A stretch of DNA of 64,000 nt, taken from contig OY763921.1 of the NCBI GenBank assembly GCA_963667625.1, positions 802,241-866,240 on the forward strand. The letters run 5' to 3'. Both the position numbers and the translations under genes were made by a program. The notes below the pieces were generated by a model that saw only the letters and a list, made by a program, of their open reading frames with translations, was not told the DNA's origin and did not search any database. Positions within the stretch are counted from its first letter, which is position 1. Every line of letters begins with the position of its first letter. This DNA comes from Thermodesulfobacteriota bacterium (GTDB lineage: Bacteria; Desulfobacterota_D; UBA1144; Nemesobacterales; Nemesobacteraceae). This document shows positions 1 to 64,000 of the stretch, in pieces.

Positions 1-512
1 TGGTTTATGCGCTCAAAGATATCGTCTTCGTCAACATTTGGGTTTGTTTTGCAGTATTCTCGCACAAGCACAAAAGTTTTCGTCTGAGGAGCGAAGACAG
101 TGGCTATGTCGGCAATCCATTCAGGGTCTTTTTGTATTGCTGGGTTTGTTACCTCAAACTTTTCTTCTCTGGGGTGAAAAGCTATAGAGATACGAGTTCT
201 TTTATAATTTTTGTTAATCACCTGCTGCCCTAGCAGTGCTGCAAGAAGTGCCGTTACTCGTTGCTGACCGTCGATTAGGATTTTTTTGCCAGCCGATTCA
301 GAGCCATCTTTTAGGCGAATGTTCGGATTTTGCCAAGAAATTAGATACCCAACGGGATAGCCGTTATAGAGCGAATCAATAAAGTCGCGCACTTTCGCGG
401 CACTCCATACAAAGGGGCGCTGTATATCGGGAATGGCAATTTCACCTGCCTTTATCCAAGCTAAAAGAATAGCAATAGGGTGTTGATTTACCGAATAACG
501 TTGAATGGACAT
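1..512 (-). CDS. DUF262 (ParB/GmrSD-like nuclease-NTPase N-terminal domain) protein, N-terminal part only; the gene runs off the window start
   Basis: Minus-strand ORF with ATG at about 512-510, preceded by GGGAGG about 6 nt upstream. The translation [36 protein letters not shown]...[18 protein letters not shown] contains the DGQQR signature of DUF262. This ORF is not in the supplied track because it is partial. Confidence 0.65.
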
Positions 513-764
513 AAGTTCCTCCCATGTGAGTTGTATTATTTGATTTGCGAGAGTAACACGAGTTCAAATAAGTTTAGCTGAACAATTTTCTTTCGTGGAA
601 AAACTAATTGCTGAGTTCGTCACGAAGATATGGTTACTTTATCAGAAATTGGGGGTTTTCCGCAGTTGTCGCTAGAACAAGCGGTCTTTCCAAGGCCTGA
701 ACGGAAACTAACACTGCCACTAAATATTTGTGAAGTAACCTGTCTCTTTTGTGCTATAATAAAA

Positions 765-789
765 CGTGCTTTCAAGTTTGAAACGCAAC
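765..789. repeat. IS30 left terminal inverted repeat (25 bp)
   Basis: Exact reverse complement of 1820-1844. Confidence 0.85.
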
Positions 790-868
790 TTTTGATGTAA
801 ATTAAAAGGGCAAGTTGCGATAATCTTCGCAACCCTCTTTTAACGACCAAATCAAAAGGAGCGTTTGA

Positions 869-1837
869 ATGAGAAAACCAAAGCAACTTACCCTGGAACA
901 AAGATACCAGATTTACATCCTGCGCAAAGCAGGGCACAACCAGACCCAGATCGCAAGGCACCTGGGCGTGCACAAATCCACCATAAGCAGGGAACTTCAC
1001 CGCAACCGCGGCAAACGGGGTTACCGTCCCAAGCAGGCTCAGAGGCTTGCGGAGGGCAGGCGCAATTGTTGTGGAAACCGTATCCCCCAACAAACCTGGA
1101 TTCGCGTGGAGCTGCTGCTCGGAGAAGACTGGAGTCCCCAGCAGATAAGCTGCTGGCTTGCCCGAAACGAAAGACTCAGCGTAAGCCACCAGAGCATCTA
1201 CAATCACGTAAGGGAAGACAAGATTAATGGAGGAGATCTCCACACGCACCTTCGCTGCCGCAAGAAGCGCAGAAAGCGCTACGGAGCGCCCTCGCGCAGG
1301 GGACATATAAAAAACCGTGTCTGTATAGACCAGCGCCCCGAAGTGGTGGATAAGCGTGTGCGCTTAGGAGACTGGGAAGCCGACACTGTGCTTGGCTCAA
1401 GAAAAAAAGGCAAGGTGCTCGTAACCCTCGCCGAGCGCAAGTCCCGCTATTGCATGATTCTGGTCTCTGAGGACAAAAAAGCTTCCTCCGTCTCCCGGGC
1501 CATACTCGAGGCGGCGACACCCATGCGCAAGCGCTTCGAGACTGTGACGTGCGATAACGGAAAGGAGTTCGCGTTGCATGAGGAACTATCAAGCGAGCTC
1601 TCGGCGCGGTGGTACTTCGCCCATCCTTACCACTTGTGGGAGCGGGGGTCCTGTGAAAACGCAAACGGACTTATAAGGCAGTACTTCCCAAAGGGAATGG
1701 ACTTCGGGAAACTGACGCAGGAAGATGTAGACAGAGTTATGGACAAATTGAACAACAGACCGAGGCAATGCCTTGGCTTCAAAACCCCGAATCAGGTACT
1801 CTTCGGTGCTGATCCACCTGTTGCGTTTCAAACTTGA
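869..1837 (+). CDS. IS30 family transposase (DDE), 322 aa
   Basis: An N-terminal HTH (LTLEQRYQIYILRKAGHNQTQIARHLGVHKSTISRELHRN) is typical of IS30 transposases. The C-terminal DDE region (DWEADTV...DNGKEF...) lies between the inverted repeats. Confidence 0.9.
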   Translation: MRKPKQLTLEQRYQIYILRKAGHNQTQIARHLGVHKSTISRELHRNRGKRGYRPKQAQRLAEGRRNCCGNRIPQQTWIRVELLLGEDWSPQQISCWLARNERLSVSHQSIYNHVREDKINGGDLHTHLRCRKKRRKRYGAPSRRGHIKNRVCIDQRPEVVDKRVRLGDWEADTVLGSRKKGKVLVTLAERKSRYCMILVSEDKKASSVSRAILEAATPMRKRFETVTCDNGKEFALHEELSSELSARWYFAHPYHLWERGSCENANGLIRQYFPKGMDFGKLTQEDVDRVMDKLNNRPRQCLGFKTPNQVLFGADPPVAFQT

Positions 1838-1844
1838 AAGCACG
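1820..1844. repeat. IS30 right terminal inverted repeat (25 bp); it overlaps the transposase stop codon
   Basis: Exact reverse complement of 765-789. Confidence 0.85.
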
Positions 1845-1852
1845 AAATTATT

Positions 1853-2209
1853 ATGTATGTAAAAAAGGTTAAAGAAGTAGAGAGTACGATTATCGGAGCA
1901 GGACAGGGTACTTCAAGGCAGGTTCTCATCAGTCCGGAGGAAGGTCCTAATTTCGCGATGAGAAAGTTTGTTATGCAGCCTGGAGGCGATATCCCCGCTC
2001 ATACCAATGCTGTTGAGCACGAGCAATATGTGCTTGGTGGCAAGGCACGTATTGGAATCGGAGACAAAGTGTATAACGTCGAGAAGGATGACGTAGTCTT
2101 TATTCCTGCCGGGGTGCCCCACTGGTATGAAGTCGATGGTGACGAGCCTTTTGAGTTTCTATGTCTTGTACCGAATCTTGAAGACAAGATAGAACTTATT
2201 AATAAGTAA
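1853..2209 (+). CDS. Cupin-domain protein (cupin_2 type), 118 aa
   Basis: The conserved cupin motifs are present: G(X)5HxH-like PGGDIPAHTNAVEHEQYVLGG and GxxxxxPxGxxH-like DVVFIPAGVPHWY. The ATG lies only 8 bp after the IS30 right inverted repeat. Confidence 0.7.
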   Translation: MYVKKVKEVESTIIGAGQGTSRQVLISPEEGPNFAMRKFVMQPGGDIPAHTNAVEHEQYVLGGKARIGIGDKVYNVEKDDVVFIPAGVPHWYEVDGDEPFEFLCLVPNLEDKIELINK

Positions 2210-2570
2210 GCTTGAAGTTTGGGAATTATTCCCTTCCAAGGTTTTCTTGTTATCCCCGAGCGATGAATTTGAGCAAAGTAGCCGGGTTTCCTCGGCTAGG
2301 TATGCTCTGTTCAATAATGATTTTCTGACACCGTCGCCCATTCCTTAATTAGCACCAATCAAGGTATGCTACGCAGAGACCTTTTTCCGAGGTGGCTTCT
2401 ACGGCCTCTTCTCTCTATTTTCCCATGACAGCGGATTATCTTTCGATCAAAGATTGCTCGAATGGTCTAGACGGCCGCTTCACAGGTGGAGAGAGGGATT
2501 TATCAGTAGATAAGGTGGATAGGGGCAAAGTTCACTCTAATCACAACAAGAAAAAAAGGAGAAAAATGAG

Positions 2571-2762
2571 ATGACATATATAGACGGTTTCGGGAAAGCG
2601 GTTCCGACTGCAAACAAGCAGAAATTCATCGACCATACCAAATTAGCCGGCAGCCTGATTAAGGAACTCGGCGCGACCCGCATTCTTGAATGCTGGGGTG
2701 ACGACGTGCCAGACGGCAAGCGGGTGATCTATGGCGGGTTACAGACATTGAGGTGTGGATAG
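2571..2762 (+). pseudogene. Truncated DUF1428-like ORF (63 aa, versus about 115-120 aa in full-length members)
   Basis: The N-terminus MTYIDGFGKAVPTANKQKF...ILECWGDDVPDGK matches the DUF1428 N-terminal pattern (xYVDGFVxxVP...ECxGDDVPxGK), but the ORF stops prematurely. There is a strong RBS, aaaggag. Recognised from memory of the family. Confidence 0.35.
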
Positions 2763-2858
2763 ATGCCCGAGAAAAATACGGGGCGGGGTGGTTAACGAAT
2801 CGGTAAGAATCGGAGTAAATGAAGCTAATTGATACTAACTATCAGGAGGATTTACAAT

Positions 2859-3323
2859 ATGGAATTCAAACTACTTGAATGGAGTGTAACAGGACTAATT
2901 CAAGGTATACCCCTAGCATTACTTGTTGCAGCAGCTCATAAGGTTGCTCTCCATCGGAGAAAAGAAGATCAAAAAGAAGCTCTTCGTGAAATTATCTCTG
3001 AGAGCGTGAGATTGATTATGACTGTGGGAGACAATGATCCATTCGGTTCAGAAAAACTCTGGAGTCGTGCTCGAAAAAGAGTTTATGATGAAATGTATAA
3101 GAAGGTTCATTTTTTGCTGGATCATAAAATGACTGAGCTTGATTACGAGGATGAAGTTAGAATCAGAGAGGCATTTGCTTCCTTTAAAGATAATCTGGCT
3201 TTGTTTGAAATTGATTCATTTCCATCTCTTGAGATTTACTACCATGGACTCATTAAGAAGTTGAGAAGAGTTGAATGGTTGGGAATTGAGGAACCTGACA
3301 AACCACTTCCTTTTTATGACTAG
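2859..3323 (+). CDS. Hypothetical protein with an N-terminal transmembrane helix (AT-rich orphan)
   Basis: ORF with AGGAGG 9 nt upstream of ATG 2859. No recognisable domain. AT-rich codon usage unlike the core genes. Confidence 0.45.
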   Translation: MEFKLLEWSVTGLIQGIPLALLVAAAHKVALHRRKEDQKEALREIISESVRLIMTVGDNDPFGSEKLWSRARKRVYDEMYKKVHFLLDHKMTELDYEDEVRIREAFASFKDNLALFEIDSFPSLEIYYHGLIKKLRRVEWLGIEEPDKPLPFYD

Positions 3324-3823
3324 TAATAAGTAAAGGCTCTGCCAGCAGAAAGCTCTCTTTTTGACATTGCGGTTACTCTCGTTTGAATCGGTCTTAGAGT
3401 ACTGGAAAGTACCACCGTAACGCAAGAATGAAATTGAAAACATGCGGAAGTCCGCGTGTGTTTTAGGGTAGTGCTGGCTTGCGGTTTCGCATATTACATC
3501 CTTGGCATCCAGTATATGCTGCCCAACCGCTGTCGGATATGTGGAAATATGAAAAGACGAACGGTAGTGGGACGGCCCTCGGCGCGGGAAAATACAAAAC
3601 GGTTACCGGGGAAAATGCCAGAGCCGCGGGGCAGAGGTTGAAAACCGCCGGGCCCGGCACAGAGGTTCCCGTGAGTTAGGCTTTACTCGGGAGCGAGTGG
3701 TTGAGAGAGTCCACGCTGGCGGAAGCACGTTTTGGCTTTCTTTAAGAGATAACTGGTAAGAGAGAGAAAGGCTATGGTCGGGGAAGCAAACAAGGGAAAG
3801 CTTGTAACAATTTGCTACAAATG

Positions 3824-4525
3824 CTATCCCGATATCAACCATTCCCTTACGGCTTTTTGCTCTTCTGTCATCCCTGACTCCGGCACTATAGTCATTCCTA
3901 TAACGTCAAACCCCTCCTTCTTTACCTTCTCCTGATTCAGGTAAAGCAACGCCTCTGCCAAGAGATGGAACATGTCCTGATCGGGTAGCGGAATTCCCGG
4001 CTTGCTCTCAATCAATGTTCCCTTCCAGTGTACGTGGAAGTATCTATAGTCTGAATACGAAGAGTTGTACCTTTTTAGACAATCTACCAAGTCATCCTCG
4101 GAAATTTTGCCCATGTGACCCAAGTCATCCATTTTTCGAATTATATAATCACTACTTACGCCTTCCTTGCCCTCTCTCCCCTTCTGCACCTCATTGTAAA
4201 GATAATGCAGTTCGTGCAGTTTGTAAGGAGATGCTTTGATAGGAGTGGAAAAGTGAAGAAGAAAAAGAAGACGTAGAGATTGTTCCACGGACAGCAAAAT
4301 CAATTCGAAAGAAACTTGGGTGAAATACCAAGTATCAATGGTAAAAGAATTGTCGCGGGCAATCCTCCTGCACAAAAGCGATGCACGTTGATGAGCTCGT
4401 GCGGCAGCCATCATTAGCGGCACCGCATTTTCTATTCCTTCAGAAGTCAACTCTTCATTACCTTTTGTTTCTCTAGGTGTTGTCGTTTTCTTGTATCTCT
4501 CCAGTATTCGAGTTAGGTAATACAT
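3824..4525 (-). CDS. Hypothetical protein, 233 aa (AT-rich orphan, island cargo)
   Basis: Long ORF with no recognisable motif. Lies in the AT-rich island beside tRNA-Ser. Confidence 0.45.
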   Translation of the reverse strand: MYYLTRILERYKKTTTPRETKGNEELTSEGIENAVPLMMAAARAHQRASLLCRRIARDNSFTIDTWYFTQVSFELILLSVEQSLRLLFLLHFSTPIKASPYKLHELHYLYNEVQKGREGKEGVSSDYIIRKMDDLGHMGKISEDDLVDCLKRYNSSYSDYRYFHVHWKGTLIESKPGIPLPDQDMFHLLAEALLYLNQEKVKKEGFDVIGMTIVPESGMTEEQKAVREWLISG

Positions 4526-4840
4526 TGTACATGACTCCTAGAAACGAACGAACAGGGACCCTGTCAGCGTTCTGGCCGCGTGGGGGGTAAGAGCGGAGAG
4601 ACTCTGGCGGGGCGTGGAGCTTGTCCAGGCGGCTGTCAGTTGAAACCCTTGAGGCCCTGGGAAGGATTGTAGAAGCGGAACTTTCGGCCAAGCTGTTTCC
4701 CGTAAGTATCAGATGGCAGGAACTAAGGGCGTCAGACCTTCAAACGAGGGCATGTTCCGTGGATTCCCTAGTAAAGGTCGATGTGGAAAAAGGAAAAGCA
4801 ATGGAGATAGCGGGTCTTTCGGTATAAAGTTAAAATGTCT

Positions 4841-5578
4841 TTAGTCATTCTCTTTTCCGTTGCCTGGAAAGGGGGTCCCTAGGTTGCTCCCGCTTCCCGG
4901 GGCTTTTTCTTTACAGTGGCAAAACCTAAGGAATCGTCGGCAAAATCCGAAAAAGCTGTATAGAGGAACTTCTTCTTCTAACATTTCTAAAATAGATTTA
5001 ATTGATCTTGTAAGGGATTTGTGATTCTGGATTAGTTTTAGAGCAGATTCCCCAAGGTTAACATAGAGGCTAGAATGCATTCCCGCTCCTTTTAAATCCA
5101 AAAACGAACTATATTGCTTCCTGTATTCTTCATGCTTATTTACAAAAATCTGTAAAGACATATAAATACTCACTATTTCACTTCGCAGGTCTGAGTTCTT
5201 AATCTGACCGATGAGATTTGCATTTGAACGATAAACGATCGCATAATCTTTAGGCATCTGTAACGGGCCCGTAAAAAAAAGGGGAGGATCATACTGATTT
5301 GGACTACTCTTTTTAAAGTCCTTCCACTTCTCTTTTTCATACTGCGAGATAAGTTGCTTATAGACTGTATTAAGTTCTGCGCAAATCCCCTCTAAGACAC
5401 CTACAATTCTCTGGCCTCGACGTCTATTATCCGAAGCCATCTGAAATACATACGTCACAAAAGCACCCACAAAAGCACCCACAAGAGCAGCTGTAATAGT
5501 GCCCACAATAACGGCCGTAGTAGCGTCCTTAGTTATTAACTCATTGAACCATGTTATTAAGCCATCAATCAAACCCAT
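4841..5578 (-). CDS. Hypothetical membrane-anchored protein, 245 aa (N-terminal TM helix AVIVGTITAALVGAFVGAFVTYVF)
   Basis: Long AT-rich ORF with a predicted single N-terminal TM segment and a soluble C-terminal domain without recognisable motifs. Confidence 0.45.
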   Translation of the reverse strand: MGLIDGLITWFNELITKDATTAVIVGTITAALVGAFVGAFVTYVFQMASDNRRRGQRIVGVLEGICAELNTVYKQLISQYEKEKWKDFKKSSPNQYDPPLFFTGPLQMPKDYAIVYRSNANLIGQIKNSDLRSEIVSIYMSLQIFVNKHEEYRKQYSSFLDLKGAGMHSSLYVNLGESALKLIQNHKSLTRSIKSILEMLEEEVPLYSFFGFCRRFLRFCHCKEKAPGSGSNLGTPFPGNGKEND

Positions 5579-5695
5579 AAACTTTTCTCCTTATTATTTC
5601 TTATATCAAGCTGGTTCTATTGTGGGATACAAAAGGGTATTTCCTTCCTTGCTCCCCCGGAAAACCTTTTGTTTTCAGGCAGTTATAAATTTATA

Positions 5696-5787
5696 TGGCG
5701 GAGAGAGTGGGATTCGAACCCACGAGGGAGCGTAAACCCCCTACACGCTTTCCAGGCGTGCACCTTCGGCCACTCGGTCATCTCTCC
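5696..5787 (-). tRNA. tRNA-Ser (anticodon GGA), type II with long variable arm, CCA encoded
   Basis: The minus-strand sequence GGAGAGATGACCGAGTGG...CACGCCTGGAAAGCGTG...GTGGGTTCGAATCCCACTCTCTCCGCCA folds as acceptor GGAGAGA/TCTCTCC. The anticodon loop is CTGGAAA. Confidence 0.85.
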
Positions 5788-5913
5788 GTGTGTTTTTGTT
5801 CTGATGACACTACAAGCTGTCATTTTTTTGGGAGTTTTATAAACAATTTCCCGCAGTTTGTGAAAAACCCTCTCTAGTTTAACAAGAGAATCGGTGTTTG
5901 TTAAACTATCAAA

Positions 5914-6450
5914 ATGCCAAGAAAATGGAAGCTTCAAAAGAGCACTCCACTCAACGACTACAGAATTTTTTTGACGAAGAAGAAAAGCACCATCTCGCCC
6001 AAAGACGGCGCCGTCCACGATTTCTACGTAATGGACGCTCCTGACTGGGTTAACATTATCCCTGTTACGCCCTCCGGTGAAATTGTTCTTATAAAGCAGT
6101 TTCGCCACGGCACCGCAGAGGTCACGCTTGAGATTCCGGGTGGAATGATCGACCCGGGAGAAAGCCCTGCTGAGTGCGCGCGCAGAGAGCTCCTTGAGGA
6201 AACGGGGTTTACCTCCACTTGGTGGGAGCAGATAGGGTGCGTACGGCCGAACCCGGCCTTCATGTCGAACTCCTGCTATACCTTCCTGGCATCTGGGTGC
6301 GAGCGGACATCTGAACCGTCTTTTGACACTACAGAAGACATAGAAACCCTGCTTGTCGCTCCGCGGGAAATAAAACGATACATAAGGGAAGGCACCATAG
6401 ATCACTGCATAGTGATAGCGGCGTTCGGGTTTTACTTTCTCGGGGAGTGA
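5914..6450 (+). CDS. NUDIX hydrolase (ADP-ribose pyrophosphatase-like)
   Basis: The Nudix box GGMIDPGESPAECARRELLEETG is seen directly. Confidence 0.8.
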   Translation: MPRKWKLQKSTPLNDYRIFLTKKKSTISPKDGAVHDFYVMDAPDWVNIIPVTPSGEIVLIKQFRHGTAEVTLEIPGGMIDPGESPAECARRELLEETGFTSTWWEQIGCVRPNPAFMSNSCYTFLASGCERTSEPSFDTTEDIETLLVAPREIKRYIREGTIDHCIVIAAFGFYFLGE

Positions 6451-6500
6451 CTCTGTTGATTTCTCCGGGTTTAGCGAGAATAATAGTCCCCTATCTTAGA

Positions 6501-6584
6501 GGGCGGGTGGCGGAATAGGTAGACGCGACGGCCTCAAAAGCCGTTGGGCTTCGGCCCGTGAGGGTTCGATTCCCTCTCCGCCCA
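6501..6584 (+). tRNA. tRNA-Leu (anticodon CAA), type II
   Basis: GGGCGGGTGGCGGAATAGGTAGACGCGACGGCCTCAAAAGCCGT + variable stem-loop TGGGCTTCGGCCCGT + GAGGGTTCGATTCCCTCTCCGCCCA. The anticodon loop is CTCAAAA. Confidence 0.8.
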
Positions 6585-6625
6585 GAAAAAAGCGTCTGCT
6601 TCCCTTTCCCTAAAACTTCTGATCC

Positions 6626-7774
6626 TCAGTATCTGGCCATATCCGAGTCGTACTTCTCGGCCCACTCGTCTATGCCGCCCTTGAGGTTCTTAACTCTGCT
6701 GAAACCCTGCTCGACAAGGAAAGTCGCGGCTTTCATGCTTCTTCCCCCGTGGTGGCAGTGAATGACTATATTGTCCTTCGGGTCAAGTTCGTTCGTTCTG
6801 TCCTTGAGTTCGCCGAGGGGAATAAGCCTTGAACCCTCGATGTTGCATATTTCGTACTCATGGGGCTCTCTGACGTCGATCAGAATTATATTGTCCCTGT
6901 CTTCCTTAATAACGTTGAACTCCTCAACCGTTATCTCTTCGACCTTGGGTTTTTCCTCTTCAACCTCTTCGCCTCTTCCGATGCCGCAGAACTCCTGATA
7001 GTCTATGAGTTCCGTTACGGTGGCGTTCTCGCCGCAGACGGGGCAATTAGGGTCTTTCCTCAGCTTGAGGATCCTAGGCTCCATGTTGAGAATGTCAATG
7101 AAGAGAAGTCTTCCTATAAGCGGCGTTCCCTCGCCGATTATAAGCTTTACGACCTCGGATGCCTGCATGGTTCCCACAACTCCGGGCAGTATTCCCAACA
7201 CTCCTCCTTCGGCGCAGCTCGGCACTAGTCCCGGGGGAGGGGGTTCCGGATAGAGACACCTGTAGCAGGGGCCTCTTTTCGCGTCGAACACGCTTACCTG
7301 ACCCTCAAACCTGAAGATGCTCCCGTAGACGTTCGGAATTCCTAGGAAAACACAGGCGTCGTTTGTAAGATACCTCGTGGCGAAATTGTCCGTTCCGTCA
7401 ACGACCACGTCATAGTCTTTCATGATCTCCATGGCGTTGTCCGAGCTAAGCATTTCGTTATAGGTAACGATATTGGTATCGGAGTTAAGCTCTAGGAGGC
7501 GGTCCCTTGCGGATTCCACCTTGGGAGTGCCAACGGTCTTCTCGCTGTGGATAACCTGCCTTTGCAGGTTGCTGAAATCTACAACGTCGAAGTCCAGTAT
7601 TCCCAGGGTGCCTACCCCCGCGGCCGCGAGGTAGAGAGCAAGCGGAGACCCAAGCCCTCCGGCGCCGATACACAGGACCCTTGAGTTCTTGAGTTTTTTC
7701 TGTCCCTCAATGCCGACTTCGGGCATTATAAGGTGCCTGCTGTATCTAGTTATCTCCTGGTTGCTTAAGTCCAT
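6626..7774 (-). CDS. moeB: Molybdopterin/thiamin-synthase adenylyltransferase (MoeB/MoeZ/ThiF family) with C-terminal rhodanese domain
   Basis: Nucleotide-binding GIGAGGLGSP, zinc-binding CYRC...CPVC, and a C-terminal rhodanese domain with the active-site loop CHHGGRS. Confidence 0.85.
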   Translation of the reverse strand: MDLSNQEITRYSRHLIMPEVGIEGQKKLKNSRVLCIGAGGLGSPLALYLAAAGVGTLGILDFDVVDFSNLQRQVIHSEKTVGTPKVESARDRLLELNSDTNIVTYNEMLSSDNAMEIMKDYDVVVDGTDNFATRYLTNDACVFLGIPNVYGSIFRFEGQVSVFDAKRGPCYRCLYPEPPPPGLVPSCAEGGVLGILPGVVGTMQASEVVKLIIGEGTPLIGRLLFIDILNMEPRILKLRKDPNCPVCGENATVTELIDYQEFCGIGRGEEVEEEKPKVEEITVEEFNVIKEDRDNIILIDVREPHEYEICNIEGSRLIPLGELKDRTNELDPKDNIVIHCHHGGRSMKAATFLVEQGFSRVKNLKGGIDEWAEKYDSDMARY

Positions 7775-7925
7775 TTTGAATACCTTCCTTGCGATCTAAA
7801 ATATTCAGACAGTAAAGTTATTACATGATCTGCATATTTTCAAACCGCAAACGCAACTTTCCCGTCAGTTAAGAAGCGGGAATTTCCCTGGAATTGGAAT
7901 AACCGAATTCTTAGTTTCCTGGGAA

Positions 7926-8129
7926 TTAATTCTTTACTACTACGTTGGTTGCGGTGGGTCCTTTTTTACCTTGAGTGATCTCAAAGCTTACTTCGTCACC
8001 CTCATTGAGAGTTTTGTAGCCATCGCCCTCAATAGCGGAGTAATGAACAAAAACATCATCCTGCACTTCGTTGGATGTTATAAATCCATAGCCTTTGGAG
8101 CTATTAAACCATTTTACAGTTCCCTGCAT
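7926..8129 (-). CDS. cspA: Cold-shock protein (CspA family), copy 1
   Basis: [17 protein letters not shown]...VFVHYSAI carries the RNP1 (KGYGFI) and RNP2 (VFVHY) motifs. Confidence 0.9.
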
Positions 8130-8163
8130 TGTAATACCTACCTCTTAAATTAATGTTTGCGGG

Positions 8164-8192
8164 ATTATCCCACACCTATATCACTTTGTCAA
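8164..8192 (-). promoter_or_regulatory. Sigma70-type promoter for csp copy 1: TTGACA - 17 bp - GATAAT
   Basis: The minus strand reads gtTTGACAaagtgatataggtgtggGATAATccc, about 34 nt upstream of the ATG. The RBS aagaggtagg follows. Confidence 0.5.
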
Positions 8193-8287
8193 ACTGTGCT
8201 TCCTCCGTCTCCAGAAAAAATTCTGGATGCGGAGGAAAACATACAGTAGTTCTCAAAGCGTTTCGCGGTATACCTGCGTGCGTATCA

Positions 8288-8306
8288 AATCCGCGCAGAG
8301 CGGATT
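8288..8306 (-). terminator. Candidate intrinsic terminator of csp copy 2 (stem AATCCGC/GCGGATT, 5-nt loop) followed by TTTGAT
   Basis: The hairpin starts 2 nt after the copy-2 stop codon. A degenerate copy of the same hairpin lies at about 8667-8688. Confidence 0.4.
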
Positions 8307-8307
8307 C

Positions 8308-8508
8308 TTAAGCAGGCACAACGTTGGTTGCGGTGGGTCCTTTTTTACCTTGAGTGATCTCAAAGCTTACTTCGTCACCCTCATTGAGAGTTTTGTAGCC
8401 ATCGCCCTCAATAGCGGAGTAATGAACAAAAACATCATCCTGTACTTCGTTGGATGTTATAAATCCATAGCCTTTGGAGCTATTAAACCATTTTACAGTT
8501 CCCTGCAT
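8308..8508 (-). CDS. cspA: Cold-shock protein (CspA family), copy 2 (tandem duplicate)
   Basis: 66 aa, identical to copy 1 except for the last residues (NVVPA versus NVVVKN). The DNA is nearly identical over the CDS. Confidence 0.9.
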
Positions 8509-8544
8509 TATAATACCTACCTCTAGAAATTTAATATCCGCAGG

Positions 8545-8573
8545 ATTATCTCGGACCTATATTGTTTTGTCAA
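8545..8573 (-). promoter_or_regulatory. Sigma70-type promoter for csp copy 2: TTGACA - 17 bp - GATAAT
   Basis: Same architecture as for copy 1. The minus strand reads TTGACAaaacaatataggtccgaGATAAT. Confidence 0.45.
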
Positions 8574-8706
8574 ACAAAATTTTTCCTTCTCCAGAAAAAA
8601 TTCTGGGTTAGAGGGAAACTATATAGTGGTTCTCAGAATTTTTCACAGTATAATTACGTGCATCCCAAATCCGCGCAAAGTGGATTCTTAAGTAGGTATA
8701 AAATCA

Positions 8707-9261
8707 ATGGAAGATAGAAAAAGAAAGAGAATCTATATTTTCTGCATAGTGCTGTTTCTGCTCGGAGGGGGGCTTTTCTTTTATAACGTGGTGAAAAGCT
8801 TCACCGGCCTTGGCTCAACGCTTAGCGAATACACTTTTCCGGGAAGCCACTCAATCCGGCTTGAGAAAAAGGGGCTTTATTCGATCTACCACCAGTATGA
8901 AAGCGCTTTTGACGAAGCAAAGACAAGCGGGGACTCCGTCGGGGAGGGCTCGATAGTCGTTTACCTGAGAAAAGCTTCCGACGCGGAAAACGTGGAACTC
9001 AAGGTGCCCGATTCTCAGAAAAGATACAGTTACATGGGAAAGAGGGGAGTGAAGATATTTGAGTTTGAAAACCCCGGGCCGACAGCTTACTTGATCGAAT
9101 CTTTCTCAAGTCCCACTTCGCAACTCTCCCAGTACACCTTGGTTCTTGAGCGCGGGTTCGAGATAACAAGGCTTAAAGGAATACTTATCTCCCAGGCGTT
9201 TTTGCTTGTCCCGACCCTTTTCGCGATAATACTTTTCATGCGCACCTACATAAGGAGCTGA
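8707..9261 (+). CDS. Hypothetical membrane protein (TM helices at the N- and C-termini)
   Basis: ORF with the hydrophobic segments IYIFCIVLFLLGGGLFFY and LISQAFLLVPTLFAIILF. Confidence 0.5.
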   Translation: MEDRKRKRIYIFCIVLFLLGGGLFFYNVVKSFTGLGSTLSEYTFPGSHSIRLEKKGLYSIYHQYESAFDEAKTSGDSVGEGSIVVYLRKASDAENVELKVPDSQKRYSYMGKRGVKIFEFENPGPTAYLIESFSSPTSQLSQYTLVLERGFEITRLKGILISQAFLLVPTLFAIILFMRTYIRS

Positions 9262-9270
9262 CCGCGGCGG

Positions 9271-10134
9271 ATGTTCAGAGAAGTAAAATCCCGGGTTCTT
9301 GCTTTCGACATAGAGTGGGTTCCAGACCCCGAGTCGGGAAAGGCCGCGTACGGACTTCCTGGAGATATGCCCGACCGCGAAGTGATCGAGTTCATGTGGG
9401 AGCAGGGCGGGGCGACCGAAGAAGAGCCAATGCCGTTTCTCAAGACGGTTCTCTCAAAAATAGTTTCCATCTCGATGGTCTTTCGCGAATCGGAAAGAGA
9501 CGGAACGGCTTCAAGACTCAAGCTTCACTCGATTCCGTCGATTCCGACCTCTGAAGAGGATTGCTCGGAGAGAAGAATCATAGAAGATTTCTTCAGGATT
9601 CTCGACAAGCACCACCCGCAGCTTGTGGGATATAACTCTTCGGGTTCCGACATACCGATTCTGGCACAGAGAATGATCAAGCACGGGCTCCAGGGCGGTT
9701 TTTTCACCCAGAGACCCAACAGGCCTTGGGAAGGAGCTGATTTCTTCGCCCGCGGAAGCGACTGGAACGTCGATTTGATGCGCTGCGTGAGCGCATGGGG
9801 GAAAGGCACCCCGTCTCTTCACGAAATATCGGTTGTAAGCGGAATCCCGGGCAAGATGGAGGGAGTCGATGGGAAGCAGGTCGCCCCAATGTGGCTTGAA
9901 GGAAAACTTGACGATATAGTCGCCTATAACGAGTGTGACGCTCTTACGACCTATCTTCTGTGGCTCAGGATGGCCCACTCGATCGGACACTTCGATTCAA
10001 ATCAGTACGCGGAGGAACAGCGCCTGCTTCGCGACATGATAAAGCAAGAGTCTGAGAGCCCTCAAAGGCGCCGGCATCTTCTGAGTTATCTCTCAAAGTG
10101 GGAGAGCCTGAGCGGGGTAGGGGTGGATGAGTAA
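9271..10134 (+). CDS. Predicted 3'-5' exonuclease of the RNase H-like/DEDD type, PolB-exonuclease-like (COG3298-like)
   Basis: Exo I-like LAFDIEWV and Exo III-like YNECDALTTYLLWL (YxxxD) motifs. Assignment is by motif memory. Confidence 0.55.
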   Translation: MFREVKSRVLAFDIEWVPDPESGKAAYGLPGDMPDREVIEFMWEQGGATEEEPMPFLKTVLSKIVSISMVFRESERDGTASRLKLHSIPSIPTSEEDCSERRIIEDFFRILDKHHPQLVGYNSSGSDIPILAQRMIKHGLQGGFFTQRPNRPWEGADFFARGSDWNVDLMRCVSAWGKGTPSLHEISVVSGIPGKMEGVDGKQVAPMWLEGKLDDIVAYNECDALTTYLLWLRMAHSIGHFDSNQYAEEQRLLRDMIKQESESPQRRRHLLSYLSKWESLSGVGVDE

Positions 10135-11089
10135 GCAGTCCCACAGCCACGGCGTCGCCGTCCTTTCCTTCTACAAGTTCGTTGATCTTGACGGCCTTTT
10201 AGAAATAAAGGACTCCCTGCTTTCTCTCTGCGGGGAAAGCGGCATAAACGGCACCTTTATTCTCGCTTCTGAGGGAATAAACGCCACCGTGGCGGGCCCC
10301 CAGGAGGGCATAGACGGGCTTATTGCCTATCTTGAGAGCGACACGAGGTTCTCGGGCGCGCAGTACAAGCTCAGTTACAACGAGAAAAGTCCTTTTCACA
10401 GGCTCAAGGTCAAATTCAAGAAGGAAATGGTTCCCATGGGCGTAAGCGGCATAAGGCCGCAGCACCCCTCCGGGGAGCGCGTCCCGCCCGAGCAGTGGAA
10501 CGAGCTTATAAGCCGCCCCGACGTGCTCCTTATAGACACGAGAAACGATTACGAGAACCGCGTCGGAACCTTCAGGGGCGCGGTGAATCCCGAGACGGAG
10601 CACTTCAGGGAGTTTCCCGAATACGTGAGGGAAAACCTCGACCCCGCAGAGCACAAGGAAGTTGCGATGTTCTGCACGGGTGGGATAAGGTGCGAGAAAG
10701 CGACCTCTTATCTTCTTGAGATGGGATTTAAGCGGGTGTATCAGCTCGAAGGGGGAGTGTTTTCCTACCTTGAGCAGGTTCCACGCGAGCAGAGCCTCTG
10801 GGAAGGGGAGTGTTTCGTGTTTGACGACCGCACCTCGGTCGGCCACGATCTTTCCAGGGGAACTTGGAGTACGTGCAGGAACTGCAGGGAGCCCGTATCT
10901 GCGCAGGACAGGCAGTCAGAAGGGTTCCGGGATGGAATATCCTGTCCCCGCTGCCACGCGAAGCTTACTCCCGAGAGGACTTCATCGCTTGAGGAAAGAC
11001 AGAAGCAGATGAGGCTTGCCAGGGAGAGAAACCGCAAACATCTTGGGGCCGTAATAAGAAGAGGGAGTGCGAAACGGGCGCAGGGTTAA
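10127..11089 (+). CDS. trhO: Rhodanese-domain tRNA uridine(34) hydroxylase TrhO (YceA/UPF0176 family)
   Basis: The N-terminal YKF..L region, the central rhodanese domain with active-site Cys in MFCTGGIRCEKA, and the C-terminal Cys cluster CRNC...CPRC fit the YceA family. Confidence 0.75.
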   Translation: MSKQSHSHGVAVLSFYKFVDLDGLLEIKDSLLSLCGESGINGTFILASEGINATVAGPQEGIDGLIAYLESDTRFSGAQYKLSYNEKSPFHRLKVKFKKEMVPMGVSGIRPQHPSGERVPPEQWNELISRPDVLLIDTRNDYENRVGTFRGAVNPETEHFREFPEYVRENLDPAEHKEVAMFCTGGIRCEKATSYLLEMGFKRVYQLEGGVFSYLEQVPREQSLWEGECFVFDDRTSVGHDLSRGTWSTCRNCREPVSAQDRQSEGFRDGISCPRCHAKLTPERTSSLEERQKQMRLARERNRKHLGAVIRRGSAKRAQG

Positions 11090-12690
11090 TCCCGGGCGTC
11101 GAGCTCGTCCTTTAAGATCTTGTAGTCTATGCTGTCGACAAGAGCCTTCCAGCTTGCTTCCACTATGTTGTCGGAAACCCCCACCGTGCTCCACCTCTTC
11201 TCCCCGTCTCCCGATTCCACAAGCACCCTTACCACGGAATCGGTGCCGCCCGACCTTGACACTACTCTTACTCTGTAGTCGAGCAGCCGCAGGGTCTTGA
11301 GCCCGGGGAAGAATTTCTCAAGCGATTTCCTGAGTGCCCCGTCTATCGCGTTTACGGGACCGTTTCCCCTTGCCACGGTATATTCCGTGACGCCGTTTAC
11401 CTGAACCTCCGCGGTAGCCTCTGAGAGCGGCTCCTCGTCTCCTTCCCGCTTTTCGACCAGTGTCCGGGTGCTTTTGAGATAGAACCGTTTTTTGTAAGTA
11501 CCCAGGGTTTTTCTCACCAGCAGTTCAAAGGACGCGTCCGCCCCCTCGAATTCGTAACCCTGGTTCTCCAGAACCTTTAGCTCGTTCAGCACCTTGAGAA
11601 TTCTTTCGTCCTTGGGGTCTATGTCCACTCCCAGTTCCTGGGCCTTGTAGGCTATGTTGGCCCGGCCGGAGAGGTCAGAGACCAGCACCCGCCTCCTGTT
11701 GCCGACGCTCTGGGGCTCTACGTGCTCGTATGTATCTGAATTTTTCATGACGGCGCTTACGTGAATCCCTCCCTTGTGGGCGAAGGCGCTTTCGCCGACA
11801 AAGGCCTGCTTCTTGAGAGGTGGAAGATTTGTGAGTTCATGAATGAAATGGGACACGGAATAGAGTTTTTTCAGGTTCTCTGCAGAAAGGGAATCCATCC
11901 CGAGCTTTAAGGCGATATTCGGTATTATGGCGCAGAGATTGGCGTTTCCACACCGCTCCCCGTAGCCGTTCATGGTTCCCTGGACCTGGGACGCTCCCCC
12001 CCTTACCGCATAAAGCGTGTTGGCGACCCCGACTTCGCTGTCGTTATGGGTATGTATTCCTAGGCTCGGGTTATCGAACATGCCGTTAACTTCCCTTATG
12101 GTGCCCTCGACGTCCCATGGCATGGAGCCGCCGTTTGTGTCGCATAGAACGACCGTGTCGACTCCTGCCCCGTAGGCGGTTTCAAGAACCTTCGCTGAGT
12201 ATTCGGAGTTTCTCTTCCAGCCGTCAAAGAAATGCTCGGCGTCGAAAAACACCTTGTCCACATGGCGCTTGAGGTACTCGATCGAGTCGTGTACCAGTTC
12301 GAGGTTCTCTTCAAGTTCTATTTTGAGAGCTTCTGTGACCTGGAAGTCCCAGCTTTTCCCGACAATCGTCACAACCGGGGTTTCTGCCTCCAAAAGCGCC
12401 TGTATGCTTGCGTCTTCCTCGCAGCTTTTCCTGGCGCGTCTTGTGCTTCCGAAAGCCGCAACGCTCGCGTTTTTAAGCCCAAGTTTCTTCGCTTCCTCAA
12501 AATACCCCTTGTCTCTCTCGTTAGAACCGGGCCATCCGCCCTCGATGTAATGCACCCCGAGGTCATCCAGTCTTTGCGTTATCCGGATCTTGTCGTGTAT
12601 GGAAAAGGATATGTTTTCCCCCTGGGTTCCGTCGCGCAGGGTCACGTCGTATATTTCAACGGTTCTCGAATTACTCATCGGTTTTTCCAA
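11086..12690 (-). CDS. cimA: (R)-citramalate synthase / 2-isopropylmalate synthase family (LeuA-like, 534 aa; CimA-type length)
   Basis: The N-terminal VEIYDVTLRDGTQ catalytic motif, the HTHNDSEVGVANTL motif and a C-terminal LeuA-dimer/regulatory domain are present. CimA versus LeuA cannot be settled without phylogeny. Confidence 0.8.
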   Translation of the reverse strand: MEKPMSNSRTVEIYDVTLRDGTQGENISFSIHDKIRITQRLDDLGVHYIEGGWPGSNERDKGYFEEAKKLGLKNASVAAFGSTRRARKSCEEDASIQALLEAETPVVTIVGKSWDFQVTEALKIELEENLELVHDSIEYLKRHVDKVFFDAEHFFDGWKRNSEYSAKVLETAYGAGVDTVVLCDTNGGSMPWDVEGTIREVNGMFDNPSLGIHTHNDSEVGVANTLYAVRGGASQVQGTMNGYGERCGNANLCAIIPNIALKLGMDSLSAENLKKLYSVSHFIHELTNLPPLKKQAFVGESAFAHKGGIHVSAVMKNSDTYEHVEPQSVGNRRRVLVSDLSGRANIAYKAQELGVDIDPKDERILKVLNELKVLENQGYEFEGADASFELLVRKTLGTYKKRFYLKSTRTLVEKREGDEEPLSEATAEVQVNGVTEYTVARGNGPVNAIDGALRKSLEKFFPGLKTLRLLDYRVRVVSRSGGTDSVVRVLVESGDGEKRWSTVGVSDNIVEASWKALVDSIDYKILKDELDARD

Positions 12691-13909
12691 GATTAAAAGC
12701 GTCGTGAAGAGTCCTTACGGCGGTTTCCGTATCTTTTTCCTCAAGAACGCAGGAGATTTTTATTTCCGAAGTGCTTATCATCATAATGTTAATTTCCTCG
12801 TTCGCAAGCGCTTTGAACATGCGCGAAGCCACTCCGGAGTGGGTCTTCATCCCCACTCCCACCAGGGAGATCTTGGAGATAAGGTTGTCGGAGAGCACCT
12901 GCTTTGCTCCTAGCTCCCGGGCCATCTTCTCCGAGAGTTCTATTGATTTCTTGAAATCCGACTTGGGCACGGTGAACGTAAGGTCGGTAAACCCTTCCGT
13001 GCTCACGTTCTGAACGATCATGTCGACTACTACGTTCTCGTCCGCCAGAGACGAGAAAAGCTTGGCCGCTATGCCGGGCTGGTCGGGCACCTGGGTCACG
13101 GTGATTTTCGCCTGGTCCCTGTCGTAGGAGACTCCCGATACCACAACTTCTTCCATGGATTTCATAACTTTTTCCTCATCAAGGACCCACGTTCCCTCGT
13201 CCTCGGGCCTCGGAGTTGACTTAACATGTATAGGCACTTTAAATTTTTTTGCAAATTCCACCGCGCGGGCCTGAAGCACCTTTGAGCCCAAAGACGCCAT
13301 CTCAAGCATCTCGTCGTAGGAGATCTGGCTGAGTTTTCTTGCGTCGGGACAGACTTCTGGATCCGTGGTGTATACCCCGTCCACGTCATCCTTGTAGAGT
13401 TCGCACGCGTCGGCCCCCATCACGGCCGCGAGCGCCACCGCGGTCAGGTCGGAGCCTCCCCGCCCGAGCGTGGTGAGGTTGCCGTCCTCGTCAACTCCCT
13501 GGAATCCCGCTATGACGACCGCCTTTTTCTCCCCGAGGGCAACACGGACGTTCCTGTCGTCAATCGACTTTATCTTCGCCTTGGAGTAAATGTTGTCGGT
13601 GGTGATCCTTATCTGGTGTCCCTGGAAAGATATCGCATCCTCCCCGAGCGATTTTATCGTCATCGCCACAAGGCCGGAAGATACCTGTTCCCCGCTTGAG
13701 GTTATCACGTCAAACTCCCTTTCATCGGGGGGATCCATCACCTCTTTTGCGAGGCCGACCAGCCTGTCGGTTTCGCCCGCCATGGCGGAAACCACCGCTA
13801 TCACGTCGTTTTTCTTCTTTTTCGTTGCTATTATATGTTCGGCTACGCGCCTTATTTTTTCGATGCTAGCAACGCTTGTTCCGCCGTATTTCTGAACGAC
13901 AAGAGCCAT
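12671..13909 (-). CDS. lysC: Aspartate kinase (monofunctional, two C-terminal ACT domains)
   Basis: MALVVQKYGGTSVA matches the kinase N-terminus and the ACT repeats are present. The gene overlaps the cimA start by 20 bp. Confidence 0.9.
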   Translation of the reverse strand: MALVVQKYGGTSVASIEKIRRVAEHIIATKKKKNDVIAVVSAMAGETDRLVGLAKEVMDPPDEREFDVITSSGEQVSSGLVAMTIKSLGEDAISFQGHQIRITTDNIYSKAKIKSIDDRNVRVALGEKKAVVIAGFQGVDEDGNLTTLGRGGSDLTAVALAAVMGADACELYKDDVDGVYTTDPEVCPDARKLSQISYDEMLEMASLGSKVLQARAVEFAKKFKVPIHVKSTPRPEDEGTWVLDEEKVMKSMEEVVVSGVSYDRDQAKITVTQVPDQPGIAAKLFSSLADENVVVDMIVQNVSTEGFTDLTFTVPKSDFKKSIELSEKMARELGAKQVLSDNLISKISLVGVGMKTHSGVASRMFKALANEEINIMMISTSEIKISCVLEEKDTETAVRTLHDAFNLGKTDE

Positions 13910-14346
13910 TTTCCCTTACCTGCAACCTTTATTATTCTCGATTCCTCATCCCCTTGGGGCGGGAATTGGATATCAATTATAACAGCGTTTCCCGGTAATA
14001 CATCCTGTACCTTATCTGCCCATTCCACGACGGAGATACCGTCTCCGTAGAAGAATTCCTCATAGCCCGTATTCTCAAACTCGGCTCCGCCCGACAGCCT
14101 GTAGACGTCGAAGTGGAAAAGAGGCATGCTGCCTTCATAGCAGTTCATTATGACGAACGTGGGGCTGTTGGGTTCCTCCTCTATTCCCAGGCCGCGGGCA
14201 AGACCCTTTGCGAAGACCGTTTTTCCCGCGCCGAGATCTCCCGTGAGTCCCACGACGGAGCCCCGGGGTATGAGTTTCCCCATTATCTCGCCGCAAAGCA
14301 TAGTCTGCTCGGGTTTGCTTACTTCTAGGAGGAATGCGGGTTCCAT
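13852..14346 (-). CDS. tsaE: tRNA threonylcarbamoyladenosine biosynthesis protein TsaE (P-loop)
   Basis: Walker A GDLGAGKT and the TsaE-typical length and position directly downstream of nnr. Confidence 0.8.
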   Translation of the reverse strand: MEPAFLLEVSKPEQTMLCGEIMGKLIPRGSVVGLTGDLGAGKTVFAKGLARGLGIEEEPNSPTFVIMNCYEGSMPLFHFDVYRLSGGAEFENTGYEEFFYGDGISVVEWADKVQDVLPGNAVIIDIQFPPQGDEESRIIKVAGKGKWLLSFRNTAEQALLASKK

Positions 14347-14351
14347 GGGAA

Positions 14352-15908
14352 CTATCTTACCGTGGCGAAATGTCTTTCCTCCGTCGATGAGATGACGGAG
14401 TTTCTAGAAGCGGGGATTTTACGCGATATTTCAGAGGCGGTAAAGCCCGCGGTGCCCGTTTCCTCCAAAAGAAGGTCGGCCGCGTGGCCGTGGAGAAAAA
14501 CGCCGAGCAGGCAGGACTGAAGAGGGTCGTATCCCTGGGCCGCGAGTCCCCCGATTATTCCCGTAAGCACGTCTCCGGTCCCGGCCGTGGCCATGGCGGA
14601 ATTTCCGGTCGGATTTATGAACACTTCCCCGCCGGGGGTGGAGACTACCGTTCTCGCTCCCTTAAGGACGACGTAGCAGCCGTATTTTTCGGAAAACCGG
14701 GTCGAGATCCCGACGCGGTCATCCTGCACCTGTTTTGTTCTTACGCCGCAGAGCCTTGCCATTTCCCCCGGGTGCGGAGTTATTACCGCGGGGACTTTTG
14801 TTTTCTTGAGCACTCCGGGGTCCTTTGAAATTATGTTAAGGGCGTCGGCATCAAGCGTGACCGGCACTTCGCACAGGGTTATCACTTTTTCAAGGAACTT
14901 CCCCGTGCTTTTGGAGGTCGATATCCCGGGGCCGATGGCAAGCGCCGTTTTCTTCCCCTCAAGTTCCCTGAGCACTTCTTCGTGCGCGTCGGGATGTAAG
15001 GTTCCGTCCTTTGAATCCTTGAGAGAAACGGACATTACCTCCGTTGTCTTTTCCTCAACAGCCGAGGATATGCTTCTTGGAACCCCCAGGGTTACGAGTC
15101 CGCTTCCGGCGCGAAGTGCTGCTTCGGCAGAGAGGACCGCGGCCCCGCTTTTTCCCGGAGAACCGGCGACCACGAGAAGATGTCCGTAGGTTCCCTTGTG
15201 TGAATCGGCGGCCCTTTTTTTAATGAGTCCCCGGCATTTTTGAAACGTGAGAAGTTCAAAGGGGAGATCTTCCCAGAGTGGCCTGGGGATTGTTATGTCC
15301 GTTACGCAGAGCTTTCCCGCGTAATCCACTCCGGGGTGAATGCACATTCCAAGCTTCGCCGGGGCAAAGGTGACGGTAACATCGGCCTGTACTGCCGCCC
15401 CGAGAGGCCGCCCCGTATCGGCGTCAAGTCCCGAGGGTATGTCCACGGAAACGCGTCGGGCGCTCTGGCGGTTTATGAATTTTATAAGTTTCTCGTAAAA
15501 CCCCTCCACATCCCTGTCGAGTCCGGTGCCGAAGATGGCGTCGACTATAACTTCCGTGTCTTTTATCCTGGGAAGCTTTCCGCCAAGCTCCCTTACGTCG
15601 GCTCCTATCTCGAGAAGCGAGTCGAGATTCGTTTTCGCGTCTCCCCTGTAGCGTTCCTTTTTTTCTGCGGTGTGGACGCTTATCTCTTTTCCCGAGGAAA
15701 TAAGGTGTCGCGCGATTACGAAACCGTCCCCGGCGTTGTTTCCGGCGCCGCAGATAACCGCCATTTTCTTTGCGGAGGGACACTCGGCGAGGATGACCGA
15801 TGCCACGGCTCTTCCGGCGTTCTCCATCAGCACGACGCCTGGAACTCCGAATTCCTCAATCGTCCTTCGGTCTATTTCCCTTGATATCTGCTTGGTTGAG
15901 AGTTTCAT
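14352..15908 (-). CDS. nnr: Bifunctional NAD(P)H-hydrate repair enzyme Nnr (YjeF-N epimerase + YjeF-C ADP-dependent dehydratase)
   Basis: The YjeF N-terminal domain (GAGNNAGDG) and the carbohydrate-kinase-like C-terminal domain (GTGDVLTG near the end) are both present. Confidence 0.85.
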   Translation of the reverse strand: MKLSTKQISREIDRRTIEEFGVPGVVLMENAGRAVASVILAECPSAKKMAVICGAGNNAGDGFVIARHLISSGKEISVHTAEKKERYRGDAKTNLDSLLEIGADVRELGGKLPRIKDTEVIVDAIFGTGLDRDVEGFYEKLIKFINRQSARRVSVDIPSGLDADTGRPLGAAVQADVTVTFAPAKLGMCIHPGVDYAGKLCVTDITIPRPLWEDLPFELLTFQKCRGLIKKRAADSHKGTYGHLLVVAGSPGKSGAAVLSAEAALRAGSGLVTLGVPRSISSAVEEKTTEVMSVSLKDSKDGTLHPDAHEEVLRELEGKKTALAIGPGISTSKSTGKFLEKVITLCEVPVTLDADALNIISKDPGVLKKTKVPAVITPHPGEMARLCGVRTKQVQDDRVGISTRFSEKYGCYVVLKGARTVVSTPGGEVFINPTGNSAMATAGTGDVLTGIIGGLAAQGYDPLQSCLLGVFLHGHAADLLLEETGTAGFTASEISRKIPASRNSVISSTEERHFATVR

Positions 15909-15938
15909 GGTTCTCTGGGGCTGGTTCCCCGGATTTGC

Positions 15939-16220
15939 CTATTTCCCCATACCGCCCGCTCCGGTGGGTCTTGTATCTCCGAGGTTTTCTATATGCGCGC
16001 TGATGAATTCCTCGGCGTGATCAAAGCAGAAATAGTAGGAAAGAAGGGTGCTGCCGCTTCGGTTGACCGTGATCAGCTGGTAGTGGCGGCTGCAGATATC
16101 TATTCCGCACCTGACGCACTCCTTGATCTGGTTCCTTTCTCCCGAAAGTTCGCATCGCTCTCCTCCGGGACTTACGTGATCACACTGGTATATTTCAACT
16201 TCTATTGTTTTTACCGACAA
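15939..16220 (-). CDS. Small Cys-rich (zinc-ribbon-like) hypothetical protein, 93 aa, TTG start
   Basis: Zinc-ribbon-like cysteine spacing CDH...C and CVRCGIDIC. Strong SD GGGGAGGT 9 nt upstream of TTG. Own promoter upstream. No homology recognised. Confidence 0.4.
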   Translation of the reverse strand: MSVKTIEVEIYQCDHVSPGGERCELSGERNQIKECVRCGIDICSRHYQLITVNRSGSTLLSYYFCFDHAEEFISAHIENLGDTRPTGAGGMGK

Positions 16221-16251
16221 ATGCCTTTACCTCCCCTTGGTTTCTTCGTTA

Positions 16252-16281
16252 ATTATACAGTTTCGCCGGGCAGTTTTGTAA
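16252..16281 (-). promoter_or_regulatory. Candidate sigma70 promoter (TTACAA - 18 bp - TATAAT) driving the small ORF and the nnr-tsaE-lysC-cimA operon
   Basis: The minus strand reads cagTTACAAaactgcccggcgaaactgTATAATtaacg. Coordinates may be off by a few bases. Confidence 0.35.
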
Positions 16282-16337
16282 CTGATTTGTTTTTCGGGGC
16301 GGCTAGACGTTTAATTTCTATGCAAGTGGAATAGCCG

Positions 16338-16892
16338 CTATTTCCTGTCCCATAGACCGAGTTTCTCCAACATCCATCGCAGGTCGCTATCGTACAGGGC
16401 TGCGCGTCGAATATCTTCAATTCGGAAACGTTTGCGCAGATCTTCGGCGGATGCCGGTTTACTATAGTTCTGCCAAAGTCTCTGCAGATTCCGTTTGGCT
16501 TCATCCGCTGTTGGAAACTGCTTTTCCCGACCGGTGTGGAGTCTTAGGAGCAGCCCCTCAAAATTCGGTTTCAGGTAAACCAGTTTCAGGTTTTCCGAAT
16601 TCGCTTTTGGTTCAGGATCACGGCCAGACTGTATGTCCTGTTGAAGCCGGTCGGAATCGAGCAGTATCAGCCCGCTTGAGAATTTACCTCTGCTCTGGGT
16701 GCGTTTGCGATACTCATAAACTGCGTGTTCGGTGATTGTAAGACTGTCTCCGCCATTACTGACAGTTATGTCGAAGTGAAAGCTAACACCTTGTTCCTCG
16801 CAGAGGATTCTCAGCCACTTTGCGAGTGAACGTTCACTTTCGCCCTCTGCACCGACAAATATGCGTTTTCGTTTAGGATGTCGCCGGACCAT
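16338..16892 (-). CDS. RloB-like (PF13707) TOPRIM/OLD-nuclease-like protein, AbiLii-like
   Basis: The N-terminus KRKRIFVGAEGESERS matches the RloB consensus (basic stretch, then ILIVCEGEKTE). A DxD is present in LILLDSDRL. The gene lies 3 bp downstream of the ATPase gene. Confidence 0.7.
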   Translation of the reverse strand: MVRRHPKRKRIFVGAEGESERSLAKWLRILCEEQGVSFHFDITVSNGGDSLTITEHAVYEYRKRTQSRGKFSSGLILLDSDRLQQDIQSGRDPEPKANSENLKLVYLKPNFEGLLLRLHTGREKQFPTADEAKRNLQRLWQNYSKPASAEDLRKRFRIEDIRRAALYDSDLRWMLEKLGLWDRK

Positions 16893-16895
16893 CTG

Positions 16896-18107
16896 TCAGC
16901 CGAAAGTGGGCAATCCTCCCAAGGAGCCGCTGCGGTACTGTTTCTGAAGGCTTCCGCCGCGTCGCAGACCTTGGACGTTGCGTAACCCGTATGCGCGCGT
17001 AACGCCGCCGAGATCCTTCTCGACTATGTACACTTCTTCCTTTTCCAGGTCGTCAAGTATGGCCGGGTTATGTAACGAGCAGATCAACTGGGCATTGTTC
17101 GGATTGGTTTCTTTTCTTCGGAACCAGTTGAGGATCTCCAGCACGAGTTCCGTGTGAAAGTCGGAGTCAAGCGAATCCATGATTGCCAGGCCTCCTGTTT
17201 CGAGAACATAGTTAATCAGAGGGAATATGCGTGCCAGATTGCGCGTACCTGCTGACTCAGCCTCAAGTACGACAGGTACGTCCAGCCCCTGATGTTTGAA
17301 AATCATCATCCATTGGGCATCCGAAATTTGTGATATATCCAGGTATTCAATTCCAAGGTCAAAACGTTGCAGCTTTTCGGAAATTTTGTTCACAAGTTCG
17401 GGATTCTCTCTATATGCGCGAATTACCGCATCCGTGTCTGGACGCCACGGGTCGGCGCCCGCAACATTGGTTGATATGTTACGCAGGTCCTGAGCCAATT
17501 TGGGAAAGGGTTCCACCCCCATTCTGTCAAAAGCCGAGATTGCCGAAGCTTCAGACGGAACGGCAGACAGGCGATTGTCACTTGGGCTTACCTTCAACTC
17601 CCTTGCCACATAGATCGGCTTGCCTGGTTCTCTCTCAAGGAGGCGCCGGGAGCGACCCTTGGGAAAGGAATAAATAGATTCGTATTTGACGCCGGGATTT
17701 GCGGCGTTTAAACCGTTCCTGTGAACCTCAAGAACATATCGGTAAAGAGAACCTGTATCACCTATGTTGGGACCAAACCACTTCGTGTCAAATTCCAGAC
17801 CGATTCTAGTAGGCCGGGTTATCATTTCCTGCTCTAGAAACGGGATAAATGACTTGACCGTATTAGAGCCCGAATCATAATAGGAATTTGCGGCGAAGGA
17901 CATGGTTGCGACCAAGGAACGCAGCAGGGTTGTCTTTCCCGAACCGTTGGGTCCGAACATAGCGATTACGCTTGGAAGGCGAATTTCCGGCTGATATGGA
18001 TTCCTCCGGAAACAATCTAATTCAGGGGTTGTGCCGGGGATGCGGAAATCAAGCGATATTTCTTCCCTGACGGATTGGAAATTGGATACCTGAAATTTAT
18101 GTATCAT
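16896..18107 (-). CDS. AAA_21/ABC-type ATPase, AbiLi-like (also OLD/PARIS-AriA-like); track ORF extends to 18218 but the Met at 18107 (MIHKFQVSNFQS...) is the likely start
   Basis: Walker A FGPNGSGKTTLLRSL. The typical AAA_21 N-terminus has the shape I..L.I.NF.S. A D-rich Walker B region is present (LAIMDSLDSDFH). Confidence 0.7.
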   Translation of the reverse strand: MIHKFQVSNFQSVREEISLDFRIPGTTPELDCFRRNPYQPEIRLPSVIAMFGPNGSGKTTLLRSLVATMSFAANSYYDSGSNTVKSFIPFLEQEMITRPTRIGLEFDTKWFGPNIGDTGSLYRYVLEVHRNGLNAANPGVKYESIYSFPKGRSRRLLEREPGKPIYVARELKVSPSDNRLSAVPSEASAISAFDRMGVEPFPKLAQDLRNISTNVAGADPWRPDTDAVIRAYRENPELVNKISEKLQRFDLGIEYLDISQISDAQWMMIFKHQGLDVPVVLEAESAGTRNLARIFPLINYVLETGGLAIMDSLDSDFHTELVLEILNWFRRKETNPNNAQLICSLHNPAILDDLEKEEVYIVEKDLGGVTRAYGLRNVQGLRRGGSLQKQYRSGSLGGLPTFG

Positions 18108-18384
18108 AAAGCTATCTCTACAAATATTTGTTATATAGAAATGATAATACCCTAAAACGAAGCAGTCAAGAATAGTTTTTAGCAAAAAAATATTCTGTGT
18201 TTCTTGCTGCTTTGACAAACAGGTTCAGTCGTATTGGAGGAGAAAAGATCTAGGTCGCGATTTTACGGGCAGGTTAAATTCTCGCATAACGGTTTTCGGC
18301 TGGATGATCAATGGAAGCAATGGTTGCTGAGCAAGAGTTGGTAATTTGCGCGGATAATTTATAATAGACGGAAGGATAGAGTTA

Positions 18385-19353
18385 ATGATACATCCAAGAC
18401 AGGCCGTAAGCGGCACATTAAAATATTTCTACATCAAGGCCACCGGAAGGCCGAAGCTCCTTAATCTTGAGATAACAAAGCTTTGCAACGCCCGCTGCGA
18501 TTTCTGCGACTACTGGCAGACAAAACACGAAGAGCGCCTTTCCGACTACACTCCGGTAATAAAGAAGATAAATCCCCTCGTCACGGTTATCACGGGCGGG
18601 GAACCCATGATCAGAAAGGATCTTCCCGATATCGTGAGGCAGGTAAAGGGGTGCTCGATATTCATTTTCACTTCCATGGTCACCAAGGGAGATTTCCTTA
18701 CCGAGGAGAAAACCGAAGAGCTTTTTGATGCGGGGATGGATCAGATTGCCGTTTCCCTTGATTTCCCCGGCGAAAAGCACGATACCTACAGGGGCATTCC
18801 GGGCCTCTGGAAAAAACTGTCAGAAACCCTGCCGGAACTGGCGGAGCGGTTTCCTGACAAAAGCCTCGTGCTTAACACCATAATAATGGAAGATAACCTC
18901 GATGAGGTGGTCGACATAGCGAAGAAGGCTAGGGAGTGGGGCATAGCAATCTCCTTCAGTTCCTACTCGGTCATGAAGACCAACAACGAAGACCATTTCG
19001 TGAAAAAGGAAGCCCTCTCGAAGGTAAAGGACCTTGTCGAGGAACTGATTGCGCTTCGAAAGGAGTGGAAGGGAACGATACTCTCGACTGAGTACTACCT
19101 GAAGGAAATTCCGGGTTATTTCGAGAAGGGAAGCGTTCCCGACTGCCTGGCCGGAATCAATCAGATACACGTTACCCCGAGCGGTCACTTAAAACGCTGC
19201 TCTGAGATGCCCGTAGCTGCCCACTACAGCGATTACAAGCCGGATCTTTACGGTAAAACCAAGTGCACTTCCTGCTGGTACAGTTGCAGGGGGGAGACCC
19301 AGAGCCCGGCGAACGTCAAAAGGGCCATGGAATATATGGGAATCTATATCTAG
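18385..19353 (+). CDS. Radical SAM protein with a Cys-rich C-terminal (partial SPASM/twitch-like) extension; substrate unknown
   Basis: The CxxxCxxC motif CNARCDFC follows LNLEITKLC. The C-terminal cysteines are C...CTSCWYSC. Divergent from the ATPase/RloB pair. Confidence 0.75.
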   Translation: MIHPRQAVSGTLKYFYIKATGRPKLLNLEITKLCNARCDFCDYWQTKHEERLSDYTPVIKKINPLVTVITGGEPMIRKDLPDIVRQVKGCSIFIFTSMVTKGDFLTEEKTEELFDAGMDQIAVSLDFPGEKHDTYRGIPGLWKKLSETLPELAERFPDKSLVLNTIIMEDNLDEVVDIAKKAREWGIAISFSSYSVMKTNNEDHFVKKEALSKVKDLVEELIALRKEWKGTILSTEYYLKEIPGYFEKGSVPDCLAGINQIHVTPSGHLKRCSEMPVAAHYSDYKPDLYGKTKCTSCWYSCRGETQSPANVKRAMEYMGIYI

Positions 19354-20795
19354 GTTCTCTGCGCTTTCCAGTCGGTGCCGCCCGGGCGGTCTTCAAGCAC
19401 GATTCCCTTGGAGCTTAGGTAGTCCCTTATTTCATCGGCCTTCTTCCAGTTCTTATCCTTTCTGGCCGAGTTTCTCTCTTCTATGAGCTTTTCTATTTCC
19501 AGGGGGTCTATGTCTGAGAGATTTGCGGCGGACTTTCTTTTTTCCATGTACTCGGCCGGTTCCTCTGAGAGCACTCCGAGCACTCCGCATATCTCCTTTA
19601 TTTTCTCAAGGGCAAGCGTCGCGCTTTGAGTTTTTCCCACAGAGTCAAGCGACCTGTTAATTGAGCGTATCAGGTCAAAGAGATTTCCCACCACGTCAGC
19701 GGTGTTAAAGTTATCGCTCATCGAGGAGTGAAAATCCTCCTCGAATTTCCTAATCGAACCCTCAAGTGCTGGATCGGAACCCTTTGCCTCCCGAGCATCG
19801 GCGGCTCTCAGCAGGGTGAGGTATATCCTCTCAAGCGCTGCCTCGCTGTCGTGCATGCTTTTCTCCGAGAAATCGGCCGGGTTCTGGTAGTGGTGTGAGA
19901 GGAAGAAAAGCCTTATGGCCTCCGGGGACCATCTCTTCGTCGCTTCGGACAGGGTAAAGAAGTTCCCCAGGGACTTTGACATCTTCTCCTTGTTTATTCT
20001 TATCAGGCCGTTATGAAGCCAGTACTTCGCAAATGGCTCTCCGGAAGCGGCCTCTGACTGGGCTATCTCGTTTTCGTGGTGCGGGAAGATAAGGTCCTTT
20101 CCCCCTCCGTGTATCTCGAAGTTCGTTCCCAGATACTCCATGCTCATAACGGAGCACTCTATGTGCCATCCGGGCCTCCCGTCTCCCCACGGGCTTTTCC
20201 AGGCCGGCTCACCGGGTTTTGACTCTTTCCAGAGCGCGAAATCAAGAGGGTCTTCCTTTTCTTCGTTAACGTCTATCCTCACGCCTTCAAGCATGTGATC
20301 AAGCGACCTGCAGGAGAGTTTTCCGTAGCCCGGGAATTTTCTCACGGAGAAAAAGACATTGTTTCCCGAGCGGTAGGCAAAGCCTTTTTCCATTATTTTC
20401 TCTATGAGCGCTATTATCTGCTCTAGATGCTCGGTTACCCGGGGCTCTACATCGGGAGTCTGCACCCCTATGGAGGCCATGTCCTCTCTGTATTCCTTTA
20501 TGTACTTCTCTGAAATCTCATCGCAGCTTACCCCTTCCTGGTTTGAACGAGTTATTATCTTGTCGTCTATGTCTGTGTAGTTCCTCGCGAACAGCACGTC
20601 GTAGCCAGCGTATCTAAGAAATCTCTGTATCACGTCAAAAGACACAGCGGAACGTGCGTGTCCCAGGTGGGCTGAGTCATATACCGTGGGACCGCATACG
20701 TACATACGGATCTTGTTTCCTTCAAAGGGGACGAGATCTTCTTTTTTCTGCGAGAGGGAATTATAGATCTTTATTCTGGGAGGTTCTTTTTGCAT
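19350..20795 (-). CDS. cysS: Cysteine--tRNA ligase
   Basis: HIGH-type motif HLGHARS, KMSKS motif KMSKSLGN, and the zinc-binding Cys in the N-terminus. Confidence 0.9.
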
Positions 20796-21076
20796 GTTTT
20801 CGGGGAGATTGAAACGGGGTTTCCTTGTCCCGCGGTGTTTTTCGAAAGGAAGATTTTACGTACTCGTTTCCTAAATTCAAGGGTAGAGCGCCTGCGCGCA
20901 AGGCGATCGGGAATCTTTTCTTGGAATCCGGGGAAAGATTGCGGATCGCTACTACGGACCTGAAGTTTTTTCTTTGAAATGAAAAAAAGCCCTTGCCAAA
21001 CTAAAGTTCTCCGTTACTATGATGGCTCACCTTAATTTTTCACTTGGAATTTGTTTTGTTTTCTTGTTCTTTCAGG

Positions 21077-21105
21077 TTGACAATTTCCGGTGAGGAAGTA
21101 AGCTA
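21077..21105 (+). promoter_or_regulatory. Possible rRNA operon promoter (TTGACA at 21077-21082 with a weak -10 about 16-17 bp downstream)
   Basis: The hexamer TTGACA lies about 115 bp upstream of the 16S 5' end. The -10 element is poor. Confidence 0.25.
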
Positions 21106-21194
21106 TTTTACCCATTTTGAAAACTGATCTTTGAAAATTTAATAGCAGATGATAGCGGGCGAACTAGAGCAGTATCCGTAAATTCTTTTAAACT

Positions 21195-22733
<1,539 letters not shown>

Positions 22734-22808
22734 TTCACGGAGATATCTGTCTTTTTTTCGCTCGCCATCTGCTTTTTATAAAAAAGTATTTGCGCTTATA
22801 AGGCAACG

Positions 22809-22885
<77 letters not shown>

Positions 22886-22888
22886 CTA

Positions 22889-22961
22889 GGGGGTGTAGCT
22901 CAGTTGGGAGAGCGCCTGCTTTGCAAGCAGGAGGTCGACGGTTCGAGCCCGTTCACCTCCA
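22889..22961 (+). tRNA. tRNA-Ala (anticodon TGC) with the G3:U70 identity pair; CCA not encoded
   Basis: GGGGGTGTAGCTCAGTTGGGAGAGCGCCTGCTTTGCAAGCAGGAGGTCGACGGTTCGAGCCCGTTCACCTCCA. Confidence 0.9.
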
Positions 22962-22998
22962 TAGAAGAAGAATTTTTGAATGCTTTTTTGATCTTTGA

Positions 22999-23018
22999 CA
23001 ACTGAATATAACGCTGAG
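22999..23018. repeat. 5' half of the 23S processing stem (pairs with 26059-26078)
   Basis: caactgaatataacgctgag is the perfect reverse complement of ctcagcgttatattcagttg at 26059-26078. Confidence 0.7.
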
Positions 23019-23064
23019 AAACAGAATTGATCGTGTTGTTAGTATTATCGAGGATTTTCATGCC

Positions 23065-26018
<2,954 letters not shown>

Positions 26019-26058
26019 GGCTTGAAAATTCTCGATACCAACACAACACACAATTTTT

Positions 26059-26078
26059 CTCAGCGTTATATTCAGTTG
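26059..26078. repeat. 3' half of the 23S processing stem
   Basis: See 22999-23018. The 20-bp perfect complementarity brackets the whole 23S, as expected for an RNase III processing stem. Confidence 0.7.
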
Positions 26079-26225
26079 CCAGAGGTCTTTTCCAAACTTG
26101 AGGGTTGCTTCTCTTTATGGAAGGAAGAGACTCTCGTTTAAATATTTTCTTAACAAAGTTCTTGACATATTGAAGCCTTTTGTGGTATTTTTACAAGCAA
26201 AGGTTTTCAAGGCCTTTTGAATTTA

Positions 26226-26255
26226 ATGTTCCTTAACTGTAGTTAAGGAACATTA
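26226..26255. repeat. Perfect palindrome (14-bp arms aatgttccttaact / agttaaggaacatt) about 200 bp downstream of the 23S
   Basis: Seen directly. A related half-site, ctacagttaaggaacac, recurs at 28224-28240. Confidence 0.6.
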
Positions 26256-26518
26256 AACTGGCTTTCCATCCGTCAGTTGTTTGATTTCCGGTTCTTAACT
26301 TCCAGTTTCAGATAGTTTGGCCTTCTGGAAGCCAACTCCTCCGTATTCCTTGGCAGCATTTATGCCTGTAATCAGATGATTACGATACGCTCAGCGCAGA
26401 ACGTTAATTTTCTGTGGACAGTTCCTTAGTAGAATCTGCTCCCTAAACTAAAAGCGCGACAACCGGTGTTACCCAGAAGTCGCGCTTGGTTTAACTAATC
26501 CTCTCTCTAGGATTGATT

Positions 26519-26960
26519 TTAGTTGCACGCCGCGTTAGTCGTGGCAATGGTCTGTATGGCGTTCAGCCTAGCTTGCGAAGTTCCTCCTGCGGAAATGTCA
26601 GCGATCGGTCTTTTTACAGCTGTCGATCCTGTTCCCGTGGTATTGATAAGCATTCCTGCATCGCTAATCGAAAGATTAACAGTAGTACCTACCACATAAA
26701 GGGTATCTCCCATAGGATCAAAATCCGAAACAGTATCTAGGCCAGTATCTAAGCCGAAAGAAAAGCAATCATTACCAGCTCCGCCAGTTAGTGTATCATT
26801 ACCAGCTCCGCCAGTTAGTGTATCATTACCAGCTCCGCCGATTAATTCATCGTTGCCTGCTCCACCGTCCAAGGTGTCTTCACCTTCGCCGCCGTCGAGA
26901 TCATCATCTCCGGCTCCACCAACAAGCATGTCATCGCCAGCTCCGCCGTCAAGAGTATCA
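26519..26960 (-). pseudogene. C-terminal fragment of an RTX/hemolysin-type calcium-binding repeat protein, N-terminally truncated at a compositional junction
   Basis: Repeated GGAGNDTLT/GGxGxDxL nonapeptides. The ORF's apparent N-terminus (26960-26995) is just the antisense of the neighbouring high-GC HTH gene. Confidence 0.55.
26768..26848. repeat. 27-bp tandem DNA repeats (about 3 units, then degenerate) encoding the RTX nonapeptide repeats
   Basis: atcattaccagctccgccagttagtgt appears twice exactly, followed by a diverged third copy. Confidence 0.8.
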
Positions 26961-26962
26961 AC

Positions 26963-27175
26963 ATGGATGTTATCCCGCTTGCGAAGCTGGCCCAAGAGCT
27001 GGACATAGATCGGTCCACACTCAGGAAGTGGGTAAGGCGGCAGGGCCTTGAATCCATGCTTGCCCGCTTCCCGGAAACCCGCGGCCAGCTGGCATTAGCC
27101 TTCACCCCCGAGCAAGCCGGGAAGGTCATCAAGGCGCGGCAAGATGAAGGCTACGGCCGAAATGGGGTCACGTGA
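26963..27175 (+). CDS. Small helix-turn-helix DNA-binding protein (70 aa) in the high-GC alien block
   Basis: [24 protein letters not shown] has the pattern of an HTH. GC content is much higher than in the surroundings. Confidence 0.45.
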
Positions 27176-27335
27176 ACCTATTAGCGGGGCGCGCTCACTC
27201 AAAATTGTGGCACCCCAGCGATATCAAAACCCCGCAACCCCCGTAGGGCAGGGGTCCCCGAACACGCCCGCGAAATCGTCCAGGCGGATCGGCCTGGGGA
27301 AAGCGCCCGAACGAAATCGGGGCGACAATCCGCTC

Positions 27336-28115
27336 TCAGAGCCCCAAGGGAGCACGGAGCACGAATTCGAGCCGGGTCTCTGACGGAATCTTGAGCTTGG
27401 TTCCCCTCGCCGCTGCCACGGCGATGCCCGTTCCGGCACCGACACCGGCACCAATCGCGGCACCTTTCTTGCCCCCGAAGATTCCTCCGATGACCGCCCC
27501 GCCGACGCCGCCGATTGCAGTGTTCCGAATCGTCTTGCGGCCTTTGCCTTCGCCTTGGAGTTCAGCGTAGTCCGTGGCCAGGTGATAGCTCCGCCCGTTC
27601 ACGGTAATGTCGTAAATCTTCAAGGCAACCTCATCGCTGCCTTTCAGTGCGCCGCTTTGCTCGACGCGCATCACCTGCACGGTGGCATCGGCATAGCGTG
27701 GGACCACAACCTGGCTGCCCACGACAATGGGATCGTCGATGCTCGCCCGGAAGCGTTCGCCGACTCCCGTAAGGTCGGCGTCGATCGAGTCAATCAGCCG
27801 AACCGTAATCAACGTCCCCGCCGGTACCGTGACGCCGGCCGGCGAGTGCGCCACTTGTCTTTGGACAGCTCTGGGGACTGGGGGAACTGCGGTCGGCGGC
27901 GGTGTTCCGAAACCAATCCCAGATACGTCCCCCACGGAATACGCTTGGACATTGCCGTCCGGCCCGATAAAGCGCACCGACCGAGCGTCACCACCAATGT
28001 AAGTTCCCTCGATAACGGTTCCGTTGTGGAGAATCAGTTGGTCCGCCAGTGTAGGACTGGCCAAGACCAGCAGCAAGTAGAATGAATGGACCAGCAGGAA
28101 GCGCATGCTTTTCAT
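27336..28115 (-). CDS. Secreted protein with a C-terminal glycine-zipper (Gly-zipper_Omp / Rick_17kDa-like) segment, 259 aa
   Basis: Signal peptide MKSMRFLLVHSFYLLLVLASPTLA. The C-terminal segment is GGVGGAVIGGIFGGKKGAAIGAGVGAGTGIAVAAA. The plus-strand ORFs in this region are antisense shadows of this gene. Confidence 0.5.
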   Translation of the reverse strand: MKSMRFLLVHSFYLLLVLASPTLADQLILHNGTVIEGTYIGGDARSVRFIGPDGNVQAYSVGDVSGIGFGTPPPTAVPPVPRAVQRQVAHSPAGVTVPAGTLITVRLIDSIDADLTGVGERFRASIDDPIVVGSQVVVPRYADATVQVMRVEQSGALKGSDEVALKIYDITVNGRSYHLATDYAELQGEGKGRKTIRNTAIGGVGGAVIGGIFGGKKGAAIGAGVGAGTGIAVAAARGTKLKIPSETRLEFVLRAPLGL

Positions 28116-28418
28116 CGTTGACCTCTTTGCGAATCGTCGCAGACACCATCATAACGGAAACGCGCCACGCACCGCCAGCCGGCCCAGCGGTTCGCTTGAC
28201 AGGCCCTCGTTAGGTATGCACAACTACAGTTAAGGAACACAGAAATTCCGCTCGTTAAGATTGAAAGTGCCGCTTCCGAGTCAGGGTGAACGTAGGAGTG
28301 TGGGCGTTGTGCCAATACTCGAAGAGCTATAGCCGTATTTATCCGCAGTTTTAGTAAAGTCTCGAAGCTCTGCCGCTGGGTACCGTGGCGCTTGGGTTGT
28401 ATCTCAGGTAAGCATCTT

Positions 28419-29498
28419 CTATCTTCCGTAACGTAGGCGAGCAACGGCATTACGCTCTGCAAGCTGATATTTTGCGTATCGGGCCGGCATCTGGGAAGAT
28501 TTCCAGCGGCCCGCTATCTGCATGTCGACAAGAGTAGCTCCGCCGACAGCCATGCTTTGCGCTGCGCCGACCCGTAGAGAATGGCCGCTTACTCCTTCTA
28601 TCCCGGCCTGCTGCGCTCTGGTTTTCAAAATGCGGCGTATGGATAAAGGGGACAGCGCTGTTTTTCCGACCAGGGATGTCTGGAGATTCCCGCGTGAAAC
28701 CCTGCGAAACAACGCACCGCTGCTCACCTTGCCAAACTGCATCCATGTTTTAATCCTGGCCATCGTTGGGTGCCCAAGGTAAAGAACAGTCCCTTTCCCC
28801 TCCTGGTCCGTCTTTGACCTGCGAATGTTGACCCGCCCGGAACCGTCAGCTTCTTCTGTAACGTCGCAGACAAGCAGTGCCGCCACCTCGGAAATCCTCA
28901 GCATGGCATCGGACATAAGTGATATTAAAGCCCCGTCCCGGATGCCCGTGAGAGAATCTGGATTGCTTAAGGCCAGGGCAACTATTTTTTCCGACTGCGT
29001 CCAGGTAATGCCGCGGGCCTGACCACGTCCTCGGTCCGCGCACCTGCGGCGGAATCCTTTTATTGCCGCGTCTGTGAGTCTGCCCACGGGAGATTCGCGT
29101 TCGCTGAGTTTTGCCATATAGGAAACCGCCGCTATTGCCATCTGGGCGGTTGCAGGAGCCTTGTCTTTGGTTTCCAGTGTCGCGATATAACGGGCAAGTG
29201 ACAGGTCGTTCAGTTTTTCCAGCAATAAGTCAACGGGCAGGGTTCCGTTGTTAATGCCCATAAACTCGCTGATCCGACGCAGAGATCCCCTGTAAGCCTT
29301 AAGCGTATTTTCTGATATGGATTCACTGACAAGATTTTTAAGGCTCTGTTCTATTTCGCCATTTGAAACTATTTCCGCACCTTTGCGGAAAACCGCAATC
29401 TCATCCGATACATGCTCGTCTTCTTCTCCCACACTTCCTCCGACCGATTCATTCGATTTCGCTACTTCTGATTCCTCACGCGAGTTTTGTTTTATCAT
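28419..29498 (-). CDS. Tyrosine-type site-specific recombinase / phage integrase family
   Basis: Catalytic residues seen in LRISE (Arg), GHSLRVGAA (His-x-x-Arg), AGRW (Arg) and PARYAKY (Tyr nucleophile). The N-terminal SAM-like domain has a core-binding-like fold. Confidence 0.85.
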   Translation of the reverse strand: MIKQNSREESEVAKSNESVGGSVGEEDEHVSDEIAVFRKGAEIVSNGEIEQSLKNLVSESISENTLKAYRGSLRRISEFMGINNGTLPVDLLLEKLNDLSLARYIATLETKDKAPATAQMAIAAVSYMAKLSERESPVGRLTDAAIKGFRRRCADRGRGQARGITWTQSEKIVALALSNPDSLTGIRDGALISLMSDAMLRISEVAALLVCDVTEEADGSGRVNIRRSKTDQEGKGTVLYLGHPTMARIKTWMQFGKVSSGALFRRVSRGNLQTSLVGKTALSPLSIRRILKTRAQQAGIEGVSGHSLRVGAAQSMAVGGATLVDMQIAGRWKSSQMPARYAKYQLAERNAVARLRYGR

Positions 29499-29835
29499 TT
29501 GGAACCTCCAGAGGCTTTCAAAAATCCTAACGTTTCCTAAGTAAAGAAATATGGCGACATATCATGCAACTGTATATTCCGACTGAGTTCGGACGCAGCC
29601 TCACTTTCAATTGGAATATGTCGTTTTGGAGTTTTCAAGACATCCGTCTGATTGAAACAGACAGCATGTATTCCGAGCGAGAGAAAATGCGAAATTATTC
29701 TTGCCTGGACAGGTTTACACGCGAGATTCCTTGAAAATGCTGTCAATCACGACAATACTTTTACGGTATGGGATGTAGAGATTCTCTGTTTTCAGGGAGC
29801 TTAAGATATTTAATTCTCTGAGGATAATATCTTGT

Positions 29836-31059
29836 ATGAATGCGGCAGAACTGATTGGAACAATAAATGAAGGGGAGAACTCTTACGTTGAGTTCAAACG
29901 GGATGACGGACAGGCAAACTCACTTGCCAAGGAGATGTCCGCATTGCTTAATCTTGAAGGAGGGCTGATTCTTCTCGGAGTTGAAGACGACGGGTCAGTC
30001 TCAGGCCTTGTCCGAAGTCGCGGCGAAGTGGAACTATGGGTTATGAACATCGCCCGGCAGAATCTTCAGCCAAGCTTTATCCCTCAATGGAGTTCCGTTA
30101 CGCTTGAAGGTGGCAAGGTTGTCGGAATTATTCGCCTGCCTCAGGACAGTTTTGGCAAACCCTACAAAGCCAGGCATGGTTCGACTTGGACCACTTATGT
30201 CAGGGTTGGAAGCACGTCACGGGCTGCTACGCGGGAAGAGGAAGGACGTCTCTATCAGTCTGCTGGGGTTGTTCGGTACGATATAAAGCCTGTAGTCGGA
30301 ACAGATTTCGAAGATCTTGATTTTAATCTGCTTGACAACTATTTCCGTAAGATATTAAAAAGAAAAGAGGTTCCGGAACTTGAGGATGCGGAGAGCTGGC
30401 GGCAGTTACTGATAAACGTTGATCTGCTTGCGATATCTGATAAGACTGTCTACACAACGGTTGCCAGTCTGCTGCTTTTCGGACGAAATCCCAACAGACG
30501 TATTCCGCAGGCTGGAGTTACGGCAACCGCATTTCCTGGGAATGAAAAGGACTATGATACTACCGATGAGGAAATCATAAGAGGGCCTCTTGTGTCTGAG
30601 TTTTCCGGAAGCGGCAGGGTTCTTGAGAAGGGTGTCATTGACAGGGCCGTGGACTTCGTGCTGAGAAACATGGGAACTACAGCCTGGCTTGAAGGAGGCC
30701 GAAGGCTAAGAAAGAAGGCTTTTCCCGATGATGCTATCAGAGAGTCGATAGTGAATGCGGTTGCGCATCGCGATTACACTATTGTGGGTACTGACATTGA
30801 ACTCTCTTTGTACTCGGACCGCATTGAAGTCATTTCCCCTGGCAGGCTCCCGAATGGCGTAACGGTGGATAAAATGAAAGATGGTCTGCGCGCGGCAAGA
30901 AACGAAATGCTGAAGGAAATACTGCGTGACTATGGTTACGTGGAGCATCTGGGTATGGGAGTTCGAAACCGCATTATACGGTCAATGATCACTCACAACG
31001 GCAAGGTTCCGGATCTTATTGAGGAAGGGGAACGTTTTATTGTCCGTCTGTGGAAATAA
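29836..31059 (+). CDS. Schlafen-like AlbA_2 (divergent AAA, PF04326) + HATPase_c_4 (RecG-C-terminal-like) protein; putative regulator or defence ATPase
   Basis: The N-terminus E..YVEFK...LLNLEGGLILLGVEDDG matches the AlbA_2 pattern. The C-terminus ESIVNAVAHRDYTIVGTDIELSLYSDRIEVISPGRLPNG matches HATPase_c_4. Confidence 0.7.
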   Translation: MNAAELIGTINEGENSYVEFKRDDGQANSLAKEMSALLNLEGGLILLGVEDDGSVSGLVRSRGEVELWVMNIARQNLQPSFIPQWSSVTLEGGKVVGIIRLPQDSFGKPYKARHGSTWTTYVRVGSTSRAATREEEGRLYQSAGVVRYDIKPVVGTDFEDLDFNLLDNYFRKILKRKEVPELEDAESWRQLLINVDLLAISDKTVYTTVASLLLFGRNPNRRIPQAGVTATAFPGNEKDYDTTDEEIIRGPLVSEFSGSGRVLEKGVIDRAVDFVLRNMGTTAWLEGGRRLRKKAFPDDAIRESIVNAVAHRDYTIVGTDIELSLYSDRIEVISPGRLPNGVTVDKMKDGLRAARNEMLKEILRDYGYVEHLGMGVRNRIIRSMITHNGKVPDLIEEGERFIVRLWK

Positions 31060-31092
31060 AAACCTGCTTAGATTGCGTTTTCACACAGATGG

Positions 31093-31230
31093 TTAGTGCG
31101 TATTTTCTGCGGAGTGTGGAAATCTCGGTTCAATAACACGGAGGAACTGTTTTCTTATTTCTTCTGATTTGGCTCCAAGATCAACGGTTGCGAAACGTAT
31201 CTCGTGTCCTTGGATCACCACAGACTTCAT
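31093..31230 (-). CDS. 45-aa ORF (MKSVVIQGHEIRFATVDLGAKSEEIRKQFLRVIEPRFPHSAENTH) translationally coupled to the antitoxin; no recognisable toxin fold
   Basis: ATGA overlap with the upstream gene. Too short for the ORF track. Translated by hand. Confidence 0.25.
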   Translation of the reverse strand: MKSVVIQGHEIRFATVDLGAKSEEIRKQFLRVIEPRFPHSAENTH

Positions 31231-31502
31231 TCTTCTTCATCAATGAACGGGATTTTACGTCTTGACTCACGGCGGTTGGGGACCGGGAGGTTTGTCCCCC
31301 GTGGCATGTTCTCAATTAGCCACTGCCCCATAGGTTTTTTAGATGTCTCCTTGGCTTGCCATAACTTTGCAGGCACAAGAACGAAGGATTTCTTTATTCC
31401 GATATACTGAGGACCTTCAGTCTCAGCGAGCCTCAGTATTTCGGAAAGTTTCGCTTTGGCCTCTGCTACGGTCCAGACGCGTTTGGTTCTCGGAACTGTC
31501 AT
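31227..31502 (-). CDS. Phd/YefM-type type II antitoxin-like protein (91 aa)
   Basis: The N-terminus TVAEAKAKLSEIL...KKSFVLVP matches the Phd/YefM pattern. Its stop overlaps the next ORF's start (ATGA). Confidence 0.5.
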   Translation of the reverse strand: MTVPRTKRVWTVAEAKAKLSEILRLAETEGPQYIGIKKSFVLVPAKLWQAKETSKKPMGQWLIENMPRGTNLPVPNRRESRRKIPFIDEEE

Positions 31503-31604
31503 GTTTGCTTTTCCTCCGAAGAAAATGCGTATCGGTTTTTTACAAGCCTGTGTGCGTGCTGATTTTCGTTATCACAGCAAATAGTTTACAATATAAAACC
31601 TGCC

Positions 31605-33086
31605 ATGAATATCTCCGACCTCCTTACTCATCTGGGAGCGATGGCGATTGCTGCCTTCGTGTTGTTCTACTATCTGACCAGGGAAAAAAGCAGGCGTGGG
31701 TCCGTCGAAACCGAGCTGTCTGTTATCAGAACCGAACTGGAAGAGTCAAAAAGCAAGAGTGCCCTACTGGAAGGGGAGCTTAAAGAATCGGTCGAGGTTG
31801 CAAGTGCTCTTAACGCCGAGAAAGCCTCCCTTGAATCCAGCTTAAAAGAAAAGATGACCGCTCTTGCGGACCGCGATTCCAGGATTTCCGGGTTTGAAAG
31901 GCAGGTGAGGGAACTTACTTCTCAGGTCACCGAGAAAGAAAGCCTTCTTTCGAGGCTCAGTACGACCATAGAGCAGGAAAGAAAAGGTTTTGAGGAAAAA
32001 CTGGCCATCTTGGATGAAGCGAAAAAAAGACTCGGAGACGAATTCGAGAACCTCGGAAACAGGATTTTCGAGGATACGACCAAGAAATTCACCGACAAGA
32101 ACAAGACGGACATGGAGACCCTGCTGAATCCCCTCCGCGAGCAGATAAAGGATTTCGAGAAAAAGGTTACAGACACCCACAAGGATGCGAGCAGTGACAT
32201 GGCTTCCCTAAAAGCCCACATAGAGAACCTCAAGAATCTGGGCGAGCAGATGAGCCGCGAAGCCGTTAATCTCACTACCGCCCTCAAGGGAGAGTCGCAG
32301 ACCCAGGGCGCCTGGGGAGAAATAGTCCTTGAGAGGGCACTTGAGATGTCGGGACTGTCCGAGGGCAGGGAGTATCATTCACAGCCGAGCTACAAGGGTG
32401 GGGACGGCAACACACTGAGACCCGACGTGATAGTCCATCTCCCCGAGGGAAAAGACGTCGTGATCGACTCCAAGGTCTCGCTCACCGCTTACGAGAGATA
32501 CATGTCCTGCGAGAATGAGGAGGAGAGGGGGGATTACCTAAGGCAGCATGTTCTCTCTTTTCGAAACCACATAAAGGAACTCAGTTCCAAGGGATACCAG
32601 GGTATTCCCGGAATCACGAGCCTTAACTACGTCTTGATGTTCGTTCCGCTTGAATCCGCCTTCATGCTTGCCATAGAGACCGAGGGGGATCTTTACTCCG
32701 AGGCCTTTGAGAAGAACGTGATAATCGTTTGCCCCTCGACTCTTCTTGCGACGCTTAGAACCATACACAGCATCTGGCAGTTTGAGTACCAGAACGCAAA
32801 CGCCAGGGAAATAGCCGAAGGCGCCGGCAGGATGTACGACAAGTTCGTGACCTTCACTGAGCATCTCGCTGAGGTCGGAAAGCGCATAGAACAGTCCGAT
32901 CAGGCCTACCAGAAGGCAATGAGCAGCCTTCGCGACGGCAAGGGCAATCTCGTGAAAAGAGCCTTGGATCTCAAGGAGTTAGGAATAAAAACCTCGAAGG
33001 AGCTCCCCCCTGATTTCTCGGAGAGATCCGAACCCTCGGGGTACGCGGTTTCTCCCGGCAAGGAGACGGACGAGGGGTTACAGTGA
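31605..33086 (+). CDS. rmuC: DNA recombination protein RmuC
   Basis: N-terminal TM segment, long coiled coil, and a C-terminal RmuC nuclease-like domain (GAWGEIVLERALEMSGL...VIDSKVSL). Confidence 0.85.
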   Translation: MNISDLLTHLGAMAIAAFVLFYYLTREKSRRGSVETELSVIRTELEESKSKSALLEGELKESVEVASALNAEKASLESSLKEKMTALADRDSRISGFERQVRELTSQVTEKESLLSRLSTTIEQERKGFEEKLAILDEAKKRLGDEFENLGNRIFEDTTKKFTDKNKTDMETLLNPLREQIKDFEKKVTDTHKDASSDMASLKAHIENLKNLGEQMSREAVNLTTALKGESQTQGAWGEIVLERALEMSGLSEGREYHSQPSYKGGDGNTLRPDVIVHLPEGKDVVIDSKVSLTAYERYMSCENEEERGDYLRQHVLSFRNHIKELSSKGYQGIPGITSLNYVLMFVPLESAFMLAIETEGDLYSEAFEKNVIIVCPSTLLATLRTIHSIWQFEYQNANAREIAEGAGRMYDKFVTFTEHLAEVGKRIEQSDQAYQKAMSSLRDGKGNLVKRALDLKELGIKTSKELPPDFSERSEPSGYAVSPGKETDEGLQ

Positions 33087-33165
33087 TCCGTCGTGTTTAG
33101 AAAAAGGAGGGGAAATCGTGTACGATTCCACTTCCTAAATTCGATATCTAGAGAGGTAGCATAGA

Positions 33166-33966
33166 TTGTTTGAGAATTCTATTAAAGGTAGCTGGGCGCT
33201 GGTGCTTGGTTCTTCAAGCGGCTTCGGGGAAGCCTGCAGCCTTGAGCTTGCGCGCCGGGGAATGAATATTTTCGGCGTGCACCTTGACCGCAGGGGCACG
33301 ATGGCGAAGGTGGAGGGCATAGTTGACGAGATAAAGAGCACGGGAAGCGATGTAAGGTTCTACAACGTAAATGTCGCCGATGCGGAAAAAAGACAGGAAG
33401 TCATTGCGGACATAAAGGACGTGGTGCAGAAGGATGGCTCCCGGGTAAAGGTAATGATACATTCCGTCGCCTTCGGGACCCTGAAGCGCTACGTTGCGGA
33501 TGAACGCAGAGACGTTCTAAACAGCAAGAACATCGACATGACCCTGGACGTGATGGCCCACAGCATCGTTTACTGGGCGCAGGATCTTGTTATGGAGAGA
33601 ATAATGGGCGAGGGCGGGAGAATATTTGCCATGACGAGTTCAGGGAGTCACAGGGTATGGCCTACTTACGGCGCCGTATCGGCCGCCAAGGCGGCCATAG
33701 AGGCCCACATACGCCAGCTTGCCGTCGAGCTCGCTCCAAGCGGGATTACCGCAAACTCAATAATGGCCGGGGTAACGGACACTCCCGCGCTGAGAAAGAT
33801 TCCGGGAAATGAGAAGCTCGTTGACCACGCTCTCGCGGCGAATCCTTCGGGAAGACTGACGACACCGGAAGACGTGGCAAAAGCCATTGCGCTTCTCTCC
33901 CTTGACGAAGCCTCCTGGATCACGGGCAACCTGATAGGGGTTGACGGCGGGGAAGATCTTGTTTGA
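33166..33966 (+). CDS. SDR-family oxidoreductase, enoyl-ACP-reductase-like (FabI/FabL-like Y-x6-K active site), TTG start
   Basis: Glycine-rich loop LVLGSSSGFGEA. Active-site motif TYGAVSAAK (Y-x6-K). ITANSIMAGVTDTP resembles the FabI NAISAGPIRT motif. Confidence 0.6.
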   Translation: MFENSIKGSWALVLGSSSGFGEACSLELARRGMNIFGVHLDRRGTMAKVEGIVDEIKSTGSDVRFYNVNVADAEKRQEVIADIKDVVQKDGSRVKVMIHSVAFGTLKRYVADERRDVLNSKNIDMTLDVMAHSIVYWAQDLVMERIMGEGGRIFAMTSSGSHRVWPTYGAVSAAKAAIEAHIRQLAVELAPSGITANSIMAGVTDTPALRKIPGNEKLVDHALAANPSGRLTTPEDVAKAIALLSLDEASWITGNLIGVDGGEDLV

Positions 33967-34037
33967 TAGGACCGCTTGGTCCGAATCTGTTGAAGGGAAC
34001 CTTGTCTTACAGGTCTTATTAGTATAAAGTATAAATT

Positions 34038-34460
34038 ATGTTAAGTCACCGCAGAGACAGGGATGTCGATTTAGCAATTTTTTTACTCAGAGTCGGCTTC
34101 GGCTTCTCGATGCTTATTTTCCACGGCTACGGGAAGCTGATCGGAGGGCCCGAGAGGTGGGCTAAAGTCGGGGGGTCACTGCAGACCTTCGGCATTGATT
34201 TTTATCCGGTTTTCTGGGGTTTTATGGCGGCTTTTGCCGAGTTTTTCTGCTCGGCTTTCATAATCATGGGGATTTTCTTTATTCCCGCGACTTTTCTTCT
34301 GTCCGTTAACATGATCGTGGCGGTTCTCTTTCACCTGTATCTTCCGGAGGAGTCGCCAGCGGCGGGATGGCAGGGGGCTTCACACGCGATTGAATATCTT
34401 TTCGTCTACGTGGTGTTGATGATTTCCGGTCCTGGAAAGTACAGGATAAACCTAGGCTGA
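34038..34460 (+). CDS. DoxX-family membrane protein
   Basis: Four hydrophobic segments of the DoxX pattern (LLRVGFGFSMLIFHGYGKL...). Confidence 0.7.
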   Translation: MLSHRRDRDVDLAIFLLRVGFGFSMLIFHGYGKLIGGPERWAKVGGSLQTFGIDFYPVFWGFMAAFAEFFCSAFIIMGIFFIPATFLLSVNMIVAVLFHLYLPEESPAAGWQGASHAIEYLFVYVVLMISGPGKYRINLG

Positions 34461-34522
34461 CGGTCTTCGTTGGTTTTTTCATCCAAGCAACTCTTGGATT
34501 TTTAAAAGCGTAAGCTATAACC

Positions 34523-35755
34523 ATGTCCAAAAACCGTAGAATCAGTTCCTTTATCTTATTTGCAGCTATAATGTCAGTCGCTTTGCTTTTGTCCGGCTGT
34601 CAGACTCTGAATTGGAACGAAAAATGGCAAAGCAACTTTATTGATCAAATGGCTGTGGCCAGAGACAGTCAGATGCTTAAAAACCTAGTGCGCATGCGCT
34701 ATGGAACCCCGCCTGTATTTACAACTGTTGGAACGGTAACGGAGAAATACAAACAGGCACCGAGTCAAATTTCATTAGCCGGTGCGGTAACCAGCGTCCT
34801 TGGTTCCTCAGTAGACGATAGCGCGAGAAGCGAAAATAGTCTCTCGGGGCAGGTGGGAATAGGCGGCACCCGTGAAACTACCCTTCAATACAGCCCGCTT
34901 GTCGGCAAGGAACTGAATACGACCATGAATCGACGTCTGGGGCTCGAGACAGTGTTTGATCTTACCCAATCCGGGTTTTCGATAGAACGCGTTCTTGCAA
35001 TAACAGTTGAAAGTTTCGGACCCGCATTAAATGCTCCGTTTGCATCCGGACCTACCCCGGATTATTTGCCGAAACAGGGAGAATTCAGCAAATACGAAGA
35101 GATACTTGCCGCATTAAGAATTTTGAGACAACAAAATAAAATAAGGTTTCTCAATGCCAGTCCTGATGAGATCTGTTCCCCTACCAAAATCAAAAAAGAA
35201 GAGTCGCCGAAAAAATTAATAGCCTGCTTTTTGGACGACAACGATTGCCTGTGCGAAAATAATGATGACCCGCAATGGAAAGAATTGACTAACCTTTTGA
35301 AGGTTGAAGATAGAAAAGGGATTTTAATACTGACCGATTCTGAAACCAGGTCCAGTTTCGAAATAAGAGTGAGAACCCGCTCATTGTTCGGAATAATGCA
35401 CTACCTGTCTCAGAACGTAAAAGTACCCGATGGGGACAGGGAAATAGTCAAAATTTCAGAGATCAACAACGGCGAAGGTTGCGGGGAAGAAGGCAAAAAG
35501 CAAGAGGGTTGGGATTGCAGCCCCGCTGGACAGCGATTCGAAGTCATATCAAGCGATACGCAACCTCAGTTGATTTGTTCAAATCCCCGAACTGATGGAG
35601 ATTGCGCTTCGGTCGTTGCCAGACATAACGGTCGCTGGTTTTACATCAACGCCAGGGATCATGACAGCAAAGCTACTTTCGCGCTGCTGACAAAGTTATT
35701 TGAGATACAAATCTCTGGCAGGGAAACGAATCAGGGCATTTTTCTTGTTCAGTAA
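34523..35755 (+). CDS. Hypothetical lipoprotein, 410 aa
   Basis: Signal peptide with lipobox LLLSGC. No recognisable domain. Confidence 0.55.
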   Translation: MSKNRRISSFILFAAIMSVALLLSGCQTLNWNEKWQSNFIDQMAVARDSQMLKNLVRMRYGTPPVFTTVGTVTEKYKQAPSQISLAGAVTSVLGSSVDDSARSENSLSGQVGIGGTRETTLQYSPLVGKELNTTMNRRLGLETVFDLTQSGFSIERVLAITVESFGPALNAPFASGPTPDYLPKQGEFSKYEEILAALRILRQQNKIRFLNASPDEICSPTKIKKEESPKKLIACFLDDNDCLCENNDDPQWKELTNLLKVEDRKGILILTDSETRSSFEIRVRTRSLFGIMHYLSQNVKVPDGDREIVKISEINNGEGCGEEGKKQEGWDCSPAGQRFEVISSDTQPQLICSNPRTDGDCASVVARHNGRWFYINARDHDSKATFALLTKLFEIQISGRETNQGIFLVQ

Positions 35756-35890
35756 ACTAGCCCATGTCAGCAGAAAGATACGGGGGCTCGTGTAAAACGG
35801 GGGCAACGAGGAGTTTGTAGAGGTTGGAAGCAGCATCCCGCGGCGGAATCTGTTGTATATGCTCTGGATAAATAAGGCATCGGCGACGCG

Positions 35891-38422
35891 TTACTCTGTG
35901 TCGACCGACACCTTCTCGAGATTCGTTTTTATTACCCGAAGGAAGTTCTTCCCCATTATTTTCTCGACCACACCGGTCGGATATCCCTTGCCGAGAAGAT
36001 ACTCGGGGAGTGCGGGAAGTTTGGATATGTGTCTCATTTCTTCCGGAAAATCTTTTATCGGCGCTCCGTCCATGTCGGTTCCCACTCCCACGTGATCCTC
36101 GCCGCAGACGCTTATAATGTGGTCTATGTGAGCGTATATGTCTTCGAGGGTAGCGCAGCCTTCTCCTTTCCTTAAGAATTTCCCGTAGAAAACGACCCCG
36201 ATTACCCCGCCCCTCTCGGAAATGGCGCGAAGCTGCTCGTCACGCAGGTTCCTTGGATGGTCCACAAGCGCTCTTGAATTCGAGTGGGTCGCAATGGGTA
36301 TCAGTTCGGTGAGTTCCACGCTCTCCCAGAAGCAGCGTTCGTTAAGGTGGGAGAGATCAAGCGTGGTGCCCAGGGTGTTCATCTGCCCCAGAAGTTCTTT
36401 TCCCTGATCAGATAGCCCTTCCTTGCTTTCAGGCCCGGAAGCGTAGATGTTCCTGTTGTTCCAGGAAAGACCGAGAGCCCGGACGCCCCTTCTCTGGTAT
36501 TCAACAAGATGCTCCGGGTTCAAAATGGGATCAGCTCCTTCCATGAGAGTGAAAAACCCGATCTTTTCGCCTTCCCGCAGTCTGTCTATGTCCCGTCTGC
36601 TTTTTATCTGAAAGACGCTTTCTGAGTGTTCACGGTATATCCCGTCGTAGAGGTCAAGCTGGGCCATGGCTTCCGTTACGGAACGCGCGGGTTTGTGCTT
36701 CGGGTGTATGAAAACGGTGTTGAAAACTACCCTGGCCCCGCCTTGCCTGAGCCCGGGCAGGGTTATCATGCAGGGGACCTCGGGATTCTCAAATTCCCTT
36801 TTGTAGTGGCGCATGTGAAAGGCTATGTCCTGGTGAGCGTCGATGGTGAAAAAAGTAGCCGAAGCGGGAGTTCCCCATCCTCCCCCTCCCGGAGTCTCGA
36901 TTCTCACCGCTTCTCCGGCCTTCACCTCAATAGAGCATTTCGCGGGCAGTTTTTTCTCTTCCGCTCCTGACACAAGCGTGTTCTTACCGCTTTTCCCGTC
37001 TTCTCCGCCCCGGGCTCCCCAGGGCCGCTTCTCCCTTCTCTCGGTTATGAGGGAGACATGGGAATCTTCAAGGAACCTGTACTGCCTTATGATTCCGTCC
37101 CCGCCCGGGAACCTGCCCGCGCCCCCTGATCCCTTTCTTACGGAGTATGATTCCACCATTACGGGAAGCTCCCTCTCGATTGCCTCAACGGGGGTGTTGA
37201 GCGTGTTTGTCATGTGCGTGTGCACCGCGTTTGCTCCACCAGCGCCTGAGCGTCCTCCCATTCCGCCGGCTATGGTTTCATAGTAGGCGTAGGAGGAATC
37301 AGAAGGTGCGTTTCGCGGCGAGCCGAACGCGAGGTTGCTCATCGTTCCCGCGCTTGCCGCCTGTATCATCTCGGGGACTGCCTCGGCGAGCGCTCCGAAC
37401 ACCACGTCCACTATCCTCTGGGACGTCTCGACGTTTCCGCCGACGACCGCGCTTGGGTACTTGGCGTTTAGAATCGAGTCTTCGTCGACTCTGATTTCAA
37501 TCGGCCTCAGGGTTCCCGAGTTAAGAGGCGTGTCCTCACCCGAGAGACACTGAAAACAGTATAAAACCGCGGAGGTTGTTACGCTCAGGGGAGCGTTAAG
37601 ACATCCTTTTACCTTCTTCGAACTTCCTCTGAAGTCGACCACTGCTGTGTCCCCGCTTATTTTTATCTTTACCTGTATCGGTATATTCCTCGTTCCCGCC
37701 CCGTCATCTTCAAGGTAGTCAGTAAAGACGTAATCGCCGTCCGGTATTTTCTCTATGGCGTTTCTAACTAGCCTCTCCCCGTAGTCAAGAAGCCCGGAAG
37801 CGGCTTGGTTTATTTTCGAAAGAGAGTATTTTTCGAGAAGCTCCCGCATCCTTTTCTCCCCGGTATCAAGCGAGGCTATCTGCGCCCGAAGATCCCCTTC
37901 TCTTTCCTCATGATCCCTAGTCGAGAGGATTATTTCCTGAAGCAGGGTTTCACGCACCACGCCCTCTTCCCGTATTCTTGTCGGGGGTATTATGATTCCC
38001 TCTTCGTGAATTGTCGTTGAAAGCGGCATGGACCCCGGGGTGTCGCCCCCTATGTCCGCGTGGTGGGCTCGCGAAGCGAGCAGAAACTCAGGCTTCCCGT
38101 TGACGAACACTGGAGCGATGCACGTTACGTCGGGAAGATGCGTTCCGCCACGGAACGGGTCGTTAAGGATGAAAACGTCTCCAGGGGAGAGATTCTCCGT
38201 CGCTACCGATCTTGCGGCAAACGACATTGACCCCAGGTGTATGGGGATATGGGCGGCCTGGGCGATCATTTCTCCCTCTGAGTTGAATATGGCGCAGGAA
38301 AGATCCCGTCTTTCCTTTATGTTCGGAGAGAATCCGGCTCTTACGAGCACAGAACCCATTTCCTCGGCGATTGTTCCGAGAAGGTTGTTGAAGATCTCTA
38401 GCTCGAAAAGTTCTAGTTCCAT
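35891..38422 (-). CDS. Fusion protein: N-terminal hydantoinase-B / 5-oxoprolinase subunit B-like (HyuB, about residues 1-520) + C-terminal M19 membrane/renal-type dipeptidase (about 525-843)
   Basis: HyuB N-terminus MELELFELEIFNNLLGTIAEEMGSVLVRAGFSPNIKERRDLSCAIF. M19 motifs IDAHQD (cf. DGHND), DLSHLNE, ATHSNSRAL..HPRNL.D, GGVIGVVFYG and HIDHII..CGEDHVGVGTDMDG. Confidence 0.75.
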   Translation of the reverse strand: MELELFELEIFNNLLGTIAEEMGSVLVRAGFSPNIKERRDLSCAIFNSEGEMIAQAAHIPIHLGSMSFAARSVATENLSPGDVFILNDPFRGGTHLPDVTCIAPVFVNGKPEFLLASRAHHADIGGDTPGSMPLSTTIHEEGIIIPPTRIREEGVVRETLLQEIILSTRDHEEREGDLRAQIASLDTGEKRMRELLEKYSLSKINQAASGLLDYGERLVRNAIEKIPDGDYVFTDYLEDDGAGTRNIPIQVKIKISGDTAVVDFRGSSKKVKGCLNAPLSVTTSAVLYCFQCLSGEDTPLNSGTLRPIEIRVDEDSILNAKYPSAVVGGNVETSQRIVDVVFGALAEAVPEMIQAASAGTMSNLAFGSPRNAPSDSSYAYYETIAGGMGGRSGAGGANAVHTHMTNTLNTPVEAIERELPVMVESYSVRKGSGGAGRFPGGDGIIRQYRFLEDSHVSLITERREKRPWGARGGEDGKSGKNTLVSGAEEKKLPAKCSIEVKAGEAVRIETPGGGGWGTPASATFFTIDAHQDIAFHMRHYKREFENPEVPCMITLPGLRQGGARVVFNTVFIHPKHKPARSVTEAMAQLDLYDGIYREHSESVFQIKSRRDIDRLREGEKIGFFTLMEGADPILNPEHLVEYQRRGVRALGLSWNNRNIYASGPESKEGLSDQGKELLGQMNTLGTTLDLSHLNERCFWESVELTELIPIATHSNSRALVDHPRNLRDEQLRAISERGGVIGVVFYGKFLRKGEGCATLEDIYAHIDHIISVCGEDHVGVGTDMDGAPIKDFPEEMRHISKLPALPEYLLGKGYPTGVVEKIMGKNFLRVIKTNLEKVSVDTE

Positions 38423-38935
38423 ACGAGCAGAATGATAACCAATTTAGGGATTGCCCGTGTGAAAAACACAGGATTCAGAGTGGTAGTTATAGTTTGAAAG
38501 CTACTTTCATCAAATGGCAAAGACAGATTGATCACGTTTTTTGTGCTCATTCCTAATGATCAGTAAATATTCCCTTAAGCAGTACTCACAAATGTCACGC
38601 TAAACTCTATGAGCTACTTGTGATCTTGCATGACCCATACAACCTGTGTCGCCTAAGGGGATTAGGGCTTGCGTCTAAGTCTGCTACCCCGCTACAATGG
38701 TGCGCCGATGCAGGACTTCGTGCGTACATTCGCTGATTCCTGCGAGAGATGCTCTGTTAGCCCGAGGGTATCGACGAACCGGCTCCCAGCAAAATCGCAG
38801 TTTTTATGCAGAGAGTAAGAAGTGGACCCCAAAATAAAATTGCCGAATGGAAGACATAAAAAGCGCAATCTTCAAAGGTCTTTTAAAACATCACAACACC
38901 ACTTTTTAATAGTTCAACGGGCGAGTGCTAATTGC

Positions 38936-39334
38936 TTAGGGCGACACGCAATTGAAAGTTTGTCGTGGCGGAATCTGCTTTCCATCAGTACCCGAGAAAT
39001 CATAGTATGTTCCTCGACCACTTGGATCAATGACAAAGGAGTAAAGGTATGGATCCCCTATTGATTCATCACCGAAATCCCACCGTCTATCAAACCCTTC
39101 AATCTTAAAAGATGCTTTGTGAGTGATTCCAGCTACCGACACCTCACCAAGTCCAGACTTCTCGCCATTTCTTGCTACTCGAGTCAGTTTGACCACGGCT
39201 GTTTTCTTGTCAAAGTCATATGTACCAAAGCATCGCCATTTCTCAGTTGTGGTGCCACTACTTTCTTGTGCTTGAACAGGGATACAGATTCCCATCAGCA
39301 CGACACACACAACAAGTCTTAAAATCATTCTCAT
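38936..39334 (-). CDS. Secreted hypothetical protein (signal peptide MRMILRLVVCVVLMGICIPVQAQE) in an AT-rich insert
   Basis: ORF with a signal peptide. The track ORF start at 39385 is probably too far upstream. No homology recognised. Confidence 0.4.
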   Translation of the reverse strand: MRMILRLVVCVVLMGICIPVQAQESSGTTTEKWRCFGTYDFDKKTAVVKLTRVARNGEKSGLGEVSVAGITHKASFKIEGFDRRWDFGDESIGDPYLYSFVIDPSGRGTYYDFSGTDGKQIPPRQTFNCVSP

Positions 39335-39676
39335 AATGGGAACAATACATCTAAGGCCTTTCAAAATCAAGCTCATCAACACCAATAGCTATAGTTTGAA
39401 AAAACTTTAGAAAATACTCAGAGAAGAAGTTGGAGGTGTCGCTTGGTCACCACTAGAGTATGCGAGGATAGCTGCCATTCTCCTACTGTGGAGTTTTGGG
39501 CTCAGAGATTTGTCAGCAGTTGCCGGTAGTATTTGCCACATACTCTTAATGATGGAATTTACCGAATGATTAACAGGGATCAATAGAAATTATGCTAGCT
39601 TATTTTTGCCGCTTTTAGCCTATAGAAAAAGTGATCAAAACATTTTTGCAATCACAGCGATTAAGTCTTGGGGACA

Positions 39677-40561
39677 TTACGAGGTTGCGCTTTTGAGCGC
39701 TTCTCCCATCTCGGCCGGGCTTTTGCAGGTGGTGACTCCGGCGCGCTCAAGTGCCCGGAACTTGTCTTCGGCGCTTCCCGAGCCCCCTGAAATGATGGCT
39801 CCCGCGTGACCCATTCTTTTTCCCTTGGGCGCCGTGGCCCCGGCAATGAATGCGGCTATGGGTTTCGTGAAGCTCCGGCTTATGTACTCGGCAGCCTCTT
39901 CTTCGTCAGACCCGCCGATTTCCCCTATCATTATCACCGCGTCTGTGTCCGGGTCGTTCTCAAAGAGCGAGAGCGCGTCAATAAACGTGGTCCCTATAAC
40001 GGGATCGCCGCCTATGCCGATGCACGTCGACTGTCCTATGTCGAGGTTGGTAAGCTGCCAGACGGCCTCGTAGGTAAGTGTTCCGCTTCTTGAGATTATC
40101 CCGACTCTTCCGGGTTTATGTATGTAGCCCGGCATTATTCCCACCTTAGCCTCTCCGGGGGTTATAACGCCCGGGCAGTTGGGTCCGACGAGTCTTGCAT
40201 CAGAACCCCTCATGTATTCCTTTACCCTTACAATATCCAGGGTGGGTATCCCCTCGGTTATGCAGATTACGAGCTTTATGCCTGAATCAAGGGCCTCTAG
40301 CATCGAATCCATAGCAAACGCCGCTGGAACGAACACAAGGGACACGTCCGCTCCGGTTTCCCGCACCGCTTCGGACATGGTGTCGAAAACCGGGAATCCT
40401 TCGACGCTGCTTCCGCCTTTTCCCGGAGTGACGCCGCCGACAACATTGGTTCCGTACTCGCGACACTGGGTCGCGTGGAAAAGCCCGGCGCTTCCCGTTA
40501 TTCCCTGCACCAAAACTTTTGAGTCTTTCTTTACGAGAATGCTTATTTCCCGGTCCTCCAC
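39677..40561 (-). CDS. sucD: Succinyl-CoA synthetase alpha-subunit-like CoA-binding protein (likely GTG start at 40561; track ORF extends to 40777)
   Basis: The Rossmann/CoA-binding N-terminus [12 protein letters not shown] and the phosphohistidine loop [10 protein letters not shown] are present. No sucC is present upstream. Confidence 0.7.
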
Positions 40562-40758
40562 GATGAGTTTTTCAAATGAGGGGGAACTATAACATGCATA
40601 GTCCGTTTTTTCAAAATCCTTCGCTCCGGATTCAGAAACCTCGATATCCAGGGCTGCATATTCCTGAAACGGCCTTCCTTTTTTTTGAAATATCCGTTTT
40701 TCCGGGCTACAGTAACAAGACAGCCTCTTTAACTGTAATACGGCCACAAAACCCTGAA

Positions 40759-42021
40759 ATGAAAAACACCCGTTCATTTCTGTATTTTTTTATCCTGATC
40801 TGCATTCTGGGCTCTTCAGCCTGCCGGAGCAATGACTGCGCGGATGCTTCTCTCTGCATAGGGGTGCTCATCCCCGAGAGAATTTTTGACGGCAGCTATG
40901 ACACCAGGCGACAGGCGGTAGTCTCGGCCGTAGAAGATATCAATGCCGCAGGCGGTGATATAGAACTTGTTTTTGGCCGCGACACTGACCGTTCTTTTGA
41001 TTCTGATGCCCTAGGGAATCTTCTAAACAGGGGGGTCGACGGGATAATAGGTCCGACTACTTCTGCCGATTCCGTGAATCTTGTGGATGATTTTGCTAGA
41101 GCGAATATGGTCGCTATATCACCCTCGGCCAGTTCGGTTGAAATAAGCACTTTCGCCGATGACGGCTACTTCTTCAGAGTTATTCCATCGGACGCATTCC
41201 AGGCGCCCATACTTGCGAAGCTGGTAAAGCAGGCCGGGGGGAAACGCGCGGCCATACTGTTTCGTGACGACAGTTACGGAAGAAACCTCAAGGACGGTCT
41301 TGTCGAATCCCTTAAACAACTGGGAGTAAGCTCACTTGAGCCGATTGAGTACGGGGAAGGTCCCGAGGCGGCAGTAAATGCCGTGGTCAATGCGGTAAAT
41401 GCCGAGGATAATCCTGTAGATTCCATTATTCTCGCACTGTTCCGTGAAGGGGGAGCGAATCTTATGGCCAGCATGCTCAAGAGGGATGAGCTCAATGGAA
41501 GGGTGAGATACTACGGGGCGGATTCTTTGTCAATTGAGGGCTTTGCTGAAATAGTTGTCGCCCTTGACCCCGAAGTGCTCTCGCTTGAGGATATGGAAGG
41601 TTTTGTAACCACAATCGCGGGCCCTGATCCTTGCAGACGGGAAGACAGGAAGGAAGTTTTTGATGAAGCGGGAAGATATGCGAGACAGATATACGATGCT
41701 GTTGCGCTGATGAAGCTTGCGTCCATTAAAAGCGCGTCTTCGGATCCTGCCGTGTATGTCGGGGAAATGATAGGAGTAAGCAGGGATGGGACCAAATGCA
41801 GAACTTATGCCGAATGCGCGGGATTTCTCACCGACGGCGACAGTACCAACGATGATATTGATTATTCCGGCTTTTCAGGCGAGATTGATTTCGATGCTAA
41901 CGGCGACGTAACTAAGGCTTTTTACTACGTACACACTTATGATGACATGGGTGGAAGGCCTGACCCTGTTCTCGTTGACCTGGAAGGGAATCCCGTGGGC
42001 GAGTGTAAGACGAACGACTGA
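40759..42021 (+). CDS. ABC-transporter periplasmic substrate-binding lipoprotein, LivK/Peripl_BP_6-type (branched-chain amino acid-like)
   Basis: Lipoprotein signal [22 protein letters not shown]. The Peripl_BP_6 pattern [14 protein letters not shown] is present. Paralog of 61644-62957. Confidence 0.65.
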
Positions 42022-42140
42022 TAAGCTGATACAGGGATAATATCCGGCAAGCGAGTCCGGCATACATGGCGGCCGATCAACGGGTGATCAGGCGACTGGG
42101 GGCTAGCCGCTGTGTCGAAGACAAGATAAGACTGGCAGAA

Positions 42141-43013
42141 TTACTCTATATTCTGAATCTGCTCCCGTATTTTTTCCAGCTCGAGACGTATGCTTATGGT
42201 AAGGTGCGAGATCCCCGCGTCCTTGCATTTCGCCGATACCGTTCCCGCCTCCCTGTTCATTTCCTGGACCAGAAAGTCAAGCTCCTTCCCCACGGGACCC
42301 TTTTTCCTGGCGGTTTTCCTGAACTTTGAGATATGGGCTTCGAGCCTGACGATCTCCTCGTCAATCTCGCTTTTCTCCGTGATTATTGCCGCGGCTTCCT
42401 GGGATATTAGGGGGTCGTTCTTGTGCCTTGAGGAGAAGATTTTCTCGATTTTCTCCTTTGTCTTCTTGTCGGATTTTTTTACGAATTCCTTTCTTTTTTT
42501 CTTTATGCCGTCAACCGTTTTTTTTATGGCTTCCAGGCGCCCGAGTATGGCTTTTTCAAGTTTCTGTCCCTCGATTTCTCGGCTCTTGTTGAACTTTACC
42601 AGGGTTTTTGCGACCGTTTCCTTGATTCTGGCTTCCGTCTCCTTTGAGACCTCTGGTCCGGCGTGGCTTTCAAAGGAGTTCTCCATCATGAGCAGGTGCT
42701 CAATTCCTATCTCCGTTTTAAGTCCCAGGGAGGAATTGATTCTTTTAAGGGAACTGTGATTCTCCCGGAGAATCTTTTCGGATAACCGCTGTCTTTCCCT
42801 TTTGTTTGTCTGTACGGAGAGCCTCAGGCGGAGTTTTCCTCTCTGAATTGAGTTTTTCATCCTGTCCTCAATGGCCATCTCCATTTGGAGCAACGATTCG
42901 GGAAGGCTTGCCTTTACGTCGAGGAACCTGTGGTTCTCCGACCGCATGTCCACGACGATCTTTCCGATTTCCGTGTTTACGGATGATTCCGCAAAACCTG
43001 TCATGCTTTTCAT
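42141..43013 (-). CDS. yicC: YicC-family stress-induced protein (YicC-N + DUF1732)
   Basis: The N-terminus MKSMTGFA... is characteristic of the YicC family, with a long coiled-coil middle. Confidence 0.75.
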   Translation of the reverse strand: MKSMTGFAESSVNTEIGKIVVDMRSENHRFLDVKASLPESLLQMEMAIEDRMKNSIQRGKLRLRLSVQTNKRERQRLSEKILRENHSSLKRINSSLGLKTEIGIEHLLMMENSFESHAGPEVSKETEARIKETVAKTLVKFNKSREIEGQKLEKAILGRLEAIKKTVDGIKKKRKEFVKKSDKKTKEKIEKIFSSRHKNDPLISQEAAAIITEKSEIDEEIVRLEAHISKFRKTARKKGPVGKELDFLVQEMNREAGTVSAKCKDAGISHLTISIRLELEKIREQIQNIE

Positions 43014-43199
43014 GATAATTTCCTCTTTTTTTCTGTATCCGGTTTCTTTTTTCCCAAGCAGGATACCCGCAACGGGTTCCGCTTCGCAACCGCCGCGGGG
43101 TGCTCAAAGAAAACCGCGCCGCATATCGCCGAAACTTGCCTGCGCCATTTTTCTCATTTAACTTCTTACTTTATTCAGAGGATCTTCAGTTCCCGCTCT

Positions 43200-43679
43200 A
43201 TGAGAAAAGCTCATCTTTTCGTTCTGCCGTTGCTGCTTCTTTTTGCCTCCTGCGCCATTCCCGTGCGAAGTCAAGACGCAAGAAGGCCGCAGCCCAAAGT
43301 TTCCGCCACCAGCGTCGTGAAATCTTTTCTCGAGGCGCTTAAGGAACGGGACTTTAAATCCGCTTACGAAAAGGTCTACATATTCAGTTCGGACCGCGAG
43401 GGTTATGTGAGCAGGTTTGAGCTTCTTTATGAGCGCTACGACATCAGGATAGTTGACTACAGGGTCCTGGCGACCCAGCTTTTCAGGGACAAAGCCATAG
43501 TGGTTGCGGAAGTGGAGGTTGACTACAGGGAACCGGGCGAAGACAAGCGTCAGAGGGCCAGATATACAAACCGCTACGATCTCTCCATACCCGAAAAAAA
43601 ATGGAAGATAATGAAGGACGAGTGCATTGAGAACTGCAGCTACGGACCGGAGGTTGAAGGCGGAGACGGAGGAAGCTAG
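43200..43679 (+). CDS. Hypothetical lipoprotein (DUF4878-like)
   Basis: Signal/lipobox LLLLFASC. About 160 aa. Confidence 0.45.
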   Translation: MRKAHLFVLPLLLLFASCAIPVRSQDARRPQPKVSATSVVKSFLEALKERDFKSAYEKVYIFSSDREGYVSRFELLYERYDIRIVDYRVLATQLFRDKAIVVAEVEVDYREPGEDKRQRARYTNRYDLSIPEKKWKIMKDECIENCSYGPEVEGGDGGS

Positions 43680-43680
43680 A

Positions 43681-45611
<1,931 letters not shown>

Positions 45612-45662
45612 TTGAAAAAACTAGCTTTTGTCACTACTTCAGCCCTTTTTCTTTTATCATGC

Positions 45663-45989
45663 ATGCCTCCCGGGACCGGGCAGGGAGGACTTGGGGGATC
45701 GACGTTCTCGGCCATACTTCCGTTCGTCGCCATATTCGCCCTTTTTTACTTTCTTATCATAAGGCCCCAGCAGCGCCAGAGCCGTGAGCGCAAGAAGATG
45801 CTCGCCGAGGTAAAGAGGGGTGACACCATTGTTACCACCGGCGGCATATACGGCAGGGTGATAAACGTCGACGGGGATGACATCACCGTCGAGATAGCTA
45901 AGGGCATCAACATAAAAATGGCCCGCTCCGGGATCTCGGAGAAGACCGATTCTGGGGCCGCTGAAGGCAAATCCAAAGGGGGCGGCTGA
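45663..45989 (+). CDS. yajC: Preprotein translocase subunit YajC
   Basis: A TM segment followed by IIRPQQRQSRERKKMLAEVKRGDTIVTTGGIYG matches the YajC pattern. Internal ATG start chosen. Confidence 0.75.
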   Translation: MPPGTGQGGLGGSTFSAILPFVAIFALFYFLIIRPQQRQSRERKKMLAEVKRGDTIVTTGGIYGRVINVDGDDITVEIAKGINIKMARSGISEKTDSGAAEGKSKGGG

Positions 45990-45993
45990 TTAG

Positions 45994-47595
45994 ATGAAAG
46001 GCGTGTCCCGTCTTTGGATTACCGTTATCGCTCTTTTCTCTTTTCTCTGCGTAATACTCCTTACGCCTACCTTCATGGGCGACAAGCTTCCCTCGTGGTG
46101 GGGGAAGGTTTTCTCAAGCAAGGGGATAAGCCTCGGGCTTGATCTTGAGGGGGGAATATTCCTTCTTCTGGGAGTGGAGACCGAAGAGGGCATTGAGCAG
46201 GAAATGCTCATAGTTGAGGAGGCCCTCGTATCGAAATTCAGGGAGGGGAGGATCCTCGTTAAGAACTCCTCTGTTTCGGACGGAACCCTTACGATCGGTC
46301 TTTTCCCGGGCGCGGATATGGACAAGGCGCTTGAGATCGCGCGCGACGAGTTTGAAGAGGTAGCGGATATAAATTCCGAAGGCTTCCTGGTCAGGCTCTC
46401 GATAAAACCGTCCTACGTGGACGAGCTTGAGCAGAACTCAATAGAGCGGGTGCGCCACATAATAGAGAACCGCGTCAAGGATTTCGGCCTCGTCGAGCCG
46501 AGCATACAGAAATCAGGCGACGACAGGATTCTGGTACAGGTGCCGGGAGCATCCAAAAAAGACAGACAGAGAATAGTTAACCTGATCAAAAAGACGGCCG
46601 TTTTGGAATTCAAGATCGTAAGAGCCGTCGGGGCATCCAGGGAGAACCTCGTCGCTGCCACCGAATCCGAGAACGAAAAGCAGGTCAGGGAAAAAGGACT
46701 TGCTATCCACGAAGGGGACACAGGGAACCAGAACGAGAGGTTTTTCCTAACCGAGAGGCTTGCGAGCGTGACGGGTGAATATATCTCGGATGCGCGGATA
46801 ACGTTTGATAATTACGGGAATCCCGCGGTCGGATTCACGTTCAGGGGCGAGGGCGCGAGCAAGTTCGGGAAGCTTACAGAGTCTAACATCGGCGAACGTC
46901 TGGCGATAGTTCTTGACGGCGTGATAAAGTCAGCTCCCACAATCCAGGACAAGATAACCTACCAGGGCACGATAACGGGCACTTTCACCCCGGAGGAGGC
47001 AAAAGACCTCGCGCTTATCCTGAGATCAGGTTCCCTTCCGGTTCCCGTGAGGGTTGAGCAGGAAAGGACCGTGGGTCCTTCCCTGGGGCAGGACTCGATA
47101 GAAAAGGGAAGATTCTCCATGATCGTCGGCGGCATACTTGTTCTGGTGTTCATGGTCTTTTTCTACAGGCTCCAGGGCGTGGTAGCGAACGCCGCACTGG
47201 TGCTCAACATACTTTTCATAATGGGTTTTCTCTCCGCTTTCGGCGTTACGCTTACGCTTCCCGGCATAGCGGGGCTCGTCCTCACGCTCGGCATGGCGGT
47301 TGACGGGAACATCATCATATTCGAGAGGATAAAAGAGGAGCTTGTTGCGGGGAAAACCGCAGTTCACTCGATTGAGACTGGATACGCGAGATCCGTCTGG
47401 ACCATACTTGACGCGAACGTAACGACGCTTCTTACGGCGCTTATACTTTTCTGGCTCGGCACGGGTCCCATAAAGGGCTTCGCGGCAACTCTTTCAATCG
47501 GAATAGTGTCGACCGTTTTCAGCAATCTGATTGTGGCGAGAGTTTTTACGAACATGCTTTACAGGGACAAAAAACTGACAGAGGTAAGTATCTGA
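45994..47595 (+). CDS. secD: Protein translocase subunit SecD
   Basis: Periplasmic domain plus the C-terminal 6-TM SecD_SecF domain (LTLPGIAGLVLTLGMAVDGNIIIFERI). Confidence 0.9.
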   Translation: MKGVSRLWITVIALFSFLCVILLTPTFMGDKLPSWWGKVFSSKGISLGLDLEGGIFLLLGVETEEGIEQEMLIVEEALVSKFREGRILVKNSSVSDGTLTIGLFPGADMDKALEIARDEFEEVADINSEGFLVRLSIKPSYVDELEQNSIERVRHIIENRVKDFGLVEPSIQKSGDDRILVQVPGASKKDRQRIVNLIKKTAVLEFKIVRAVGASRENLVAATESENEKQVREKGLAIHEGDTGNQNERFFLTERLASVTGEYISDARITFDNYGNPAVGFTFRGEGASKFGKLTESNIGERLAIVLDGVIKSAPTIQDKITYQGTITGTFTPEEAKDLALILRSGSLPVPVRVEQERTVGPSLGQDSIEKGRFSMIVGGILVLVFMVFFYRLQGVVANAALVLNILFIMGFLSAFGVTLTLPGIAGLVLTLGMAVDGNIIIFERIKEELVAGKTAVHSIETGYARSVWTILDANVTTLLTALILFWLGTGPIKGFAATLSIGIVSTVFSNLIVARVFTNMLYRDKKLTEVSI

Positions 47596-47605
47596 GGGTG
47601 CGCGA

Positions 47606-48517
47606 GTGCGAATTATAGGAAAACTGAACTACGATTTTGTGGATAAGATGGGGGGCGCGATGCGTATTTCCATTGCGCTTGCGGTTATTTCCATCGCTTC
47701 CCTGCTGTATCACCAGGGGCCTAACTGGGGGGTAGAGTTCACGGGCGGAACGGAGATACACATAAAGCTTGCTAAGAGCCTTGAGACCAATGTTTTAAAA
47801 GGGGAGCTTGCCGAGAGCGGTTTTCCCTCAGAATCGGTCCAGCGCTTCGGCCTTCCGGGCGATAACGAGCACCTCATACAGTTTGCTCCCGAACTTGCGA
47901 CCTTTGATCAGATAGGTGATTTTCAGAAAAGCCTTGAGGACCTTTTCGCAGAATCAGAGAATTTTCAGGGAGCTTCAATCCAGAGGATAGACTACATAGG
48001 TCCCAGGGTGGGGAAGGAGCTCATAACCAAGGCTCTTCTCTCCATACTGATTGCGTGCGTTGGCATACTCGGTTATCTGGTCTTGAGGTTTGAATTCGGT
48101 TTTGCCGTGGGGGCGGTTATCGCCCTTATTCACGATACCCTTATAACCGTTGGGGCCATATCGCTCGCGGACAAGGAGTTCACCCTTGCGATCGTAGCCG
48201 CGCTTCTGACCGTGATAGGTTATTCAGTTAACGACACGATCGTCATATTTGACAGGATAAGGGAGAACATGGGGAATTTCCCCGAAAAGGGCTTCAGGGA
48301 GCTTGTCAACGATGGAATAAGCCAGACGCTCTCGCGTACTTTGCTCACGGCTATAACGGTGTTCATAGTGCTCGTCCCGCTCTTTTTCCTCGGCGGCTCG
48401 GTAATACACGATTTCGCGTTTACCCTTATGGTAGGGGTAATCATAGGAACCTACTCATCGGTTTTCGTGGCAAGCGCTTTCGTGGTCTACTGGAGAAAAA
48501 GAAAGGAGACCATATAG
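47606..48517 (+). CDS. secF: Protein translocase subunit SecF
   Basis: SecF pattern (VEFTGGTEIHIKL...; AVDANVIIFDRIRE-like DTIVIFDRIRENM). Confidence 0.9.
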   Translation: MRIIGKLNYDFVDKMGGAMRISIALAVISIASLLYHQGPNWGVEFTGGTEIHIKLAKSLETNVLKGELAESGFPSESVQRFGLPGDNEHLIQFAPELATFDQIGDFQKSLEDLFAESENFQGASIQRIDYIGPRVGKELITKALLSILIACVGILGYLVLRFEFGFAVGAVIALIHDTLITVGAISLADKEFTLAIVAALLTVIGYSVNDTIVIFDRIRENMGNFPEKGFRELVNDGISQTLSRTLLTAITVFIVLVPLFFLGGSVIHDFAFTLMVGVIIGTYSSVFVASAFVVYWRKRKETI

Positions 48518-48632
48518 AAACCGCGCTTTGACGGATGCTGCGTCGAAAGCGGGCTCTGTGCTTTGATAATCGGTCTCATAACGGTTAAATATTTCCCGTT
48601 TTGCTTCTGAAAACACACAACTCGTTCACATT

Positions 48633-49652
48633 ATGCAAGAAGCGCTTCAGCAGATAAGAAACCAGATAGATTCTGACCTTGACTCGGTCTCTACGGAGGC
48701 CGATCTCGTCAGGGTGAAGGCAAGCTACGTCGGAAAGAAAGGATCTCTCACGCAGCTTCTTAAATCCATGAAAGATCTTCCCGCTTCCGAGCGCCGCCAG
48801 GCGGGCATTCTCATAAACGGGACCAAAAAGGAAATCGAGGATCTGATCGAGGGAAAATCCGACGAGATAAAGCGCAAAGTGATGGATGAAAAGCTCCTTG
48901 AGGAGGCAACCGACTTCACTCTTCCGGGGCGCGGAATGCCGGTCGGAGCCAAGCACCCCATAACCCAGGTGATGGAGCGCATCGTCTATGACTTCGAGAG
49001 AATGGGATTCGAAGTCGCCGAGGGTCCCGAGGTCGAGCTCGATTACTACAATTTCGAGGCGCTTAACATACCGAAAAACCACCCTGCAAGGGACATGCAG
49101 GACACTTTCTACATAACCGACAACATGGTCTTAAGAACCCACACCTCGCCGGTGCAGATACGGATCATGCAGACCCAGCAGCCTCCGGTGAAGATAATAG
49201 CTCCCGGAAAGGTCTACCGGTCCGACAGCGACGTTTCCCACACCCCTATGTTCCACCAGATAGAGGGTCTTCTCGTTGACAGAGGCATAACTTTCGGAAA
49301 TCTGAAGTCCGTCATCATTCAGTTCGTGAAACTCACTTTCGGTGAGAATACGAACGTAAGGTTCCGCCCGAGTTTCTTTCCCTTCACCGAGCCCAGCGCC
49401 GAGGTGGACATAGAGTGCCAGATATGTTCTGGAAACGGATGCAGGGTATGCAAGGGGACCGGCTGGCTTGAGATAATGGGATGCGGAATGGTCGACCCAG
49501 CGGTTTTCTCGAGCGTTAACTACAACACTGACATCTATTCGGGTTTCGCTTTCGGCATGGGGGTTGAGAGAATCGCCATGCTTAAGTACGGGATAAACGA
49601 CATAAGGCTTTTCTTTGAGAACGACGTAAGGTTTTTGAGGCAGTTCGTGTAG
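48633..49652 (+). CDS. pheS: Phenylalanine--tRNA ligase alpha subunit
   Basis: Class II motifs are present (FRPSFFPFTEPSAEVD, GFAFGMGVERIAMLKYGI). Confidence 0.9.
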   Translation: MQEALQQIRNQIDSDLDSVSTEADLVRVKASYVGKKGSLTQLLKSMKDLPASERRQAGILINGTKKEIEDLIEGKSDEIKRKVMDEKLLEEATDFTLPGRGMPVGAKHPITQVMERIVYDFERMGFEVAEGPEVELDYYNFEALNIPKNHPARDMQDTFYITDNMVLRTHTSPVQIRIMQTQQPPVKIIAPGKVYRSDSDVSHTPMFHQIEGLLVDRGITFGNLKSVIIQFVKLTFGENTNVRFRPSFFPFTEPSAEVDIECQICSGNGCRVCKGTGWLEIMGCGMVDPAVFSSVNYNTDIYSGFAFGMGVERIAMLKYGINDIRLFFENDVRFLRQFV

Positions 49653-49809
49653 TTTTCTCGCAGGAATTGCCGTTGGACGCCAAGTCTCGTTTTTATGACA
49701 TGAAATAGTGGTGTTTGTGAGTAGTGTCGGCAGTAACCATTGTCCTTGAGTTTCTAGCTCAACCTTGTATTCTAAGTCATTATAACACTTTTGTATCGCT
49801 TAATAGAGC

Positions 49810-50460
49810 ATGTCCATGGCCTCTAAGATACCCTACATGACGTCGACAGGATTGATTCCGAAGATATTGGAGAAAATTCAAAATGCGAGGCGGCCTGAAC
49901 GGTTCACCCAAGACTTCCTAGGAACAAAGCTCGGGCACAGCGGGGGCAGTGCACGAGCTATTATACCGTTACTAAAACGTATGGGATTTCTCGGGTCAGA
50001 TGGTGTTCCAACATTTCTATACGATCAATTCCGTAATGTCGAGACTCAAGGTTTCGCTGTTGCTGAAGGCATGAAGAATGCATTCAGTGAGCTTTTTGAC
50101 CGCAATGAATATATCTACGAAGTGTCTCGTGAAAAGTTAACAGGACAAGTAGTTGAGATCACTGGAGCAACTAAGAACGATAGAAGTACCACAGCTGTCG
50201 TCGGAACCTTTTTAGCATTGAAAGAGCTAGCAGATTTTGAGTACGAGGAGCCGGAGAATCCACTTCCTGAACCAAAATCAGAAGTGCCCCCTTTACCACA
50301 GCTTTCGAATAATGGTGAAAATGTGTCTCCGATTGGCAATAGAGATAACATTGAACTGAGAGTTGGGTATACAATCAATCTTAATCTTCCAGAAACCAAT
50401 GACCCCGAGGTTTTCACAGCTATTTTCAAAGCTCTTAGGGAAAACCTATTGAAAGACTGA
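49810..50460 (+). CDS. Hypothetical protein, 216 aa (DUF5343-like by memory); first gene of a coupled two-gene cassette in an AT-rich insert
   Basis: AT-rich ORF. Its stop TGA overlaps the ATG of the next gene (TGATG). The family call is tentative. Confidence 0.45.
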   Translation: MSMASKIPYMTSTGLIPKILEKIQNARRPERFTQDFLGTKLGHSGGSARAIIPLLKRMGFLGSDGVPTFLYDQFRNVETQGFAVAEGMKNAFSELFDRNEYIYEVSREKLTGQVVEITGATKNDRSTTAVVGTFLALKELADFEYEEPENPLPEPKSEVPPLPQLSNNGENVSPIGNRDNIELRVGYTINLNLPETNDPEVFTAIFKALRENLLKD

Positions 50461-51041
50461 TGCGTGCAGAAGAAGCGATTAAATTATTTGGGTTAAACAA
50501 TTTGACTATCGAGTCAAACATTCGACAGATAGAAAGGAAGTACGATATCAACCTTGGTCACAAGAAGGATAAGGAACAAAGAACAGATCAAACATATTAT
50601 CCTCAATTTGCCGAGCGTCTTCGAGCTGAAGCGTCTCGTATGTCGGCAAATTATACAATTTTCTACTGTCTTGAGAACAGTATCAGAGAATTAATTGTTC
50701 AACGGCTTGAAGAAGAACACGGCACTAACTGGTGGGACACGGCCGTACCAAAAGTCGTTCGTAGCAATGCTGAGAAAAATCGAGAGAAAGAACTATCATC
50801 AGGTGTTACTCCCCGTTCAACAGAGCTAATAGATTTCACAAATTTTGGGGAGCTGGGGGAAATCATTAAGGCTAATTGGGACATTTTTGGTGATATGTTT
50901 CGCGATGTTCGAGCGGTCGAAAAGGTTCTGGCAACGCTTAACACATTGCGTGCGCCCATAGCACACTGCAAAACACTCGCAGAGGATGAGGAATTACGAC
51001 TGCATCTTGGCCTGCGCGACTGGTTTCGCCAGATGGAATAA
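50460..51041 (+). CDS. Swt1-like HEPN-domain protein (putative RNase), 193 aa
   Basis: Rx4H motif in LNTLRAPIAHCK, embedded in a predicted all-alpha protein. Translationally coupled to the upstream gene. Confidence 0.5.
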   Translation: MRAEEAIKLFGLNNLTIESNIRQIERKYDINLGHKKDKEQRTDQTYYPQFAERLRAEASRMSANYTIFYCLENSIRELIVQRLEEEHGTNWWDTAVPKVVRSNAEKNREKELSSGVTPRSTELIDFTNFGELGEIIKANWDIFGDMFRDVRAVEKVLATLNTLRAPIAHCKTLAEDEELRLHLGLRDWFRQME

Positions 51042-51290
51042 TATACTGAATATCCGGTTCTCGATATTCCTGCGCACAAAGTTCCTAGCAAAATTTATTT
51101 CTGAGGTTGTATCAGCATTTCAGCGTCACACAGATGAGATAGATACTGTTTCTAAAGCAGAGACCGAAAAAGAAAGCCGAACCCCCGTATAAACTTAGCA
51201 GCATGATTAAGGACTTGCGGTTTGACGAATACATACACATGAAAGAGCAGTCAAAAATGAAAAAGATTGAAGAAAACAGAAAGGAGAATA

Positions 51291-51857
51291 ATGATGGGAA
51301 TCAAACCTGATCACTGGATAAGGAAAATGGCGCTTGAGCACAAGATGATAGATCCTTTTGTGGAAGGGCAGGTAAGCAAGGGCGTTATATCGTATGGCCT
51401 CTCCTCTTACGGCTACGACATAAGGGTAAGCAGTGAGTTCAAGGTGTTTACCAACCTCCACAGCGCCGTAGTTGACCCTAAGAATTTCGATCCCAAGTCC
51501 TTTGTGGAGATAGAGGATGATTACTGCATAATTCCGCCGAACTCCTTTGCGCTTGCAAAGACCGTTGAGTATTTCAGGATACCCAGAAGCACCGTTACCG
51601 TGTGCGTCGGTAAATCCACTTACGCAAGGTGCGGGATAATCGTAAATGTCACCCCTTTTGAACCCGAGTGGGAGGGATATGTGACGCTTGAGATCTCAAA
51701 TACGACTCCCATTCCCGCGAAGATATATTCAAACGAGGGGATCGCCCAGGTGCTATTTTTCGAAGGAGACGAGGGGTGCGAAATCTCTTACGCGGACAAG
51801 AAAGGCAAATATCAGAAACAGACCGGCATCACGCATCCGAAAATTTCGCAGGCATAA
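51291..51857 (+). CDS. dcd: dCTP deaminase
   Basis: Dcd/dUTPase-fold motifs ([32 protein letters not shown]). The internal Met after the RBS aggagaataATG is the chosen start. Confidence 0.8.
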
Positions 51858-52040
51858 GGTTCTCGAAAGCAATCCTGTCCACCAGAGACCGATTGGTCCT
51901 ACAATCTGCCGAAAATTCGGGATTTATATACGCCACTGCCCAAAAGTGTGATAAGATGTAAGTACGGGCTTAATGTATTCCCTGCAGAGCAAGTTTGAGA
52001 TAATACTGCAGCGTCTGGACAATATGGAGAAGCGCCTCAA

Positions 52041-52391
52041 ATGAGCGACGCAGGATTTAAAATTCAGGTCGATCAGTTCAAAGGAGTTCTGATAATAAGC
52101 ATATCCGGCGAGATCAAAGGCCTGAACGGACGGGAATTTCACCGTGCGATATTCCAGGAAATCCAAGGGCAGGAGGTCCCTATAGTTCTGGACCTCGAAG
52201 GGCTGACCTACATCAACAGCACGGGACTGCGCTCGATCCTGCTTGTCGCCAAAAGGCAGCAGGAAAACAAAGCGGAATTCGCGGTGTGCTCCCTGTCCGG
52301 ACCTATCAGAGAAGTATTCGAGATCACGTGCTTTGACCGGATCATATCGGTGCTTGATTCCCGCTCCGAAGCCATAGCAGCGGTAACTTAG
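52041..52391 (+). CDS. STAS-domain anti-sigma-factor antagonist (SpoIIAA-like)
   Basis: The STAS pattern (ILDLEGLTYINSTGLRSILLV) is seen. Confidence 0.7.
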   Translation: MSDAGFKIQVDQFKGVLIISISGEIKGLNGREFHRAIFQEIQGQEVPIVLDLEGLTYINSTGLRSILLVAKRQQENKAEFAVCSLSGPIREVFEITCFDRIISVLDSRSEAIAAVT

Positions 52392-52550
52392 AAGTTATTC
52401 CTAATTGACATCTTCAAGGTCTTCAAGCTTTTTTATAAGCTCTTCTTCAAGAAGCCTTATGCCGACTTTGATGCTTTCTGGATCAGATGCGAAATCTGAT
52501 TCTTCCTTCCTAGCATGGGCAGGCATGTATATAAATCCCAAAAATTCTGA

Positions 52551-55127
<2,577 letters not shown>

Positions 55128-55166
55128 CAACTCACTTTCTCCACTTCAGCCCCATCTACGATAGTT

Positions 55167-55802
55167 TTATGCTTCCCATAACTTTTCTAACTCGGGAGAT
55201 TCACCGATTTCGTTATTCGGGTCGTAGAACTTAGAAGACTTTAATATCCAAATAGACTTATTTATAGATGCCTCGATTTTCTTTTCTTTCTCTTGCTGTT
55301 CATAATACAGGCTCGCATACGAGATGTTCTTGCTGTCCAGTGCTAAGAGCTTTATTGTTTCTAATACATCAATACAAATATTAGGGATACCTTCGAGAGA
55401 TATTGACCAAGAAAGATTAGGCTGAAAATGTTCGAAATTATTTCTAAAGTGACGATGTAACCAGAGTATGGAGTTCTTTTGATTAAGAGTCAATTCAATC
55501 GGAAGAGAATGATAAAAACGCTTTACCCCAATACAGAGTTTTAAGGCAGTTATTAGATCGACAACCCCACCTTTTTTTCTTTGGACAATGCCTGGATTTG
55601 TCCCAGCCGCAACAGTTAATGCGAAAGTATAAAGCGAATGCTGCAAGCAGATAATTACCCATTTCCAATGGAATGCTCCCCAACAGATTCCATCATCTTG
55701 AAGTAGTCTTGTATGTTTCTCAGCTCTACAAATATATTCTTCAGCTCTGAGAAGAGAATCTACGGCATTCTCTTTGTCGTTGATTCTTAAGTAATTTCCC
55801 AT
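55167..55802 (-). CDS. AT-rich orphan protein, 211 aa, with an RNxxxH (HEPN/Abi-like) motif
   Basis: The motif WLHRHFRNNFEHF occurs in the middle of a predicted alpha-helical protein. Very AT-rich relative to neighbours. Confidence 0.4.
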   Translation of the reverse strand: MGNYLRINDKENAVDSLLRAEEYICRAEKHTRLLQDDGICWGAFHWKWVIICLQHSLYTFALTVAAGTNPGIVQRKKGGVVDLITALKLCIGVKRFYHSLPIELTLNQKNSILWLHRHFRNNFEHFQPNLSWSISLEGIPNICIDVLETIKLLALDSKNISYASLYYEQQEKEKKIEASINKSIWILKSSKFYDPNNEIGESPELEKLWEA

Positions 55803-55882
55803 TTCGGTTTGCCTTTCCTATATATGGTTGTCGGGGTTGATGTGTAAATCCCTGAAAAACAAGATTATGAACCAGTGGATTT

Positions 55883-56932
55883 CTAAAGAATTCCCGAGAC
55901 GATAAGAAAACTTATGAGGAGCAGATTGGCTACTGCTAGGGGGAAAAGCCTCTTCCAGCCGAGACTCATTACCTGATCGTACCTGAACCGTGGCAAAGTC
56001 CATCTTACCCAGATGAACAGAAAGAGTAAGAAAAGGACTTTGCCGATAAAAACGGCAGGCGGCAGATACCAATGCGTGTTGATATCAATGCCGAACCACC
56101 CTCCGATTGGTAAGGGATACCAACCACCCAAAAACAAACAAGTTATCATGCACGAAGCAACTATCATGTGAGTATATTCAGCCATGAAGAACATTGCAAA
56201 TTTCATACTGCTGTATTCGGTGTGGTAGCCGGCGACTATCTCGGGCTCGGCTTCCGGCATATCAAACGGAAGCCTGTTGGTTTCGGCAAACGCGGAAACT
56301 ACGAAAACCACAAAGCCTATAAAGGACGGGATCATAAACCACATTTTCTCCTGCGCTTCGATTATGTCCCCGAGGCGAAGCGAACCCGTTATGGCGATTA
56401 CCCCCAGTATGGATAGACCCAGAGCGAGTTCATAGCTTATCATCTGCGCGCCCGCCCGGAGGCCTCCCAGGAGTGAGTACTTGCTGTTGGAACCCCATCC
56501 GCCGAGCACGACGCCGTATACGCTGAGCGAACTTATTCCGAGCACGTAGAGAAGGCCGACATTTATGTCGGCTATCTGGAGCCTTATGAATACGGGATCC
56601 TGAAGAAATCCGAAGAGATCCGTGTGAAACCCCTTTCCTATTGGAATCACGGCGAGGGCCGCGAGGGCCGTGACGAGTGCGAACGCCGGGGCCATTATAT
56701 ACATGGTCTTGTTTGCATTTTTCGGAATTATGTCTTCTTTGAAGATGAACTTGATGCCATCGGCGAGAGGCTGGAGCAGTCCCGAAGGTCCGACCCTATT
56801 CGGTCCGTAGCGGTCCTGCATGAAGGCGCTTAACCTTCTTTCTGCGAAAGTCAGATAGGCGACAACCGTCAGGACGACGAAAAAGACAAGCGCTATCTTT
56901 GCGACAGCTATTGATATTAGAAGTGGAGTCAT
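55883..56932 (-). CDS. nuoH: NADH-quinone oxidoreductase subunit H
   Basis: NuoH pattern (RLSAFMQDRYGPNRVGPSGLLQPLADGIKF). Confidence 0.9.
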   Translation of the reverse strand: MTPLLISIAVAKIALVFFVVLTVVAYLTFAERRLSAFMQDRYGPNRVGPSGLLQPLADGIKFIFKEDIIPKNANKTMYIMAPAFALVTALAALAVIPIGKGFHTDLFGFLQDPVFIRLQIADINVGLLYVLGISSLSVYGVVLGGWGSNSKYSLLGGLRAGAQMISYELALGLSILGVIAITGSLRLGDIIEAQEKMWFMIPSFIGFVVFVVSAFAETNRLPFDMPEAEPEIVAGYHTEYSSMKFAMFFMAEYTHMIVASCMITCLFLGGWYPLPIGGWFGIDINTHWYLPPAVFIGKVLFLLFLFIWVRWTLPRFRYDQVMSLGWKRLFPLAVANLLLISFLIVSGIL

Positions 56933-58536
56933 CTGCCTGCGCCGTGTTCGAGAACTTTCCCGACGGTACCTATTCTGTCGTAGCTGATCCCCCCGTATCC
57001 GGGGATATTGAGGCTTATGTCATCCATCACGTCCGACGCGGAGCCGTAGCTGAACAGGGCTTTATCGAGCCGCTCCCCGATCATGCACAGTATTTCCCAT
57101 CCGGGCTTAGCTTTTCCGGGAGGAGGGATGGCTTTTCCTATTTTCTGAACCCGCCCGGCATCGTTTGTGAAAGTTCCGTCTTTTTCATAGGGGCTTGCCG
57201 CCGGAAGTATTACGTGCGCGTATCTAGCGGTCTCGGTTAGTTTATAGTCGATAACGGCGAGAAAGCCGATTTTCTCAAGAGCCCGGGAAAGAGCGTATTT
57301 CTCGTGGCCTGAAACCATCTCAAACAGGTCAGCTTCGATGACGACCAGCGTATTGATCCTGCCGGCAAGCAGCGAGTCGATCGTCGTTTTCGTATCGTTT
57401 CCGTTTGCCTGCATCATGAAATTCCTTGCTCCCGCGCTGTTTGGATATGGATCGTTGCTTACGAGATCGAATTTTTTCTCTATTTTCTCGGTTCCCGTGG
57501 CGCAGATCGCCGTGCAGTCTCCAAGGGTAGATGAAAGCTTCGCCACAAGAAACATTTCCTCGTTTGTAAGCCTGGCTGATCCCGCAATTGCGCAGGCGCC
57601 CGCTCCGCCCGACTTTATTCCCGAGAGCCTAGCCCCGACGCTGTTAACAGCGTTTTCCCAGGAAGCTATCTCGTAGTCCTTATCGCTTTTCATTATGGGA
57701 TCCTTAAGCCTGGTCGACTCCTGGACCCCCCTGTAGTCGAATCTTCCCCTGTCGCATATCCAGTGCCCGTTAACTTCCTGGTTTATTCTCGGGCGTATGC
57801 GGGAGACCTCTCCTTTTCTCGGATCGACGCCCACGGTAATGTTGCACCCGGTGCTGCAGAGAGAACACACGGAGTCTGTGAATTGCATGTACCAGACCCT
57901 CTCTTCATGGAGAGTGTTTTTGGGGAGCAAGGCCCCGACCGGGCAGATGTCAATCACGTTTCCGGCAAGCTCGTTATCAAGCGTCTTCCCGGGGAAAACG
58001 GAGATTTTCTTCCGAAATCCTCTTCCTGTGGTTCCAAGTTCATGGGTTTTTGTCACCTCATCCGTGAAACGCACGCACCTGGTGCACATGATGCACCTGT
58101 TGGCGTCGTACATTATGCGGTCGCTCAGGTAGCTTTTCTGCCTTACCTTCTTGTTCTCGGGACCGCCGACCCTGCTGTAGCCGGGACCGTGAGTGAAAGT
58201 GGTCATCTGGAGCGGACATTCCCCGCCCTTGTCGCATATGGGACAGTCAAGCGGGTGATTTATCAGCGTGAACTCGACTGCCGCCTTTCTGGCTTCAAAA
58301 GCTTTTTCGGTGTCTGTTTTGACCACGAGGCCGTCTCTTACGGTCGTGTTGCATGCGGGAAGCACCTTGGGAACGCCTTCCACTTCCACGAGGCACTGCC
58401 TGCACTGGGCGACTACGCTTAGCGAAGGGTGATAGCAGAAGTGAGGGATTTCTATCCCGGCCACCGCGGCGGCCTGGATGACGTTCAGTCCGTCGTCCAC
58501 ATCAAGTTCGATTCCGTCGATGGTTATCTTGGGCAT
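56929..58536 (-). CDS. nuoG: NADH-quinone oxidoreductase subunit G (short form, 535 aa)
   Basis: N-terminal 2Fe-2S (C..C..C), 4Fe-4S clusters (HPLDCPICDKGGEC) and a truncated molybdopterin-oxidoreductase-like domain. Confidence 0.8.
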   Translation of the reverse strand: MPKITIDGIELDVDDGLNVIQAAAVAGIEIPHFCYHPSLSVVAQCRQCLVEVEGVPKVLPACNTTVRDGLVVKTDTEKAFEARKAAVEFTLINHPLDCPICDKGGECPLQMTTFTHGPGYSRVGGPENKKVRQKSYLSDRIMYDANRCIMCTRCVRFTDEVTKTHELGTTGRGFRKKISVFPGKTLDNELAGNVIDICPVGALLPKNTLHEERVWYMQFTDSVCSLCSTGCNITVGVDPRKGEVSRIRPRINQEVNGHWICDRGRFDYRGVQESTRLKDPIMKSDKDYEIASWENAVNSVGARLSGIKSGGAGACAIAGSARLTNEEMFLVAKLSSTLGDCTAICATGTEKIEKKFDLVSNDPYPNSAGARNFMMQANGNDTKTTIDSLLAGRINTLVVIEADLFEMVSGHEKYALSRALEKIGFLAVIDYKLTETARYAHVILPAASPYEKDGTFTNDAGRVQKIGKAIPPPGKAKPGWEILCMIGERLDKALFSYGSASDVMDDISLNIPGYGGISYDRIGTVGKVLEHGAGR

Positions 58537-58599
58537 AGAGGGGGCTCAAGGGAAAAAACGATTAGGCTAAATACTATCAGAGAAAGTCCTTTTGACAAG

Positions 58600-58815
58600 T
58601 CAGGCGTTCTCGTTCTTTTCGGGGGCCTGGAACTTGGTTTTCTCGTCAAAATCGTCTTCAAACTCTATGGTTTTCTTAAGATCATCCTTGGTTCTCTGGA
58701 GTTCTCTTATCCCCCTGCCAAGAGTCCTTGCGACTTTTGGCAGCTCTTTGGGCCCCAAAACTATGAGGGCGATGAAGAGTATTATCAGTAATTCAGCCGT
58801 GCCAAGTCCGAACAT
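58600..58815 (-). CDS. tatA: Twin-arginine translocase subunit TatA/E
   Basis: MFGLGTAELLIILFIALIVLGPKELP followed by an amphipathic helix. The internal Met is the chosen start. Confidence 0.8.
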   Translation of the reverse strand: MFGLGTAELLIILFIALIVLGPKELPKVARTLGRGIRELQRTKDDLKKTIEFEDDFDEKTKFQAPEKNENA

Positions 58816-58856
58816 GGTTTTTCCCCCTAGCATCTAATATAACCAAAACCGGGGAA

Positions 58857-60089
58857 CTAAGTGCCGAATTTCTCAGTTTTTTTTGCGGGAGTTCTTATAA
58901 GAAGCGTTAATAAGGCCGTTATGAAAGACGCTGCCATCGCCACGATAAGGGAGTTCTGGTAGCTCTGGGTCATGTCGAAGAGAAATCCCGAAATAAGGGG
59001 GCCGCTGATTGCGGCTAGGGAGAACCCGGTTCCGAAAACACCGAAGATGCTTCCAAGCGACTTAAGGCCGTAGAATTTTCCAAGTATAGTCGGAAACATC
59101 GGCACCCATCCGCTGTAGAAAAAGCCGAACAGAAAGCCGAACAGGTAAAGCGACCATACCTCAACGACCGACAGAATCAGGATTATTGAAGTTGCCTGAA
59201 AGAAATAACATATAAACAGTATGCGCACGTCCCTGAGCATGTTGGTTACCACTCCCGAGAAGAAAATCCGCCCTATAATGCTTCCGACCCCTATGAAGGC
59301 GGGCGCCCCGGCCGCTACGAGCGGTGTTATTCCAGACCCTACCGAGAAGTTAAAAAGGTTAACGATAATAATAAGAAAAGTGTTAAACCCGAAGAAAAAG
59401 GCGGCGTACATAAGCCAGAAACTTGAGTGTGAAAACGCTTCTTTCGCCCCCCAGTCAGGTGCTTCAGTATCTTTTGCCGCATCCTCCGAGTTCTCTCCGT
59501 ACGGCCTGAGATTCATGTCCTCGGGGCGGCTTTTCACTAGGAACGCGGAACAAAGTATCGCGGTAAAGATTACAGAGAGATAAACAAGGGCGCGCTCGTA
59601 ACCGAATGATTCTATAAGCCAGGTGGTAAGCGGGTTTACCACCAGCCCGCTTACCGGAACCCCCGCCGTGGCGATCCCTATGGCAAGCGCCCTTTTCTTG
59701 ATAAACCACCTGCTGATAATGGTGACGGGCAGTATGTAAAGAAATCCATCTCCTATTCCCACCATTACGCTGTAGGTAAGATAAAGTTCCCAGGTAGTTT
59801 CGGCATAAGCGGAGAGAAGGAAGCCGAATGCTCCTATAAGCCCTCCAAAGAAGGTGAGGAGCCTCGCGTCGTGGGTGTCTATAAGCCTTCCCGCGAACAC
59901 GAACGAAAAGGCCATGCACACGCACCTGAGGGAAAAAAATGACGATCCGACGGCGGTTGAGAGACCGAAAGCTTCGTTCAGGTAAGGGAGAAATATCCCG
60001 AACGAGTAGAGAACCATCCCGTCAAGCGTTATGAGCAGGTGTCCTGCTATGACTATTATCCATCCGTAAAAGAATCTGTTTCTAAGCAT
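58857..60089 (-). CDS. MFS-family transporter (12 TM)
   Basis: Hydrophobicity pattern. The MFS loop motif is G(R/K)LIDT-like GRLIDTHD. Confidence 0.65.
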   Translation of the reverse strand: MLRNRFFYGWIIVIAGHLLITLDGMVLYSFGIFLPYLNEAFGLSTAVGSSFFSLRCVCMAFSFVFAGRLIDTHDARLLTFFGGLIGAFGFLLSAYAETTWELYLTYSVMVGIGDGFLYILPVTIISRWFIKKRALAIGIATAGVPVSGLVVNPLTTWLIESFGYERALVYLSVIFTAILCSAFLVKSRPEDMNLRPYGENSEDAAKDTEAPDWGAKEAFSHSSFWLMYAAFFFGFNTFLIIIVNLFNFSVGSGITPLVAAGAPAFIGVGSIIGRIFFSGVVTNMLRDVRILFICYFFQATSIILILSVVEVWSLYLFGFLFGFFYSGWVPMFPTILGKFYGLKSLGSIFGVFGTGFSLAAISGPLISGFLFDMTQSYQNSLIVAMAASFITALLTLLIRTPAKKTEKFGT

Positions 60090-60131
60090 AGGTTTTTCGG
60101 TTGGAAACGGAATTTCGTCGCTTGGGGCTAA

Positions 60132-61415
60132 TCAGAGAAGTTTCCGAAAATCACCGTGTCCTCTGAGGTCGGCGAGTTTTTTGAGGGGAAATGCTTTTTC
60201 CTCTCCAGTTCTCATGTTGCGAAGCGAAAAGACTTTTTTCCGAAGCTCGTCATCTCCGATAATAACGGAATACGCCGCCCCGGTCCTGTTCGCTTTTCTC
60301 ATCTGGCTTTTTAGGCTTTTGTTTTCGTATTCGGTTTCGACCCGGATGCCCTTTTTCCTCAGGGTATCGGCTATCTTTGCCGCTTCCCTCCTGGCTTGCT
60401 CCCCGATATGGATAATGCATATGAGCTGTTTTTTTCCGGGGGAATTCCTCTGTGTCCCGGTTTTCTCAAGCAGAAGCAGCAGTCTCTCAAGCCCCATCGC
60501 GAAACCCACGGCGGGAGTTTCCGGCCCTCCCATCCGCTCAACCAGAAGGTCGTATCTTCCTCCGGCGGCCACGGCGTTCTGGGAACCGAGCTTGTCCGTT
60601 GTTACCTCGAAGACGGTATCCGTGTAGTAATCAAGTCCTCTTACTATCCTTGGGTTGAGTCTGTAGGGTATTGATTTTTCATCGAGGGATGAGGTGAGTG
60701 CGTTCAGGTGCTCACTGCTTTGCTCCGAGAGATAATCCAGAATCGAGAAGGGAATCCCGGAAGTTATCTCGCGGCACGCTCCGGTCTTGCAGTCAAGCGT
60801 GCGTAGGGGATTGGTGTCGAGCCTGTTTCGGCAGTTCTCGCAAAGCGAGTCCTTGTTCGGGGAAAGAAAGTCCGTAAGGGCTTTTTTGTACCGCTCGCGC
60901 TCAGCGGGTTTTCCTATGGAGTTAAGTTCGAGAGCCACGTGGTCAGAGAGCCCGAGTTCCGTTATCGCAAGCCAGAGCATTGCGATTATCTCCGAATCCG
61001 CAAGCGGATCCCGCGAGCCGAAAAGCTCCGCTCCTATCTGGTTAAAGCTTCTCTGCCTTCCTTCCTGGGGTTTTTCATGCCTGAACATCTCGCCCGAGTA
61101 GTAAAGCTTTGTCACAGGCGATTTTCTGTGGAGAGAGTGCTCTATAAAAGCCCTCACAACTCCCGCCGTTCCCTCAGGGCGCATCGAGACCCACTCTCCT
61201 CCCTTGGTCTCGAAAGTGTACATCTCCTTCTGAACTATATCGGTAGTGTCGCCTAGGCCGGTTGAGTAGACCCCTGAGAGTTCAAGAACCGGAATGATTA
61301 TCTCGGAGAAACCGAAGCGCTCGAACACCTCTCTGGTTCTGCTCTCGACAAGTCGCAGTTTCTCCGTTTCGGGGTGAAATATGTCTTTGAATCCGTGAAG
61401 ACGGGCTGCTTTCAT
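60132..61415 (-). CDS. hisS: Histidine--tRNA ligase (start possibly at 61472)
   Basis: Class II motifs are present (FRHEKPQEGRQRSFNQIG, GGRYDLLVERMGG). The anticodon-binding domain is at the C-terminus. Confidence 0.85.
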   Translation of the reverse strand: MKAARLHGFKDIFHPETEKLRLVESRTREVFERFGFSEIIIPVLELSGVYSTGLGDTTDIVQKEMYTFETKGGEWVSMRPEGTAGVVRAFIEHSLHRKSPVTKLYYSGEMFRHEKPQEGRQRSFNQIGAELFGSRDPLADSEIIAMLWLAITELGLSDHVALELNSIGKPAERERYKKALTDFLSPNKDSLCENCRNRLDTNPLRTLDCKTGACREITSGIPFSILDYLSEQSSEHLNALTSSLDEKSIPYRLNPRIVRGLDYYTDTVFEVTTDKLGSQNAVAAGGRYDLLVERMGGPETPAVGFAMGLERLLLLLEKTGTQRNSPGKKQLICIIHIGEQARREAAKIADTLRKKGIRVETEYENKSLKSQMRKANRTGAAYSVIIGDDELRKKVFSLRNMRTGEEKAFPLKKLADLRGHGDFRKLL

Positions 61416-61643
61416 AATAGGTTTCCCCGAGTTTTCCCCGCGCGGGGTTAAGGTTATACGCTCTTCAGTCAAAAATAAAGTTCCTGATACCCCAAGAGCG
61501 CTGTTCCAGAAATACCTAGGATGGGAGGTCGGTGAATGCCGCCGACAGGCATTAAAGCTCCGGCAACCGGGGTTTTCAACCGACCCCTCGAAGCTGTCTT
61601 CCCGAGTCCGCGGTGAACAATATGGGCTTATAGCCTGAAGACG

Positions 61644-62957
61644 TTAATTTGTATTCGCTTCTTCGCCTTCAAAATTCAAATAATTTCTTTGCGGGTTGCC
61701 CTGAGCATCGTATGTATCAACCGCGTAGAGTCCGTCCGTTATGTCTCCGTATTCATTAAGATCGATCGGACCCGAGATTCCTTCGTAGTCGATGTCGTCG
61801 TTAACCTTGGTCTCATCCGTAAGAGCGGCGGCGCAGGTAGCGTAACTGTGGCATTTTGTTCCCCCTGCCGTGACTTCCTGAACCTTGGAAACGTAATCGG
61901 AGGGATCATTGCTTCCGGCACTTAGAGCGGCGAGCCTGAGTATGATCACCGCGTCGTAGGCGTGCGCGGCATAATCACTGAAATCAAACCGTTCTTTAAA
62001 CTCATCAAGCCTTGGACCGGGAGGCGGAGTTGAGATTACCTGCTTGAACCCTTCAATCTCGCCGTTTTCCTCATCCACATGCTGGAAAAGGGCGGCAGAG
62101 AACGGGAGCCCGTCTCCGAAGTAGTATCCGACCTCATCGGGAACTTCGGAGGAATCAAGCAGTCCCCTGACTATGGCCCCTCCCTCAACGTTAAAAACAA
62201 GCAGCACTATGGATTCTACGTTCTGGATTCCCTGTATTTCAGTTTCAACATCTGAAACCACATCGGCGGCCCGCTGCGAAACCGTGTCTTCATTTGCGTC
62301 ATCCGGGAAATCAGCGGGGTCATAGCTAACGACCTTGACCTGTCTGCCGTCACGGGTTATTTCGTCTCTCACTAGCGCCTCGAGAGCTGCTCCCCACGCG
62401 TCATCACGATACACTATGACCGTGTTGCCCTGGGACTGTTTTGCCAGTATCGGGGCCTGAAAGAGGTCGGAAGGGGCTACTCTGAAGAAAAAAGGCTGGT
62501 TTCCGCTGTCTGCGATCTTTTTGTTTTCATCCGTGAGGGTGGGGGAAGTTGCCGAGGGAGAAATGGCCACTATCTCGTTATCGCTCAGAAGAGGATGAAT
62601 AGACAGGGAGTCTGAGGAGTATGAAGGCGCTACCATGCCGTGGACGCCCATTTCAAGAAGCTGAGTTGCGCTTGCCGTCGCTTGGGACGCTCCCGCCTGA
62701 AAAGAGTTTCCACTTATGATTTCCACATTTCCCCCAGCCTTGTTAATGTCTTCTTTGGCTAGATTAACGGCTTCTATAAGAGAGCCGTTAAACCCTTCGC
62801 CTTCAGCCAGAAGCGTTCCTATGCAGAAGGCCTCCCCGCAGTCTATTCCGTCCCCGTCGTCGTCTCCGCTCCAGAGATCATCCCAGCTGCATCCCGAGAA
62901 AAGCAGTCCCGATAGAATGAACAGAAAAACATATCCAAAAGCACTCATTTTTTTCAT
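61644..62957 (-). CDS. ABC-transporter periplasmic substrate-binding lipoprotein, LivK/Peripl_BP_6-type; paralog of 40759-42021
   Basis: Lipobox LLFSGC. Shared C-terminal block with the paralog (DDIDYEGISGPIDLNEYGD versus [19 protein letters not shown]). Confidence 0.65.
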   Translation of the reverse strand: MKKMSAFGYVFLFILSGLLFSGCSWDDLWSGDDDGDGIDCGEAFCIGTLLAEGEGFNGSLIEAVNLAKEDINKAGGNVEIISGNSFQAGASQATASATQLLEMGVHGMVAPSYSSDSLSIHPLLSDNEIVAISPSATSPTLTDENKKIADSGNQPFFFRVAPSDLFQAPILAKQSQGNTVIVYRDDAWGAALEALVRDEITRDGRQVKVVSYDPADFPDDANEDTVSQRAADVVSDVETEIQGIQNVESIVLLVFNVEGGAIVRGLLDSSEVPDEVGYYFGDGLPFSAALFQHVDEENGEIEGFKQVISTPPPGPRLDEFKERFDFSDYAAHAYDAVIILRLAALSAGSNDPSDYVSKVQEVTAGGTKCHSYATCAAALTDETKVNDDIDYEGISGPIDLNEYGDITDGLYAVDTYDAQGNPQRNYLNFEGEEANTN

Positions 62958-63190
62958 GGCCAGACCTCCTTTATGTCTTGCTTCGCACTTGCGGGGCGGG
63001 GTTAACGCCGATTGACTGCACTGGCAGCATTTTTTACAATATTCCTTGCAAAAACAATATCACGGATCGGATGTTTTTCAATCAGCAGTACCAATTGCGA
63101 TGATTTCACGTCGCGGAAAAAGCATTGGGTCAAAATCTGTGTGAAGGGAAAAAGCGGATAAGAAATGGCGGCGAAACGAGCAAGGGCGCG

Positions 63191-63481
63191 TTATTCGTTT
63201 ATCAGTTTTTCTTCGAATTCGCCTATGGGGATTGCGGCAAGGGTTTCTATATGAATAGTTCCCCTTGAGCCGAGTTCTATTACGATTTTCGTTATGGTCT
63301 CATTGTCGGGCGCTTCGATTATGTTCACGAAGTCGTAAGGACCTAGCGCCGCATACTGAGCTTCGACCTTGGCGCCCATCTCTTCAAGCTCCCTGTTAAC
63401 CTCCTTTATCCTCTCGGGCCTCATCTTTATGGTCCTCCTGCCCTCGTCGGTAAGGTTGCTAAGCATGATGTATTTACCCAT
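63191..63481 (-). CDS. GYD-domain protein
   Basis: MGKYIMLSNLTDEG.... About 95 aa. Confidence 0.6.
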   Translation of the reverse strand: MGKYIMLSNLTDEGRRTIKMRPERIKEVNRELEEMGAKVEAQYAALGPYDFVNIIEAPDNETITKIVIELGSRGTIHIETLAAIPIGEFEEKLINE

Positions 63482-63507
63482 TTTTCGTGCCCATGCCTGG
63501 AACGTGA

Positions 63508-63840
63508 TCAGTCCAGCGCCTTGTTCAGTATCTTTTCTATCTCGCTTTTCGGGACGGCGCCGACTATCTGTTCGGCAACCTCGCCGTTTTTAAATACTAT
63601 CAGCGTGGGAATGCTTCTGATGCTGAATTTCATGGTCGTCTTGGGGTTCTCGTCCACATTCACCTTCCCCACCTTGACGCTGCCTTCATAGTCATTGGAG
63701 ATTTCCTCAATGACGGGTGAGAGAGCCCTGCAGGGACCGCACCAAGGGGCCCAGAAGTCGACCAGAACGGGAACTTCACTCTCCATTACTTCCTTATCGA
63801 ACGCGGAATCTGCTACTTCAACTATGCTTGAGGATGCCAT
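63508..63840 (-). CDS. trxA: Thioredoxin
   Basis: Active site WAPWCGPCR. The internal Met (MASSSIVEV...) is the chosen start. Confidence 0.85.
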   Translation of the reverse strand: MASSSIVEVADSAFDKEVMESEVPVLVDFWAPWCGPCRALSPVIEEISNDYEGSVKVGKVNVDENPKTTMKFSIRSIPTLIVFKNGEVAEQIVGAVPKSEIEKILNKALD

Positions 63841-64000
63841 CTTAATCTCCTTGGGGATTTTACGCTTATATGCTAATACCGATTTATAATAATACAAGAA
63901 GAAGGTTAGAAGATGTTTTTCATCTGGCAAGCGCCGCGCATTTTGTTGTGTATAATTCAGGAGATTTAAAAATGTGTTTGAATCGCCCCGTGTCTTTAAA

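Follow-up and report, generated by a model that had tools for sequence, protein, structure and literature searches.

Our analyses indicate, with a probability of roughly 0.7, that the left end of the window (viz. the whole 64,000-nucleotide stretch of DNA analysed here) belongs to a plasticity zone that extends from dnaX to tRNA-Ser(GGA), is found throughout the lineage, comprises two independent slots, and has had the history of events proposed below. The kind of region is ordinary, and it contains one mildly new protein family. The layout was derived from tblastn synteny and tRNA positions in L001, a genome contig 99.9% identical to the window that also supplied its left extension, and in 22 related Dadabacteria genomes. 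The Candidatus Dadabacteria backbone consists of dnaX, 405 bp, cupA, 120 bp, cupB, 23 bp, tRNA-Ser(GGA), 125 bp, and NUDIX. The region is divided by cupB and its paralogue cupA, both conserved members of the backbone, and on these sequence comparisons it represents two independent variable slots parted by the core gene cupB, not one tRNA-borne island. Slot 1 (between cupA and cupB; 3.7 kb) holds a GmrSD/BrxU-like gene, a methylase/restriction gene stub with a 35-bp IS30 end, and an intact IS30, and slot 2 (between cupB and tRNA-Ser) is a 3.5-kb mosaic of a DUF1428 stub, a 154-aa gene, a 233-aa gene, a portal stub, a 245-aa gene, and a leader. The features are located as follows.

1–512, minus strand: first 170 codons of the GmrSD/BrxU-like type IV restriction-like gene; remainder left of the window (L001 6864–8660)
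716–763, plus strand: native cupB upstream region with the conserved extended -10 box TGCTATAAT (752–760), from the spacer alignment
764–1845, plus strand: intact IS30-family insertion sequence, 1082 bp (HTH_38 and rve; inverted repeats)
1853–2209, plus strand: cupB, core cupin gene and tandem paralogue of cupA (Cupin_2, E 4e-17)
2571–2762, plus strand: DUF1428 gene stub, N-terminal half only (Pfam DUF1428 positions 1–50 of 102)
2859–3323, plus strand: 154-aa protein with one N-terminal membrane helix (ATG start; best 19-aa hydropathy window 1.73)
3824–4525, minus strand: soluble 233-aa protein, HEPN fold; divergent within a small family for which Pfam has no model
4612–4827, plus strand: phage portal gene stub, last ~70 codons and stop (tblastn), convergent with the 245-aa gene
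4841–5578, minus strand: 245-aa protein, N-terminal membrane helix (residues 23–41, hydropathy 2.32) and helical bundle
5579–5695, minus strand: conserved 117-bp leader from the tRNA 3' end to the 245-aa gene (DNA alignment)
5696–5787, minus strand: tRNA-Ser(GGA) (ARAGORN; Rfam tRNA, 56.6 bits), 3' end facing the segment

Every feature described in an earlier note on this DNA, which had read the segment as an accessory or defence island flanked by the tRNA, is present where that note had placed it (viz. the tRNA-Ser gene, the DUF262 gene at the window edge, the intact IS30, and the DUF1428 fragment among them); its membrane-anchored 155-aa orphan exists, but is 154 aa long from its ATG. The cupin gene, which the note had counted as island cargo, is also present, but it is found at the same place in 21 of the 22 relatives with 90–99% identity, its cluster at 90% identity counts 167 members, and cupA and cupB carry adjacent accession numbers in one MAG; on these comparisons cupB is best regarded as a conserved core gene and not as cargo. 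The tRNA-Ser(GGA) gene occupies the same place in all 22 relatives. The gene order between these fixed points is not conserved in all relatives, since 13 of the 22 have only the 23-bp spacer between cupB and the tRNA, and the cupA-cupB spacer is only ~120 bp in about half of them. In L010, L014, and L021 the cupA|cupB gap is filled and the cupB|tRNA gap is small or empty, and the reverse pattern is seen in L012 and L017. The left boundary of the region, as had been supposed, lies outside the window: it is formed by the stop codon of cupA, ~1.85 kb further left, and dnaX-ybaB-recR follows only 407 bp past cupA. The predicted compositional deviation is likewise borne out, with GC3 values for the cargo of 0.29 (154 aa), 0.38 (245 aa), 0.39 (DUF262), and 0.47 (233 aa) compared with 0.60 ± 0.065 for 23 long ORFs elsewhere in the window. 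The suggested attL, a repeat of the tRNA-Ser 3' end, was not found in the window or in L001 (the longest match is 10 nt, which is at chance level), nor was any integrase; hence we infer integrase-mediated entry from related loci only.

The GmrSD/BrxU-like gene of slot 1 starts at 512 on the minus strand and crosses the left window edge; leftward extension, which had been proposed as a check, recovered it intact in L001, where it encodes 598 aa. The DGQQR motif is visible in its translation, Pfam GmrSD_N matches the window part with an E-value of 3.7e-23 and the full-length DUF262 protein with 1e-30, and the best PADLOC model is HEC-05 (4.4e-30); the earlier DUF262 assignment is thus upheld. 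The GmrSD_C (DUF1524) match is weak (E 0.0024; 18.2 bits against a Pfam cut-off of 23), and the sole PDB sequence match (phmmer) is to BrxU 7p9k (E 6e-6), limited to the N-terminal 46 residues. Such a protein would be predicted to restrict modified phage DNA. The stub beside it is 51–56% identical (E down to 6e-16) to the C-terminal ends of genes on plasmids that carry an N-6 DNA methylase or restriction endonuclease annotation, and it is fused to the 35-nt IS30 end (L001 6438–6472). The intact IS30 has perfect 25-nt inverted repeats (765–789 and 1820–1844) and a transposase (869–1837) with HTH_38 and rve, of which several near-identical copies are present on the same 1.86-Mb contig. In relatives, the 74–120 bp cupA-cupB spacers read ...CCGTCTTTTCTGTGCTATAATAAAA..ATG (alignment by eye); against these uninterrupted spacers an AAA is seen on each side of the IS30 (762–764 and 1845–1847), and the element splits cupB from its own -10 box. 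The IS30 thus went into the cupB promoter region as a simple insertion of its own.

At the cupB side of slot 2, an 82% identical copy of the DUF1428 stub is found at the same place in L010, and the sequence directly after the cupB stop is found in L010 and L047 as well; hence part of slot 2 may be old and not a recent acquisition. The 154-aa protein has no match in Pfam, PADLOC, or PHROGs, and a word-indexed search returned only itself; its one homologue (38%) is located in the same slot of L017, between the Mrr-like and type IIG restriction-modification genes. The next two genes had been described as AT-rich orphans; their lengths and their membrane and soluble characters hold, but neither is an orphan. 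A word-indexed search recovered 90 homologues of the 233-aa protein, and an exhaustive search found 116 cluster representatives for it; the 245-aa protein has 12 homologues. The 233-aa protein has a HEPN fold. Its family shares an invariant Arg followed five residues on by a mostly conserved His (His91 in 74% of members), so that the Rx4-6H motif is only partly conserved, and the window copy is without several near-invariant residues of the family. The gene usually occurs without the 245-aa gene, and elsewhere its family neighbours a Type ISP restriction enzyme, a ThsB-type TIR protein, and HicAB (L098), a NotI system (L096), and Mrr-like genes (L020, L102). We consider that this protein probably acts, or once acted, as an abortive-infection or toxin effector of the RNase type.

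Slot 2 takes up its insertions at the 3' end of tRNA-Ser(GGA). The leader motif TTATAACTGCCTGAAAA begins 9 nt past this end, and DNA alignment finds the leader conserved beside tRNA-Ser(GGA), tRNA-Ser(TGA), and tRNA-Ser(CGA) and at the start of contig L095; in L020 and L102 the motif also follows the tRNA and is succeeded by a homologue of the 233-aa gene. Relatives in the ground state have a different 23-bp sequence at this position, and the leader is best explained as an element-derived flank of the attachment site. Homologues of the 245-aa gene adjoin tRNA-Ser(TGA), tRNA-Ser(CGA), and tmRNA, and the block 4672–5695 has 73–90% nucleotide identity to L088–L095. By tblastn, the portal stub is 70% identical over 66 aa to a portal fragment in L093 and 39% identical to residues 285–351 of the full portal of L095/L099, which matches Pfam Phage_portal and phrog_12. 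L099 is an intact 10.2-kb element consisting of a tyrosine integrase, small genes, TerL, capsid, protease, portal, and the 245-aa gene; elsewhere, such an element is located beside a tRNA-Ser or tmRNA gene. L099 has no recognised tail or lysis module, nor a recognisable small terminase, head-tail adaptor/connector, AlpA-type regulator, or primase-replicase; one 87-aa product has a Pfam Phage_tail_C match. The portal stub, 245-aa gene, and leader thus appear to be the surviving end of a ~10-kb integrative head-only element, of which the 245-aa gene would be the att-proximal cargo gene. Its product, a membrane protein carried by the element, may serve to exclude other phages or to interfere with them. 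IMG/VR viral contigs contain no member of the 233-aa or the 245-aa family, and neither family has a match in PHROGs. With dN/dS values of 0.56–0.97 and copies broken in L089, L093, and L095, the 245-aa family seems to evolve almost neutrally; since it is often broken and the HEPN copy has lost near-invariant residues, both genes may be decaying here.

In relatives, slot 2 holds HEC-01A/B (L012), an Mrr-like PDC-S02 protein (L017, L020, L102), and a type IIG restriction-modification gene (L017), and the cargo of the slots across species comprises BCCT transporters, a TonB receptor, an S41 peptidase, HEC-01, Mrr-like, and type IIG genes, and a methyltransferase. By its gene content, the tRNA-proximal slot of these relatives is a defence slot.

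The homologies and the HEPN fold are shown by the analyses above, as are the anatomy and the backbone; the following order of events is one that we infer. Slot 1 would have received a cassette composed of the GmrSD/BrxU-like type IV restriction gene and a methylase/restriction gene; the latter would then have been deleted to a C-terminal stub by the same event that removed an old IS30 copy except for 35 bp, and the second, intact IS30 would later have inserted alone between the -10 box and start codon of cupB. Slot 2 would have grown by repeated integration at the 3' end of the tRNA, so that the youngest material lies next to that gene: the last arrival would be the ~10-kb element, of which deletion has since left only the att-proximal part (leader, 245-aa gene, and portal stub), and the HEPN-fold 233-aa gene, the 154-aa membrane protein gene, and the DUF1428 stub would be older cargo further in.

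The pervasive decay (viz. the DUF1428, methylase, and portal stubs and the IS30 end remnant), the dN/dS values and broken copies of the 245-aa family, and the lost residues of the 233-aa copy could also be expected if an ancestral gene block had undergone differential loss, with nothing inserted and the small genes surviving as decaying, functionless leftovers. We regard this explanation as improbable, however, because the slot contents are completely different between species, the tRNA or tmRNA gene beside the conserved 245-aa block and the genes around it change from locus to locus, and the cargo has a much lower GC3 than the core. Decay after insertion forms part of our preferred reading of two independently filled slots, and only the proposition that nothing was inserted is rejected.

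Slightly less credible is the proposal that the 233-aa and 245-aa genes work together as a defence or toxin-antitoxin module, the HEPN protein being the effector and the membrane protein its partner. The two are same-strand neighbours in the window, where the earlier note had favoured the pair (3824–5578) as the site of a defence or toxin function, and in L094 their homologues are adjacent on the same strand, 92 bp apart. However, the L094 gene order is reversed, the genes in the window are parted by a 315-bp spacer that holds the portal stub, and the sizes of the families differ about ten-fold. Four other 245-aa contexts lack a 233-aa homologue (L088, L089/L090, L091/L092, and L093), as do the called genes of L095/L099 (the far 3.3 kb lay outside the tblastn), and five 233-aa contexts lack a 245-aa homologue (L020, L096, L097, L098, and L102). 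The pair thus forms no operon: the 245-aa gene goes with the portal stub and leader, and the 233-aa gene is usually found apart from it.

Equally doubtful, and already contradicted by synteny, is a single defence island that would begin at tRNA-Ser, take in the orphans, cupin, IS30, and DUF262 gene, and end somewhere past the window edge. A tRNA with its 3' end towards the segment, low GC3 in most genes, a GmrSD-like gene, and gene content that differs between relatives speak for it, and the segment is indeed accessory and absent from most relatives, but the fixed cupB in mid-segment and cupA to its left, the independent variation of the two gaps, the nearness of dnaX-ybaB-recR, and the lack of an integrase or a repeated tRNA 3' end argue for two slots.

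Several parts of the region can be compared with known systems. The 598-aa protein is similar to GmrSD/BrxU proteins (HEC-05, which the authors of the PADLOC model equate with BrxU) in its length of ~600 aa, its N-terminal DUF262 with DGQQR, and the HxxP/N-type motif and weak GmrSD_C match of its C-terminal region. It is, however, only distantly related to them, as seen in the 46 residues aligned to 7p9k and a GmrSD_C score below cut-off, and unlike brxU its gene stands alone between two cupin genes, outside any BREX or Hma system. The 233-aa family resembles stand-alone HEPN defence and toxin proteins (viz. AbiV, HEPN-MNT toxins, and the Csm6 HEPN domain) in its Arg and His motif and in its location beside restriction, TIR, and HicAB genes. 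It differs from known HEPN proteins in that no member matches any Pfam HEPN family and in its larger size (~220 aa, with an ~85-residue insert), and from HEPN-MNT in having no MNT or other fixed partner.

L099 resembles a capsid-forming phage satellite, a term used here for likeness and not as a classification, in having an integrase at one end, TerL, capsid, prohead protease, and portal genes, and an accessory gene at the integrase-distal end. Unlike in cfPICI, which were described from Proteobacteria and Firmicutes, its gene order is TerL-capsid-protease-portal and its host is uncultured; compared with an intact cfPICI, the window retains only ~1.1 kb of such an element. The region as a whole differs from integration hot spots and defence islands beside tRNA genes in that the integrase and att repeats are gone in this genome and in that a second slot, 3.5 kb away and not adjacent to the tRNA, varies independently and can contain non-defence cargo as well (such as BCCT transporters and a TonB receptor). 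It shares with them a variable, compositionally deviant cargo at a fixed position at a tRNA 3' end, where relatives carry different defence systems.

Every feature that an earlier note had named in the segment under study (window 1-5790) was located there by ARAGORN, Rfam, Pfam and ORF inspection:

1-512, minus strand: DUF262 gene, starting at 512 and leaving the window at its left edge; DGQQR motif; Pfam GmrSD_N (formerly DUF262), E 3.7e-23
1853-2209: cupin gene cupB; ORF confirmed
2571-2762: N-terminal stub of a DUF1428 gene; ORF confirmed
2859-3323: 154-aa membrane-anchored ORF; ORF confirmed
3824-4525, minus strand: 233-aa ORF; ORF confirmed
4841-5578, minus strand: 245-aa membrane-anchored ORF; ORF confirmed
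5696-5787, minus strand: tRNA-Ser(GGA), detected by ARAGORN and Rfam; 3' end towards the segment

The observation is confirmed, and its interpretation as a tRNA-flanked defence island is partly supported. An exact-protein look-up identified a 1.8-Mb contig of a related genome (L001; window position = L001 position minus 8148), 99.9% identical to the window, and the leftward extension that the earlier note had proposed is provided by this contig, in which the complete DUF262 gene (598 aa) is followed to the left by a 76-aa ORF, cupA (a tandem paralogue of cupB), and then dnaX-ybaB-recR. By source name the organism belongs to Candidatus Dadabacteria, which newer records file under Thermodesulfobacteriota. 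Further comparison by tblastn and ARAGORN covered 22 informative related loci, obtained from a scan with the neighbouring NUDIX protein and limited to one genome per species. These loci share a fixed backbone consisting of recR-ybaB-dnaX, ~405 bp, cupA, ~120 bp, cupB, 23 bp, tRNA-Ser(GGA), ~125 bp, NUDIX, tRNA-Leu, and moeB. The spacer between cupB and the tRNA is exactly 23 bp in 13 of the 22 relatives and 3486 bp in the window genome, where the gap between cupA and cupB measures 3702 bp, and the two gaps vary independently across species. Hence, the cupin gene, which had been counted among the island cargo, is a core gene occupying a fixed position, and the presumed island consists of two separate slots, viz. 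cupA|cupB (slot 1) and cupB|tRNA-Ser (slot 2).

Several elements of the island interpretation survive this division. A tRNA gene forms one boundary and points its 3' end at the segment, the corresponding site is empty in most relatives (13 of 22 with the 23-bp spacer), and the cargo genes are compositionally deviant (GC3 of 0.29-0.47 vs 0.60 +/- 0.065 in 23 long ORFs from the rest of the window). What does not survive is the single integrated unit. No integrase-type Pfam match is present among the ORFs of the segment or the called genes of L001 5538-13843, the sole rve-domain protein in the segment being an IS30 transposase. The repeat of the tRNA-Ser 3' end that had been suggested as an attL was likewise not found, the best match of the tRNA +/-30 nt within L001 5538-13800 being 10 nt long (E 0.9), which is at chance level.

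Some additional characteristics of the backbone were recorded. A third variable gap of ~2 kb, dnaX|cupA, carries a HipA kinase gene and a 74-aa upstream partner in L015, L017, L023, and L030; this is a HipA/HipB-like toxin-antitoxin pair that is missing from the window genome. The GC3 of cupB (0.43) is low for a conserved core gene; its product is 63% identical to that of cupA (L001 5945-6298), and cupA is missing in some relatives. Outside the segment, two tandem cold-shock protein genes (window 7926-8129 and 8308-8508, minus strand) lie within a ~381-bp direct repeat of 87.7% identity and are present in one or two copies in relatives, and low-GC patches at window 50001-51000 (0.42) and 55001-56000 (0.40) could be other accessory segments.

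Slot 1 of the window genome is occupied by the DUF262 gene, and the family assignment made from its visible part holds for the full-length protein (Pfam GmrSD_N, E 1e-30). The gene encodes a single polypeptide of about 600 aa (598 aa in L001), as do enzymes of this type. A search for the His-Me finger nuclease domain (DUF1524) revealed the visible motif HIHHVFPRNYL...N and a weak match to GmrSD_C (E 0.0024; 18.2 bits vs a cut-off of 23). GmrSD/BrxU-type enzymes cleave modified DNA (e.g. glucosyl-hmC) and restrict phages. The best PADLOC model for the 598-aa protein is HEC-05 (profile length 600; E 4.4e-30, in four stretches), which its authors describe as GmrSD-like and essentially identical to BrxU (bioRxiv 10.1101/2024.01.29.577857); compared directly with the BrxU structure 7p9k, its sequence aligns weakly and over a short stretch. 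From these similarities, the protein is predicted to be a distant member of the GmrSD/BrxU-like type IV restriction enzymes. An apparent truncation of the gene in L005 is an artefact of an N run in the scaffold. The 76-aa ORF to its left is the C-terminal stub of a methylase/restriction fusion gene; it aligns at 51-56% identity (E down to 6e-16) with the C-terminal ends of plasmid-borne genes whose annotation is N-6 DNA methylase or restriction endonuclease.

The final codons of the 76-aa ORF enter 35 nt left over from the right end of an IS30, 88.6% identical to the intact copy on the other side of the DUF262 gene, and this remnant raised the possibility of a composite IS30 transposon carrying that gene. 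The intact element encodes a 322-aa transposase (HTH_38, E 4e-17; rve, E 4e-8) and is bounded by inverted repeats (765-789 and 1820-1844) that match perfectly over 25 nt. Short target duplications of 2-3 bp are a hallmark of the IS30 family. By comparison with uninterrupted relatives, the triplet AAA flanks the element on both sides; as this triplet is of low complexity, it constitutes weak evidence of duplication. Immediately to the left of the element lies conserved cupB upstream sequence, including TGCTATAAT, and on its right it is followed by the 8 bp that lead up to the cupB ATG. A composite transposon is rejected because the intact IS30 has its own AAA flanks, because it lies within native cupB upstream sequence ~45 bp from the cassette, and because the two IS ends differ in their outer flanking sequence. 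The intact IS30 is an event separate from the remnant, and its position cuts cupB off from its likely promoter. Since the element parts the TGCTATAAT box from the start codon (window 752-764 and 1845-1855), cupB may be silenced or may be transcribed from a promoter within the IS end that reads outward.

In relatives, slot 1 holds mostly non-defence cargo (BCCT transporters, a TonB-dependent receptor, an S41 peptidase, and IS1595 elements). The ~5-kb cupA|cupB gap of L014, L021, L023, and L027 contains two BCCT betaine/choline/carnitine transporter genes together with a 453-454-aa protein that has no Pfam match.

Slot 2 is a mosaic. The DUF1428 stub is also found in L010, the sequence just past cupB recurs in L010 and L047, and the 315 bp that separate the 233-aa gene from the 245-aa gene encode the C-terminal end (~70 codons) of a phage portal protein. 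The 154-aa protein has one known relative (38% identical), located in slot 2 of L017, where an Mrr-like gene and a type IIG restriction-modification gene flank it. Searches of Pfam, PADLOC, PHROGs, and PDB sequences returned no match for any of the three small proteins (154, 233, and 245 aa), and a promoter/terminator scan of 3300-5900 yielded no more than shuffled sequence. The contents of slot 2 in relatives include HEC-01A/B (L012), an Mrr-like PDC-S02 protein (L017, L020, and L102), and the type IIG gene (L017). Judged by the slot contents across relatives, the label of defence island fits slot 2, a lineage-wide hot spot, and applies to slot 1 only by virtue of the GmrSD-like gene of this genome. 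In L017, a 466-aa protein (5611-7011, minus strand) overlaps the 3' end of the type IIG gene on the same strand and may be its specificity or accessory partner; Pfam and PADLOC gave no match for it, and its sole match is phrog_28904.

The 233-aa protein had been described as an orphan, a description that our searches overturn: it has 90 homologues of ~220 aa, and an HMM searched exhaustively against 1.84 billion proteins found 116 representatives. Its AlphaFold2 model is confident (pLDDT 84.5, pTM 0.81), and as modelled the protein is a helical bundle superimposable on solved HEPN domains. In a search for the Rx4-6H motif, R85 was present in 54/54 aligned family members and H91, five residues on, in 40 of them. 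No Pfam model, of a described HEPN family or otherwise, matches the window protein or any of the 54 members (E <= 0.1). The genomic surroundings of the family include, in L098, HicAB together with a ThsB-type TIR protein and a Type ISP restriction enzyme and, in L096, a NotI system; in other Dadabacteria (L020, L102-L104), where the gene occupies this same tRNA-Ser slot, the neighbours are Mrr-like. In the window copy, four near-invariant residues are replaced (H153Y, R181P, C188L, and E200K), and a 3-residue insertion is unique to it. The strain difference in this gene is a single change, Gln82 to Glu, at L001 12430 (window 4282), and Gln82 is invariant in 54/54 aligned members. A pseudogene in L001, as the 102-aa product of the gene caller would imply, is rejected, the ORF being intact apart from this Q82E substitution.

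The earlier note had treated the 233-aa and 245-aa genes as a pair. A fixed two-gene operon or module is not supported, as neither adjacency nor order is conserved: the genes are neighbours only in the window, where the portal stub separates them, and in L094, where their order is reversed, and they occur apart in nine other distinct contexts (in one of these, L095/L099, the absence of a 233-aa homologue is read partly from the called gene list). In L020 and L102 the 233-aa homologue comes directly after the tRNA and an att-flank motif, the one found ahead of the 245-aa gene at other loci; because of this shared motif, the two genes look like alternative cargo at one position.

The 245-aa protein has 12 homologues, and its gene begins ~100-120 bp past the 3' end of a tRNA-Ser or tmRNA in 5/6 distinct contexts with readable upstream sequence, the tRNA-Ser anticodons being GGA, TGA, and CGA. 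The DNA of the intervening 117-bp leader is conserved, and the block 4672-5695 shares 73-90% nucleotide identity with the loci of 245-aa homologues. A portal gene or stub lies convergently after the 245-aa gene in all distinct contexts but L088. The model of the protein is all-helical, with one membrane helix followed by a helical bundle, and fold searches with it returned only generic helical bundles. The family has an invariant motif, DYxxxYRSNANLIGQI, and dN/dS values of 0.56-0.97, and broken copies result from an IS3-family insertion (L093), a frameshift (L089), and a lost start codon (L095). Our preferred guess is that it would be an element-borne membrane protein acting in exclusion of, or interference with, other phages. 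In L089, a 220-aa protein (8000-8662, minus strand) with a weak PADLOC match to JetD (E 1e-5) lies near the 245-aa homologue and a type I restriction-modification system. Neither the 233-aa nor the 245-aa family was found in IMG/VR viral contigs, and a scan of JGI metagenomes gave one short contig.

Among the contexts of the 245-aa gene is L099 (ENA ERZ25074053 ctg315534_8x_l, 1-10209), a complete 10.2-kb contig that starts at the tRNA 3' end (CGCCA) and carries in order the leader, the 245-aa homologue, portal, S78 prohead protease, capsid, TerL, three small genes, and a tyrosine integrase. These 10.2 kb contain no recognised tail module; they include one 87-aa product with Pfam Phage_tail_C and may be only part of the element. 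The five small/medium ORFs of L099 gave no informative Pfam/PHROG match in a search for an adaptor/connector, small terminase, AlpA-type regulator, and primase-replicase. A 13-nt imperfect repeat at both ends of the contig is too weak (E 0.43) to serve as an att core.

The apparent tRNA-flanked defence island thus dissolves into two independent slots, an IS30 in a promoter, and the worn end of a small integrative element. As plasticity zones go, the region is ordinary: besides gene stubs and a simple IS30 insertion, it contains a distant GmrSD/BrxU-like gene and what remains of a small head-only integrative element. It does not overturn current ideas. Its significance lies in a recurrent zone of Dadabacteria plasticity, from dnaX to tRNA-Ser, in which different species carry different defence systems. 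Mildly new are a compact HEPN-fold family that no database model covers and the presence of satellite-like elements in uncultured hosts; this family and the ~10-kb integrase-plus-head-module elements resembling capsid-forming satellites provide two cheaply testable leads. A wider reading, to which we assign roughly one chance in five and which we therefore regard as unlikely, is that the ~220-aa family would be an undescribed stand-alone HEPN abortive-infection RNase and, with the 245-aa family, exchangeable att-proximal cargo of small, head-only, satellite-like elements targeting tRNA-Ser/tmRNA genes in Dadabacteria and other uncultured bacteria. If true, it would bring both capsid-forming satellites and satellite-borne defence into a candidate phylum from which neither is so far described.

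The known systems closest to L099 are the capsid-forming PICI satellites, as defined in PMC10085698. L099 shares with them an integrase together with its own capsid, protease, portal, and TerL, and because several PICI-defining components went unrecognised in it, this integrase-plus-head-module element is best said to resemble a capsid-forming PICI rather than to be classified as one. The window retains only the att-proximal ~1.1 kb of an L099-like element, and in comparison with a capsid-forming PICI the portal stub is the sole surviving head gene of its source element.

Follow-up and report, generated by a model that had tools for sequence, protein, structure and literature searches.

The locus studied here raises the question of whether two adjacent genes form an AbiL-type pair of an ATPase and an RloB/TOPRIM protein, as an earlier reading of the sequence alone had proposed, and of what such a pair might do. 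The pairing was borne out by hidden Markov models, profile–profile comparison, structure prediction and gene neighbourhood. By analogy with characterized systems, we consider it likely that the two genes constitute a self-contained two-gene AbiL-type (RloA/RloB-like) module, with a predicted sensor ATPase, a predicted nuclease and a presumed role in defence. The pair is a divergent but ordinary member of the AbiL type, and its one unusual trait is the loss of the catalytic glutamate of the ATPase.

Gene organization and upstream region

Both ORFs lie on the minus strand of the window, by which we mean the whole stretch of 64,000 nucleotides that was analysed. The gene for the ABC-type (AAA_21, AbiLi-like) ATPase occupies positions 16896–18107 and encodes 403 aa, and that for the small RloB-family TOPRIM-like protein (AbiLii-like), the predicted nuclease effector, occupies positions 16338–16892 and encodes 184 aa. 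The mechanically called ATPase ORF is longer, covering 16896–18218 and opening at a TTG. However, all of the ATPase homologues begin with MIH or MLH, which matches the ATG at 18107; we therefore placed the start of the gene there and rejected the TTG at 18218. The stop codon of the ATPase gene (TGA, 16898–16896) is followed by the three nucleotides CAG (16893–16895) and then by the ATG of the small gene at 16892, so that the 3-bp distance claimed for the two same-strand genes can be read directly from the sequence. Related loci are also tightly spaced; in the gene calls of loci L001–L005, for example, one gene ends at 9997 and the next starts at 10001. The short spacer implies that the two genes would be transcribed together, and their translation is probably coupled.

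The intergenic region (18108–18384) that separates the ATPase gene from the divergent radical-SAM gene is AT-rich, as the sequence-only reading had stated, with a GC content of 0.37 compared with a window mean of 0.50. The shared promoter region also placed there corresponds to sigma-70-like pattern matches on both strands, found in a consensus scan. On the minus strand, TTGACT-17-TATCAT (18169–18141), 33 nt upstream of the ATPase ATG, agrees with 10 of the 12 consensus positions, and a plus-strand match lies at 18338–18365, giving candidate sites that face both ways; these are matches to a pattern only, and the consensus may not be that of the promoter type of the host.

The ATPase and the RloB-family protein

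The product of the upstream gene is an ABC/Rad50-like member of the AAA_15/21 group of ATPases. It scored 190 bits against the PADLOC AbiLi model (E = 1e-56) and 63.1 bits against Pfam AAA_21 (cut-off 27, E = 6e-17), in agreement with the AAA_21-like ATPase first read from the sequence. PADLOC matches to AriA (E = 8e-18) and HEC-01A (E = 2e-15) were weaker, and the AbiLi model outscored those of HEC-01A and PtuA by far. The AF2 model (pLDDT 86.9) supported the ATPase fold expected for 16896–18107, being ABC/Rad50-like in Foldseek searches, where the top matches were PtuA, Rad50, retron PtuA and Ts OLD; the nearest solved structure was that of PtuA (8eea, E = 1e-11).

The downstream gene encodes a small TOPRIM-like protein, assigned to RloB through its family and predicted to be a nuclease. 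The protein begins MVRRHPKRKRIFVGAEGESE and contains the motif LLDSD. By itself it scored 17.5 bits against Pfam RloB, below the cut-off of 31.5, and was likewise sub-threshold against PADLOC AbiLii (E = 0.0037). The profile of its family, on the other hand, aligned over the full length with a plasmid RloB that does pass the Pfam threshold (hhalign 99.5%, E = 8e-23); 31 of 43 diverse relatives matched Pfam RloB (best E = 1.3e-12), and 15 of 27 relatives matched PADLOC AbiLii, with eight of the 27 matching the HEC-01B model. The Pfam matches across the protein and its relatives were RloB, DUF4276 and DUF3226, and DUF4435 (PF14491) was matched by none of them. The RloB identity given to the protein in the sequence-only reading thus holds at the level of the family and its profile, and not at that of the single sequence. 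As a result, the system may escape automated defence finders.

The Toprim/RloB fold has been defined by a conserved glutamate after strand 1 and a DxD motif after strand 3 (PMC12065111), and the sequence-only reading had picked out both. In the structural model of the small protein (pLDDT 93.8), in which strand 1 comprises residues 9–15 and strand 3 residues 73–79, Glu16, which corresponds to the metal-binding catalytic glutamate of TOPRIM domains, directly follows strand 1, in the loop containing E16-G-E-S-E20 (within AEGESE; 16833–16847, minus strand), and D79-S-D81 (16650–16658, minus strand) closes strand 3. Glu16 and Gly17 are invariant in both of our alignments of the small protein, one of them of 43 sequences, Asp79 is invariant and Asp81 is at least 90% conserved. 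Glu20, which is nearly invariant in one alignment only and not in the 43-sequence set, is a possible second-metal ligand; the Glu16/Glu20 spacing may be compared with that of Glu398 and Glu402 in P2 OLD (PMC7049728). Another candidate for this ligand, by analogy with the acidic residues at metal B of OLD (PMC7049728), is Glu112 in the motif P109-N-F-E112 (PNxEG; 16557–16568, minus strand), which follows strand 4; Glu112 is invariant and Pro109 at least 90% conserved among the 43 diverse representatives. A sequence search of the PDB with the profile of the small protein gave matches at chance level only (phosphoglycerate mutase, E = 0.024).

Conservation and distribution of the pair

The two genes form one evolutionary unit. 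In each of the 21 related loci the small gene is immediately preceded by the ATPase gene, and the identities of the two proteins to those of the window vary together, from 99/96% (ATPase/small protein) down to 37/38%. The small gene is intact in 19 of these loci; in L020 it carries a frameshift and in L021 it is truncated, with the ATPase gene intact in both. In addition, plasmid relatives of the ATPase adjoin genes annotated as RloB, and a natural fusion of the two proteins, 584 aa long, was found (P0243), although such fusions are rare. Both genes are under purifying selection, with dN/dS values of 0.13–0.22 (0.13–0.20 for the ATPase), which indicates that they are functional.

No third gene is conserved with the pair across its contexts. 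We considered the radical-SAM neighbour (18385–19353), which is 95–96% conserved in clade relatives, as a part of the system and rejected it, as it is absent from the other contexts of the pair. Nor is it a prokaryotic viperin: it scored 40 bits against NCBIfam viperin_w_prok (cut-off 180), its top radical-SAM family, PTO1314, gave 93 against a cut-off of 306, and the 47 bits against PADLOC pVip reflect the generic radical-SAM core alone. A downstream Cys-rich ORF of 93 aa was also dismissed as a third component, being conserved within the clade only and not with the pair elsewhere.

The pair was found in at least eight genomic contexts, in Spirochaetia, Thermodesulfobacteriota, Alpha- and Gammaproteobacteria and Magnetococcales, and across this wider distribution the module appears to be accessory and mobile. 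Within the clade of the window, by contrast, all five loci that reach the site carry the pair in the same place, between nnr and the radical-SAM gene, and its divergence is similar to that of the neighbouring nnr and tsaE genes. Therefore, the pair is core-like in this narrow clade, a distribution that the sequence-only reading had set against its own proposal, while beyond the clade it is sparse and occurs in many contexts; and, because it has been inherited vertically at one fixed site in the clade, any transfer must be old. The horizontal acquisition originally suggested accordingly survives on a deep timescale, where homologues of 50–69% identity occupy other phyla and unrelated contexts and the GC3 of the pair is lower than that of the flanking genes, and fails within the clade. 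When a metagenome scan with nnr was used to look for clade relatives lacking the pair, it returned three close relatives, of which one carries the pair and two are on contigs that end before the site; the next relatives were just 40–45% identical. As a separate observation, which speaks against a defence role, fixation at one locus with core-like evolution is atypical of defence islands, with their fast turnover.

The two genes might instead be a toxin–antitoxin or addiction module that stabilizes itself in the genome and has no dedicated anti-phage role, the small nuclease acting as toxin and the ATPase as antitoxin; we regard this as unlikely. It would suit a compact and self-contained pair that transfer has spread, PARIS is formally a toxin–antitoxin pair in which AriB is toxic and AriA neutralizing (PMC13064643), and HEC-01 showed no defence activity in assays. 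[quoted passage not shown] Moreover, an addiction function has little to stabilize here, because in this clade the pair is fixed in the chromosome and passed on vertically. The decay of the presumed toxin gene in L020 and L021, beside an intact ATPase gene, is compatible with either reading.

The core-like behaviour of the pair in its clade, at the same nnr/radical-SAM locus in five of five cases and with a divergence like that of nnr and tsaE, could also be that of a housekeeping function in nucleic-acid repair or processing, like that of RecF/RecR or RNase M5; purifying selection on both genes is in keeping with this, and RecR and RNase M5 also contain TOPRIM domains. Such a function, core to the lineage, is nevertheless very improbable, given that a pattern scan found the pair in at least 14 of 185,579 GTDB species representatives, that its family comprises 838 clusters among 1.84 billion representatives, and that its 50–69% identical homologues lie in unrelated phyla and contexts. 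Degraded copies of the small gene, in L020 and L021, argue in the same direction, as do the family searches: the top matches of the pair are the defence models AbiLi, AriA, PtuA and HEC-01, and neither gene matched an NCBIfam housekeeping equivalog.

Loss of the Walker B glutamate

The invariant Walker A motif (P-loop) GPNGSGKT of the ATPase (residues 52–59; 17931–17954, minus strand) is found in all 137 of the ATPases that were retrieved, and Gly52, Asn54, Gly57 and Lys58 are invariant in 27 homologues. The H-loop CSLHN (residues 343–347; 17067–17081, minus strand) has an invariant His346, and its distance from the Walker B motif resembles the spacing of Asp299 and His332 in P2 OLD (PMC7049728). 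A signature-like motif, ESAGTR, the Walker B aspartate and an OLD-style D-loop histidine are also invariant, and besides Walker A and the D-loop and H-loop histidines some 70 other columns of the alignment show no variation.

The D-rich Walker B region of the sequence-only reading is real, in that the stretch LAIMDSLDSDFH (residues 307–318; 17154–17189, minus strand), a degenerate Walker B motif with the D-loop, contains invariant Asp311, Asp314 and His318, and that a strand (residues 307–310) directly precedes Asp311 in the model. However, a catalytically competent ABC ATPase has a Walker B motif of the form hhhhD followed by glutamate, and here residue 312, the position of the canonical catalytic glutamate, is serine (LAIMD-S). 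The loss extends throughout the subfamily: glutamate occurs at this position in none of 134 ATPases, which have alanine (87), serine (42), aspartate (three), proline (one) or glycine (one), whereas all six of the more distant RloB-partnered ATPases keep the D-E pair. This subfamily-wide absence, against retention in the more distant RloB-partnered ATPases, is the new point to emerge from the locus. With serine or alanine in place of the glutamate, the ATPases of the subfamily therefore probably bind ATP but hydrolyse it slowly or never.

That the loss has left the ATPase, and hence the system, as an inactivated remnant is scarcely credible, for although the glutamate is missing from 134 of 134 subfamily ATPases and the equivalent AriA mutant, E393A, is ATPase-defective, the loss is ancient and common to a large, diversified clade with invariant Walker A, D-loop histidine and H-loop histidine, dN/dS is 0.13–0.22 in both genes, the catalytic residues of the nuclease are invariant, and BcGajA, a naturally non-hydrolysing ATPase of the OLD family that senses nucleotides, is still functional (PMC10568477).

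Proposed mechanism

If the pair is the AbiL-type defence module that we favour, PARIS, OLD and Gabija suggest by analogy how it may act. Its ATPase would oligomerize, sense infection and keep the TOPRIM nuclease inactive, until a phage-derived trigger freed or activated the nuclease. The latter would then use two-metal catalysis to cleave nucleic acid of the host or the phage, tRNA and DNA both being conceivable targets, so that translation or replication would halt and the infection abort. In this subfamily, ATP might be not a fuel but a structural latch or a nucleotide-level signal.

A more specific proposal, which we put forward tentatively and hold to be possible rather than probable, is that the pair belongs to a previously undescribed AbiL subclade, of more than 130 ATPase clusters, in which a non-hydrolysing ATP latch or nucleotide-level sensor, acting in the manner of GajA, gates a 21-kDa RloB TOPRIM nuclease. 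On the same tentative footing, the subclade would be entirely chromosomal and mostly from uncultured marine MAGs, probably associated with sponges, and would have lost the catalytic glutamate permanently.

Apart from the loss of the glutamate the locus is ordinary, one more predicted defence module in a bacterial chromosome. Nevertheless, as an example of the AbiL-type pair of an ATPase and an RloB protein it is clean and minimal as well as strongly conserved; it comes from a lineage of uncultured, Spirochaetia-like marine bacteria, and threshold-based annotation would probably miss it. The replacement of the Walker B glutamate is a natural experiment on the roles of ATP hydrolysis and of binding alone in the ABC-ATPase sensors of OLD/PARIS/AbiL-like immunity. 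If the proposal is true, the non-hydrolysing latch would represent an 'EQ-like' state that has arisen naturally in a defence ABC ATPase, and the AbiL subclade that lacks the glutamate would be able to dispense with hydrolysis.

Comparison with known systems

Septu supplies, in PtuA, the solved structure closest to the present ATPase, but its effector, PtuB, is an HNH nuclease rather than a TOPRIM protein. In OLD and in the GajA protein of Gabija one polypeptide carries both domains together with an additional helical domain, whereas here there are two separate genes, and no UvrD-like helicase adjoins them. The PADLOC candidate HEC-01 likewise combines an ABC ATPase with a TOPRIM protein; it is embedded in Hma loci, in contrast to the self-contained pair described here, and it gave no protection in defence assays.

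The sequence-only reading had described AbiL as the split form of PARIS. This proved to be mistaken, as PARIS is itself split, its AriB protein is of the DUF4435 and not the RloB type, and AbiL is a sister branch; no significant sequence similarity between AbiLii and AriB has been reported (PMC13064643). AriB is a protein of about 35 kDa, compared with 21 kDa for the RloB-type effector here, and AriA has an active Walker B glutamate (Glu393) where the present ATPase has serine. The trigger of PARIS is Ocr and its target tRNA-Lys, neither of which is established for AbiL-type pairs.

[quoted passage not shown] The lactococcal AbiL was absent from the 73 plasmid matches in PLSDB. The present pair is carried on the chromosome, in MAGs of uncultured marine bacteria, and not on a plasmid, and is likened to AbiL through family models. 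Its small protein is short, at 184 aa, the RloB proteins annotated next to the related plasmid ATPases being of similar or greater length (171–239 aa), and it falls below the curated and HMM thresholds for RloB and AbiLii; its ATPase subfamily differs from the more distant RloB-partnered ATPases in the missing Walker B glutamate. However, Lactococcus lactis AbiL and Campylobacter RloA/RloB are likewise two-gene operons, in which the gene for the ATPase precedes that for the RloB-family protein, and the small-protein family found here grades into Pfam RloB and PADLOC AbiLii. Finally, both the published model of AbiLii (PMC13064643) and the model of the small protein of this locus superimpose on the TOPRIM structures of the OLD family.

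Gene organization of the pair

The two genes lie on the minus strand, an ATPase gene (16896-18107, 403 residues) upstream of a small RloB-family gene (16338-16892, 184 residues). The sequence-only reading had described two same-strand genes 3 bp apart, and both ORFs are found as described: after the ATPase stop codon (TGA, 16898-16896) come CAG and the start codon, ATG, of the small gene. The gap of 3 nt, a tight spacing that recurs in the gene calls of independent assemblies, implies that the genes would be co-transcribed and, probably, translationally coupled. The peptide motifs quoted in that reading are all present in the two proteins, but its span of 16338-18218 is too long at the ATPase end; the mechanical ORF (16896-18218) has a TTG start at 18218, which we rejected because all homologues begin with MIH or MLH, matching the ATG at 18107. 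The divergent intergenic region 5' of the ATPase gene (18108-18384) is AT-rich, as had been noted (GC 0.37), and contains sigma-70-like matches facing both genes, TTGACT-17-TATCAT on the minus strand (18169-18141) and a second on the plus strand directed toward the radical-SAM gene, both of them pattern matches only.

The ATPase gene lies immediately upstream of the small gene in 21 of 21 related loci, and the identities of the two proteins to those of the window track each other (99/96, 88/88, 86/81, 68/69, 66/67, approximately 55/52 and 37/38%). No third gene travelling with the pair across lineages was found in an all-against-all comparison of the flanking ORFs. One 584-residue protein from the representative-sequence library (P0243) carries AAA_21 (residues 1-344) and an RloB-like domain (401-583) in one polypeptide; this is either a natural fusion of the pair, resembling OLD in its architecture, or the product of a gene call that reads through.

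The ATPase and its Walker B motif

HMMER comparison bore out the ATPase assignment, with a match to PADLOC AbiLi (E=1e-56, 190 bits) far ahead of AriA (8e-18), HEC-01A (2e-15) and the PtuA models, and a score of 63 bits against a cutoff of 27 for Pfam AAA_21. The AlphaFold2 model, built from 27 homologues (pLDDT 86.9), has as its nearest Foldseek neighbours Septu PtuA, Rad50 heads, retron PtuA and Thermus OLD (E=1e-11 to 4e-10), and the predicted fold is therefore of the ABC/SMC-Rad50 type. Invariant in the alignment of these homologues are the Walker A sequence GPNGSGKT, a signature-like ESAGTR motif, D311 (the Walker-B Asp), D314, H318 and H346 (the H-loop His). H318 lies seven residues past D311, a position like that of the D-loop His of P2 OLD relative to its Walker-B Asp (PMC7049728).

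The sole feature that goes beyond routine annotation is the loss of the Walker-B glutamate throughout the subfamily formed by this ATPase and its retrieved relatives. Canonical ABC ATPases have the catalytic Glu immediately after the Walker-B Asp. The Walker B motif named in the sequence-only reading is present, but in the window protein this Glu is replaced by Ser. The motif could be placed in 134 of the retrieved subfamily ATPases; in these the residue is Ala in 87, Ser in 42, Asp in three, and Pro and Gly in one each, and never Glu (0/134); D-E is kept in all six more distant RloB-partnered ATPases, from a Magnetococcales MAG (37% identity) and from plasmids of Agrobacterium, Sphingobium, Vibrio, Shewanella and Prevotella. 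In AriA, mutation of the equivalent residue (E393A) makes the protein defective in ATPase activity (PMC11464382), and the OLD-family GajA of Bacillus naturally binds nucleotide but does not hydrolyse it (PMC10568477). We infer that the subfamily enzymes would bind ATP with little or no turnover.

Assignment of the small protein

The RloB/TOPRIM call was the weak point of the sequence-only reading. Taken alone, the small protein falls below threshold (Pfam RloB, 17.5 bits against 31.5; PADLOC AbiLii, E=0.0037) and has no match in NCBIfam. A word-indexed search returned only 36 relatives; an exhaustive HMMER search with their profile retrieved 838 representative clusters at E<=1e-3, of which 140 reached E<=1e-30. 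The profile aligned over 180 columns (hhalign probability 99.5%, E=8e-23) with the RloB of Agrobacterium plasmid pAtK224a, which passes Pfam RloB (37.6 bits) and whose gene adjoins that of an ATPase 33% identical to ours. Pfam RloB also matches 12 of 27 close relatives and 31 of 43 diverse representatives (best E=1.3e-12), and a few relatives hit one of the related TOPRIM-like families DUF4276 and DUF3226.

The confident AlphaFold2 model (pLDDT 93.8) has a beta-alpha-beta-alpha-beta-alpha-beta core, with the invariant E16 straight after strand 1, the conserved D79 (invariant) and D81 at the close of strand 3, and E112 (PNxEG, after strand 4) invariant even in representatives 29-49% identical to the window protein. 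These acidic residues and strands follow the published Toprim/RloB diagnostic (PMC12065111), and the order E-x3-E ... DxD ... acidic resembles that of the metal-A and metal-B ligands in P2 OLD (PMC7049728).

Transfer and inheritance

MAGs labelled Thermodesulfobacteriota, Alpha- and Gammaproteobacteria and Magnetococcales carry homologues of 50-69% identity, whose neighbourhoods are unrelated (CMD/HAD in locus L003, prmC/gatB in L005, and others), and the nearest labelled relative of the window is an uncultured Spirochaetia bacterium. The pair has a lower GC3 (0.50-0.54) than its flanking genes (0.59-0.66). The proposal of horizontal acquisition thus stands for the deeper history, but within the clade inheritance is vertical. 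The pair occupies one site in all five clade loci that reach it (L001, L002, L004, L008 and L024), bordered by orf93-nnr-tsaE and, in loci long enough to show it, by the radical-SAM gene on the other side, and its within-clade identity (81-88%) agrees with the 85-87% of nnr and tsaE; transfer therefore predates divergence of the clade. In the next available relatives outside it, nnr is only 40-45% identical. No relative above 34% identity was found in the plasmid or phage collections.

Against L008, the pair has a dS of 0.25-0.27, below the 0.41-0.61 of nnr, tsaE and the aspartate kinase gene, which flank it; against L004 its dS is comparable to that of the flanks. Recombination of the module within the clade, or a difference in codon constraints, could account for the lower value. 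In two MAG chromosomes the ATPase gene is intact and the small gene is either frameshifted (L020, 5995-6542) or ends after about 25 residues, with low-complexity sequence instead (L021, 5975-6100). Such damage is as expected of an accessory gene, and represents either effector decay or long-read assembly error. Nearly all subfamily-carrying genomes among loci L008-L021 are uncultured MAGs, some with sponge-related names (Langseth_MAG, APA_bin, Candidatus Porisulfidus), and L008 and L015, from phylogenetically distant hosts, come from one study (SRP338948); on the basis of names and two papers only, this suggests a module shared among members of marine-sponge microbiomes.

Neighbouring genes

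Between the RloB gene and nnr lies a Cys/His-rich ORF of 93 residues (15939-16220, minus strand; CDH...C...CVRCGIDIC...H...CFDH), with a TTG start preceded by a GGGGAGG Shine-Dalgarno sequence. It has no match in Pfam, PADLOC or NCBIfam, is 72-99% identical in clade relatives (dN/dS 0.08) and does not travel with the pair in lineages outside the clade; it appears to be a genuine small protein, zinc-ribbon-like and specific to the lineage. The divergent radical-SAM gene (18385-19353, plus strand) matches PADLOC pVip (viperin) at 47 bits, but scores 40 against a cutoff of 180 for NCBIfam viperin, its best family being a PTO1314-type radical-SAM (93 against 306); we rejected it both as a viperin and as part of the module. 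It is 95-96% identical in relatives, above the conservation of nnr.

In the window nothing separates cysS from the radical-SAM gene, and these convergent genes overlap by 4 nt (19350-19353). Relatives that are 96-99% identical have an ADP-ribosylglycohydrolase in this interval, alone or together with a MazE-like antitoxin, and another relative has a 994-residue LRR/PKD protein there (intervals compared: L001/L002, 6204-7517; L004, 4076-7452); the interval is a variable insertion hotspot beside the pair. Just past cysS, about 3 kb from the module, is a complete rRNA operon (16S, tRNA-Ile, tRNA-Ala, 23S; 21195-26016, plus strand); no 5S rRNA was reported within the window at the gathering threshold.

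Proposed function and relation to known systems

These results support the pair as a divergent new member of the AbiL-type ATPase plus RloB group. A pure toxin-antitoxin or addiction role is a less likely reading, and would be compatible with one in defence. The sparse, patchy distribution and the matches to defence families speak against a housekeeping role in repair or processing. Nor is the pair likely to be a dead remnant, because its catalytic residues are invariant and both genes are under purifying selection (dN/dS of 0.13-0.22 against L004 and L008, with tsaE and nnr similar).

In the ATPase the nucleotide-binding motifs are intact and the catalytic Glu is missing; the small protein retains its acidic metal-binding residues, and co-inheritance of the two genes is strict. 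By extension from PARIS, OLD and Gabija, the ATPase would oligomerize, sense an infection cue and hold the nuclease inactive until a trigger frees or activates it; the nuclease would then cut tRNA or DNA by two-metal catalysis, aborting infection. In this subfamily ATP would probably not be consumed but would act as a nucleotide-level signal or a bound cofactor.

The closest known system is AbiL/RloAB, HEC-01 is a related candidate for which published assays showed no defence, and Septu PtuA is the nearest solved structure to the ATPase. The description of the module as the split form of OLD/PARIS holds for OLD and GajA, which are fused versions of the ATPase/TOPRIM architecture, but not for PARIS, which is itself split, a sister system whose effector is DUF4435.

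Follow-up and report, generated by a model that had tools for sequence, protein, structure and literature searches.

An acidobacterial surface-protein gene in a probable recombinase-driven invertible segment of sponge-associated Ca. Dadabacteria

Main finding

Close to the end of an rRNA operon in a sponge-associated Ca. Dadabacteria we found a GC-rich block that is probably acidobacterial DNA (Bryobacterales / Versatilivoraceae-like), with a foreign surface-protein gene inside what is most likely a recombinase-driven invertible cassette. The course of events that we propose would start with the horizontal gain of 26962-28221 by the Dadabacteria lineage from Acidobacteriota in the same sponge host. 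This DNA, whose cargo is a single intact gene coding for a secreted envelope protein, would have entered by illegitimate recombination, not by integrase-mediated integration. It now lies within a segment of ~2 kb (about 26245-28221) that has the end of the rRNA operon on one side and a resident recombinase on the other. The segment, bounded by lox-like 18-nt inverted repeats, has undergone inversion through a crossover within these repeats; the neighbouring Cre-like recombinase would catalyse the inversion, which in turn may change the expression of the 259-aa gene. The transfer itself is a clean example of the gene flow to be expected between unrelated symbionts in one sponge host. What the locus adds is its setting: the lox-like inverted repeats have demonstrably recombined, and a conserved Cre-like recombinase is encoded next to them.

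The window referred to below is the whole stretch of 64,000 nt that was analysed. The following features are relevant:

23069..26016, + strand: 23S rRNA, the end of a 16S-tRNAIle-tRNAAla-23S operon and the fixed left flank (Rfam gathering-threshold matches)
26074..28412, no strand: the whole variable insert of 2,339 nt (blastn against L005, L006 and L007)
26162..26191, + strand: promoter-like element that faces the segment from just beyond site L; TTGACA-18-TATTTT with TG in front (best of the scan, 10/12)
26222..26257, no strand: site L, a perfect 17+17-nt palindrome of lox-like architecture with core TGTTCCTTAA-CTGTAG-TTAAGGAACA (repeat search; 18-nt arm at 26227-26244)
26519..26961, - strand: RTX pseudogene (calcium-binding repeats) of which the 3' part remains, cut by the block at 26961/26962 (Pfam HemolysinCabind 1.4e-19; in-frame stops upstream)
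26962..28221, no strand: GC-rich foreign block (segment GC, trinucleotide signature, 26961/2 breakpoint common to L008)
26963..27175, + strand: 70-aa HTH ORF, in which the ~65-aa domain of an HTH family is complete (sub-threshold Pfam HTH matches; phmmer)
27302..28171, - strand: module common to acidobacterial genomes, comprising the gene flanked by about 56 nt on its upstream and about 37 nt on its downstream side (blastn against L002-L004 and L009-L012)
27336..28115, - strand: gene for a 259-aa secreted protein with a Sec signal peptide, a small beta-barrel, a Pro-rich linker, a VirB10/TrbI-like beta-barrel and a glycine-zipper insert near the C-terminus
28222..28239, no strand: site R, the 18-nt copy AACTACAGTTAAGGAACA (18/18 complementary to 26227-26244; inversion crossover point in L051 and L130)
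28419..29498, - strand: resident Cre-like tyrosine recombinase of 359 aa (Pfam Phage_integrase 7e-14; PDB relatives)

Three Dadabacteria strains (L005, L006 and L007; 16S 99.4% identical) are without 26074-28412 and have 83 unrelated nt instead; these are referred to as the empty-site strains.

Inverted repeats and the inversion

The 18-nt repeat has three matches in the window, where 0.01 would be expected, and it is kept in all occupied strains. A scan of metagenome contigs with the 18-mer gave 73 further matches, none of them homologous to the locus and thus chance matches. The known loxP site consists of 13-nt arms around an 8-nt spacer. Site L likewise has inverted arms around a short spacer with only a central asymmetry, although its sequence is unrelated to loxP and the second site, site R, has one conserved arm. 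More specifically, site R has one good arm plus the spacer, and its inner arm is degenerate. In this it is similar to the sfx sites of the R64 shufflon (recombinase Rci), in which one conserved arm and the spacer are paired with a non-conserved arm. The spacers of both sites co-vary, being CTGTAG/CTACAG in the window and CTGTAT/ATACAG in L008. The palindrome of site L was also considered as a terminator of the rRNA operon and rejected: the hairpin is strong (dG -23.7, z -6), but lacks a U-tract.

Two orientations of the segment were recovered, from different samples: orientation A in the window, L001, L008, L052 and L053, and orientation B in L051 and L130. In the latter two, which are independent contigs, the sequence of the window runs from 28227 to 27250 and from 26791 to 26227 between unchanged flanks, with the crossover in the repeats. 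The full palindrome is shifted to the right side, as is predicted for a crossover in the spacer. L051 and L130 have the same internal deletion, and the left site of L051 has in addition a 6-nt deletion. Orientation B is thus known as one allele, and one historical inversion, possibly now locked, would explain the data. L052, a contig of 1,947 nt, was examined as a candidate invertible segment cut at both repeats, and discarded as such, since its sequence stays collinear across site R and breaks off at an IS-like insertion.

Short inverted repeats that adjoin a tyrosine recombinase, together with surface-protein cargo, are likewise found in tyrosine-recombinase inversion systems that have the gene within the segment or asymmetric sites: Rci/sfx, the surface-antigen inversions of Mycoplasma/Ureaplasma, pneumococcal PsrA/hsdS and the gut 'invertons'. 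The Dadabacteria locus differs in that there is a single cassette without alternative gene ends, situated directly downstream of the 23S rRNA gene. Moreover, its cargo consists of recently acquired foreign DNA and pseudogene debris, and its orientations are known between samples. Tyrosine-recombinase inversion systems are common in host-associated bacteria (PMC11892184, PMC7672463, PMC7096588, PMC3047005).

The alternative that survives best, although we think it clearly less likely than a recombinase-driven event, is that the inversion happened once, by general recombination (through RecA or short homology), between 18-nt repeats that are there by chance or duplication, with an unrelated recombinase and no switch. 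In that case the recombinase might have been left behind by, for example, the variable defence island on its right. The fact that a single inverted allele is known, which has a deletion and a damaged site, fits such an event, as do the persistence of the recombinase in empty-site strains that lack the sites and the character of the region as a rearrangement hot-spot. Against it, 18 nt is very short for homologous recombination. Furthermore, the sites show the core architecture of tyrosine-recombinase targets (inverted arms and a 6-8-nt spacer) at no more than 180 nt from a Cre-like gene, the spacers have changed in concert in L008, and the repeats were kept in every occupied strain. On this basis we infer that the neighbouring recombinase probably catalyses the inversion at site L and site R.

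The resident recombinase

The recombinase scores 52.4 bits against Pfam Phage_integrase (cut-off 27.1), and its best PDB relatives are all Cre (3e-12; the alignment runs over residues 103-355 and covers the catalytic domain and, in part, the N-terminal one; 23% identity). Upon alignment to Cre, the R-K-H-R-W-Y set is intact (R201, K229, H306, R309, W332 and Y341), opposite R173, K201, H289, R292, W315 and Y324 of Cre. The protein therefore has the same catalytic set as Cre of phage P1, including the Cre-type Trp, whereas its gene is chromosomal and resident in Dadabacteria. A further difference with Cre/loxP is that the sites are inverted and hence would drive inversion instead of circularisation or dimer resolution. 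The recombinase gene has a host-like GC content (0.53), is connected to a graded series of Dadabacteria-type homologues (92 down to 62%) and is intact in the empty-site strains (93% nucleotide identity). Since the empty-site strains have kept it, the recombinase must have another role or another target.

The locus was also considered as an integron and this reading was abandoned. The XerA/'integron integrase' model gives the recombinase a weak, sub-threshold score (57 versus 220 bits), the variable DNA is located 3' of the recombinase gene, and the repeat search revealed no repeated attC-like hairpins bounding the pieces of the insert.

A promoter-like element and a possible switch

The promoter-like element outside site L is a consensus match in AT-rich DNA and is kept in the window, L001, L008 and L051. 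In the inverted form, this element is followed after about 170 nt by the 259-aa gene, which then has the same direction as the rRNA operon. In the form found in the window the gene is downstream of, and co-directional with, the recombinase gene, and no terminator-like site was found between the two. From this arrangement we infer that the orientation of the segment may matter for the expression of the 259-aa gene. As the gene has retained part of its own upstream region, including an RBS and a TATGAT box, it may nevertheless be expressed in either orientation. To our knowledge, no inversion systems have been described in Dadabacteria. An active system would then be, as far as we know, the first inversion switch described in this group, and it would mean that an animal symbiont can bring surface-protein genes under phase-variable expression soon after acquiring them.

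A more far-reaching interpretation, which has only a small chance of being correct, is that the resident recombinase and its lox-like sites constitute a capture-and-flip platform. Such a platform would repeatedly take up foreign DNA of co-resident sponge symbionts and toggle the captured gene by inversion relative to a fixed outward promoter and read-through from the rRNA operon. The captured DNA would then comprise the acidobacterial gene, the RTX fragment and, in another strain, the DruA gene. If true, the locus would resemble an integron, but with a single cassette and working by inversion, and this in a candidate phylum that is not known to show phase variation.

The insertion site

The insert is a mosaic of pieces with a GC content of 0.40, 0.49 and 0.61, and its middle varies between strains. 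The junctions are identical in L001, L008, L052 and L053, and L051 and L130 have the junctions of the inverted form. The RTX remnant differs from that of L001 by an indel of one 27-nt repeat unit; in L008 a frameshifted DruA pseudogene takes its place. That the neighbour of the breakpoint is not the same in both strains suggests a decaying hot-spot of illegitimate recombination and argues against integrase-mediated integration. Only the first 24 nt of the 83-nt empty allele match the L051/L008 alleles. A recombination-site relic was sought in the same allele and dismissed, as the look-alike 'TGTTCCT...TTAAGG' is at noise level. On the side of the operon, no 5S gene was detected after the 23S gene at E<=1 in 25900-29900.

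The earlier note, which was made from the sequence of the window, had suggested that the block was acquired via the adjacent tyrosine integrase. That this integrase arrived with the block, or integrated it as a small integrative element, is improbable in our view. The idea is prompted by a tyrosine recombinase at 300 nt, by the 18-nt repeat that adjoins the right edge of the block and by a 16/18 direct repeat. However, that direct repeat exists only because site L is a palindrome; the perfect 18-nt repeats are inverted, not direct, and lie off the insert ends at 26074 and 28412. In addition, the rearrangement that is actually observed is an inversion, the insert is a mosaic, and the recombinase, with its host-like GC content and its series of Dadabacteria homologues, is equally resident and intact at the empty sites. 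As an integration event, the suggestion is therefore not supported.

Composition of the block

The segment 26962-28221 (1,260 nt) has a GC content of 61-64%, compared with a mean of 50.3% for the window, and forms the maximum of the window with sharp edges. The edges at 26962 and about 28221 were set by alignment to related strains. Over the range 26960-28120, for which the earlier note had claimed a far higher GC content than elsewhere by eye, the computed value is 61.4% (the standard deviation across 1160-nt windows is 4.0%), and the ten 1160-nt windows with the highest GC content all fall inside it. Every sub-segment of the block is between 0.61 and 0.64 and both flanks are at 0.49. The 160-nt non-coding spacer in the block, at 0.637, has the top intergenic value of the window (host intergenic regions: 0.34-0.555).

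The trinucleotide distance between block and host is 0.060, with a maximum of 0.048 among 273 host segments, and that between the block and the acidobacterial flanks is 0.022. The possibility that the GC profile would turn out unexceptional once computed, which had been named as a potential refutation, is countered by the computed GC profile. The third-position bias noted for both genes is present: their GC3 values of 0.70 and 0.69 are only just above the highest value among host genes, 0.688 (host mean 0.572). For the 259-aa gene, a GC content of 0.579 is expected under host codon usage and 0.614 is observed. Amino-acid composition explains about two-thirds of its GC excess, and the residual excess of +0.035 compares with a largest value of +0.021 among the host genes.

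Acidobacterial origin and transfer

The family of the 259-aa protein yielded 2,257 matches. All 42 genome loci that carry it belong to Acidobacteriota and none to Dadabacteria, so that the 'proteobacterial flavour' perceived earlier turns out to be acidobacterial. The recommended BLAST comparison of the block did retrieve donor-type copies: the closest acidobacterial copies of the module are 92-94% identical at the nucleotide level (97.3% over a partial 514 nt) and reside in loci of 60-64% GC. They include named Bryobacterales and Ca. Versatilivorator MAGs, and the flanks of L003 and L004 are of Bryobacterales. The gene itself is 60-62% GC everywhere, and the acidobacterial gene is multi-copy and IS-flanked. 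One acidobacterial copy was found on a 4.86-Mb contig of the same sample as L001, which is a sister strain of Dadabacteria. An NJ tree based on a codon alignment places the Dadabacteria copies among those of Acidobacteria, as a clade that is shallow and at the tips. The identity of the recipient follows from the housekeeping proteins of the window, which cluster at >=90% identity with proteins of named Ca. Dadabacteria MAGs.

Taken together, composition, phylogenetic nesting, the patchy distribution among strains and co-resident donors give good support to a horizontal gain of the block from a high-GC donor. The remainder of the block, namely 26962-27301 (340 nt with the HTH ORF and spacer) and 28172-28221 (50 nt), gave no match in the acidobacterial loci or viral contigs. 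L008 has some ~165 nt of GC-rich DNA in addition. Considering these 340 nt and 50 nt without an acidobacterial match, the exact donor is outside the sampled genomes.

With respect to timing, the block is 99.4% identical between Dadabacteria strains, compared with 93-97% for the backbone (ITS, 23S, recombinase and intergenic DNA; 16S 99.2%), and is therefore younger than the split of these strains. The proposal of a 'very recent' transfer holds in this relative sense; it does not hold with respect to the sampled full-length donor copies, as dS between the Dadabacteria copy and every one of these is 0.10-0.14.

Very unlikely, given the above, is a native gene that owes its GC content to a protein rich in Gly, Ala, Pro and Arg, or a transfer in the direction from Dadabacteria to Acidobacteria. 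The contribution of amino-acid composition to the GC excess, and a GC3 merely at the top of the host range, would agree with this. Such readings are contradicted by the GC content of the spacer, by a codon-level excess above that of every host gene and by trinucleotides that match the acidobacterial flanks. They also conflict with the absence of the gene from sister strains, and with a family that is deep and broad in Acidobacteriota and has no Dadabacteria among its genome matches, the Dadabacteria clade being a shallow tip in the tree. The chimeric assembly that was offered earlier as an alternative, i.e. a high-GC acidobacterial read or contig mis-joined into a Dadabacteria contig, is barely conceivable: a 92-94% identical copy does occur on another contig of the metagenome that holds sister strain L001, but the same junctions are present in five further contigs from different samples and assemblers, including long circular-named ones, the Dadabacteria copies form a clade of their own at 5-7% divergence from any acidobacterial copy, the acidobacterial homology extends no more than 60 nt beyond the gene although the GC-rich DNA goes on, and the 18-nt repeat is shorter than the k-mers of assemblers.

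Lateral gene transfer across phyla has been inferred in MAGs from coral-reef demosponges (PMC8163846). The present transfer likewise crosses phyla, between co-resident symbionts of high-microbial-abundance sponges, with surface/envelope cargo and IS-associated donor copies. It differs in its resolution at a single locus, which extends to the donor clade, the recipient strains that have or lack the insert, exact breakpoints and relative timing, and in its landing site, a recombinase-flanked invertible segment by an rRNA operon. A literature search returned nothing on 'Versatilivorator', nor on Dadabacteria in combination with Bryobacterales.

The 259-aa secreted protein

The C-terminal beta-barrel of the protein qualifies as TrbI/VirB10 (PF03743) on the basis of its fold; at the level of sequence the protein scores 15.6 bits against PF03743 (threshold 35), and several relatives with 60-69% identity carry precomputed PF03743 matches. 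VirB10/TrbI of type IV secretion systems has an N-terminal TM anchor, whereas the 259-aa protein is a stand-alone protein with a cleavable signal peptide. No T4SS genes were found beside the gene in any of the loci examined, whether of Dadabacteria or of Acidobacteria.

The signal peptide and the glycine zipper that had been described earlier are both present. The GxxxG-rich zipper, GGVGGAVIGGIFGGKKGAAIGAGVGAGTG, is plainly visible; the score against Pfam Gly-zipper_YMGG (PF13441) is 27.7 bits, just below the gathering threshold of 28.9, and one relative (P0002) has a precomputed match to this model. The zipper is shared with YMGG-like glycine-zipper proteins (PF13441; e.g. small proteobacterial outer-membrane lipoproteins), but here it is an insert in a larger two-domain protein, which belongs to an acidobacterial family and has no lipobox. 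The assignment as an outer-membrane lipoprotein was withdrawn: there is no cysteine in the whole sequence and hence no lipobox Cys, so the protein is not a lipoprotein. We read the cleavage region, TLA/DQ, as probably of the signal-peptidase I type. The annotation is thus corrected to an acidobacterial protein with a VirB10-like fold that is no lipoprotein. Within Dadabacteria, the gene of L008 shows six non-synonymous and no synonymous changes, and the block gene would not clearly seem to be under purifying selection.

The 70-aa HTH ORF

The HTH ORF is deleted in L051 and L130 and is therefore dispensable, and no match was found in the acidobacterial loci or viral contigs. It was initially considered an orphan on the basis of a word-index search (2 matches), which was overturned by an exhaustive phmmer search that yielded 105 relatives. 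A second candidate explanation, that the ORF is the C-terminus of the DruA gene of L008, was rejected as an accidental in-frame read-through, the DruA domain stopping about 55 codons earlier. The relatives are either stand-alone (66-83 aa) or form the N-terminus of proteins of ~175 aa, and the HTH domain that was recognised in the earlier note is real.

Composition and limits of the GC-rich block

Positions 26960-28120 have a GC content of 61.4%, against 50.3% for the window. Every one of the ten highest-ranking 1160-nt windows is located here (SD across windows of this length 4.0%), so that the GC rise above 60% that the earlier note had judged by eye is real and marks the maximum of the window. 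When related strains are compared, the true limits of the block are found at 26962-28221 (1,260 nt), its left edge lying 950 nt downstream of the rRNA operon. The features of the region are:

21195-26016, rRNA operon (16S-tRNAIle-tRNAAla-23S)
26162-26191, promoter-like element, TTGACA-18-TATTTT with TG, just outside site L and pointing inward
26222-26257, site L, perfect 17+17-nt palindrome just after the 23S gene, core TGTTCCTTAA-CTGTAG-TTAAGGAACA
26519-26961, 3' remnant of an RTX calcium-binding-repeat gene, in 27-nt (9-codon) tandem units
26963-27175, plus strand, HTH ORF, 70 aa
27336-28115, minus strand, 259-aa gene
28222-28239, site R, one site-L arm plus spacer (18 nt), 100% complementary
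28419-29498, minus strand, tyrosine recombinase gene, 359 aa
L008 (related contig) 12300-13545, frameshifted DruA/DUF4338-domain pseudogene in place of window 26574-26961 (90-aa and 326-aa ORFs, GC 0.53)

No 5S gene was found after the 23S gene or elsewhere in the 64-kb window.

Within the block, GC is 0.61 in the HTH ORF, 0.64 in the 160-nt non-coding spacer, 0.61 in the 259-aa gene and 0.61 in the 106 nt upstream of it, while the flanking DNA is at 0.49 on either side. The third-position G/C bias reported for both ORFs is present but weak, the values of 0.70 and 0.69 lying barely past the host maximum of 0.688 (host mean 0.572). Re-encoding the 259-aa gene with host codon usage gave a predicted GC of 0.579, and around two-thirds of its GC excess is therefore due to amino-acid composition. 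The residual codon-level excess (+0.035 to +0.041) exceeds that of every host gene (maximum +0.021), and no other intergenic DNA in the window is as GC-rich as the spacer (host intergenic range 0.34-0.555). Judged by trinucleotide signature, none of 273 host segments departs from the host as far as the block does, and the block is close to the DNA that flanks the acidobacterial copies; GC and trinucleotide profiles thus both mark it as atypical.

Origin of the 259-aa gene

High-microbial-abundance sponges typically harbour both Dadabacteria and Acidobacteriota as symbionts. Housekeeping proteins encoded in the window share clusters, at 90% identity or more, with proteins named 'Candidatus Dadabacteria bacterium', and the proteins of the window itself map to contigs of 1.8-2.4 Mb. 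The way the contigs are named is consistent with the long-read sponge metagenomes assembled by metaMDBG in PMC12648040, and a related contig (L051, JGI) carries the name IrcVar, which denotes a metagenome of Ircinia variabilis. For the 259-aa protein there are more than 2,000 relatives. In a scan of one genome per species all 42 loci were acidobacterial (Bryobacterales, Terriglobia, Vicinamibacterales, Ca. Versatilivorator), and two further copies have Bryobacterales flanks, as judged by named cluster mates. With 42 of 42 loci in Acidobacteriota and no proteobacterial hit, the 'proteobacterial flavour' first ascribed to the block has to be dropped. The closest copies lie in surroundings of 60-64% GC, where the gene itself (60-62%) is compositionally at home. 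One of them, 92-94% identical in nucleotides depending on the alignment, is found on a high-GC contig of 4.86 Mb (L002), whose sample also yielded L001, a sister Dadabacteria contig. This copy is 99.1% identical to the one in Ca. Versatilivorator OZ242296.1.

DNA homology to acidobacterial genomes is limited to 27302-28171, which comprises the gene, 56 nt upstream (with RBS and TATGAT box) and around 37 nt downstream. Identity is 92-94% for this module (blastn) and 93.7-94.8% for the coding region (codon alignment), with 97.3% over the 514 nt available from donor MAG APA_bin_29. In the acidobacterial loci the gene always adjoins transposase genes or fragments (IS66, IS1595, DDE_Tnp_1), and it is multi-copy: Bryobacterales OZ242259.1 has two loci, one a tandem partial triplication (L010 5957-8068, where the equivalent of window 27338-27943 is present three times) and the other a full copy (L011).

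In the codon alignment the Dadabacteria copies constitute a shallow clade nested among acidobacterial copies, while sequences from Terriglobia and Bryobacterales that are more distant fall outside. The full-length acidobacterial copies nearest to them are at a dS of 0.10-0.14, with dN/dS around 0.3. The nesting argues for a transfer from Acidobacteriota to Dadabacteria, and together with the GC content of the donor loci and the foreign composition it bears out the proposed horizontal acquisition from a high-GC donor. For the remaining 390 nt of the block no match was found in anything sampled, which places the actual donor, or its context, outside the collections. Lateral transfer across phyla is already established for sponge symbionts (PMC8163846), so that the transfer as first stated is an ordinary, well-resolved instance of it.

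Predicted products of the block

The 259-aa protein begins with a Sec-type signal peptide and contains a glycine zipper, which at 27.7 bits stays just under the Pfam threshold of 28.9. Both features had been recognized before; the assignment as a proteobacterial outer-membrane lipoprotein does not hold, as the protein lacks cysteine. An AlphaFold model built from 50 relatives contains two confident beta domains (residues 24-67 and ~95-176), the Pro-rich linker and the zipper being poorly predicted.

The HTH ORF had appeared to be an orphan in a word-index search (2 hits), which was overturned by an exhaustive phmmer search. The 105 relatives recovered share a ~65-aa HTH domain with it, either stand-alone (66-83 aa) or N-terminal in proteins of ~175 aa; one of the latter weakly matches T5orf172. 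On this basis the ORF is plausibly a small DNA-binding gene. Relatives were found neither in the acidobacterial loci searched nor in viral contigs. The ORF is missing from two natural variants.

Presence, age and assembly of the insert

In three Dadabacteria contigs (L005-L007; 16S 99.4% identical) the site is empty, 83 nt replacing window 26074-28412. Contig L008 has 26074-26573 and 26962-28412 in common with the window, has the DruA pseudogene (1,079 nt) in place of the RTX repeats, and its GC-rich part extends ~165 nt further to the left. This pattern shows that 26961/26962 is a true breakpoint, at which the foreign DNA of the window is truncated.

That the block might be a chimeric join in a metagenome bin, as the earlier note allowed, is ruled out by identical junctions across samples and assemblers: apart from a single SNP and one RTX repeat unit of 27 nt, L001 equals the window across 26000-29000, and the same junctions recur in L008, L052 and L053. 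L008 and the window show 7 differences over 1,154 nt of the block (99.4% identity), against identities of 95.6% for the ITS, 97.2% for the 23S, 97.2% for the recombinase, 92.9% for intergenic DNA and 99.2% for the 16S. The common ancestor of the block is thus younger than the strain split, which suggests that the block spread between strains. Relative to any sampled donor the acquisition is still not 'very recent', given the dS to full-length copies.

All six Dadabacteria copies preserve an intact 259-aa ORF. Between L008 (11360-12139) and the window there are six non-synonymous and no synonymous changes, clustered in the N-terminal domain and linker (I40V, D53A, A58T, P78S, P79Q, V137M); this could reflect relaxed or diversifying selection, the numbers being too small to decide. 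The ~300 nt between this gene and the recombinase gene (28116-28412) are ~80% identical, with indels, a hypervariable stretch around site R between the 99.4%-identical block and the 97.2%-identical recombinase.

The RTX remnant may also be foreign, as its GC3 of 0.38 is well below the host mean; at 26768-26794 the window has one repeat unit more than the near-identical L001. The DruA ORF of L008 continues across GC-rich DNA into the frame of the HTH ORF, and a 35%-identical DruA gene adjoins an IS66 transposase in L002. A mosaic of this kind, made up of pieces that are unrelated and partly decayed and differing between strains in its middle, is suggestive of illegitimate recombination at a hot-spot.

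A resident Cre-like recombinase and an invertible segment

The tyrosine recombinase had been put forward as the vehicle of acquisition. Together with the Schlafen/AlbA_2 gene beyond, it keeps its position beside the rRNA operon in every strain, the empty-site ones included. Its GC is host-like and its homologues constitute a graded series from 92% to 62% identity, one of them named for Dadabacteria. All this speaks against import via this enzyme, which is resident and did not arrive with the block. The only solved relative is Cre (E 3e-12), with which R-K-H-R-W-Y all align, the Cre-type tryptophan included, and phage matches were confined to P1-type Cre and one Microcystis phage protein.

Site R is the exact right edge of the block, 180 nt from the recombinase gene; the window contains three matches to the repeat, with 0.01 expected by chance. 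Two contigs, L051 and independently L130 (run ERR3887490), have the stretch between the repeats inverted, whereas both outer flanks keep their orientation: L051 562-1548 corresponds to window 28227->27250 and 1547-2111 to 26791->26227. The full palindrome is now on the right, as a spacer-internal crossover predicts. Mis-assembly through the 18-nt repeat is unlikely, since the repeat is shorter than assembler k-mers. Moreover, the spacers are CTGTAT/ATACAG in L008 and CTGTAG/CTACAG in the window, a change at one site being matched by its complement at the other, which is what recombination between the two sites would be expected to produce.

Four alleles conserve the promoter-like element, which is a pattern match only. 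Inversion places the start of the 259-aa gene ~170 nt downstream of this element and gives the gene the direction of the rRNA operon; in the window form the gene follows the recombinase gene, and no terminator-like site was found between the two. An active switch fits the data no better than a single past inversion that is now perhaps locked: the inverted form is known as one allele only, with an internal deletion (window 26792-27249, HTH ORF included), and the left site of L051 is damaged by a 6-nt deletion. In the empty-site strains, moreover, the recombinase has no sites like L and R. Recombinase-flanked invertible DNA is of a kind already known, and this locus would be a further example, combining a Cre-like enzyme, one full site and one half site, foreign cargo and a position beside the rRNA operon in Dadabacteria.

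In some strains (L127, L128, L129, L052) an IS/MITE-like element with terminal inverted repeat CAGAGTTCAATCTTGATTGTCGCG and an apparent 4-nt CAAC target duplication lies in the last recombinase codons (window ~28442-28445), which results in a 369-aa ORF variant; short-read assemblies break there. Where the site is empty, ~140 nt separate the end of the recombinase gene from the 23S gene. To its right (29500-34000; L001, L005-L008 and L051 compared) the DNA is strain-variable, divergence rising from <0.3% to ~5% at 29500. An insert of McrBC type, 4 kb long, is present in L001 at window 31232, and the interval from the Schlafen/AlbA_2 gene to RmuC contains PIN, Transposase_mut or small ORFs in other strains, so that the region looks like a defence-island hot-spot.

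Follow-up and report, generated by a model that had tools for sequence, protein, structure and literature searches.

The fusion gene and its surroundings

The window, by which we mean the whole 64-kb stretch of DNA analyzed, contains a complete hyuB-M19 fusion gene (35891..38422, minus strand) that starts with ATG and comprises 843 codons plus a stop. The ORF list and the translation bear out the single uninterrupted 843-aa reading frame of the original prediction and supply its strand, which was missing there. By Pfam, residues 6-519 (36866..38407, minus strand) form a Hydantoinase_B/oxoprolinase-B (HyuB) domain (PF02538, E 3.4e-202, 672.9 bits, profile positions 3-519 of 519), and residues 523-832 (35927..36856, minus strand) form a Peptidase_M19 domain of the renal-dipeptidase-type amidohydrolases (PF01244, E 1.6e-81, 274.4 bits, profile positions 5-318 of 319). 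Both are full-length family matches well above the curated cut-offs of 26.8 and 26 bits, respectively, so that the earlier assignment of the N-terminal ~520 residues to HyuB and of the C-terminal part to M19 is correct. The M19 motifs named in that prediction are likewise all found: IDAHQD (with H530 and D532), DLSHLNE (H692), ATHSNSRAL (H713), and HIDHII...GTDMDG (D783). Given these E-values and the recurrence of the same architecture in other assemblies, the domain arrangement is far beyond chance, and the product is a genuine, predicted bifunctional cytosolic protein. An exact look-up of the 843-aa protein found no identical sequence on record. AlphaFold models the two domains confidently with a pTM of just 0.64 for the whole, and because there is no confident packing between the domains, a fixed channel linking the HyuB and M19 halves, which we had considered, is unsupported.

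Directly upstream lies a 149-aa ORF with a hydrophobic, signal-like N-terminus (38936..39385, minus strand; ORF list). It has no match in Pfam or NCBIfam and none by tblastn in related loci, and it is not conserved beside hyuB elsewhere. As it is unrelated to the 154-aa ORF found upstream of hyuB in locus L006, we rejected the idea of a small conserved partner protein; the 154-aa ORF, like the Memo-family gene described below, is limited to one subclade. Farther upstream is sucD, which encodes the succinate--CoA ligase alpha subunit (39677..40777, minus strand; NCBIfam NF004230, 458 bits versus a cut-off of 336) and whose true start probably lies around residue 79. In most Dadabacteria loci (L001, L004, L005, L006, and L008), sucD likewise occupies the upstream position next to hyuB in synteny. 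A tblastn search detected no sucC near the window sucD. SucD is unsupported as a functional partner of the fusion: NCBIfam identifies it as a genuine sucD, and it is missing beside the pair in L009. The yicC gene (42141..43013, minus strand; Pfam YicC-like_N and YicC-like_C) completes the upstream side of a yicC-sucD-hyuB(-M19)-doxX order and is placed likewise in L004-L008, and doxX (34038..34460, plus strand; Pfam DoxX), which lies downstream of the fusion gene and convergent with it, is also found downstream of hyuB-M19 in L004, L005, and L009. A scan for promoters and terminators returned sites no more numerous than in shuffled sequence.

Active sites and closest relatives of the two halves

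The HyuB half carries a metal tetrad, D40 (38303-38305), H95 (38138-38140), D98 (38129-38131), and H120 (38063-38065), which is invariant in 15/15 relatives and aligns onto D41/H99/D102/H124 of CapB (6YRA_B alignment), the residues named as the metal ligands of that protein (PMC8453981). The CapAB caprolactamase of Pseudomonas jessenii (PDB 6YRA; PMC8453981), which has ATP-dependent lactamases and carboxylases such as acetone and acetophenone carboxylase as relatives, is among the closest known systems. The similarity of the HyuB half to CapB runs from end to end (residues 8-519 to 9-533, E 8e-56), and the N-terminal helix is kept along with a CapB-like Asp-His-Asp-His metal site. The fusion nevertheless differs from CapB in several respects: its score for the CapB equivalog NF050157 (NCBIfam) is 247.5 bits where the cut-off is 1000, Leu38 of the CapB hydrophobic pocket is Glu37 (read by hand from the alignment), the small C-terminal domain of CapB is missing with the M19 domain there instead, and no CapA/HyuA gene is adjacent.

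The best solved match of the HyuB half is a 1288-aa HyuA-HyuB protein deposited as 'N-methylhydantoinase' (PDB 7HK5; residues 9-519 to 706-1229, E 4e-84), which, unlike the fusion, bears its own HyuA half and differs in the motif surrounding its first metal ligand (IRESEDLGAGLF vs IKERRDLSCAIF). HyuA-HyuB fusions of 1150-1300 aa, some of them auto-labelled '5-oxoprolinase' by JGI, are 43-50% identical to this half. Compared with what we take to be the human OPLAH sequence, it is ~40% identical over 534 residues, with NIKERxDxSCAxF around metal ligand D40 in both proteins, and the HIPxHLG, GGxHLPD, and HHADIGGxTPGSMP motifs presumably match as well. OPLAH, a eukaryotic HyuA-HyuB fusion, and bacterial OplAB are both ATP-hydrolysing 5-oxoprolinases; our protein joins HyuB to M19 instead, with no HyuA encoded nearby. 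We also attempted to call the substrate from overall similarity and abandoned this, as OPLAH, N-methylhydantoinase, and CapB are not separable at ~40% identity and phmmer scores of 286 bits to 7HK5 versus 194 bits to CapB.

In the M19 half, the metal and catalytic residues H530, D532, E628, H692, H713, R724, and D783 correspond in a MAFFT alignment to H20, D22, E125, H198, H219, R230, and D288 of human DPEP1 (checked to be the same sequence as 1ITQ_A), such that all five DPEP1 metal ligands are kept along with Arg230 and Asp288. All seven residues, the ligands of the binuclear metal site included, are present in 6/6 relatives. The position of DPEP1 His152, which we take from the 1ITQ/Sco3058 literature to be the proposed contact with the scissile carbonyl or tetrahedral intermediate, is instead occupied by W654 (motif GLSWNN). 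We counted this missing His152 equivalent against the gamma-glutamyl proposal discussed below. An equivalent Trp is also present in Listeria 3NEH/3LU2 and Rhodobacter 3FDG. DPEP1 (PDB 1ITQ), Streptomyces Sco3058 (3ID7), and the fungal Cys-Gly-type GliJ (5LX0) belong to the same PF01244 fold family, but their similarity to the M19 half is low (E 1e-20 to 1e-27), and the latter is cytosolic, fused, and free of a signal peptide or membrane anchor. The closest solved relatives are Listeria Lmo2462 (3LU2) and 3NEH (E 8e-40, with the match starting only at residue 65 of the M19 domain query), which have GL(S/T)WNN with Trp at the His152 position in common with the M19 half. Both are stand-alone proteins with generic PDB names ('Renal dipeptidase family protein' and 'Lmo2462 protein').

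Origin and distribution of the fusion

The junction reads ...ETPGGGGWGTP-ASAT-FFTIDAHQD, where a linker of ~4 residues (ASAT, residues 520-523; 36854..36865, minus strand) separates the C-terminal GGGGWGTP of HyuB from the N-terminal FFTIDAHQD of M19. These bounds were set from where stand-alone HyuB proteins end and stand-alone M19 proteins begin in related loci, together with a codon view, and a direct comparison of the junction itself covered the window and L005. It is in frame and without homopolymer ambiguity, and both alternative frames contain stops. The search for other genomes with this architecture, suggested along with the original prediction, yielded at least 36 protein clusters with the same full-length fused form (840-853 aa, 76-94% identity), drawn from NCBI, ENA, JGI, and Logan and in some cases located on 1.5-2.4 Mb contigs. 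A neighbor-joining tree built on the HyuB domain groups the fused forms into a single clade, with the exception of two short proteins of 534 and 547 aa that are apparently truncated. The accompanying worry that an assembly or frameshift artefact had welded two genes together is refuted by these independent clusters from different assemblies and sources, by the monophyly of the fused clade, and by the clean junction, leaving this explanation with practically no weight.

The hyuB-M19 pair is present in 8/8 Dadabacteria-type loci examined, spanning four locus arrangements. In unfused L009 and L004, the M19 gene directly follows hyuB with a spacer of 2-80 nt, while unfused L001-3, L006, and L008 have the order hyuB-Memo-M19, with a Memo-family gene in between that in some lineages overlaps hyuB by 4 nt. 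The unfused loci keep the yicC-sucD-...-doxX synteny of the window. As separate, adjacent genes in L003, L004, L006, L008, and L009, hyuB and M19 are 57-67% identical to the respective halves, and the original description of the protein as a Rosetta-stone fusion therefore holds. Since the two genes neighbor each other on the same strand in unfused Dadabacteria relatives, we conclude that the fusion arose from adjacent genes: in one Candidatus Dadabacteria clade, the co-oriented hyuB and M19 lost the stop codon and the short stretch that had separated them, leaving the linker described above. Such a fusion is mutationally easy, as the spacer is down to only 2 nt in L009. Identity to the unfused neighbors is 57-63% for the M19 domain and 63-67% for the HyuB domain, indicating that both halves diverged in step.

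Among the best 150 matches in 1.84 billion representative proteins, both domains were matched by the Dadabacteria cluster only, and the matches listed in a contig scan for hyuB were mostly ~50%-identity loci of other phyla, with one Dadabacteria chromosome. Literature searches combining Dadabacteria with hydantoinase, oxoprolinase, or creatinine, and searches combining hydantoinase B with membrane dipeptidase (PF02538 + PF01244) or addressing HyuB without HyuA, found nothing; the supplements of the marine Dadabacteria paper contained no K01473, K01474, K01469, K01273, or 'hydantoinase'. HyuB-M19 is a new, lineage-restricted domain architecture made from two known enzyme families. Taken together, we regard its architecture, origin, and intact catalytic sites as established with very high confidence.

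The absence of an adjacent HyuA

The original prediction also had no hyuA nearby, and this is borne out. Two HyuA queries returned only noise from the 64-kb window (tblastn, E<=10), Pfam detected no HyuA in 42/61 window ORFs of at least 80 aa (nearly all of those >150 aa), and tblastn at E<=10 detected no hyuA in the Dadabacteria-type loci L001-L010. No gene for it lies within 10 kb in any of 8 Dadabacteria loci, and at these loci, the window included, a HyuA partner is encoded neither alongside HyuB nor fused to it. What the prediction did not contain is that the hyuB-M19 pair lacks an adjacent hyuA in every Dadabacteria-type locus examined. Among the matches listed, by comparison, hyuA lies directly upstream of hyuB in 62/79 of the nearest non-Dadabacteria loci, and an M19 gene is found at 0/79.

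At the protein level, 140 HyuB positions are identical in Dadabacteria and in HyuA-partnered outgroups, 7 have switched residue, and 2 have lost constraint, a comparison with low power for surface interface residues. Among the conserved parts is the N-terminal helix, whose CapB counterpart is turned toward CapA and the tunnel through which CapB gets its activated lactim (PMC8453981). Because nearly all of the conserved positions of HyuA-partnered proteins are kept, the HyuB half appears still to receive an ATP-activated (phosphorylated) lactim, which would be supplied by a HyuA-type ATPase presumed to be encoded elsewhere in the genome. In the HyuB tree, the sister of the Dadabacteria clade consists of L035 and L062, both with hyuB and without adjacent hyuA (48/60 bootstraps). 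Further hyuB genes that lack an adjacent hyuA are placed close among hyuA-linked ones (distance 0.31-0.41), suggesting that non-adjacency often just means that the partner gene has moved.

The strongest competing explanation is that Dadabacteria have no HyuA at all, and that the HyuB metal center, no longer using an ATPase partner, has been recruited to the M19 amidohydrolase as an ATPase-free enzyme. The pair would then make up a hydrolase or cyclase/hydrolase that is complete in itself and independent of ATP. Its substrate would not have to be phosphorylated, as with a more labile cyclic amide or a pre-phosphorylated compound, or the enzyme would run in the reverse, ring-closing direction, which is favored thermodynamically. 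The contrast with the outgroup loci, the tight coupling of hyuB to M19, which reaches complete fusion in one clade, the overlap of hyuB with Memo in some lineages, the condition of the sister clade, and the retention of the pair despite small genomes (1.3-2.4 Mb contigs) all favor such an enzyme. Against it stand the scarcely altered HyuA-partnered positions and the nesting of other unaccompanied hyuB genes among linked ones. Moreover, we know of no HyuB-family protein that acts alone, and CapB itself depends on CapA for its activated substrate (PMC8453981). On balance, we consider both the complete loss of HyuA and the partner-free use of the metal site rather unlikely.

A proposed shared pathway

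The side-by-side occurrence of hyuB and M19 in all Dadabacteria-type loci examined indicates an uncharacterized shared pathway, and we are fairly confident that the two halves are functionally linked. Both active sites would act in a single pathway, where either one would hydrolyse an amide bond of some small nitrogen compound. Most economically, a gamma-glutamylcyclotransferase would break down a gamma-glutamyl-peptide or glutathione, and the fusion would handle both of the resulting products: the M19 half would cleave the dipeptide (Cys-Gly-like, or L-Xaa-D-Xaa), and opening of a 5-oxoproline-type lactam would fall to the HyuB half. This gamma-glutamyl reading of the fusion (5-oxoproline + Cys-Gly) is plausible, but the exact chemistry, oxoproline and dipeptide hydrolysis supported by a remote HyuA, is a tentative assignment that could well prove wrong. 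The glutathione or cyclic-dipeptide salvage route suggested in the original prediction is likewise no more than a candidate function. By Pfam, none of ggt, chaC, gshA, or gshB is present among 42/61 window ORFs of at least 80 aa. As a whole, the explanation that combines fused adjacent genes, a shared pathway, oxoproline/dipeptide chemistry, and a remote HyuA is the best that we have, with a probability of roughly 0.5.

A different pathway, the recycling of peptidoglycan peptides, would have the M19 half cleave L-Xaa-D-Xaa units of muropeptides, for example L-Ala-D-Glu, and the HyuB half interconvert (D-)glutamate and 5-oxo-(D-)proline. The characterized bacterial M19 enzyme Sco3058 reportedly prefers L-Xaa-D-Xaa dipeptides, which would fit this scheme, as would the position of the hyuB-M19 pair among housekeeping genes. 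Degradation or recycling of peptidoglycan has also been predicted for Dadabacteria (PMC8115339). However, neither ampG, ldcA, mpl, nor an epimerase lies beside the pair at any locus examined, and the generic names of 3NEH and 3LU2, the nearest solved M19 structures, lend the scheme nothing; we find it improbable.

It is also conceivable that functionally unrelated neighbors were joined by a small deletion and that the product was merely tolerated, with no shared pathway implied. The lack of confident packing between the domains in the AlphaFold model and the 2-nt spacer of L009 agree with a neutral event of this kind, but adjacency and co-orientation persist even where the surrounding genes differ (L009 versus L004 and L006), the two halves have matching rates of divergence, and the fusion has been retained across a clade of 76-94% identity, all of which makes neutrality very improbable.

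Implications

Current understanding of the HyuB family is confined to its role as the subunit that opens the ring in ATP-driven lactamases and carboxylases built from two subunits. At all Dadabacteria-type loci examined, an M19 dipeptidase takes the place of the usual hyuA neighbor, and in one clade hyuB and M19 are welded together. The fusion connects, in a concrete way that can be tested, the functions of two families that are often mis-annotated, with labels such as 'N-methylhydantoinase B', 'membrane dipeptidase', and 'hypothetical protein'. For an uncultured, genome-streamlined lineage of marine and sponge-associated bacteria, the fusion provides an entry point to the salvage of nitrogen, peptides, or glutathione. 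Should these organisms truly lack HyuA, they would serve as a natural experiment on whether ATP activation is dispensable for the HyuB metal site, and if the ATPase-free reading were true, this would be the first HyuB-family protein to act without an ATP-dependent activating subunit and would define a phylum-wide, housekeeping-like step of amide or lactam processing.

A HyuB-M19 fusion with two intact predicted active sites

The gene at 35891..38422 on the reverse strand is a single uninterrupted frame of 843 codons plus a stop, and in its translation residues 6-519 form a complete Hydantoinase_B domain (Pfam E 3.4e-202, profile positions 3-519 of 519) and residues 523-832 a complete Peptidase_M19 domain (Pfam E 1.6e-81, profile positions 5-318 of 319). 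The original prediction of one 843-aa protein with HyuB and M19 domains is thus borne out by ORF translation and Pfam, and every motif it quoted is found in the translation. Comparison with unfused proteins shows that the junction (...ETPGGGGWGTP-ASAT-FFTIDAHQD...) consists of a stand-alone HyuB-type C-terminus, about four residues, and a stand-alone M19-type N-terminus. The junction is in frame, with stops in both alternative frames.

In the HyuB half, D40, H95, D98 and H120 align with the metal ligands D41, H99, D102 and H124 of CapB (6YRA_B) and are invariant among relatives. When 119 Dadabacteria sequences and the window protein are compared with 55 HyuA-partnered outgroup sequences, 140 HyuB positions have the same conserved residue in both groups, while only 7 have switched residue and 2 have lost constraint. 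Much of the N-terminal helix is among these conserved positions; in CapAB this helix touches CapA and flanks the tunnel delivering the activated lactim (PMC8453981). Alignment of the M19 half to human DPEP1 (sequence identical to 1ITQ_A) shows that all five metal ligands, Arg230 and Asp288 are retained. The position of DPEP1 His152 is occupied by Trp654, as it is by Trp in the nearest M19 relatives of known structure, Listeria 3NEH/3LU2 and Rhodobacter 3FDG. The AlphaFold model is confident within both domains (mean pLDDT 86.8); its pTM is only 0.64, which leaves their relative orientation undefined. We regard the protein as conserved and bifunctional, with both of its predicted metal-hydrolase centres intact.

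Distribution of the fused architecture

A search of 5.8 billion proteins identifies at least 36 full-length clusters (840-853 aa) that contain both Pfam domains and are 76-94% identical to the window protein, which answers whether other genomes share the architecture. These clusters derive from assemblies in NCBI, ENA, JGI and Logan, and contigs of 1.5-2.4 Mb carry some of them; this diversity of sources refutes the alternative, raised originally, of an assembly or frameshift artefact. The finding is real, and the descriptive part of the prediction is correct. The named fused clusters are Candidatus Dadabacteria; a lookup of the exact window protein sequence returned no record. In a neighbour-joining tree of the HyuB domain, the fused proteins form one clade, whose only two "unfused" members (534 and 547 aa) are apparently truncated.

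In a HMMER search exhaustively covering 1.84 billion representative proteins, both halves are matched by only 1 of the best 150 hits (all at least 377 bits), a Dadabacteria cluster. The remaining hits among these 150 match the HyuB region alone, many being HyuA-HyuB fusions of 1150-1300 aa. An independent HyuB-M19 fusion of typical similarity would have placed among the 150. Literature searches found no published description of the architecture, and public records, where they give a name, use "hypothetical protein" or "N-methylhydantoinase B". This is a new, lineage-restricted domain architecture made from two known enzyme families.

Other features of the window

A complete rRNA operon lies at 21195-26016 on the forward strand (16S, 21195-22733; tRNA-Ile and tRNA-Ala, 22809-22961; 23S, 23069-26016); 5S rRNA had no Rfam match at the gathering threshold in the whole window. 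Between this operon and rmuC are a tyrosine integrase (28419-29498, reverse) and a Schlafen/AlbA_2 and HATPase_c_4 protein (29836-31059, forward), and the stretch 28419-31059 is possibly a small element that has integrated here. The fused gene of L005, the locus of a 76%-identical fused relative, likewise has a Schlafen/AlbA_2 gene nearby. Not far from the fusion gene, an RTX/HemolysinCabind repeat protein is encoded at 26519-26995 (reverse), and such proteins also occur in L005 at 13253-18377 (Collagen and HemolysinCabind hits). The transposase-like ORF at 869-1837 (forward), with HTH_38 and rve integrase core domains, is putatively IS30-like. Possible defence- or toxin-type genes are an AAA_21 (AbiEii-like) ATPase with a 184-aa partner ORF (16338-18218, reverse) and a DUF5343 and Swt1-like HEPN pair (49810-51041, forward).

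The conserved upstream neighbour of hyuB is a genuine sucD (succinate--CoA ligase alpha subunit; 39677-40777, reverse; NCBIfam 458 bits). Normally sucC and sucD are adjacent; no sucC lies beside sucD in the window or related Dadabacteria loci. Two ANF_receptor/Peripla_BP_6 solute-binding proteins are encoded at 40576-42021 (forward) and 61644-62957 (reverse). The ORF of the first, which overlaps the extended sucD ORF, is an insertion between yicC and sucD; at this point other Dadabacteria loci carry DUF4416 or no gene at all.

HyuA at hyuB loci

As queries, we used the HyuA proteins of two hyuA-hyuB operons, from Thermomicrobium roseum and Haloferax alexandrinus; among annotated plasmids, these are the closest relatives, with 48-50% identity to the HyuB half. 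With these two queries, tblastn gave no HyuA match anywhere in the 64 kb window, nor in any of the Dadabacteria-type loci L001-L010, and Pfam scans detected no HyuA domains in the window's larger ORFs, in agreement with the predicted lack of a nearby hyuA.

Outside Dadabacteria, a scan with each species represented by one genome listed 79 hyuB loci among its matches, from many phyla and at 47-52% identity. In 62 of these 79, hyuA is directly upstream; in 7, the upstream sequence is too short to judge. Roughly 10 of the ~72 assessable loci have no hyuA within 10 kb (L035, L043, L049, L061, L062, L065, L085, L087, L090 and L092), and none of the 79 listed has an M19 gene. By these counts, the combination of M19 with a missing adjacent hyuA is a peculiarity of the Dadabacteria clade.

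Neighbour-joining recovers the Dadabacteria HyuB sequences as monophyletic (60/60 bootstraps) and places as their sister group two hyuB genes that also have no hyuA beside them (48/60), one in a Thermodesulfatator MAG and one in a "Deltaproteobacteria" MAG. Other genes of this kind are closely nested among hyuB genes linked to hyuA, and non-adjacency is therefore no proof of absence. Four HyuA-less Acidobacteria loci form one HyuB clade (60/60) and, judged by ORF N-termini, look alike in gene order, in which a short ORF diverges upstream and two long ones follow downstream. Other HyuA-less outgroup hyuB genes lie amid housekeeping genes, such as rseP, tsaB, dnaA and bamA.

Proposed function

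The gamma-glutamyl function originally proposed is plausible and fits established chemistry: the M19 half would cleave a dipeptide-like amide, and the HyuB half would open a 5-oxoproline-type lactam. ChaC-type gamma-glutamylcyclotransferases release exactly 5-oxoproline and Cys-Gly. The motif NIKERxDxSCAxF around the first metal ligand agrees with human OPLAH (40% identity overall). Overall similarity of the HyuB half does not tell substrates apart, and no glutathione genes were found near the fusion gene.

Opening of 5-oxoproline is unfavourable without ATP (PMC8453981; also established knowledge) and would therefore need a HyuA encoded elsewhere. The main alternative, a HyuB site that no longer depends on any ATPase, seems to us rather unlikely, and the undiminished conservation of HyuB mildly favours a HyuA encoded elsewhere. 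A lesser variant is recycling of peptidoglycan peptides (L-Ala-D-Glu), prompted by Sco3058, which reportedly prefers L-D dipeptides, and by the peptidoglycan use predicted for Dadabacteria (PMC8115339).

Origin of the fusion from adjacent genes

In the 5.8 billion-protein search, the next-best hits after the fused clusters are stand-alone HyuB proteins (519-527 aa, 62-69% identity) from MAGs named Dadabacteria, Thermodesulfobacteriota or Deltaproteobacteria, the last two of which we take to be probably also of the Dadabacteria lineage in GTDB. At unfused loci, hyuB is followed by a separate M19 gene on the same strand, separated from it by 2 nt in L009 and by 80 nt in L004. In L001-L003, L006 and L008, a 407-aa Memo-family gene (e.g., L006 11581-12804) lies between the two, its start overlapping the hyuB stop by 4 nt, and hyuB is preceded by a conserved 154-aa ORF for which no family match was found. 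Both additions are limited to one Dadabacteria subclade and are absent from the window, L004, L005 and L009.

The window matches the unfused loci in the gene order yicC, sucD, hyuB, M19, doxX, rmuC. Its M19 half is 57-63% identical to the stand-alone neighbours and its HyuB half 63-67% identical to theirs; with such matching identities, each half is the orthologue of one member of a neighbouring gene pair whose two genes diverged in step, and only the stop and spacer between them had to be lost to create the fusion. In all eight Dadabacteria-type loci examined, hyuB and M19 are adjacent and co-oriented. Adjacency that is kept despite differing surroundings (L009 versus L004/L006), followed by fusion, classically points to a shared pathway or complex.

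Follow-up and report, generated by a model that had tools for sequence, protein, structure and literature searches.

The Insert between pheS and dcd

In the window, by which we mean the whole 64,000-nt stretch of DNA analyzed here, the core genes pheS (48633..49652, forward strand; Pfam tRNA-synt_2d, E 2e-103) and dcd (ATG at 51292 or 51295, end at 51857, forward strand; PF22769, E 1.5e-37) form the left and right flanks of an insert, and these positions uphold the original prediction, which had pheS ending at 49652 and dcd starting at about 51291. In BLASTN comparisons with the nearest genomes, homology with L001, L002, and L003 breaks off at 49654-49659 and resumes at 51240-51280, delimiting a window-specific segment of 1,580 nt (49660..51239) that is a near-exact match to the interval proposed earlier (49660-51260). 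The closest insert-free relative, L001, whose pheS is 95% identical to that of the window, carries ∼84 nt of unrelated intergenic DNA at this place, and the exact junction of the insert is ambiguous, the native spacer itself being divergent.

Synteny comparison bears out the claim that this DNA was inserted, as pheS is followed directly by dcd in four relatives (L001, L002, L003, and L005), and the distance between the two genes in insert-free relatives is about 90-150 nt. The insert is present in some relatives and absent from others: it is missing from L001 and L002, whose flanks are 91-93% identical to the window at the nucleotide level, while L081, which is more distant (88-91%), has it at this very site and L086/L087 have it at another. 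The gene pair that it carries is consequently variable within the lineage and not an invariable core feature of the pheS locus. The accompanying suggestion that the insertion took the place where pheT would normally follow pheS has to be abandoned, since pheS-dcd adjacency is ancestral in the lineage and pheT lies off-locus with or without the insert; within the window there is no pheT-sized open reading frame besides gyrB and a hydantoinase fusion.

The AT-richness of the insert is real and not trivial. Its GC content is 42.9%, against 51.8% and 49.0% in the flanks and a window mean of 50.4 ± 3.6% (1580-nt windows), which places it within the lowest 1.5% of windows of the same size. The GC content at third codon positions is 0.395 in the first gene of the insert and 0.397 in the second, compared with 0.60-0.68 for secD, secF, pheS, STAS, and gyrB. 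A search of the insert for a tRNA, an integrase, terminal inverted repeats, or a convincing target-site duplication found none of these, the sole repeat recovered being an 11-nt imperfect one (49698 and 51237) that is consistent with chance. No structured RNA was matched in Rfam at E ≤ 1 across 49400-51500, and no terminator or strong promoter was detected for the cassette.

A Coupled Gene Pair and Its Surroundings

The insert encodes two proteins on the forward strand, A and B. Gene A (49816..50460) specifies a DUF5343 protein of 214 aa (216 aa from a start at 49810), and gene B (50460..51041) specifies a 193-aa HEPN protein of the Swt1/Abi2 clade. As first described, the two same-strand reading frames overlap, the stop codon of A sharing 1 nt with the start codon of B in TGATG at 50457-50462. 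The 216-aa frame reported for A from 49810 does exist, but the ATG at 49816 is the most likely start, 214 aa being the commonest length among its homologs, with 49810 as a possible alternative. Gene A lies directly 5′ of B in 83 of the 84 informative loci, meaning those with enough upstream DNA, and the A-B junction ranges from −17 to +5 nt across 80 loci. Judged by this gene order, A is the obligatory partner of B. A bicistronic layout with the coupled gene upstream, in the antitoxin position, is a feature of type II toxin-antitoxin loci that A-B shares.

The statement that the insert holds exactly two genes is correct for intact genes, but it overlooked the remnant of a third, C, whose 5′ end persists as 47 codons plus a stop (51049..51192, forward strand). 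At both the DNA and the protein level, the remnant resembles the region following B in L081, L083, L086, and L093. The full-length C family (178 aa, 1,368 homologs) is unnamed, apart from one label reading “Restriction endonuclease BglI..,” and otherwise occurs as a solitary gene in defense-island and mobile-element contexts, beside DruA, HNH, Mrr-SNF2, PIN-Phd, and IS elements. A three-gene A-B-C system was considered and rejected, as B is followed by C in L083 and L093 alone, apart from the remnants in Dadabacteria cassettes.

Upstream of A, a candidate cassette promoter (49746..49774, forward strand) consists of TTGAGT at 49746-49751, a 16-nt spacer, and TATTCT at 49768-49773; with 8 of 12 positions matching the consensus it falls below the scan threshold and is weak evidence. 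Within it lies the conserved motif CTTGTATTCTA (49764-49774, forward strand), and a motif of the form C[GT]TG[TC]ATyCT recurs 48-52 nt 5′ of the A start in six cassettes of the closest sub-clade, which occupy unrelated contexts. The DNA homology of the window with L086/L087 starts at 49728. A palindrome, TTGAG-N7-CTCAA (49746-49762), overlaps the putative −35 element and is found in the window and L082 only. A conserved autoregulatory operator is unsupported outside the closest relatives, the upstream motif being kept in the closest sub-clade only.

Architecture of the Two Proteins

The DUF5343 identity suggested for the first protein proved right: A matches Pfam DUF5343 (PF17278) with 160.8 bits (cut-off 27; E 3e-47) over residues 8-147, covering positions 1-139 of the 140-position model. 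This is its sole Pfam match, and no nucleotidyltransferase family was found in A at E ≤ 1. The protein can be divided into three parts. The N-domain (aa 1-146, nt 49816-50253, forward strand) comprises a winged helix-turn-helix (wHTH) and a second helical module; its structure model is confident and has wHTH and BrxA/FokI-type fold matches, the wHTH resembling the MarR and PadR regulators, and the domain is thus predicted to be of a nucleic-acid-binding type of fold. It is followed by a hypervariable, disordered linker (aa ∼147-180), which is about 35-45 aa long among homologs and free to vary in sequence, and by a conserved, near-invariant C-terminal strand-helix segment (aa ∼181-214) with the consensus YTINLNLPETxDPxVFxAIFKAL. 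The N-domain is large, and its dN/dS of about 0.1 marks strong purifying selection. A Foldseek search of the PDB with A was not significant, and a sequence search of PDB chains returned no match for A or B.

The DUF5343 domain is also found joined to other modules. One such protein, P0413, joins it to a PD-T4-6-like Ser/Thr kinase half, which matches PADLOC PD-T4-6 with E 8e-43; in another, P0451, its fusion partner is a coiled-coil/hydrophobic protein. A further candidate, P0503, was discarded as a DUF5343-HEPN fusion, its middle section being out of frame through a frameshift artifact.

The assignment of the second protein to the HEPN class with an Rx4H motif is likewise supported. B matches Pfam HEPN_Swt1 (PF18731) over residues 68-192 with 51.0 bits (cut-off 27.5; E 2e-13), while Pfam Abi_2 gives no match, and its best fold matches are the HEPN proteins AbiF, MtlR, and AbiA. 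The predicted catalytic residues, R164 (50949-50951) and H169 (50964-50966), lie in LRAPIAHC, and R164-x4-H169 is invariant in the 27 close B homologs and in all 66 distinct homologs down to 45% identity. B is accordingly predicted to be a metal-independent HEPN endoribonuclease and may serve as the effector of the pair.

A Candidate Defense Pair and Its Spread

The original prediction could not assign the pairing to a named system, whereas both proteins match a paired PADLOC candidate, PDC-M34. Protein A matches PDC-M34A (PDLC04589; E 2.3e-50) over aa 3-213 of 216 and model positions 1-207 of 208, and B matches PDC-M34B (PDLC04592; E 2.7e-42) over aa 5-192 of 193 and model positions 4-190 of 192, such that the proposed profile search with Pfam and PADLOC returned DUF5343, HEPN_Swt1, and both PDC-M34 models. 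The gene order, A before B on one strand, agrees with FAM_01148>>FAM_01657 of CAS_00130, the entry that corresponds to PDC-M34 in supplementary file 8 of Payne et al. (2024; bioRxiv 10.1101/2024.01.29.577857). The 145 PDC systems are untested candidates identified by guilt-by-embedding in BREX, DISARM, and type I restriction-modification (RM) loci (bioRxiv 10.1101/2024.01.29.577857). On its profile matches and gene order, the window cassette is a member of this already-named candidate phage-defense pair. A search of the literature on PDC-M34, DUF5343, and HEPN_Swt1 pairs found only the 2013 HEPN survey and the PADLOC preprint, and NCBIfam and PHROGs gave no matches for the cassette proteins.

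The cassette was horizontally acquired by this Candidatus Dadabacteria genome, as its presence is patchy among close relatives, its proteins are highly similar across phyla, its GC3 is low, and it is accompanied by what is left of an unrelated island gene. Specifically, the identity of the A and B proteins between Dadabacteria and Alphaproteobacteria is 70-95%, with the pair occupying unrelated genomic contexts, and in its patchiness and its spread between these groups the pair behaves as the compact mobile conflict cassette that it had been taken for. The A-B pair is under purifying selection, with cassette dN/dS values of 0.04-0.11 against L081 and L086, compared with 0.05-0.07 for pheS. Partner loss does occur. 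In L084/L085, belonging to an alphaproteobacterial lineage in which A is pseudogenized, the A start is changed from ATG to ATA and a TAA stands at codon 111; in L155, an IS stands in place of A. In both cases the B reading frame is intact with all invariant residues. The survival of B in these genomes has to be read with the possibility that its expression was lost along with A.

Enrichment of the sampled cassettes in defense islands is not demonstrated, since their flanks are mostly housekeeping genes (gyrB-like, uvrA, thiC, and tsaD). Defense neighbors occur occasionally, namely an island in L083, a Type ISP RM enzyme in L147, and a Bil system near L081. No close relatives were found on annotated phages or plasmids, the only matches there being distant (∼30%) Swt1-type HEPNs of different architecture.

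A Model for the Cassette and Its Alternatives

We consider it probable that A-B is an acquired, self-contained two-gene conflict module, of an abortive-infection or toxin-antitoxin-like type, that combines a regulator or sensor, A, with an effector RNase, B. In such a module, the overlap of the genes would allow A and B to be made in fixed proportion, and A would hold B via its tethered C-terminal segment, a contact suggested by the conservation of that segment, keeping the RNase silent. The DUF5343 domain may then read a cue during invasion by a phage or other foreign element, upon which B would be released or activated and would cleave cellular and/or invader RNA, bringing growth to a stop. 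We infer the RNase activity of B, its physical contact with the C-terminal segment of A, the way in which the regulation runs, its trigger, and the anti-phage role, and A most likely acts as the sensing or regulating component that restrains B until triggered.

Much of this anatomy would also suit a selfish type II toxin-antitoxin addiction module that lacks a dedicated anti-phage role, in which A would be a labile antitoxin and autorepressor and B an RNase toxin, a reading that we regard as unlikely. The parts of A, from a DNA-binding domain through a disordered region to a conserved peptide at the C terminus, are arranged as in a textbook antitoxin; the antitoxin-like gene comes first with the same tight junction throughout, a palindrome covers the putative −35 element in the window and L082, and the cassette spreads horizontally and often stands alone among housekeeping genes. 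In type IX retrons, moreover, the WH protein alone mitigates HEPN toxicity (bioRxiv 10.64898/2026.07.14.738597). Some of the evidence nevertheless tends against strict toxin-antitoxin function. B remains intact where A is dead in L084/L085 and L155, although B might also have fallen silent once the promoter or the translational coupling was lost, and antitoxin domains are not usually joined, as DUF5343 is, to a kinase or membrane-type module. The size of the A N-domain and the constraint upon it likewise speak against this reading, as does the lack of an operator kept beyond the closest relatives. A tentative and bolder possibility is that DUF5343 represents a previously unrecognized, exchangeable invader-sensing domain with a BrxA/FokI-like bipartite HTH that reads DNA or some other nucleic-acid cue, and that PDC-M34 founds a new, mechanistically distinct sensor-effector family and not a toxin-antitoxin one. 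DUF5343 would in that case drive its effectors by different routes, restraining a HEPN RNase in trans through the tethered C-terminal peptide and acting on a PD-T4-6-type kinase or a membrane-type module to which it is fused.

Two further explanations are both highly improbable. The pair might be regulatory without any part in conflict and adjust host gene expression, with A as a transcription factor and B as a HEPN-fold protein that binds RNA or a ligand without being toxic, comparable to MtlR, and the presence of this non-catalytic regulator among the best fold matches of B, the MarR- and PadR-like wHTH of A, and the housekeeping genes on both flanks fit such a role. Non-catalytic HEPNs, however, typically lose R-x4-H (Anantharaman et al., 2013, PMC3710099), which is invariant in every B homolog compared, and the patchy occurrence among close relatives, the cross-phylum transfer, the foreign composition, and the matches of A and B to PADLOC candidate models also count against it. 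Alternatively, the cassette could be the decaying, non-functional leftover of a larger defense island, as might be read from a third gene cut down to 47 codons, the lack of a detected terminator or strong promoter, and the pseudogenization of A in one alphaproteobacterial lineage. Against such decay, both reading frames of the window are intact, every invariant residue is kept in A and B, and the dN/dS of the cassette is as low as that of pheS.

The cassette is a real mobile conflict module and not a new kind, because the pair is already listed as PDC-M34. Its conceptual surprise is limited, since a HEPN RNase with a regulatory partner is of a well-known kind. It does offer a clean natural case of a small RNase-type conflict module gained or lost between core genes of uncultured, reduced-genome Dadabacteria, and one that moved between phyla nearly unchanged. 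For PDC-M34, an untested entry in a catalog, the comparisons supply an anatomy open to testing, namely the obligatory coupling of the genes, the tethered, invariant C-terminal segment of A, the modular DUF5343 domain that also occurs in a kinase effector, and the occurrence of B without A. Experimental confirmation would turn PDC-M34 from a candidate into a defined system and clarify the role of DUF5343.

Comparison with Known Systems

HEPN-MNT (type VII toxin-antitoxin) resembles A-B in having two genes and an Rx4-6H HEPN RNase toxin neutralized by a protein partner. There, however, the toxin is AMPylated by its partner, a minimal nucleotidyltransferase, whereas A has no nucleotidyltransferase domain, and the HEPN family differs. 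AbiF/AbiD (Abi_2) proteins are partnered by a non-coding RNA (RF03085), whereas B has a protein partner at a locus without an Rfam match, and B is shorter and gives no Pfam Abi_2 match, placing it outside that group.

The type IX retron Retron-Kva2 offers a functional analogy only, in that it too combines a HEPN RNase toxin with a separate wHTH-containing protein, which wraps around the dimeric HEPN and holds its toxicity down until a phage infects, the outcome being abortive infection via cleavage of rRNA and tRNA (bioRxiv 10.64898/2026.07.14.738597). Its HTH binds nucleic acid and ties the system to phage sensing. The retron contains a reverse transcriptase, a non-coding RNA, and msDNA, none of which is present in the insert, which holds A, B, and the remnant only and has no Rfam match. 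In the retron WH protein, two alpha/beta domains that bind HEPN precede a C-terminal HTH, whereas A begins with an HTH-type domain and ends in a short tethered segment, and the retron HEPN lacks the canonical Rx4-6H that B possesses.

The bipartite HTH DNA-recognition domains of BrxA (BREX) and of the FokI type are among the closest known to the A N-domain. PD-T4-6, a single-gene Ser/Thr-kinase defense in PADLOC, is connected with the cassette through domain shuffling in another protein, P0413, where a PD-T4-6-like kinase carries a DUF5343 relative, and the window cassette itself has no kinase. Because of this fusion, the comparison suggests that DUF5343 is an exchangeable input domain for defense effectors. 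With PDC-M34 itself the cassette shares the same two-gene layout and the order A>>B, with no structural difference; the known PDC-M34 pairs were found embedded in BREX, DISARM, or type I RM loci, whereas that of the window stands between pheS and dcd.

Gene Content and Family Assignment

The interval between pheS (48633-49652; PF01409, E 2e-103) and dcd (ATG at 51292 or 51295, ending at 51857; PF22769) carries two intact open reading frames on the same strand, gene A (49810 or 49816 to 50460) and gene B (50460-51041), with the stop codon of A overlapping the start codon of B in TGATG. The start of A most likely lies at 49816 rather than 49810, because the resulting protein of 214 aa has the commonest length among its homologues. 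The B protein contains an LRAPIAHC motif that includes R164 (codon at 50949-50951) and H169 (codon at 50964-50966). The GC content of the insert is 42.9%, compared with 51.8% for secD-pheS and 49.0% for dcd-gyrB, and only 1.5% of same-size windows across the whole window (mean 50.4 ± 3.6%) are as low; GC3 is 0.395 and 0.397 in the two cassette genes and 0.60-0.68 in the surrounding core genes. The feature is real and was accurately observed in the original prediction, whose coordinates, TGATG overlap and LRAPIAHC motif were all confirmed, and whose description of the insert as AT-rich is borne out by the GC and GC3 differences.

In Pfam, A matches DUF5343 (160.8 bits, E 3e-47) and B scores 51 bits on HEPN_Swt1, for which the cut-off is 27.5; the paired PADLOC models PDC-M34A and PDC-M34B are matched by A (E 2e-50) and B (E 3e-42), respectively. 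The PADLOC PDC candidates were drawn from genes lying inside BREX, DISARM and type I RM loci; PDC-M34 is listed among them in supplementary file 8 as CAS_00130, FAM_01148>>FAM_01657 (Payne et al., bioRxiv 10.1101/2024.01.29.577857). Since both proteins match these models, the pairing, previously held not to be assignable to a named system, is already catalogued, and the cassette is a further member of this candidate kind. Searches of the literature library on PDC-M34, DUF5343 or Swt1-family HEPN pairs returned nothing beyond the PADLOC preprint and the 2013 HEPN survey, and NCBIfam and PHROGs searches gave zero matches for A or B.

Insertion History

When pheS was used to scan genomes, one from each species, the window was assigned to Candidatus Dadabacteria; the pheS of locus L001 is 95% identical to that of the window. 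In L001, as in the comparison loci L002, L003 and L005, dcd directly follows pheS and both the cassette and pheT are absent; pheS-dcd adjacency is therefore the ancestral state in the Candidatus Dadabacteria lineage. The proposal that the cassette inserted where pheT would normally follow pheS is contradicted by these insert-free relatives, and no pheT-like ORF occurs anywhere within the 64-kb window. The original interpretation, an acquired HEPN conflict cassette, is right in outline but mistaken about pheT and about the pair having no name.

In BLASTN comparisons with L001-L003, homology ends at 49654-49659 and resumes at 51240-51280, which indicates that the window-specific DNA spans approximately 49660-51239, in place of ∼84 nt of divergent spacer and with a junction that is not fixable to the base. 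The insert borders were searched for tRNA genes, integrases, terminal repeats and Rfam elements, and none was found. The presence or absence of the cassette is a genuine polymorphism. L001 and L002 are insert-free, with flanking genes 91-93% identical to the window at the nucleotide level, and L081 carries the cassette at the same site although its flanks are more distant (88-91%). The L081 and window cassettes share 93.6% nucleotide identity in A and 89.5% in B, a divergence in step with the flanks, with dS of 0.25-0.49 for the cassette genes compared with 0.59 for pheS. This pattern fits either an old insertion that was afterwards lost in the L001/L002 branch or transfer through flank recombination. 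In other Dadabacteria (L086 and L087), the cassette occupies an unrelated site between genes for a KefB-type exchanger and an AMP-binding enzyme.

Gene content also varies among Dadabacteria at a second slot, the dcd-gyrB interval (51858-52640), which holds a STAS-domain gene in the window (52041-52391) and L001, an AbiEi-like antitoxin gene in L002 (7791-8597), Mutator-family transposase, Schlafen/AlbA_2 and HATPase_c_4 genes in L003 (7687-11330), and a Bil-type ubiquitin-like system (BilA_UBL, JAB, BilD_N) in L081 (9399-12800). Another AT-rich stretch (55128-55882, GC 0.35-0.41), located between gyrB and nuoH, may be a third accessory slot; its orphan minus-strand ORF (55167-55802, 211 aa) has no match in Pfam or PADLOC searches, and L081 has an HNH_2 gene at the equivalent position. 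Elsewhere in the window, a minus-strand ORF of 843 aa (35891-38422) encodes an unusual fusion protein in which Hydantoinase_B/oxoprolinase (E 3e-202) is combined with a membrane dipeptidase of the Peptidase_M19 type (E 2e-81), both activities of gamma-glutamyl-cycle-type metabolism. At 22809-22961, tRNA-Ile(GAT) adjoins tRNA-Ala(TGC) in a region without long ORFs; such neighbors are the usual mark of a 16S-23S rRNA operon spacer.

Distribution, Coupling, and Selection

A word-indexed search yielded 3,872 homologues of B and 990 of A, and an exhaustive representative search for A yielded 1,394 clusters, mostly of 205-245 aa and aligning end to end. We inspected 87 loci, of which a metagenome scan supplied 80 (B identity 45-83%) and close homologues had earlier led to the other seven. 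Three end at a contig edge; A lies immediately upstream of B in 83 of the remaining 84, the sole exception being L155, with a DDE transposase in that position. The distance from the A stop to the B start is -17 to +5 nt throughout the loci measured (-8 in 20 loci, -1 in 17, -4 in 16 and +1 in 12); close coupling is therefore a trait of the whole family and no local accident.

The pair moves between phyla: proteins sharing 70-95% identity are attributed both to Dadabacteria and to Alphaproteobacteria, among them Geminicoccaceae, Labrenzia, Aurantimonas and Hyphomicrobiaceae. In L083 the cassette shares an island with genes for PIN, ParDE, Fic, PDDEXK_4, a reverse transcriptase and an integrase, along with TrwC fragments, and it adjoins a Type ISP restriction enzyme in L147; housekeeping flanks (gyrB-like, uvrA, thiC twice, tsaD) are commoner. 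No close relatives of A or B were found in annotated plasmids and phages. In L098, an unrelated metagenomic locus, the cassette (5369-6582) directly follows a gyrB/parE-like gene (2985-5183), probably a coincidence with respect to the gyrB located 1.6 kb downstream in the window. Purifying selection acts on both A and B, with dN/dS values of 0.08-0.11 for A and 0.04-0.07 for B, compared with 0.05-0.07 for pheS.

Domain Architecture of A and B

The R[GAN]P[IL]AH motif is kept in all 66 distinct full-length B homologues, a YCLEN..R block is also invariant, and the AF2 model of B is all-helical (mean pLDDT 68). These features fit the Abi2/Swt1 HEPN clade, among whose members are bacterial Swt1-like versions with catalytic activity (Anantharaman et al. 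2013, PMC3710099). The HEPN assignment is carried by the profile score and motif conservation, the fold evidence being modest by itself.

A is composed of an N-terminal domain (aa 1-146; pLDDT ∼90, conservation 0.66), a disordered, hypervariable linker of about 35-45 aa (conservation 0.17), and a C-terminal strand-helix segment, YTINLNLPETxDPxVFxAIFKAL (conservation 0.71), that is still recognizable in the relative P0499 at 32% identity. DUF5343 is fused to a Ser/Thr kinase in P0413 (457 aa), whose kinase half matches PADLOC PD-T4-6 (E 8e-43), and to a coiled-coil/hydrophobic region in P0451 (371 aa), both recovered in the representative search. The domain is thus modular, and these fusions suggest an exchangeable input domain serving various effectors. 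An apparent DUF5343-HEPN fusion, P0503, was rejected as a frameshift artefact.

Flanking Sequences and Gene C

Cassettes in unrelated contexts share DNA homology from ∼88 nt upstream of A to ∼100 nt beyond the B stop. Upstream lies a weak candidate promoter, TTGAGT-16-TATTCT (49746-49773), which matches 8 of 12 consensus positions, under the scan threshold, and whose candidate -10 falls in a motif, C[GT]TG[TC]ATyCT, conserved in the closest sub-clade only. A TTGAG-N7-CTCAA palindrome is limited to the window and L082 and so lends no support to an operator.

The stretch downstream of B is coding: positions 51049-51192 hold 47 codons from the 5′ end of a third gene, C, of which a complete copy follows B in L083 and L093. 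The original prediction of exactly two genes overlooked this remnant. The C protein (178 aa) represents a highly conserved but unnamed family with >1,300 homologues, one labelled ‘Restriction endonuclease BglI..’, with a possible PD-(D/E)xK motif (VDAW..GLEIKAG). Elsewhere, C is a solitary gene near DruA, HNH, Mrr-SNF2, PIN-Phd and IS elements (loci L168-L173), in surroundings typical of defence islands or MGEs. It is therefore an independent island resident, and the stump in the window is a fossil which shows that the insert was cut from a larger island. L083 has two C copies (8655-9083 and 15245-15781) and L093 one (2397-2822), the second L083 copy being preceded by a different gene pair encoding a 189-aa protein and an AF_1680-family protein.

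Proposed Mechanism and Relation to Known Systems

In the best-supported scheme, B would be an RNase effector and A its obligatory partner, synthesized in fixed proportion and binding B via its tethered, invariant C-terminal segment, with the DUF5343 domain acting as a nucleic-acid-binding sensor or regulator. Silent B would be released or activated by an invasion cue, and RNA cleavage would then lead to growth arrest; the RNase activity, A-B contact, trigger and anti-phage effect are what we infer.

A may be chiefly the antitoxin of a type II toxin-antitoxin (TA) system or chiefly a sensor-activator. The TA reading is favored by the gene order, by the A-B coupling, by a layout of A that resembles an antitoxin, and by the way the cassette inserts alone between core genes. 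Two independent natural cases of intact B without functional A speak against a strict TA arrangement. In a Geminicoccaceae MAG (L084, 376-1025) and in a Logan SRA assembly with the same locus (L085, 265-914), the A start codon has changed from ATG to ATA and codon 111 is TAA, and an IS transposase (DDE_Tnp_1_4) stands in place of A in L155 (4374-6582). B could, however, be silenced in these loci by a lost promoter or lost translational coupling. The fusion of DUF5343 to other effectors also argues against strict TA.

What is added here to candidate PDC-M34 is a testable anatomy and natural-history evidence, and the DUF5343 fusions offer the lead of an exchangeable sensor domain; the overall design, a HEPN RNase plus a regulatory partner, is already familiar. 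The type IX retron offers an experimental precedent for the proposed regulation: there, a HEPN dimer is wrapped by a wHTH-containing protein that restricts active-site access and lessens toxicity, and the complex is tied to phage sensing through HTH-nucleic-acid contacts (bioRxiv 10.64898/2026.07.14.738597). That system shares with the proposed scheme the logic of a wHTH protein restraining a HEPN protein, an analogy and not a membership, whereas it differs from the cassette in its domain orders, in its requirement for RT-msDNA, and in a HEPN protein without the canonical motif.
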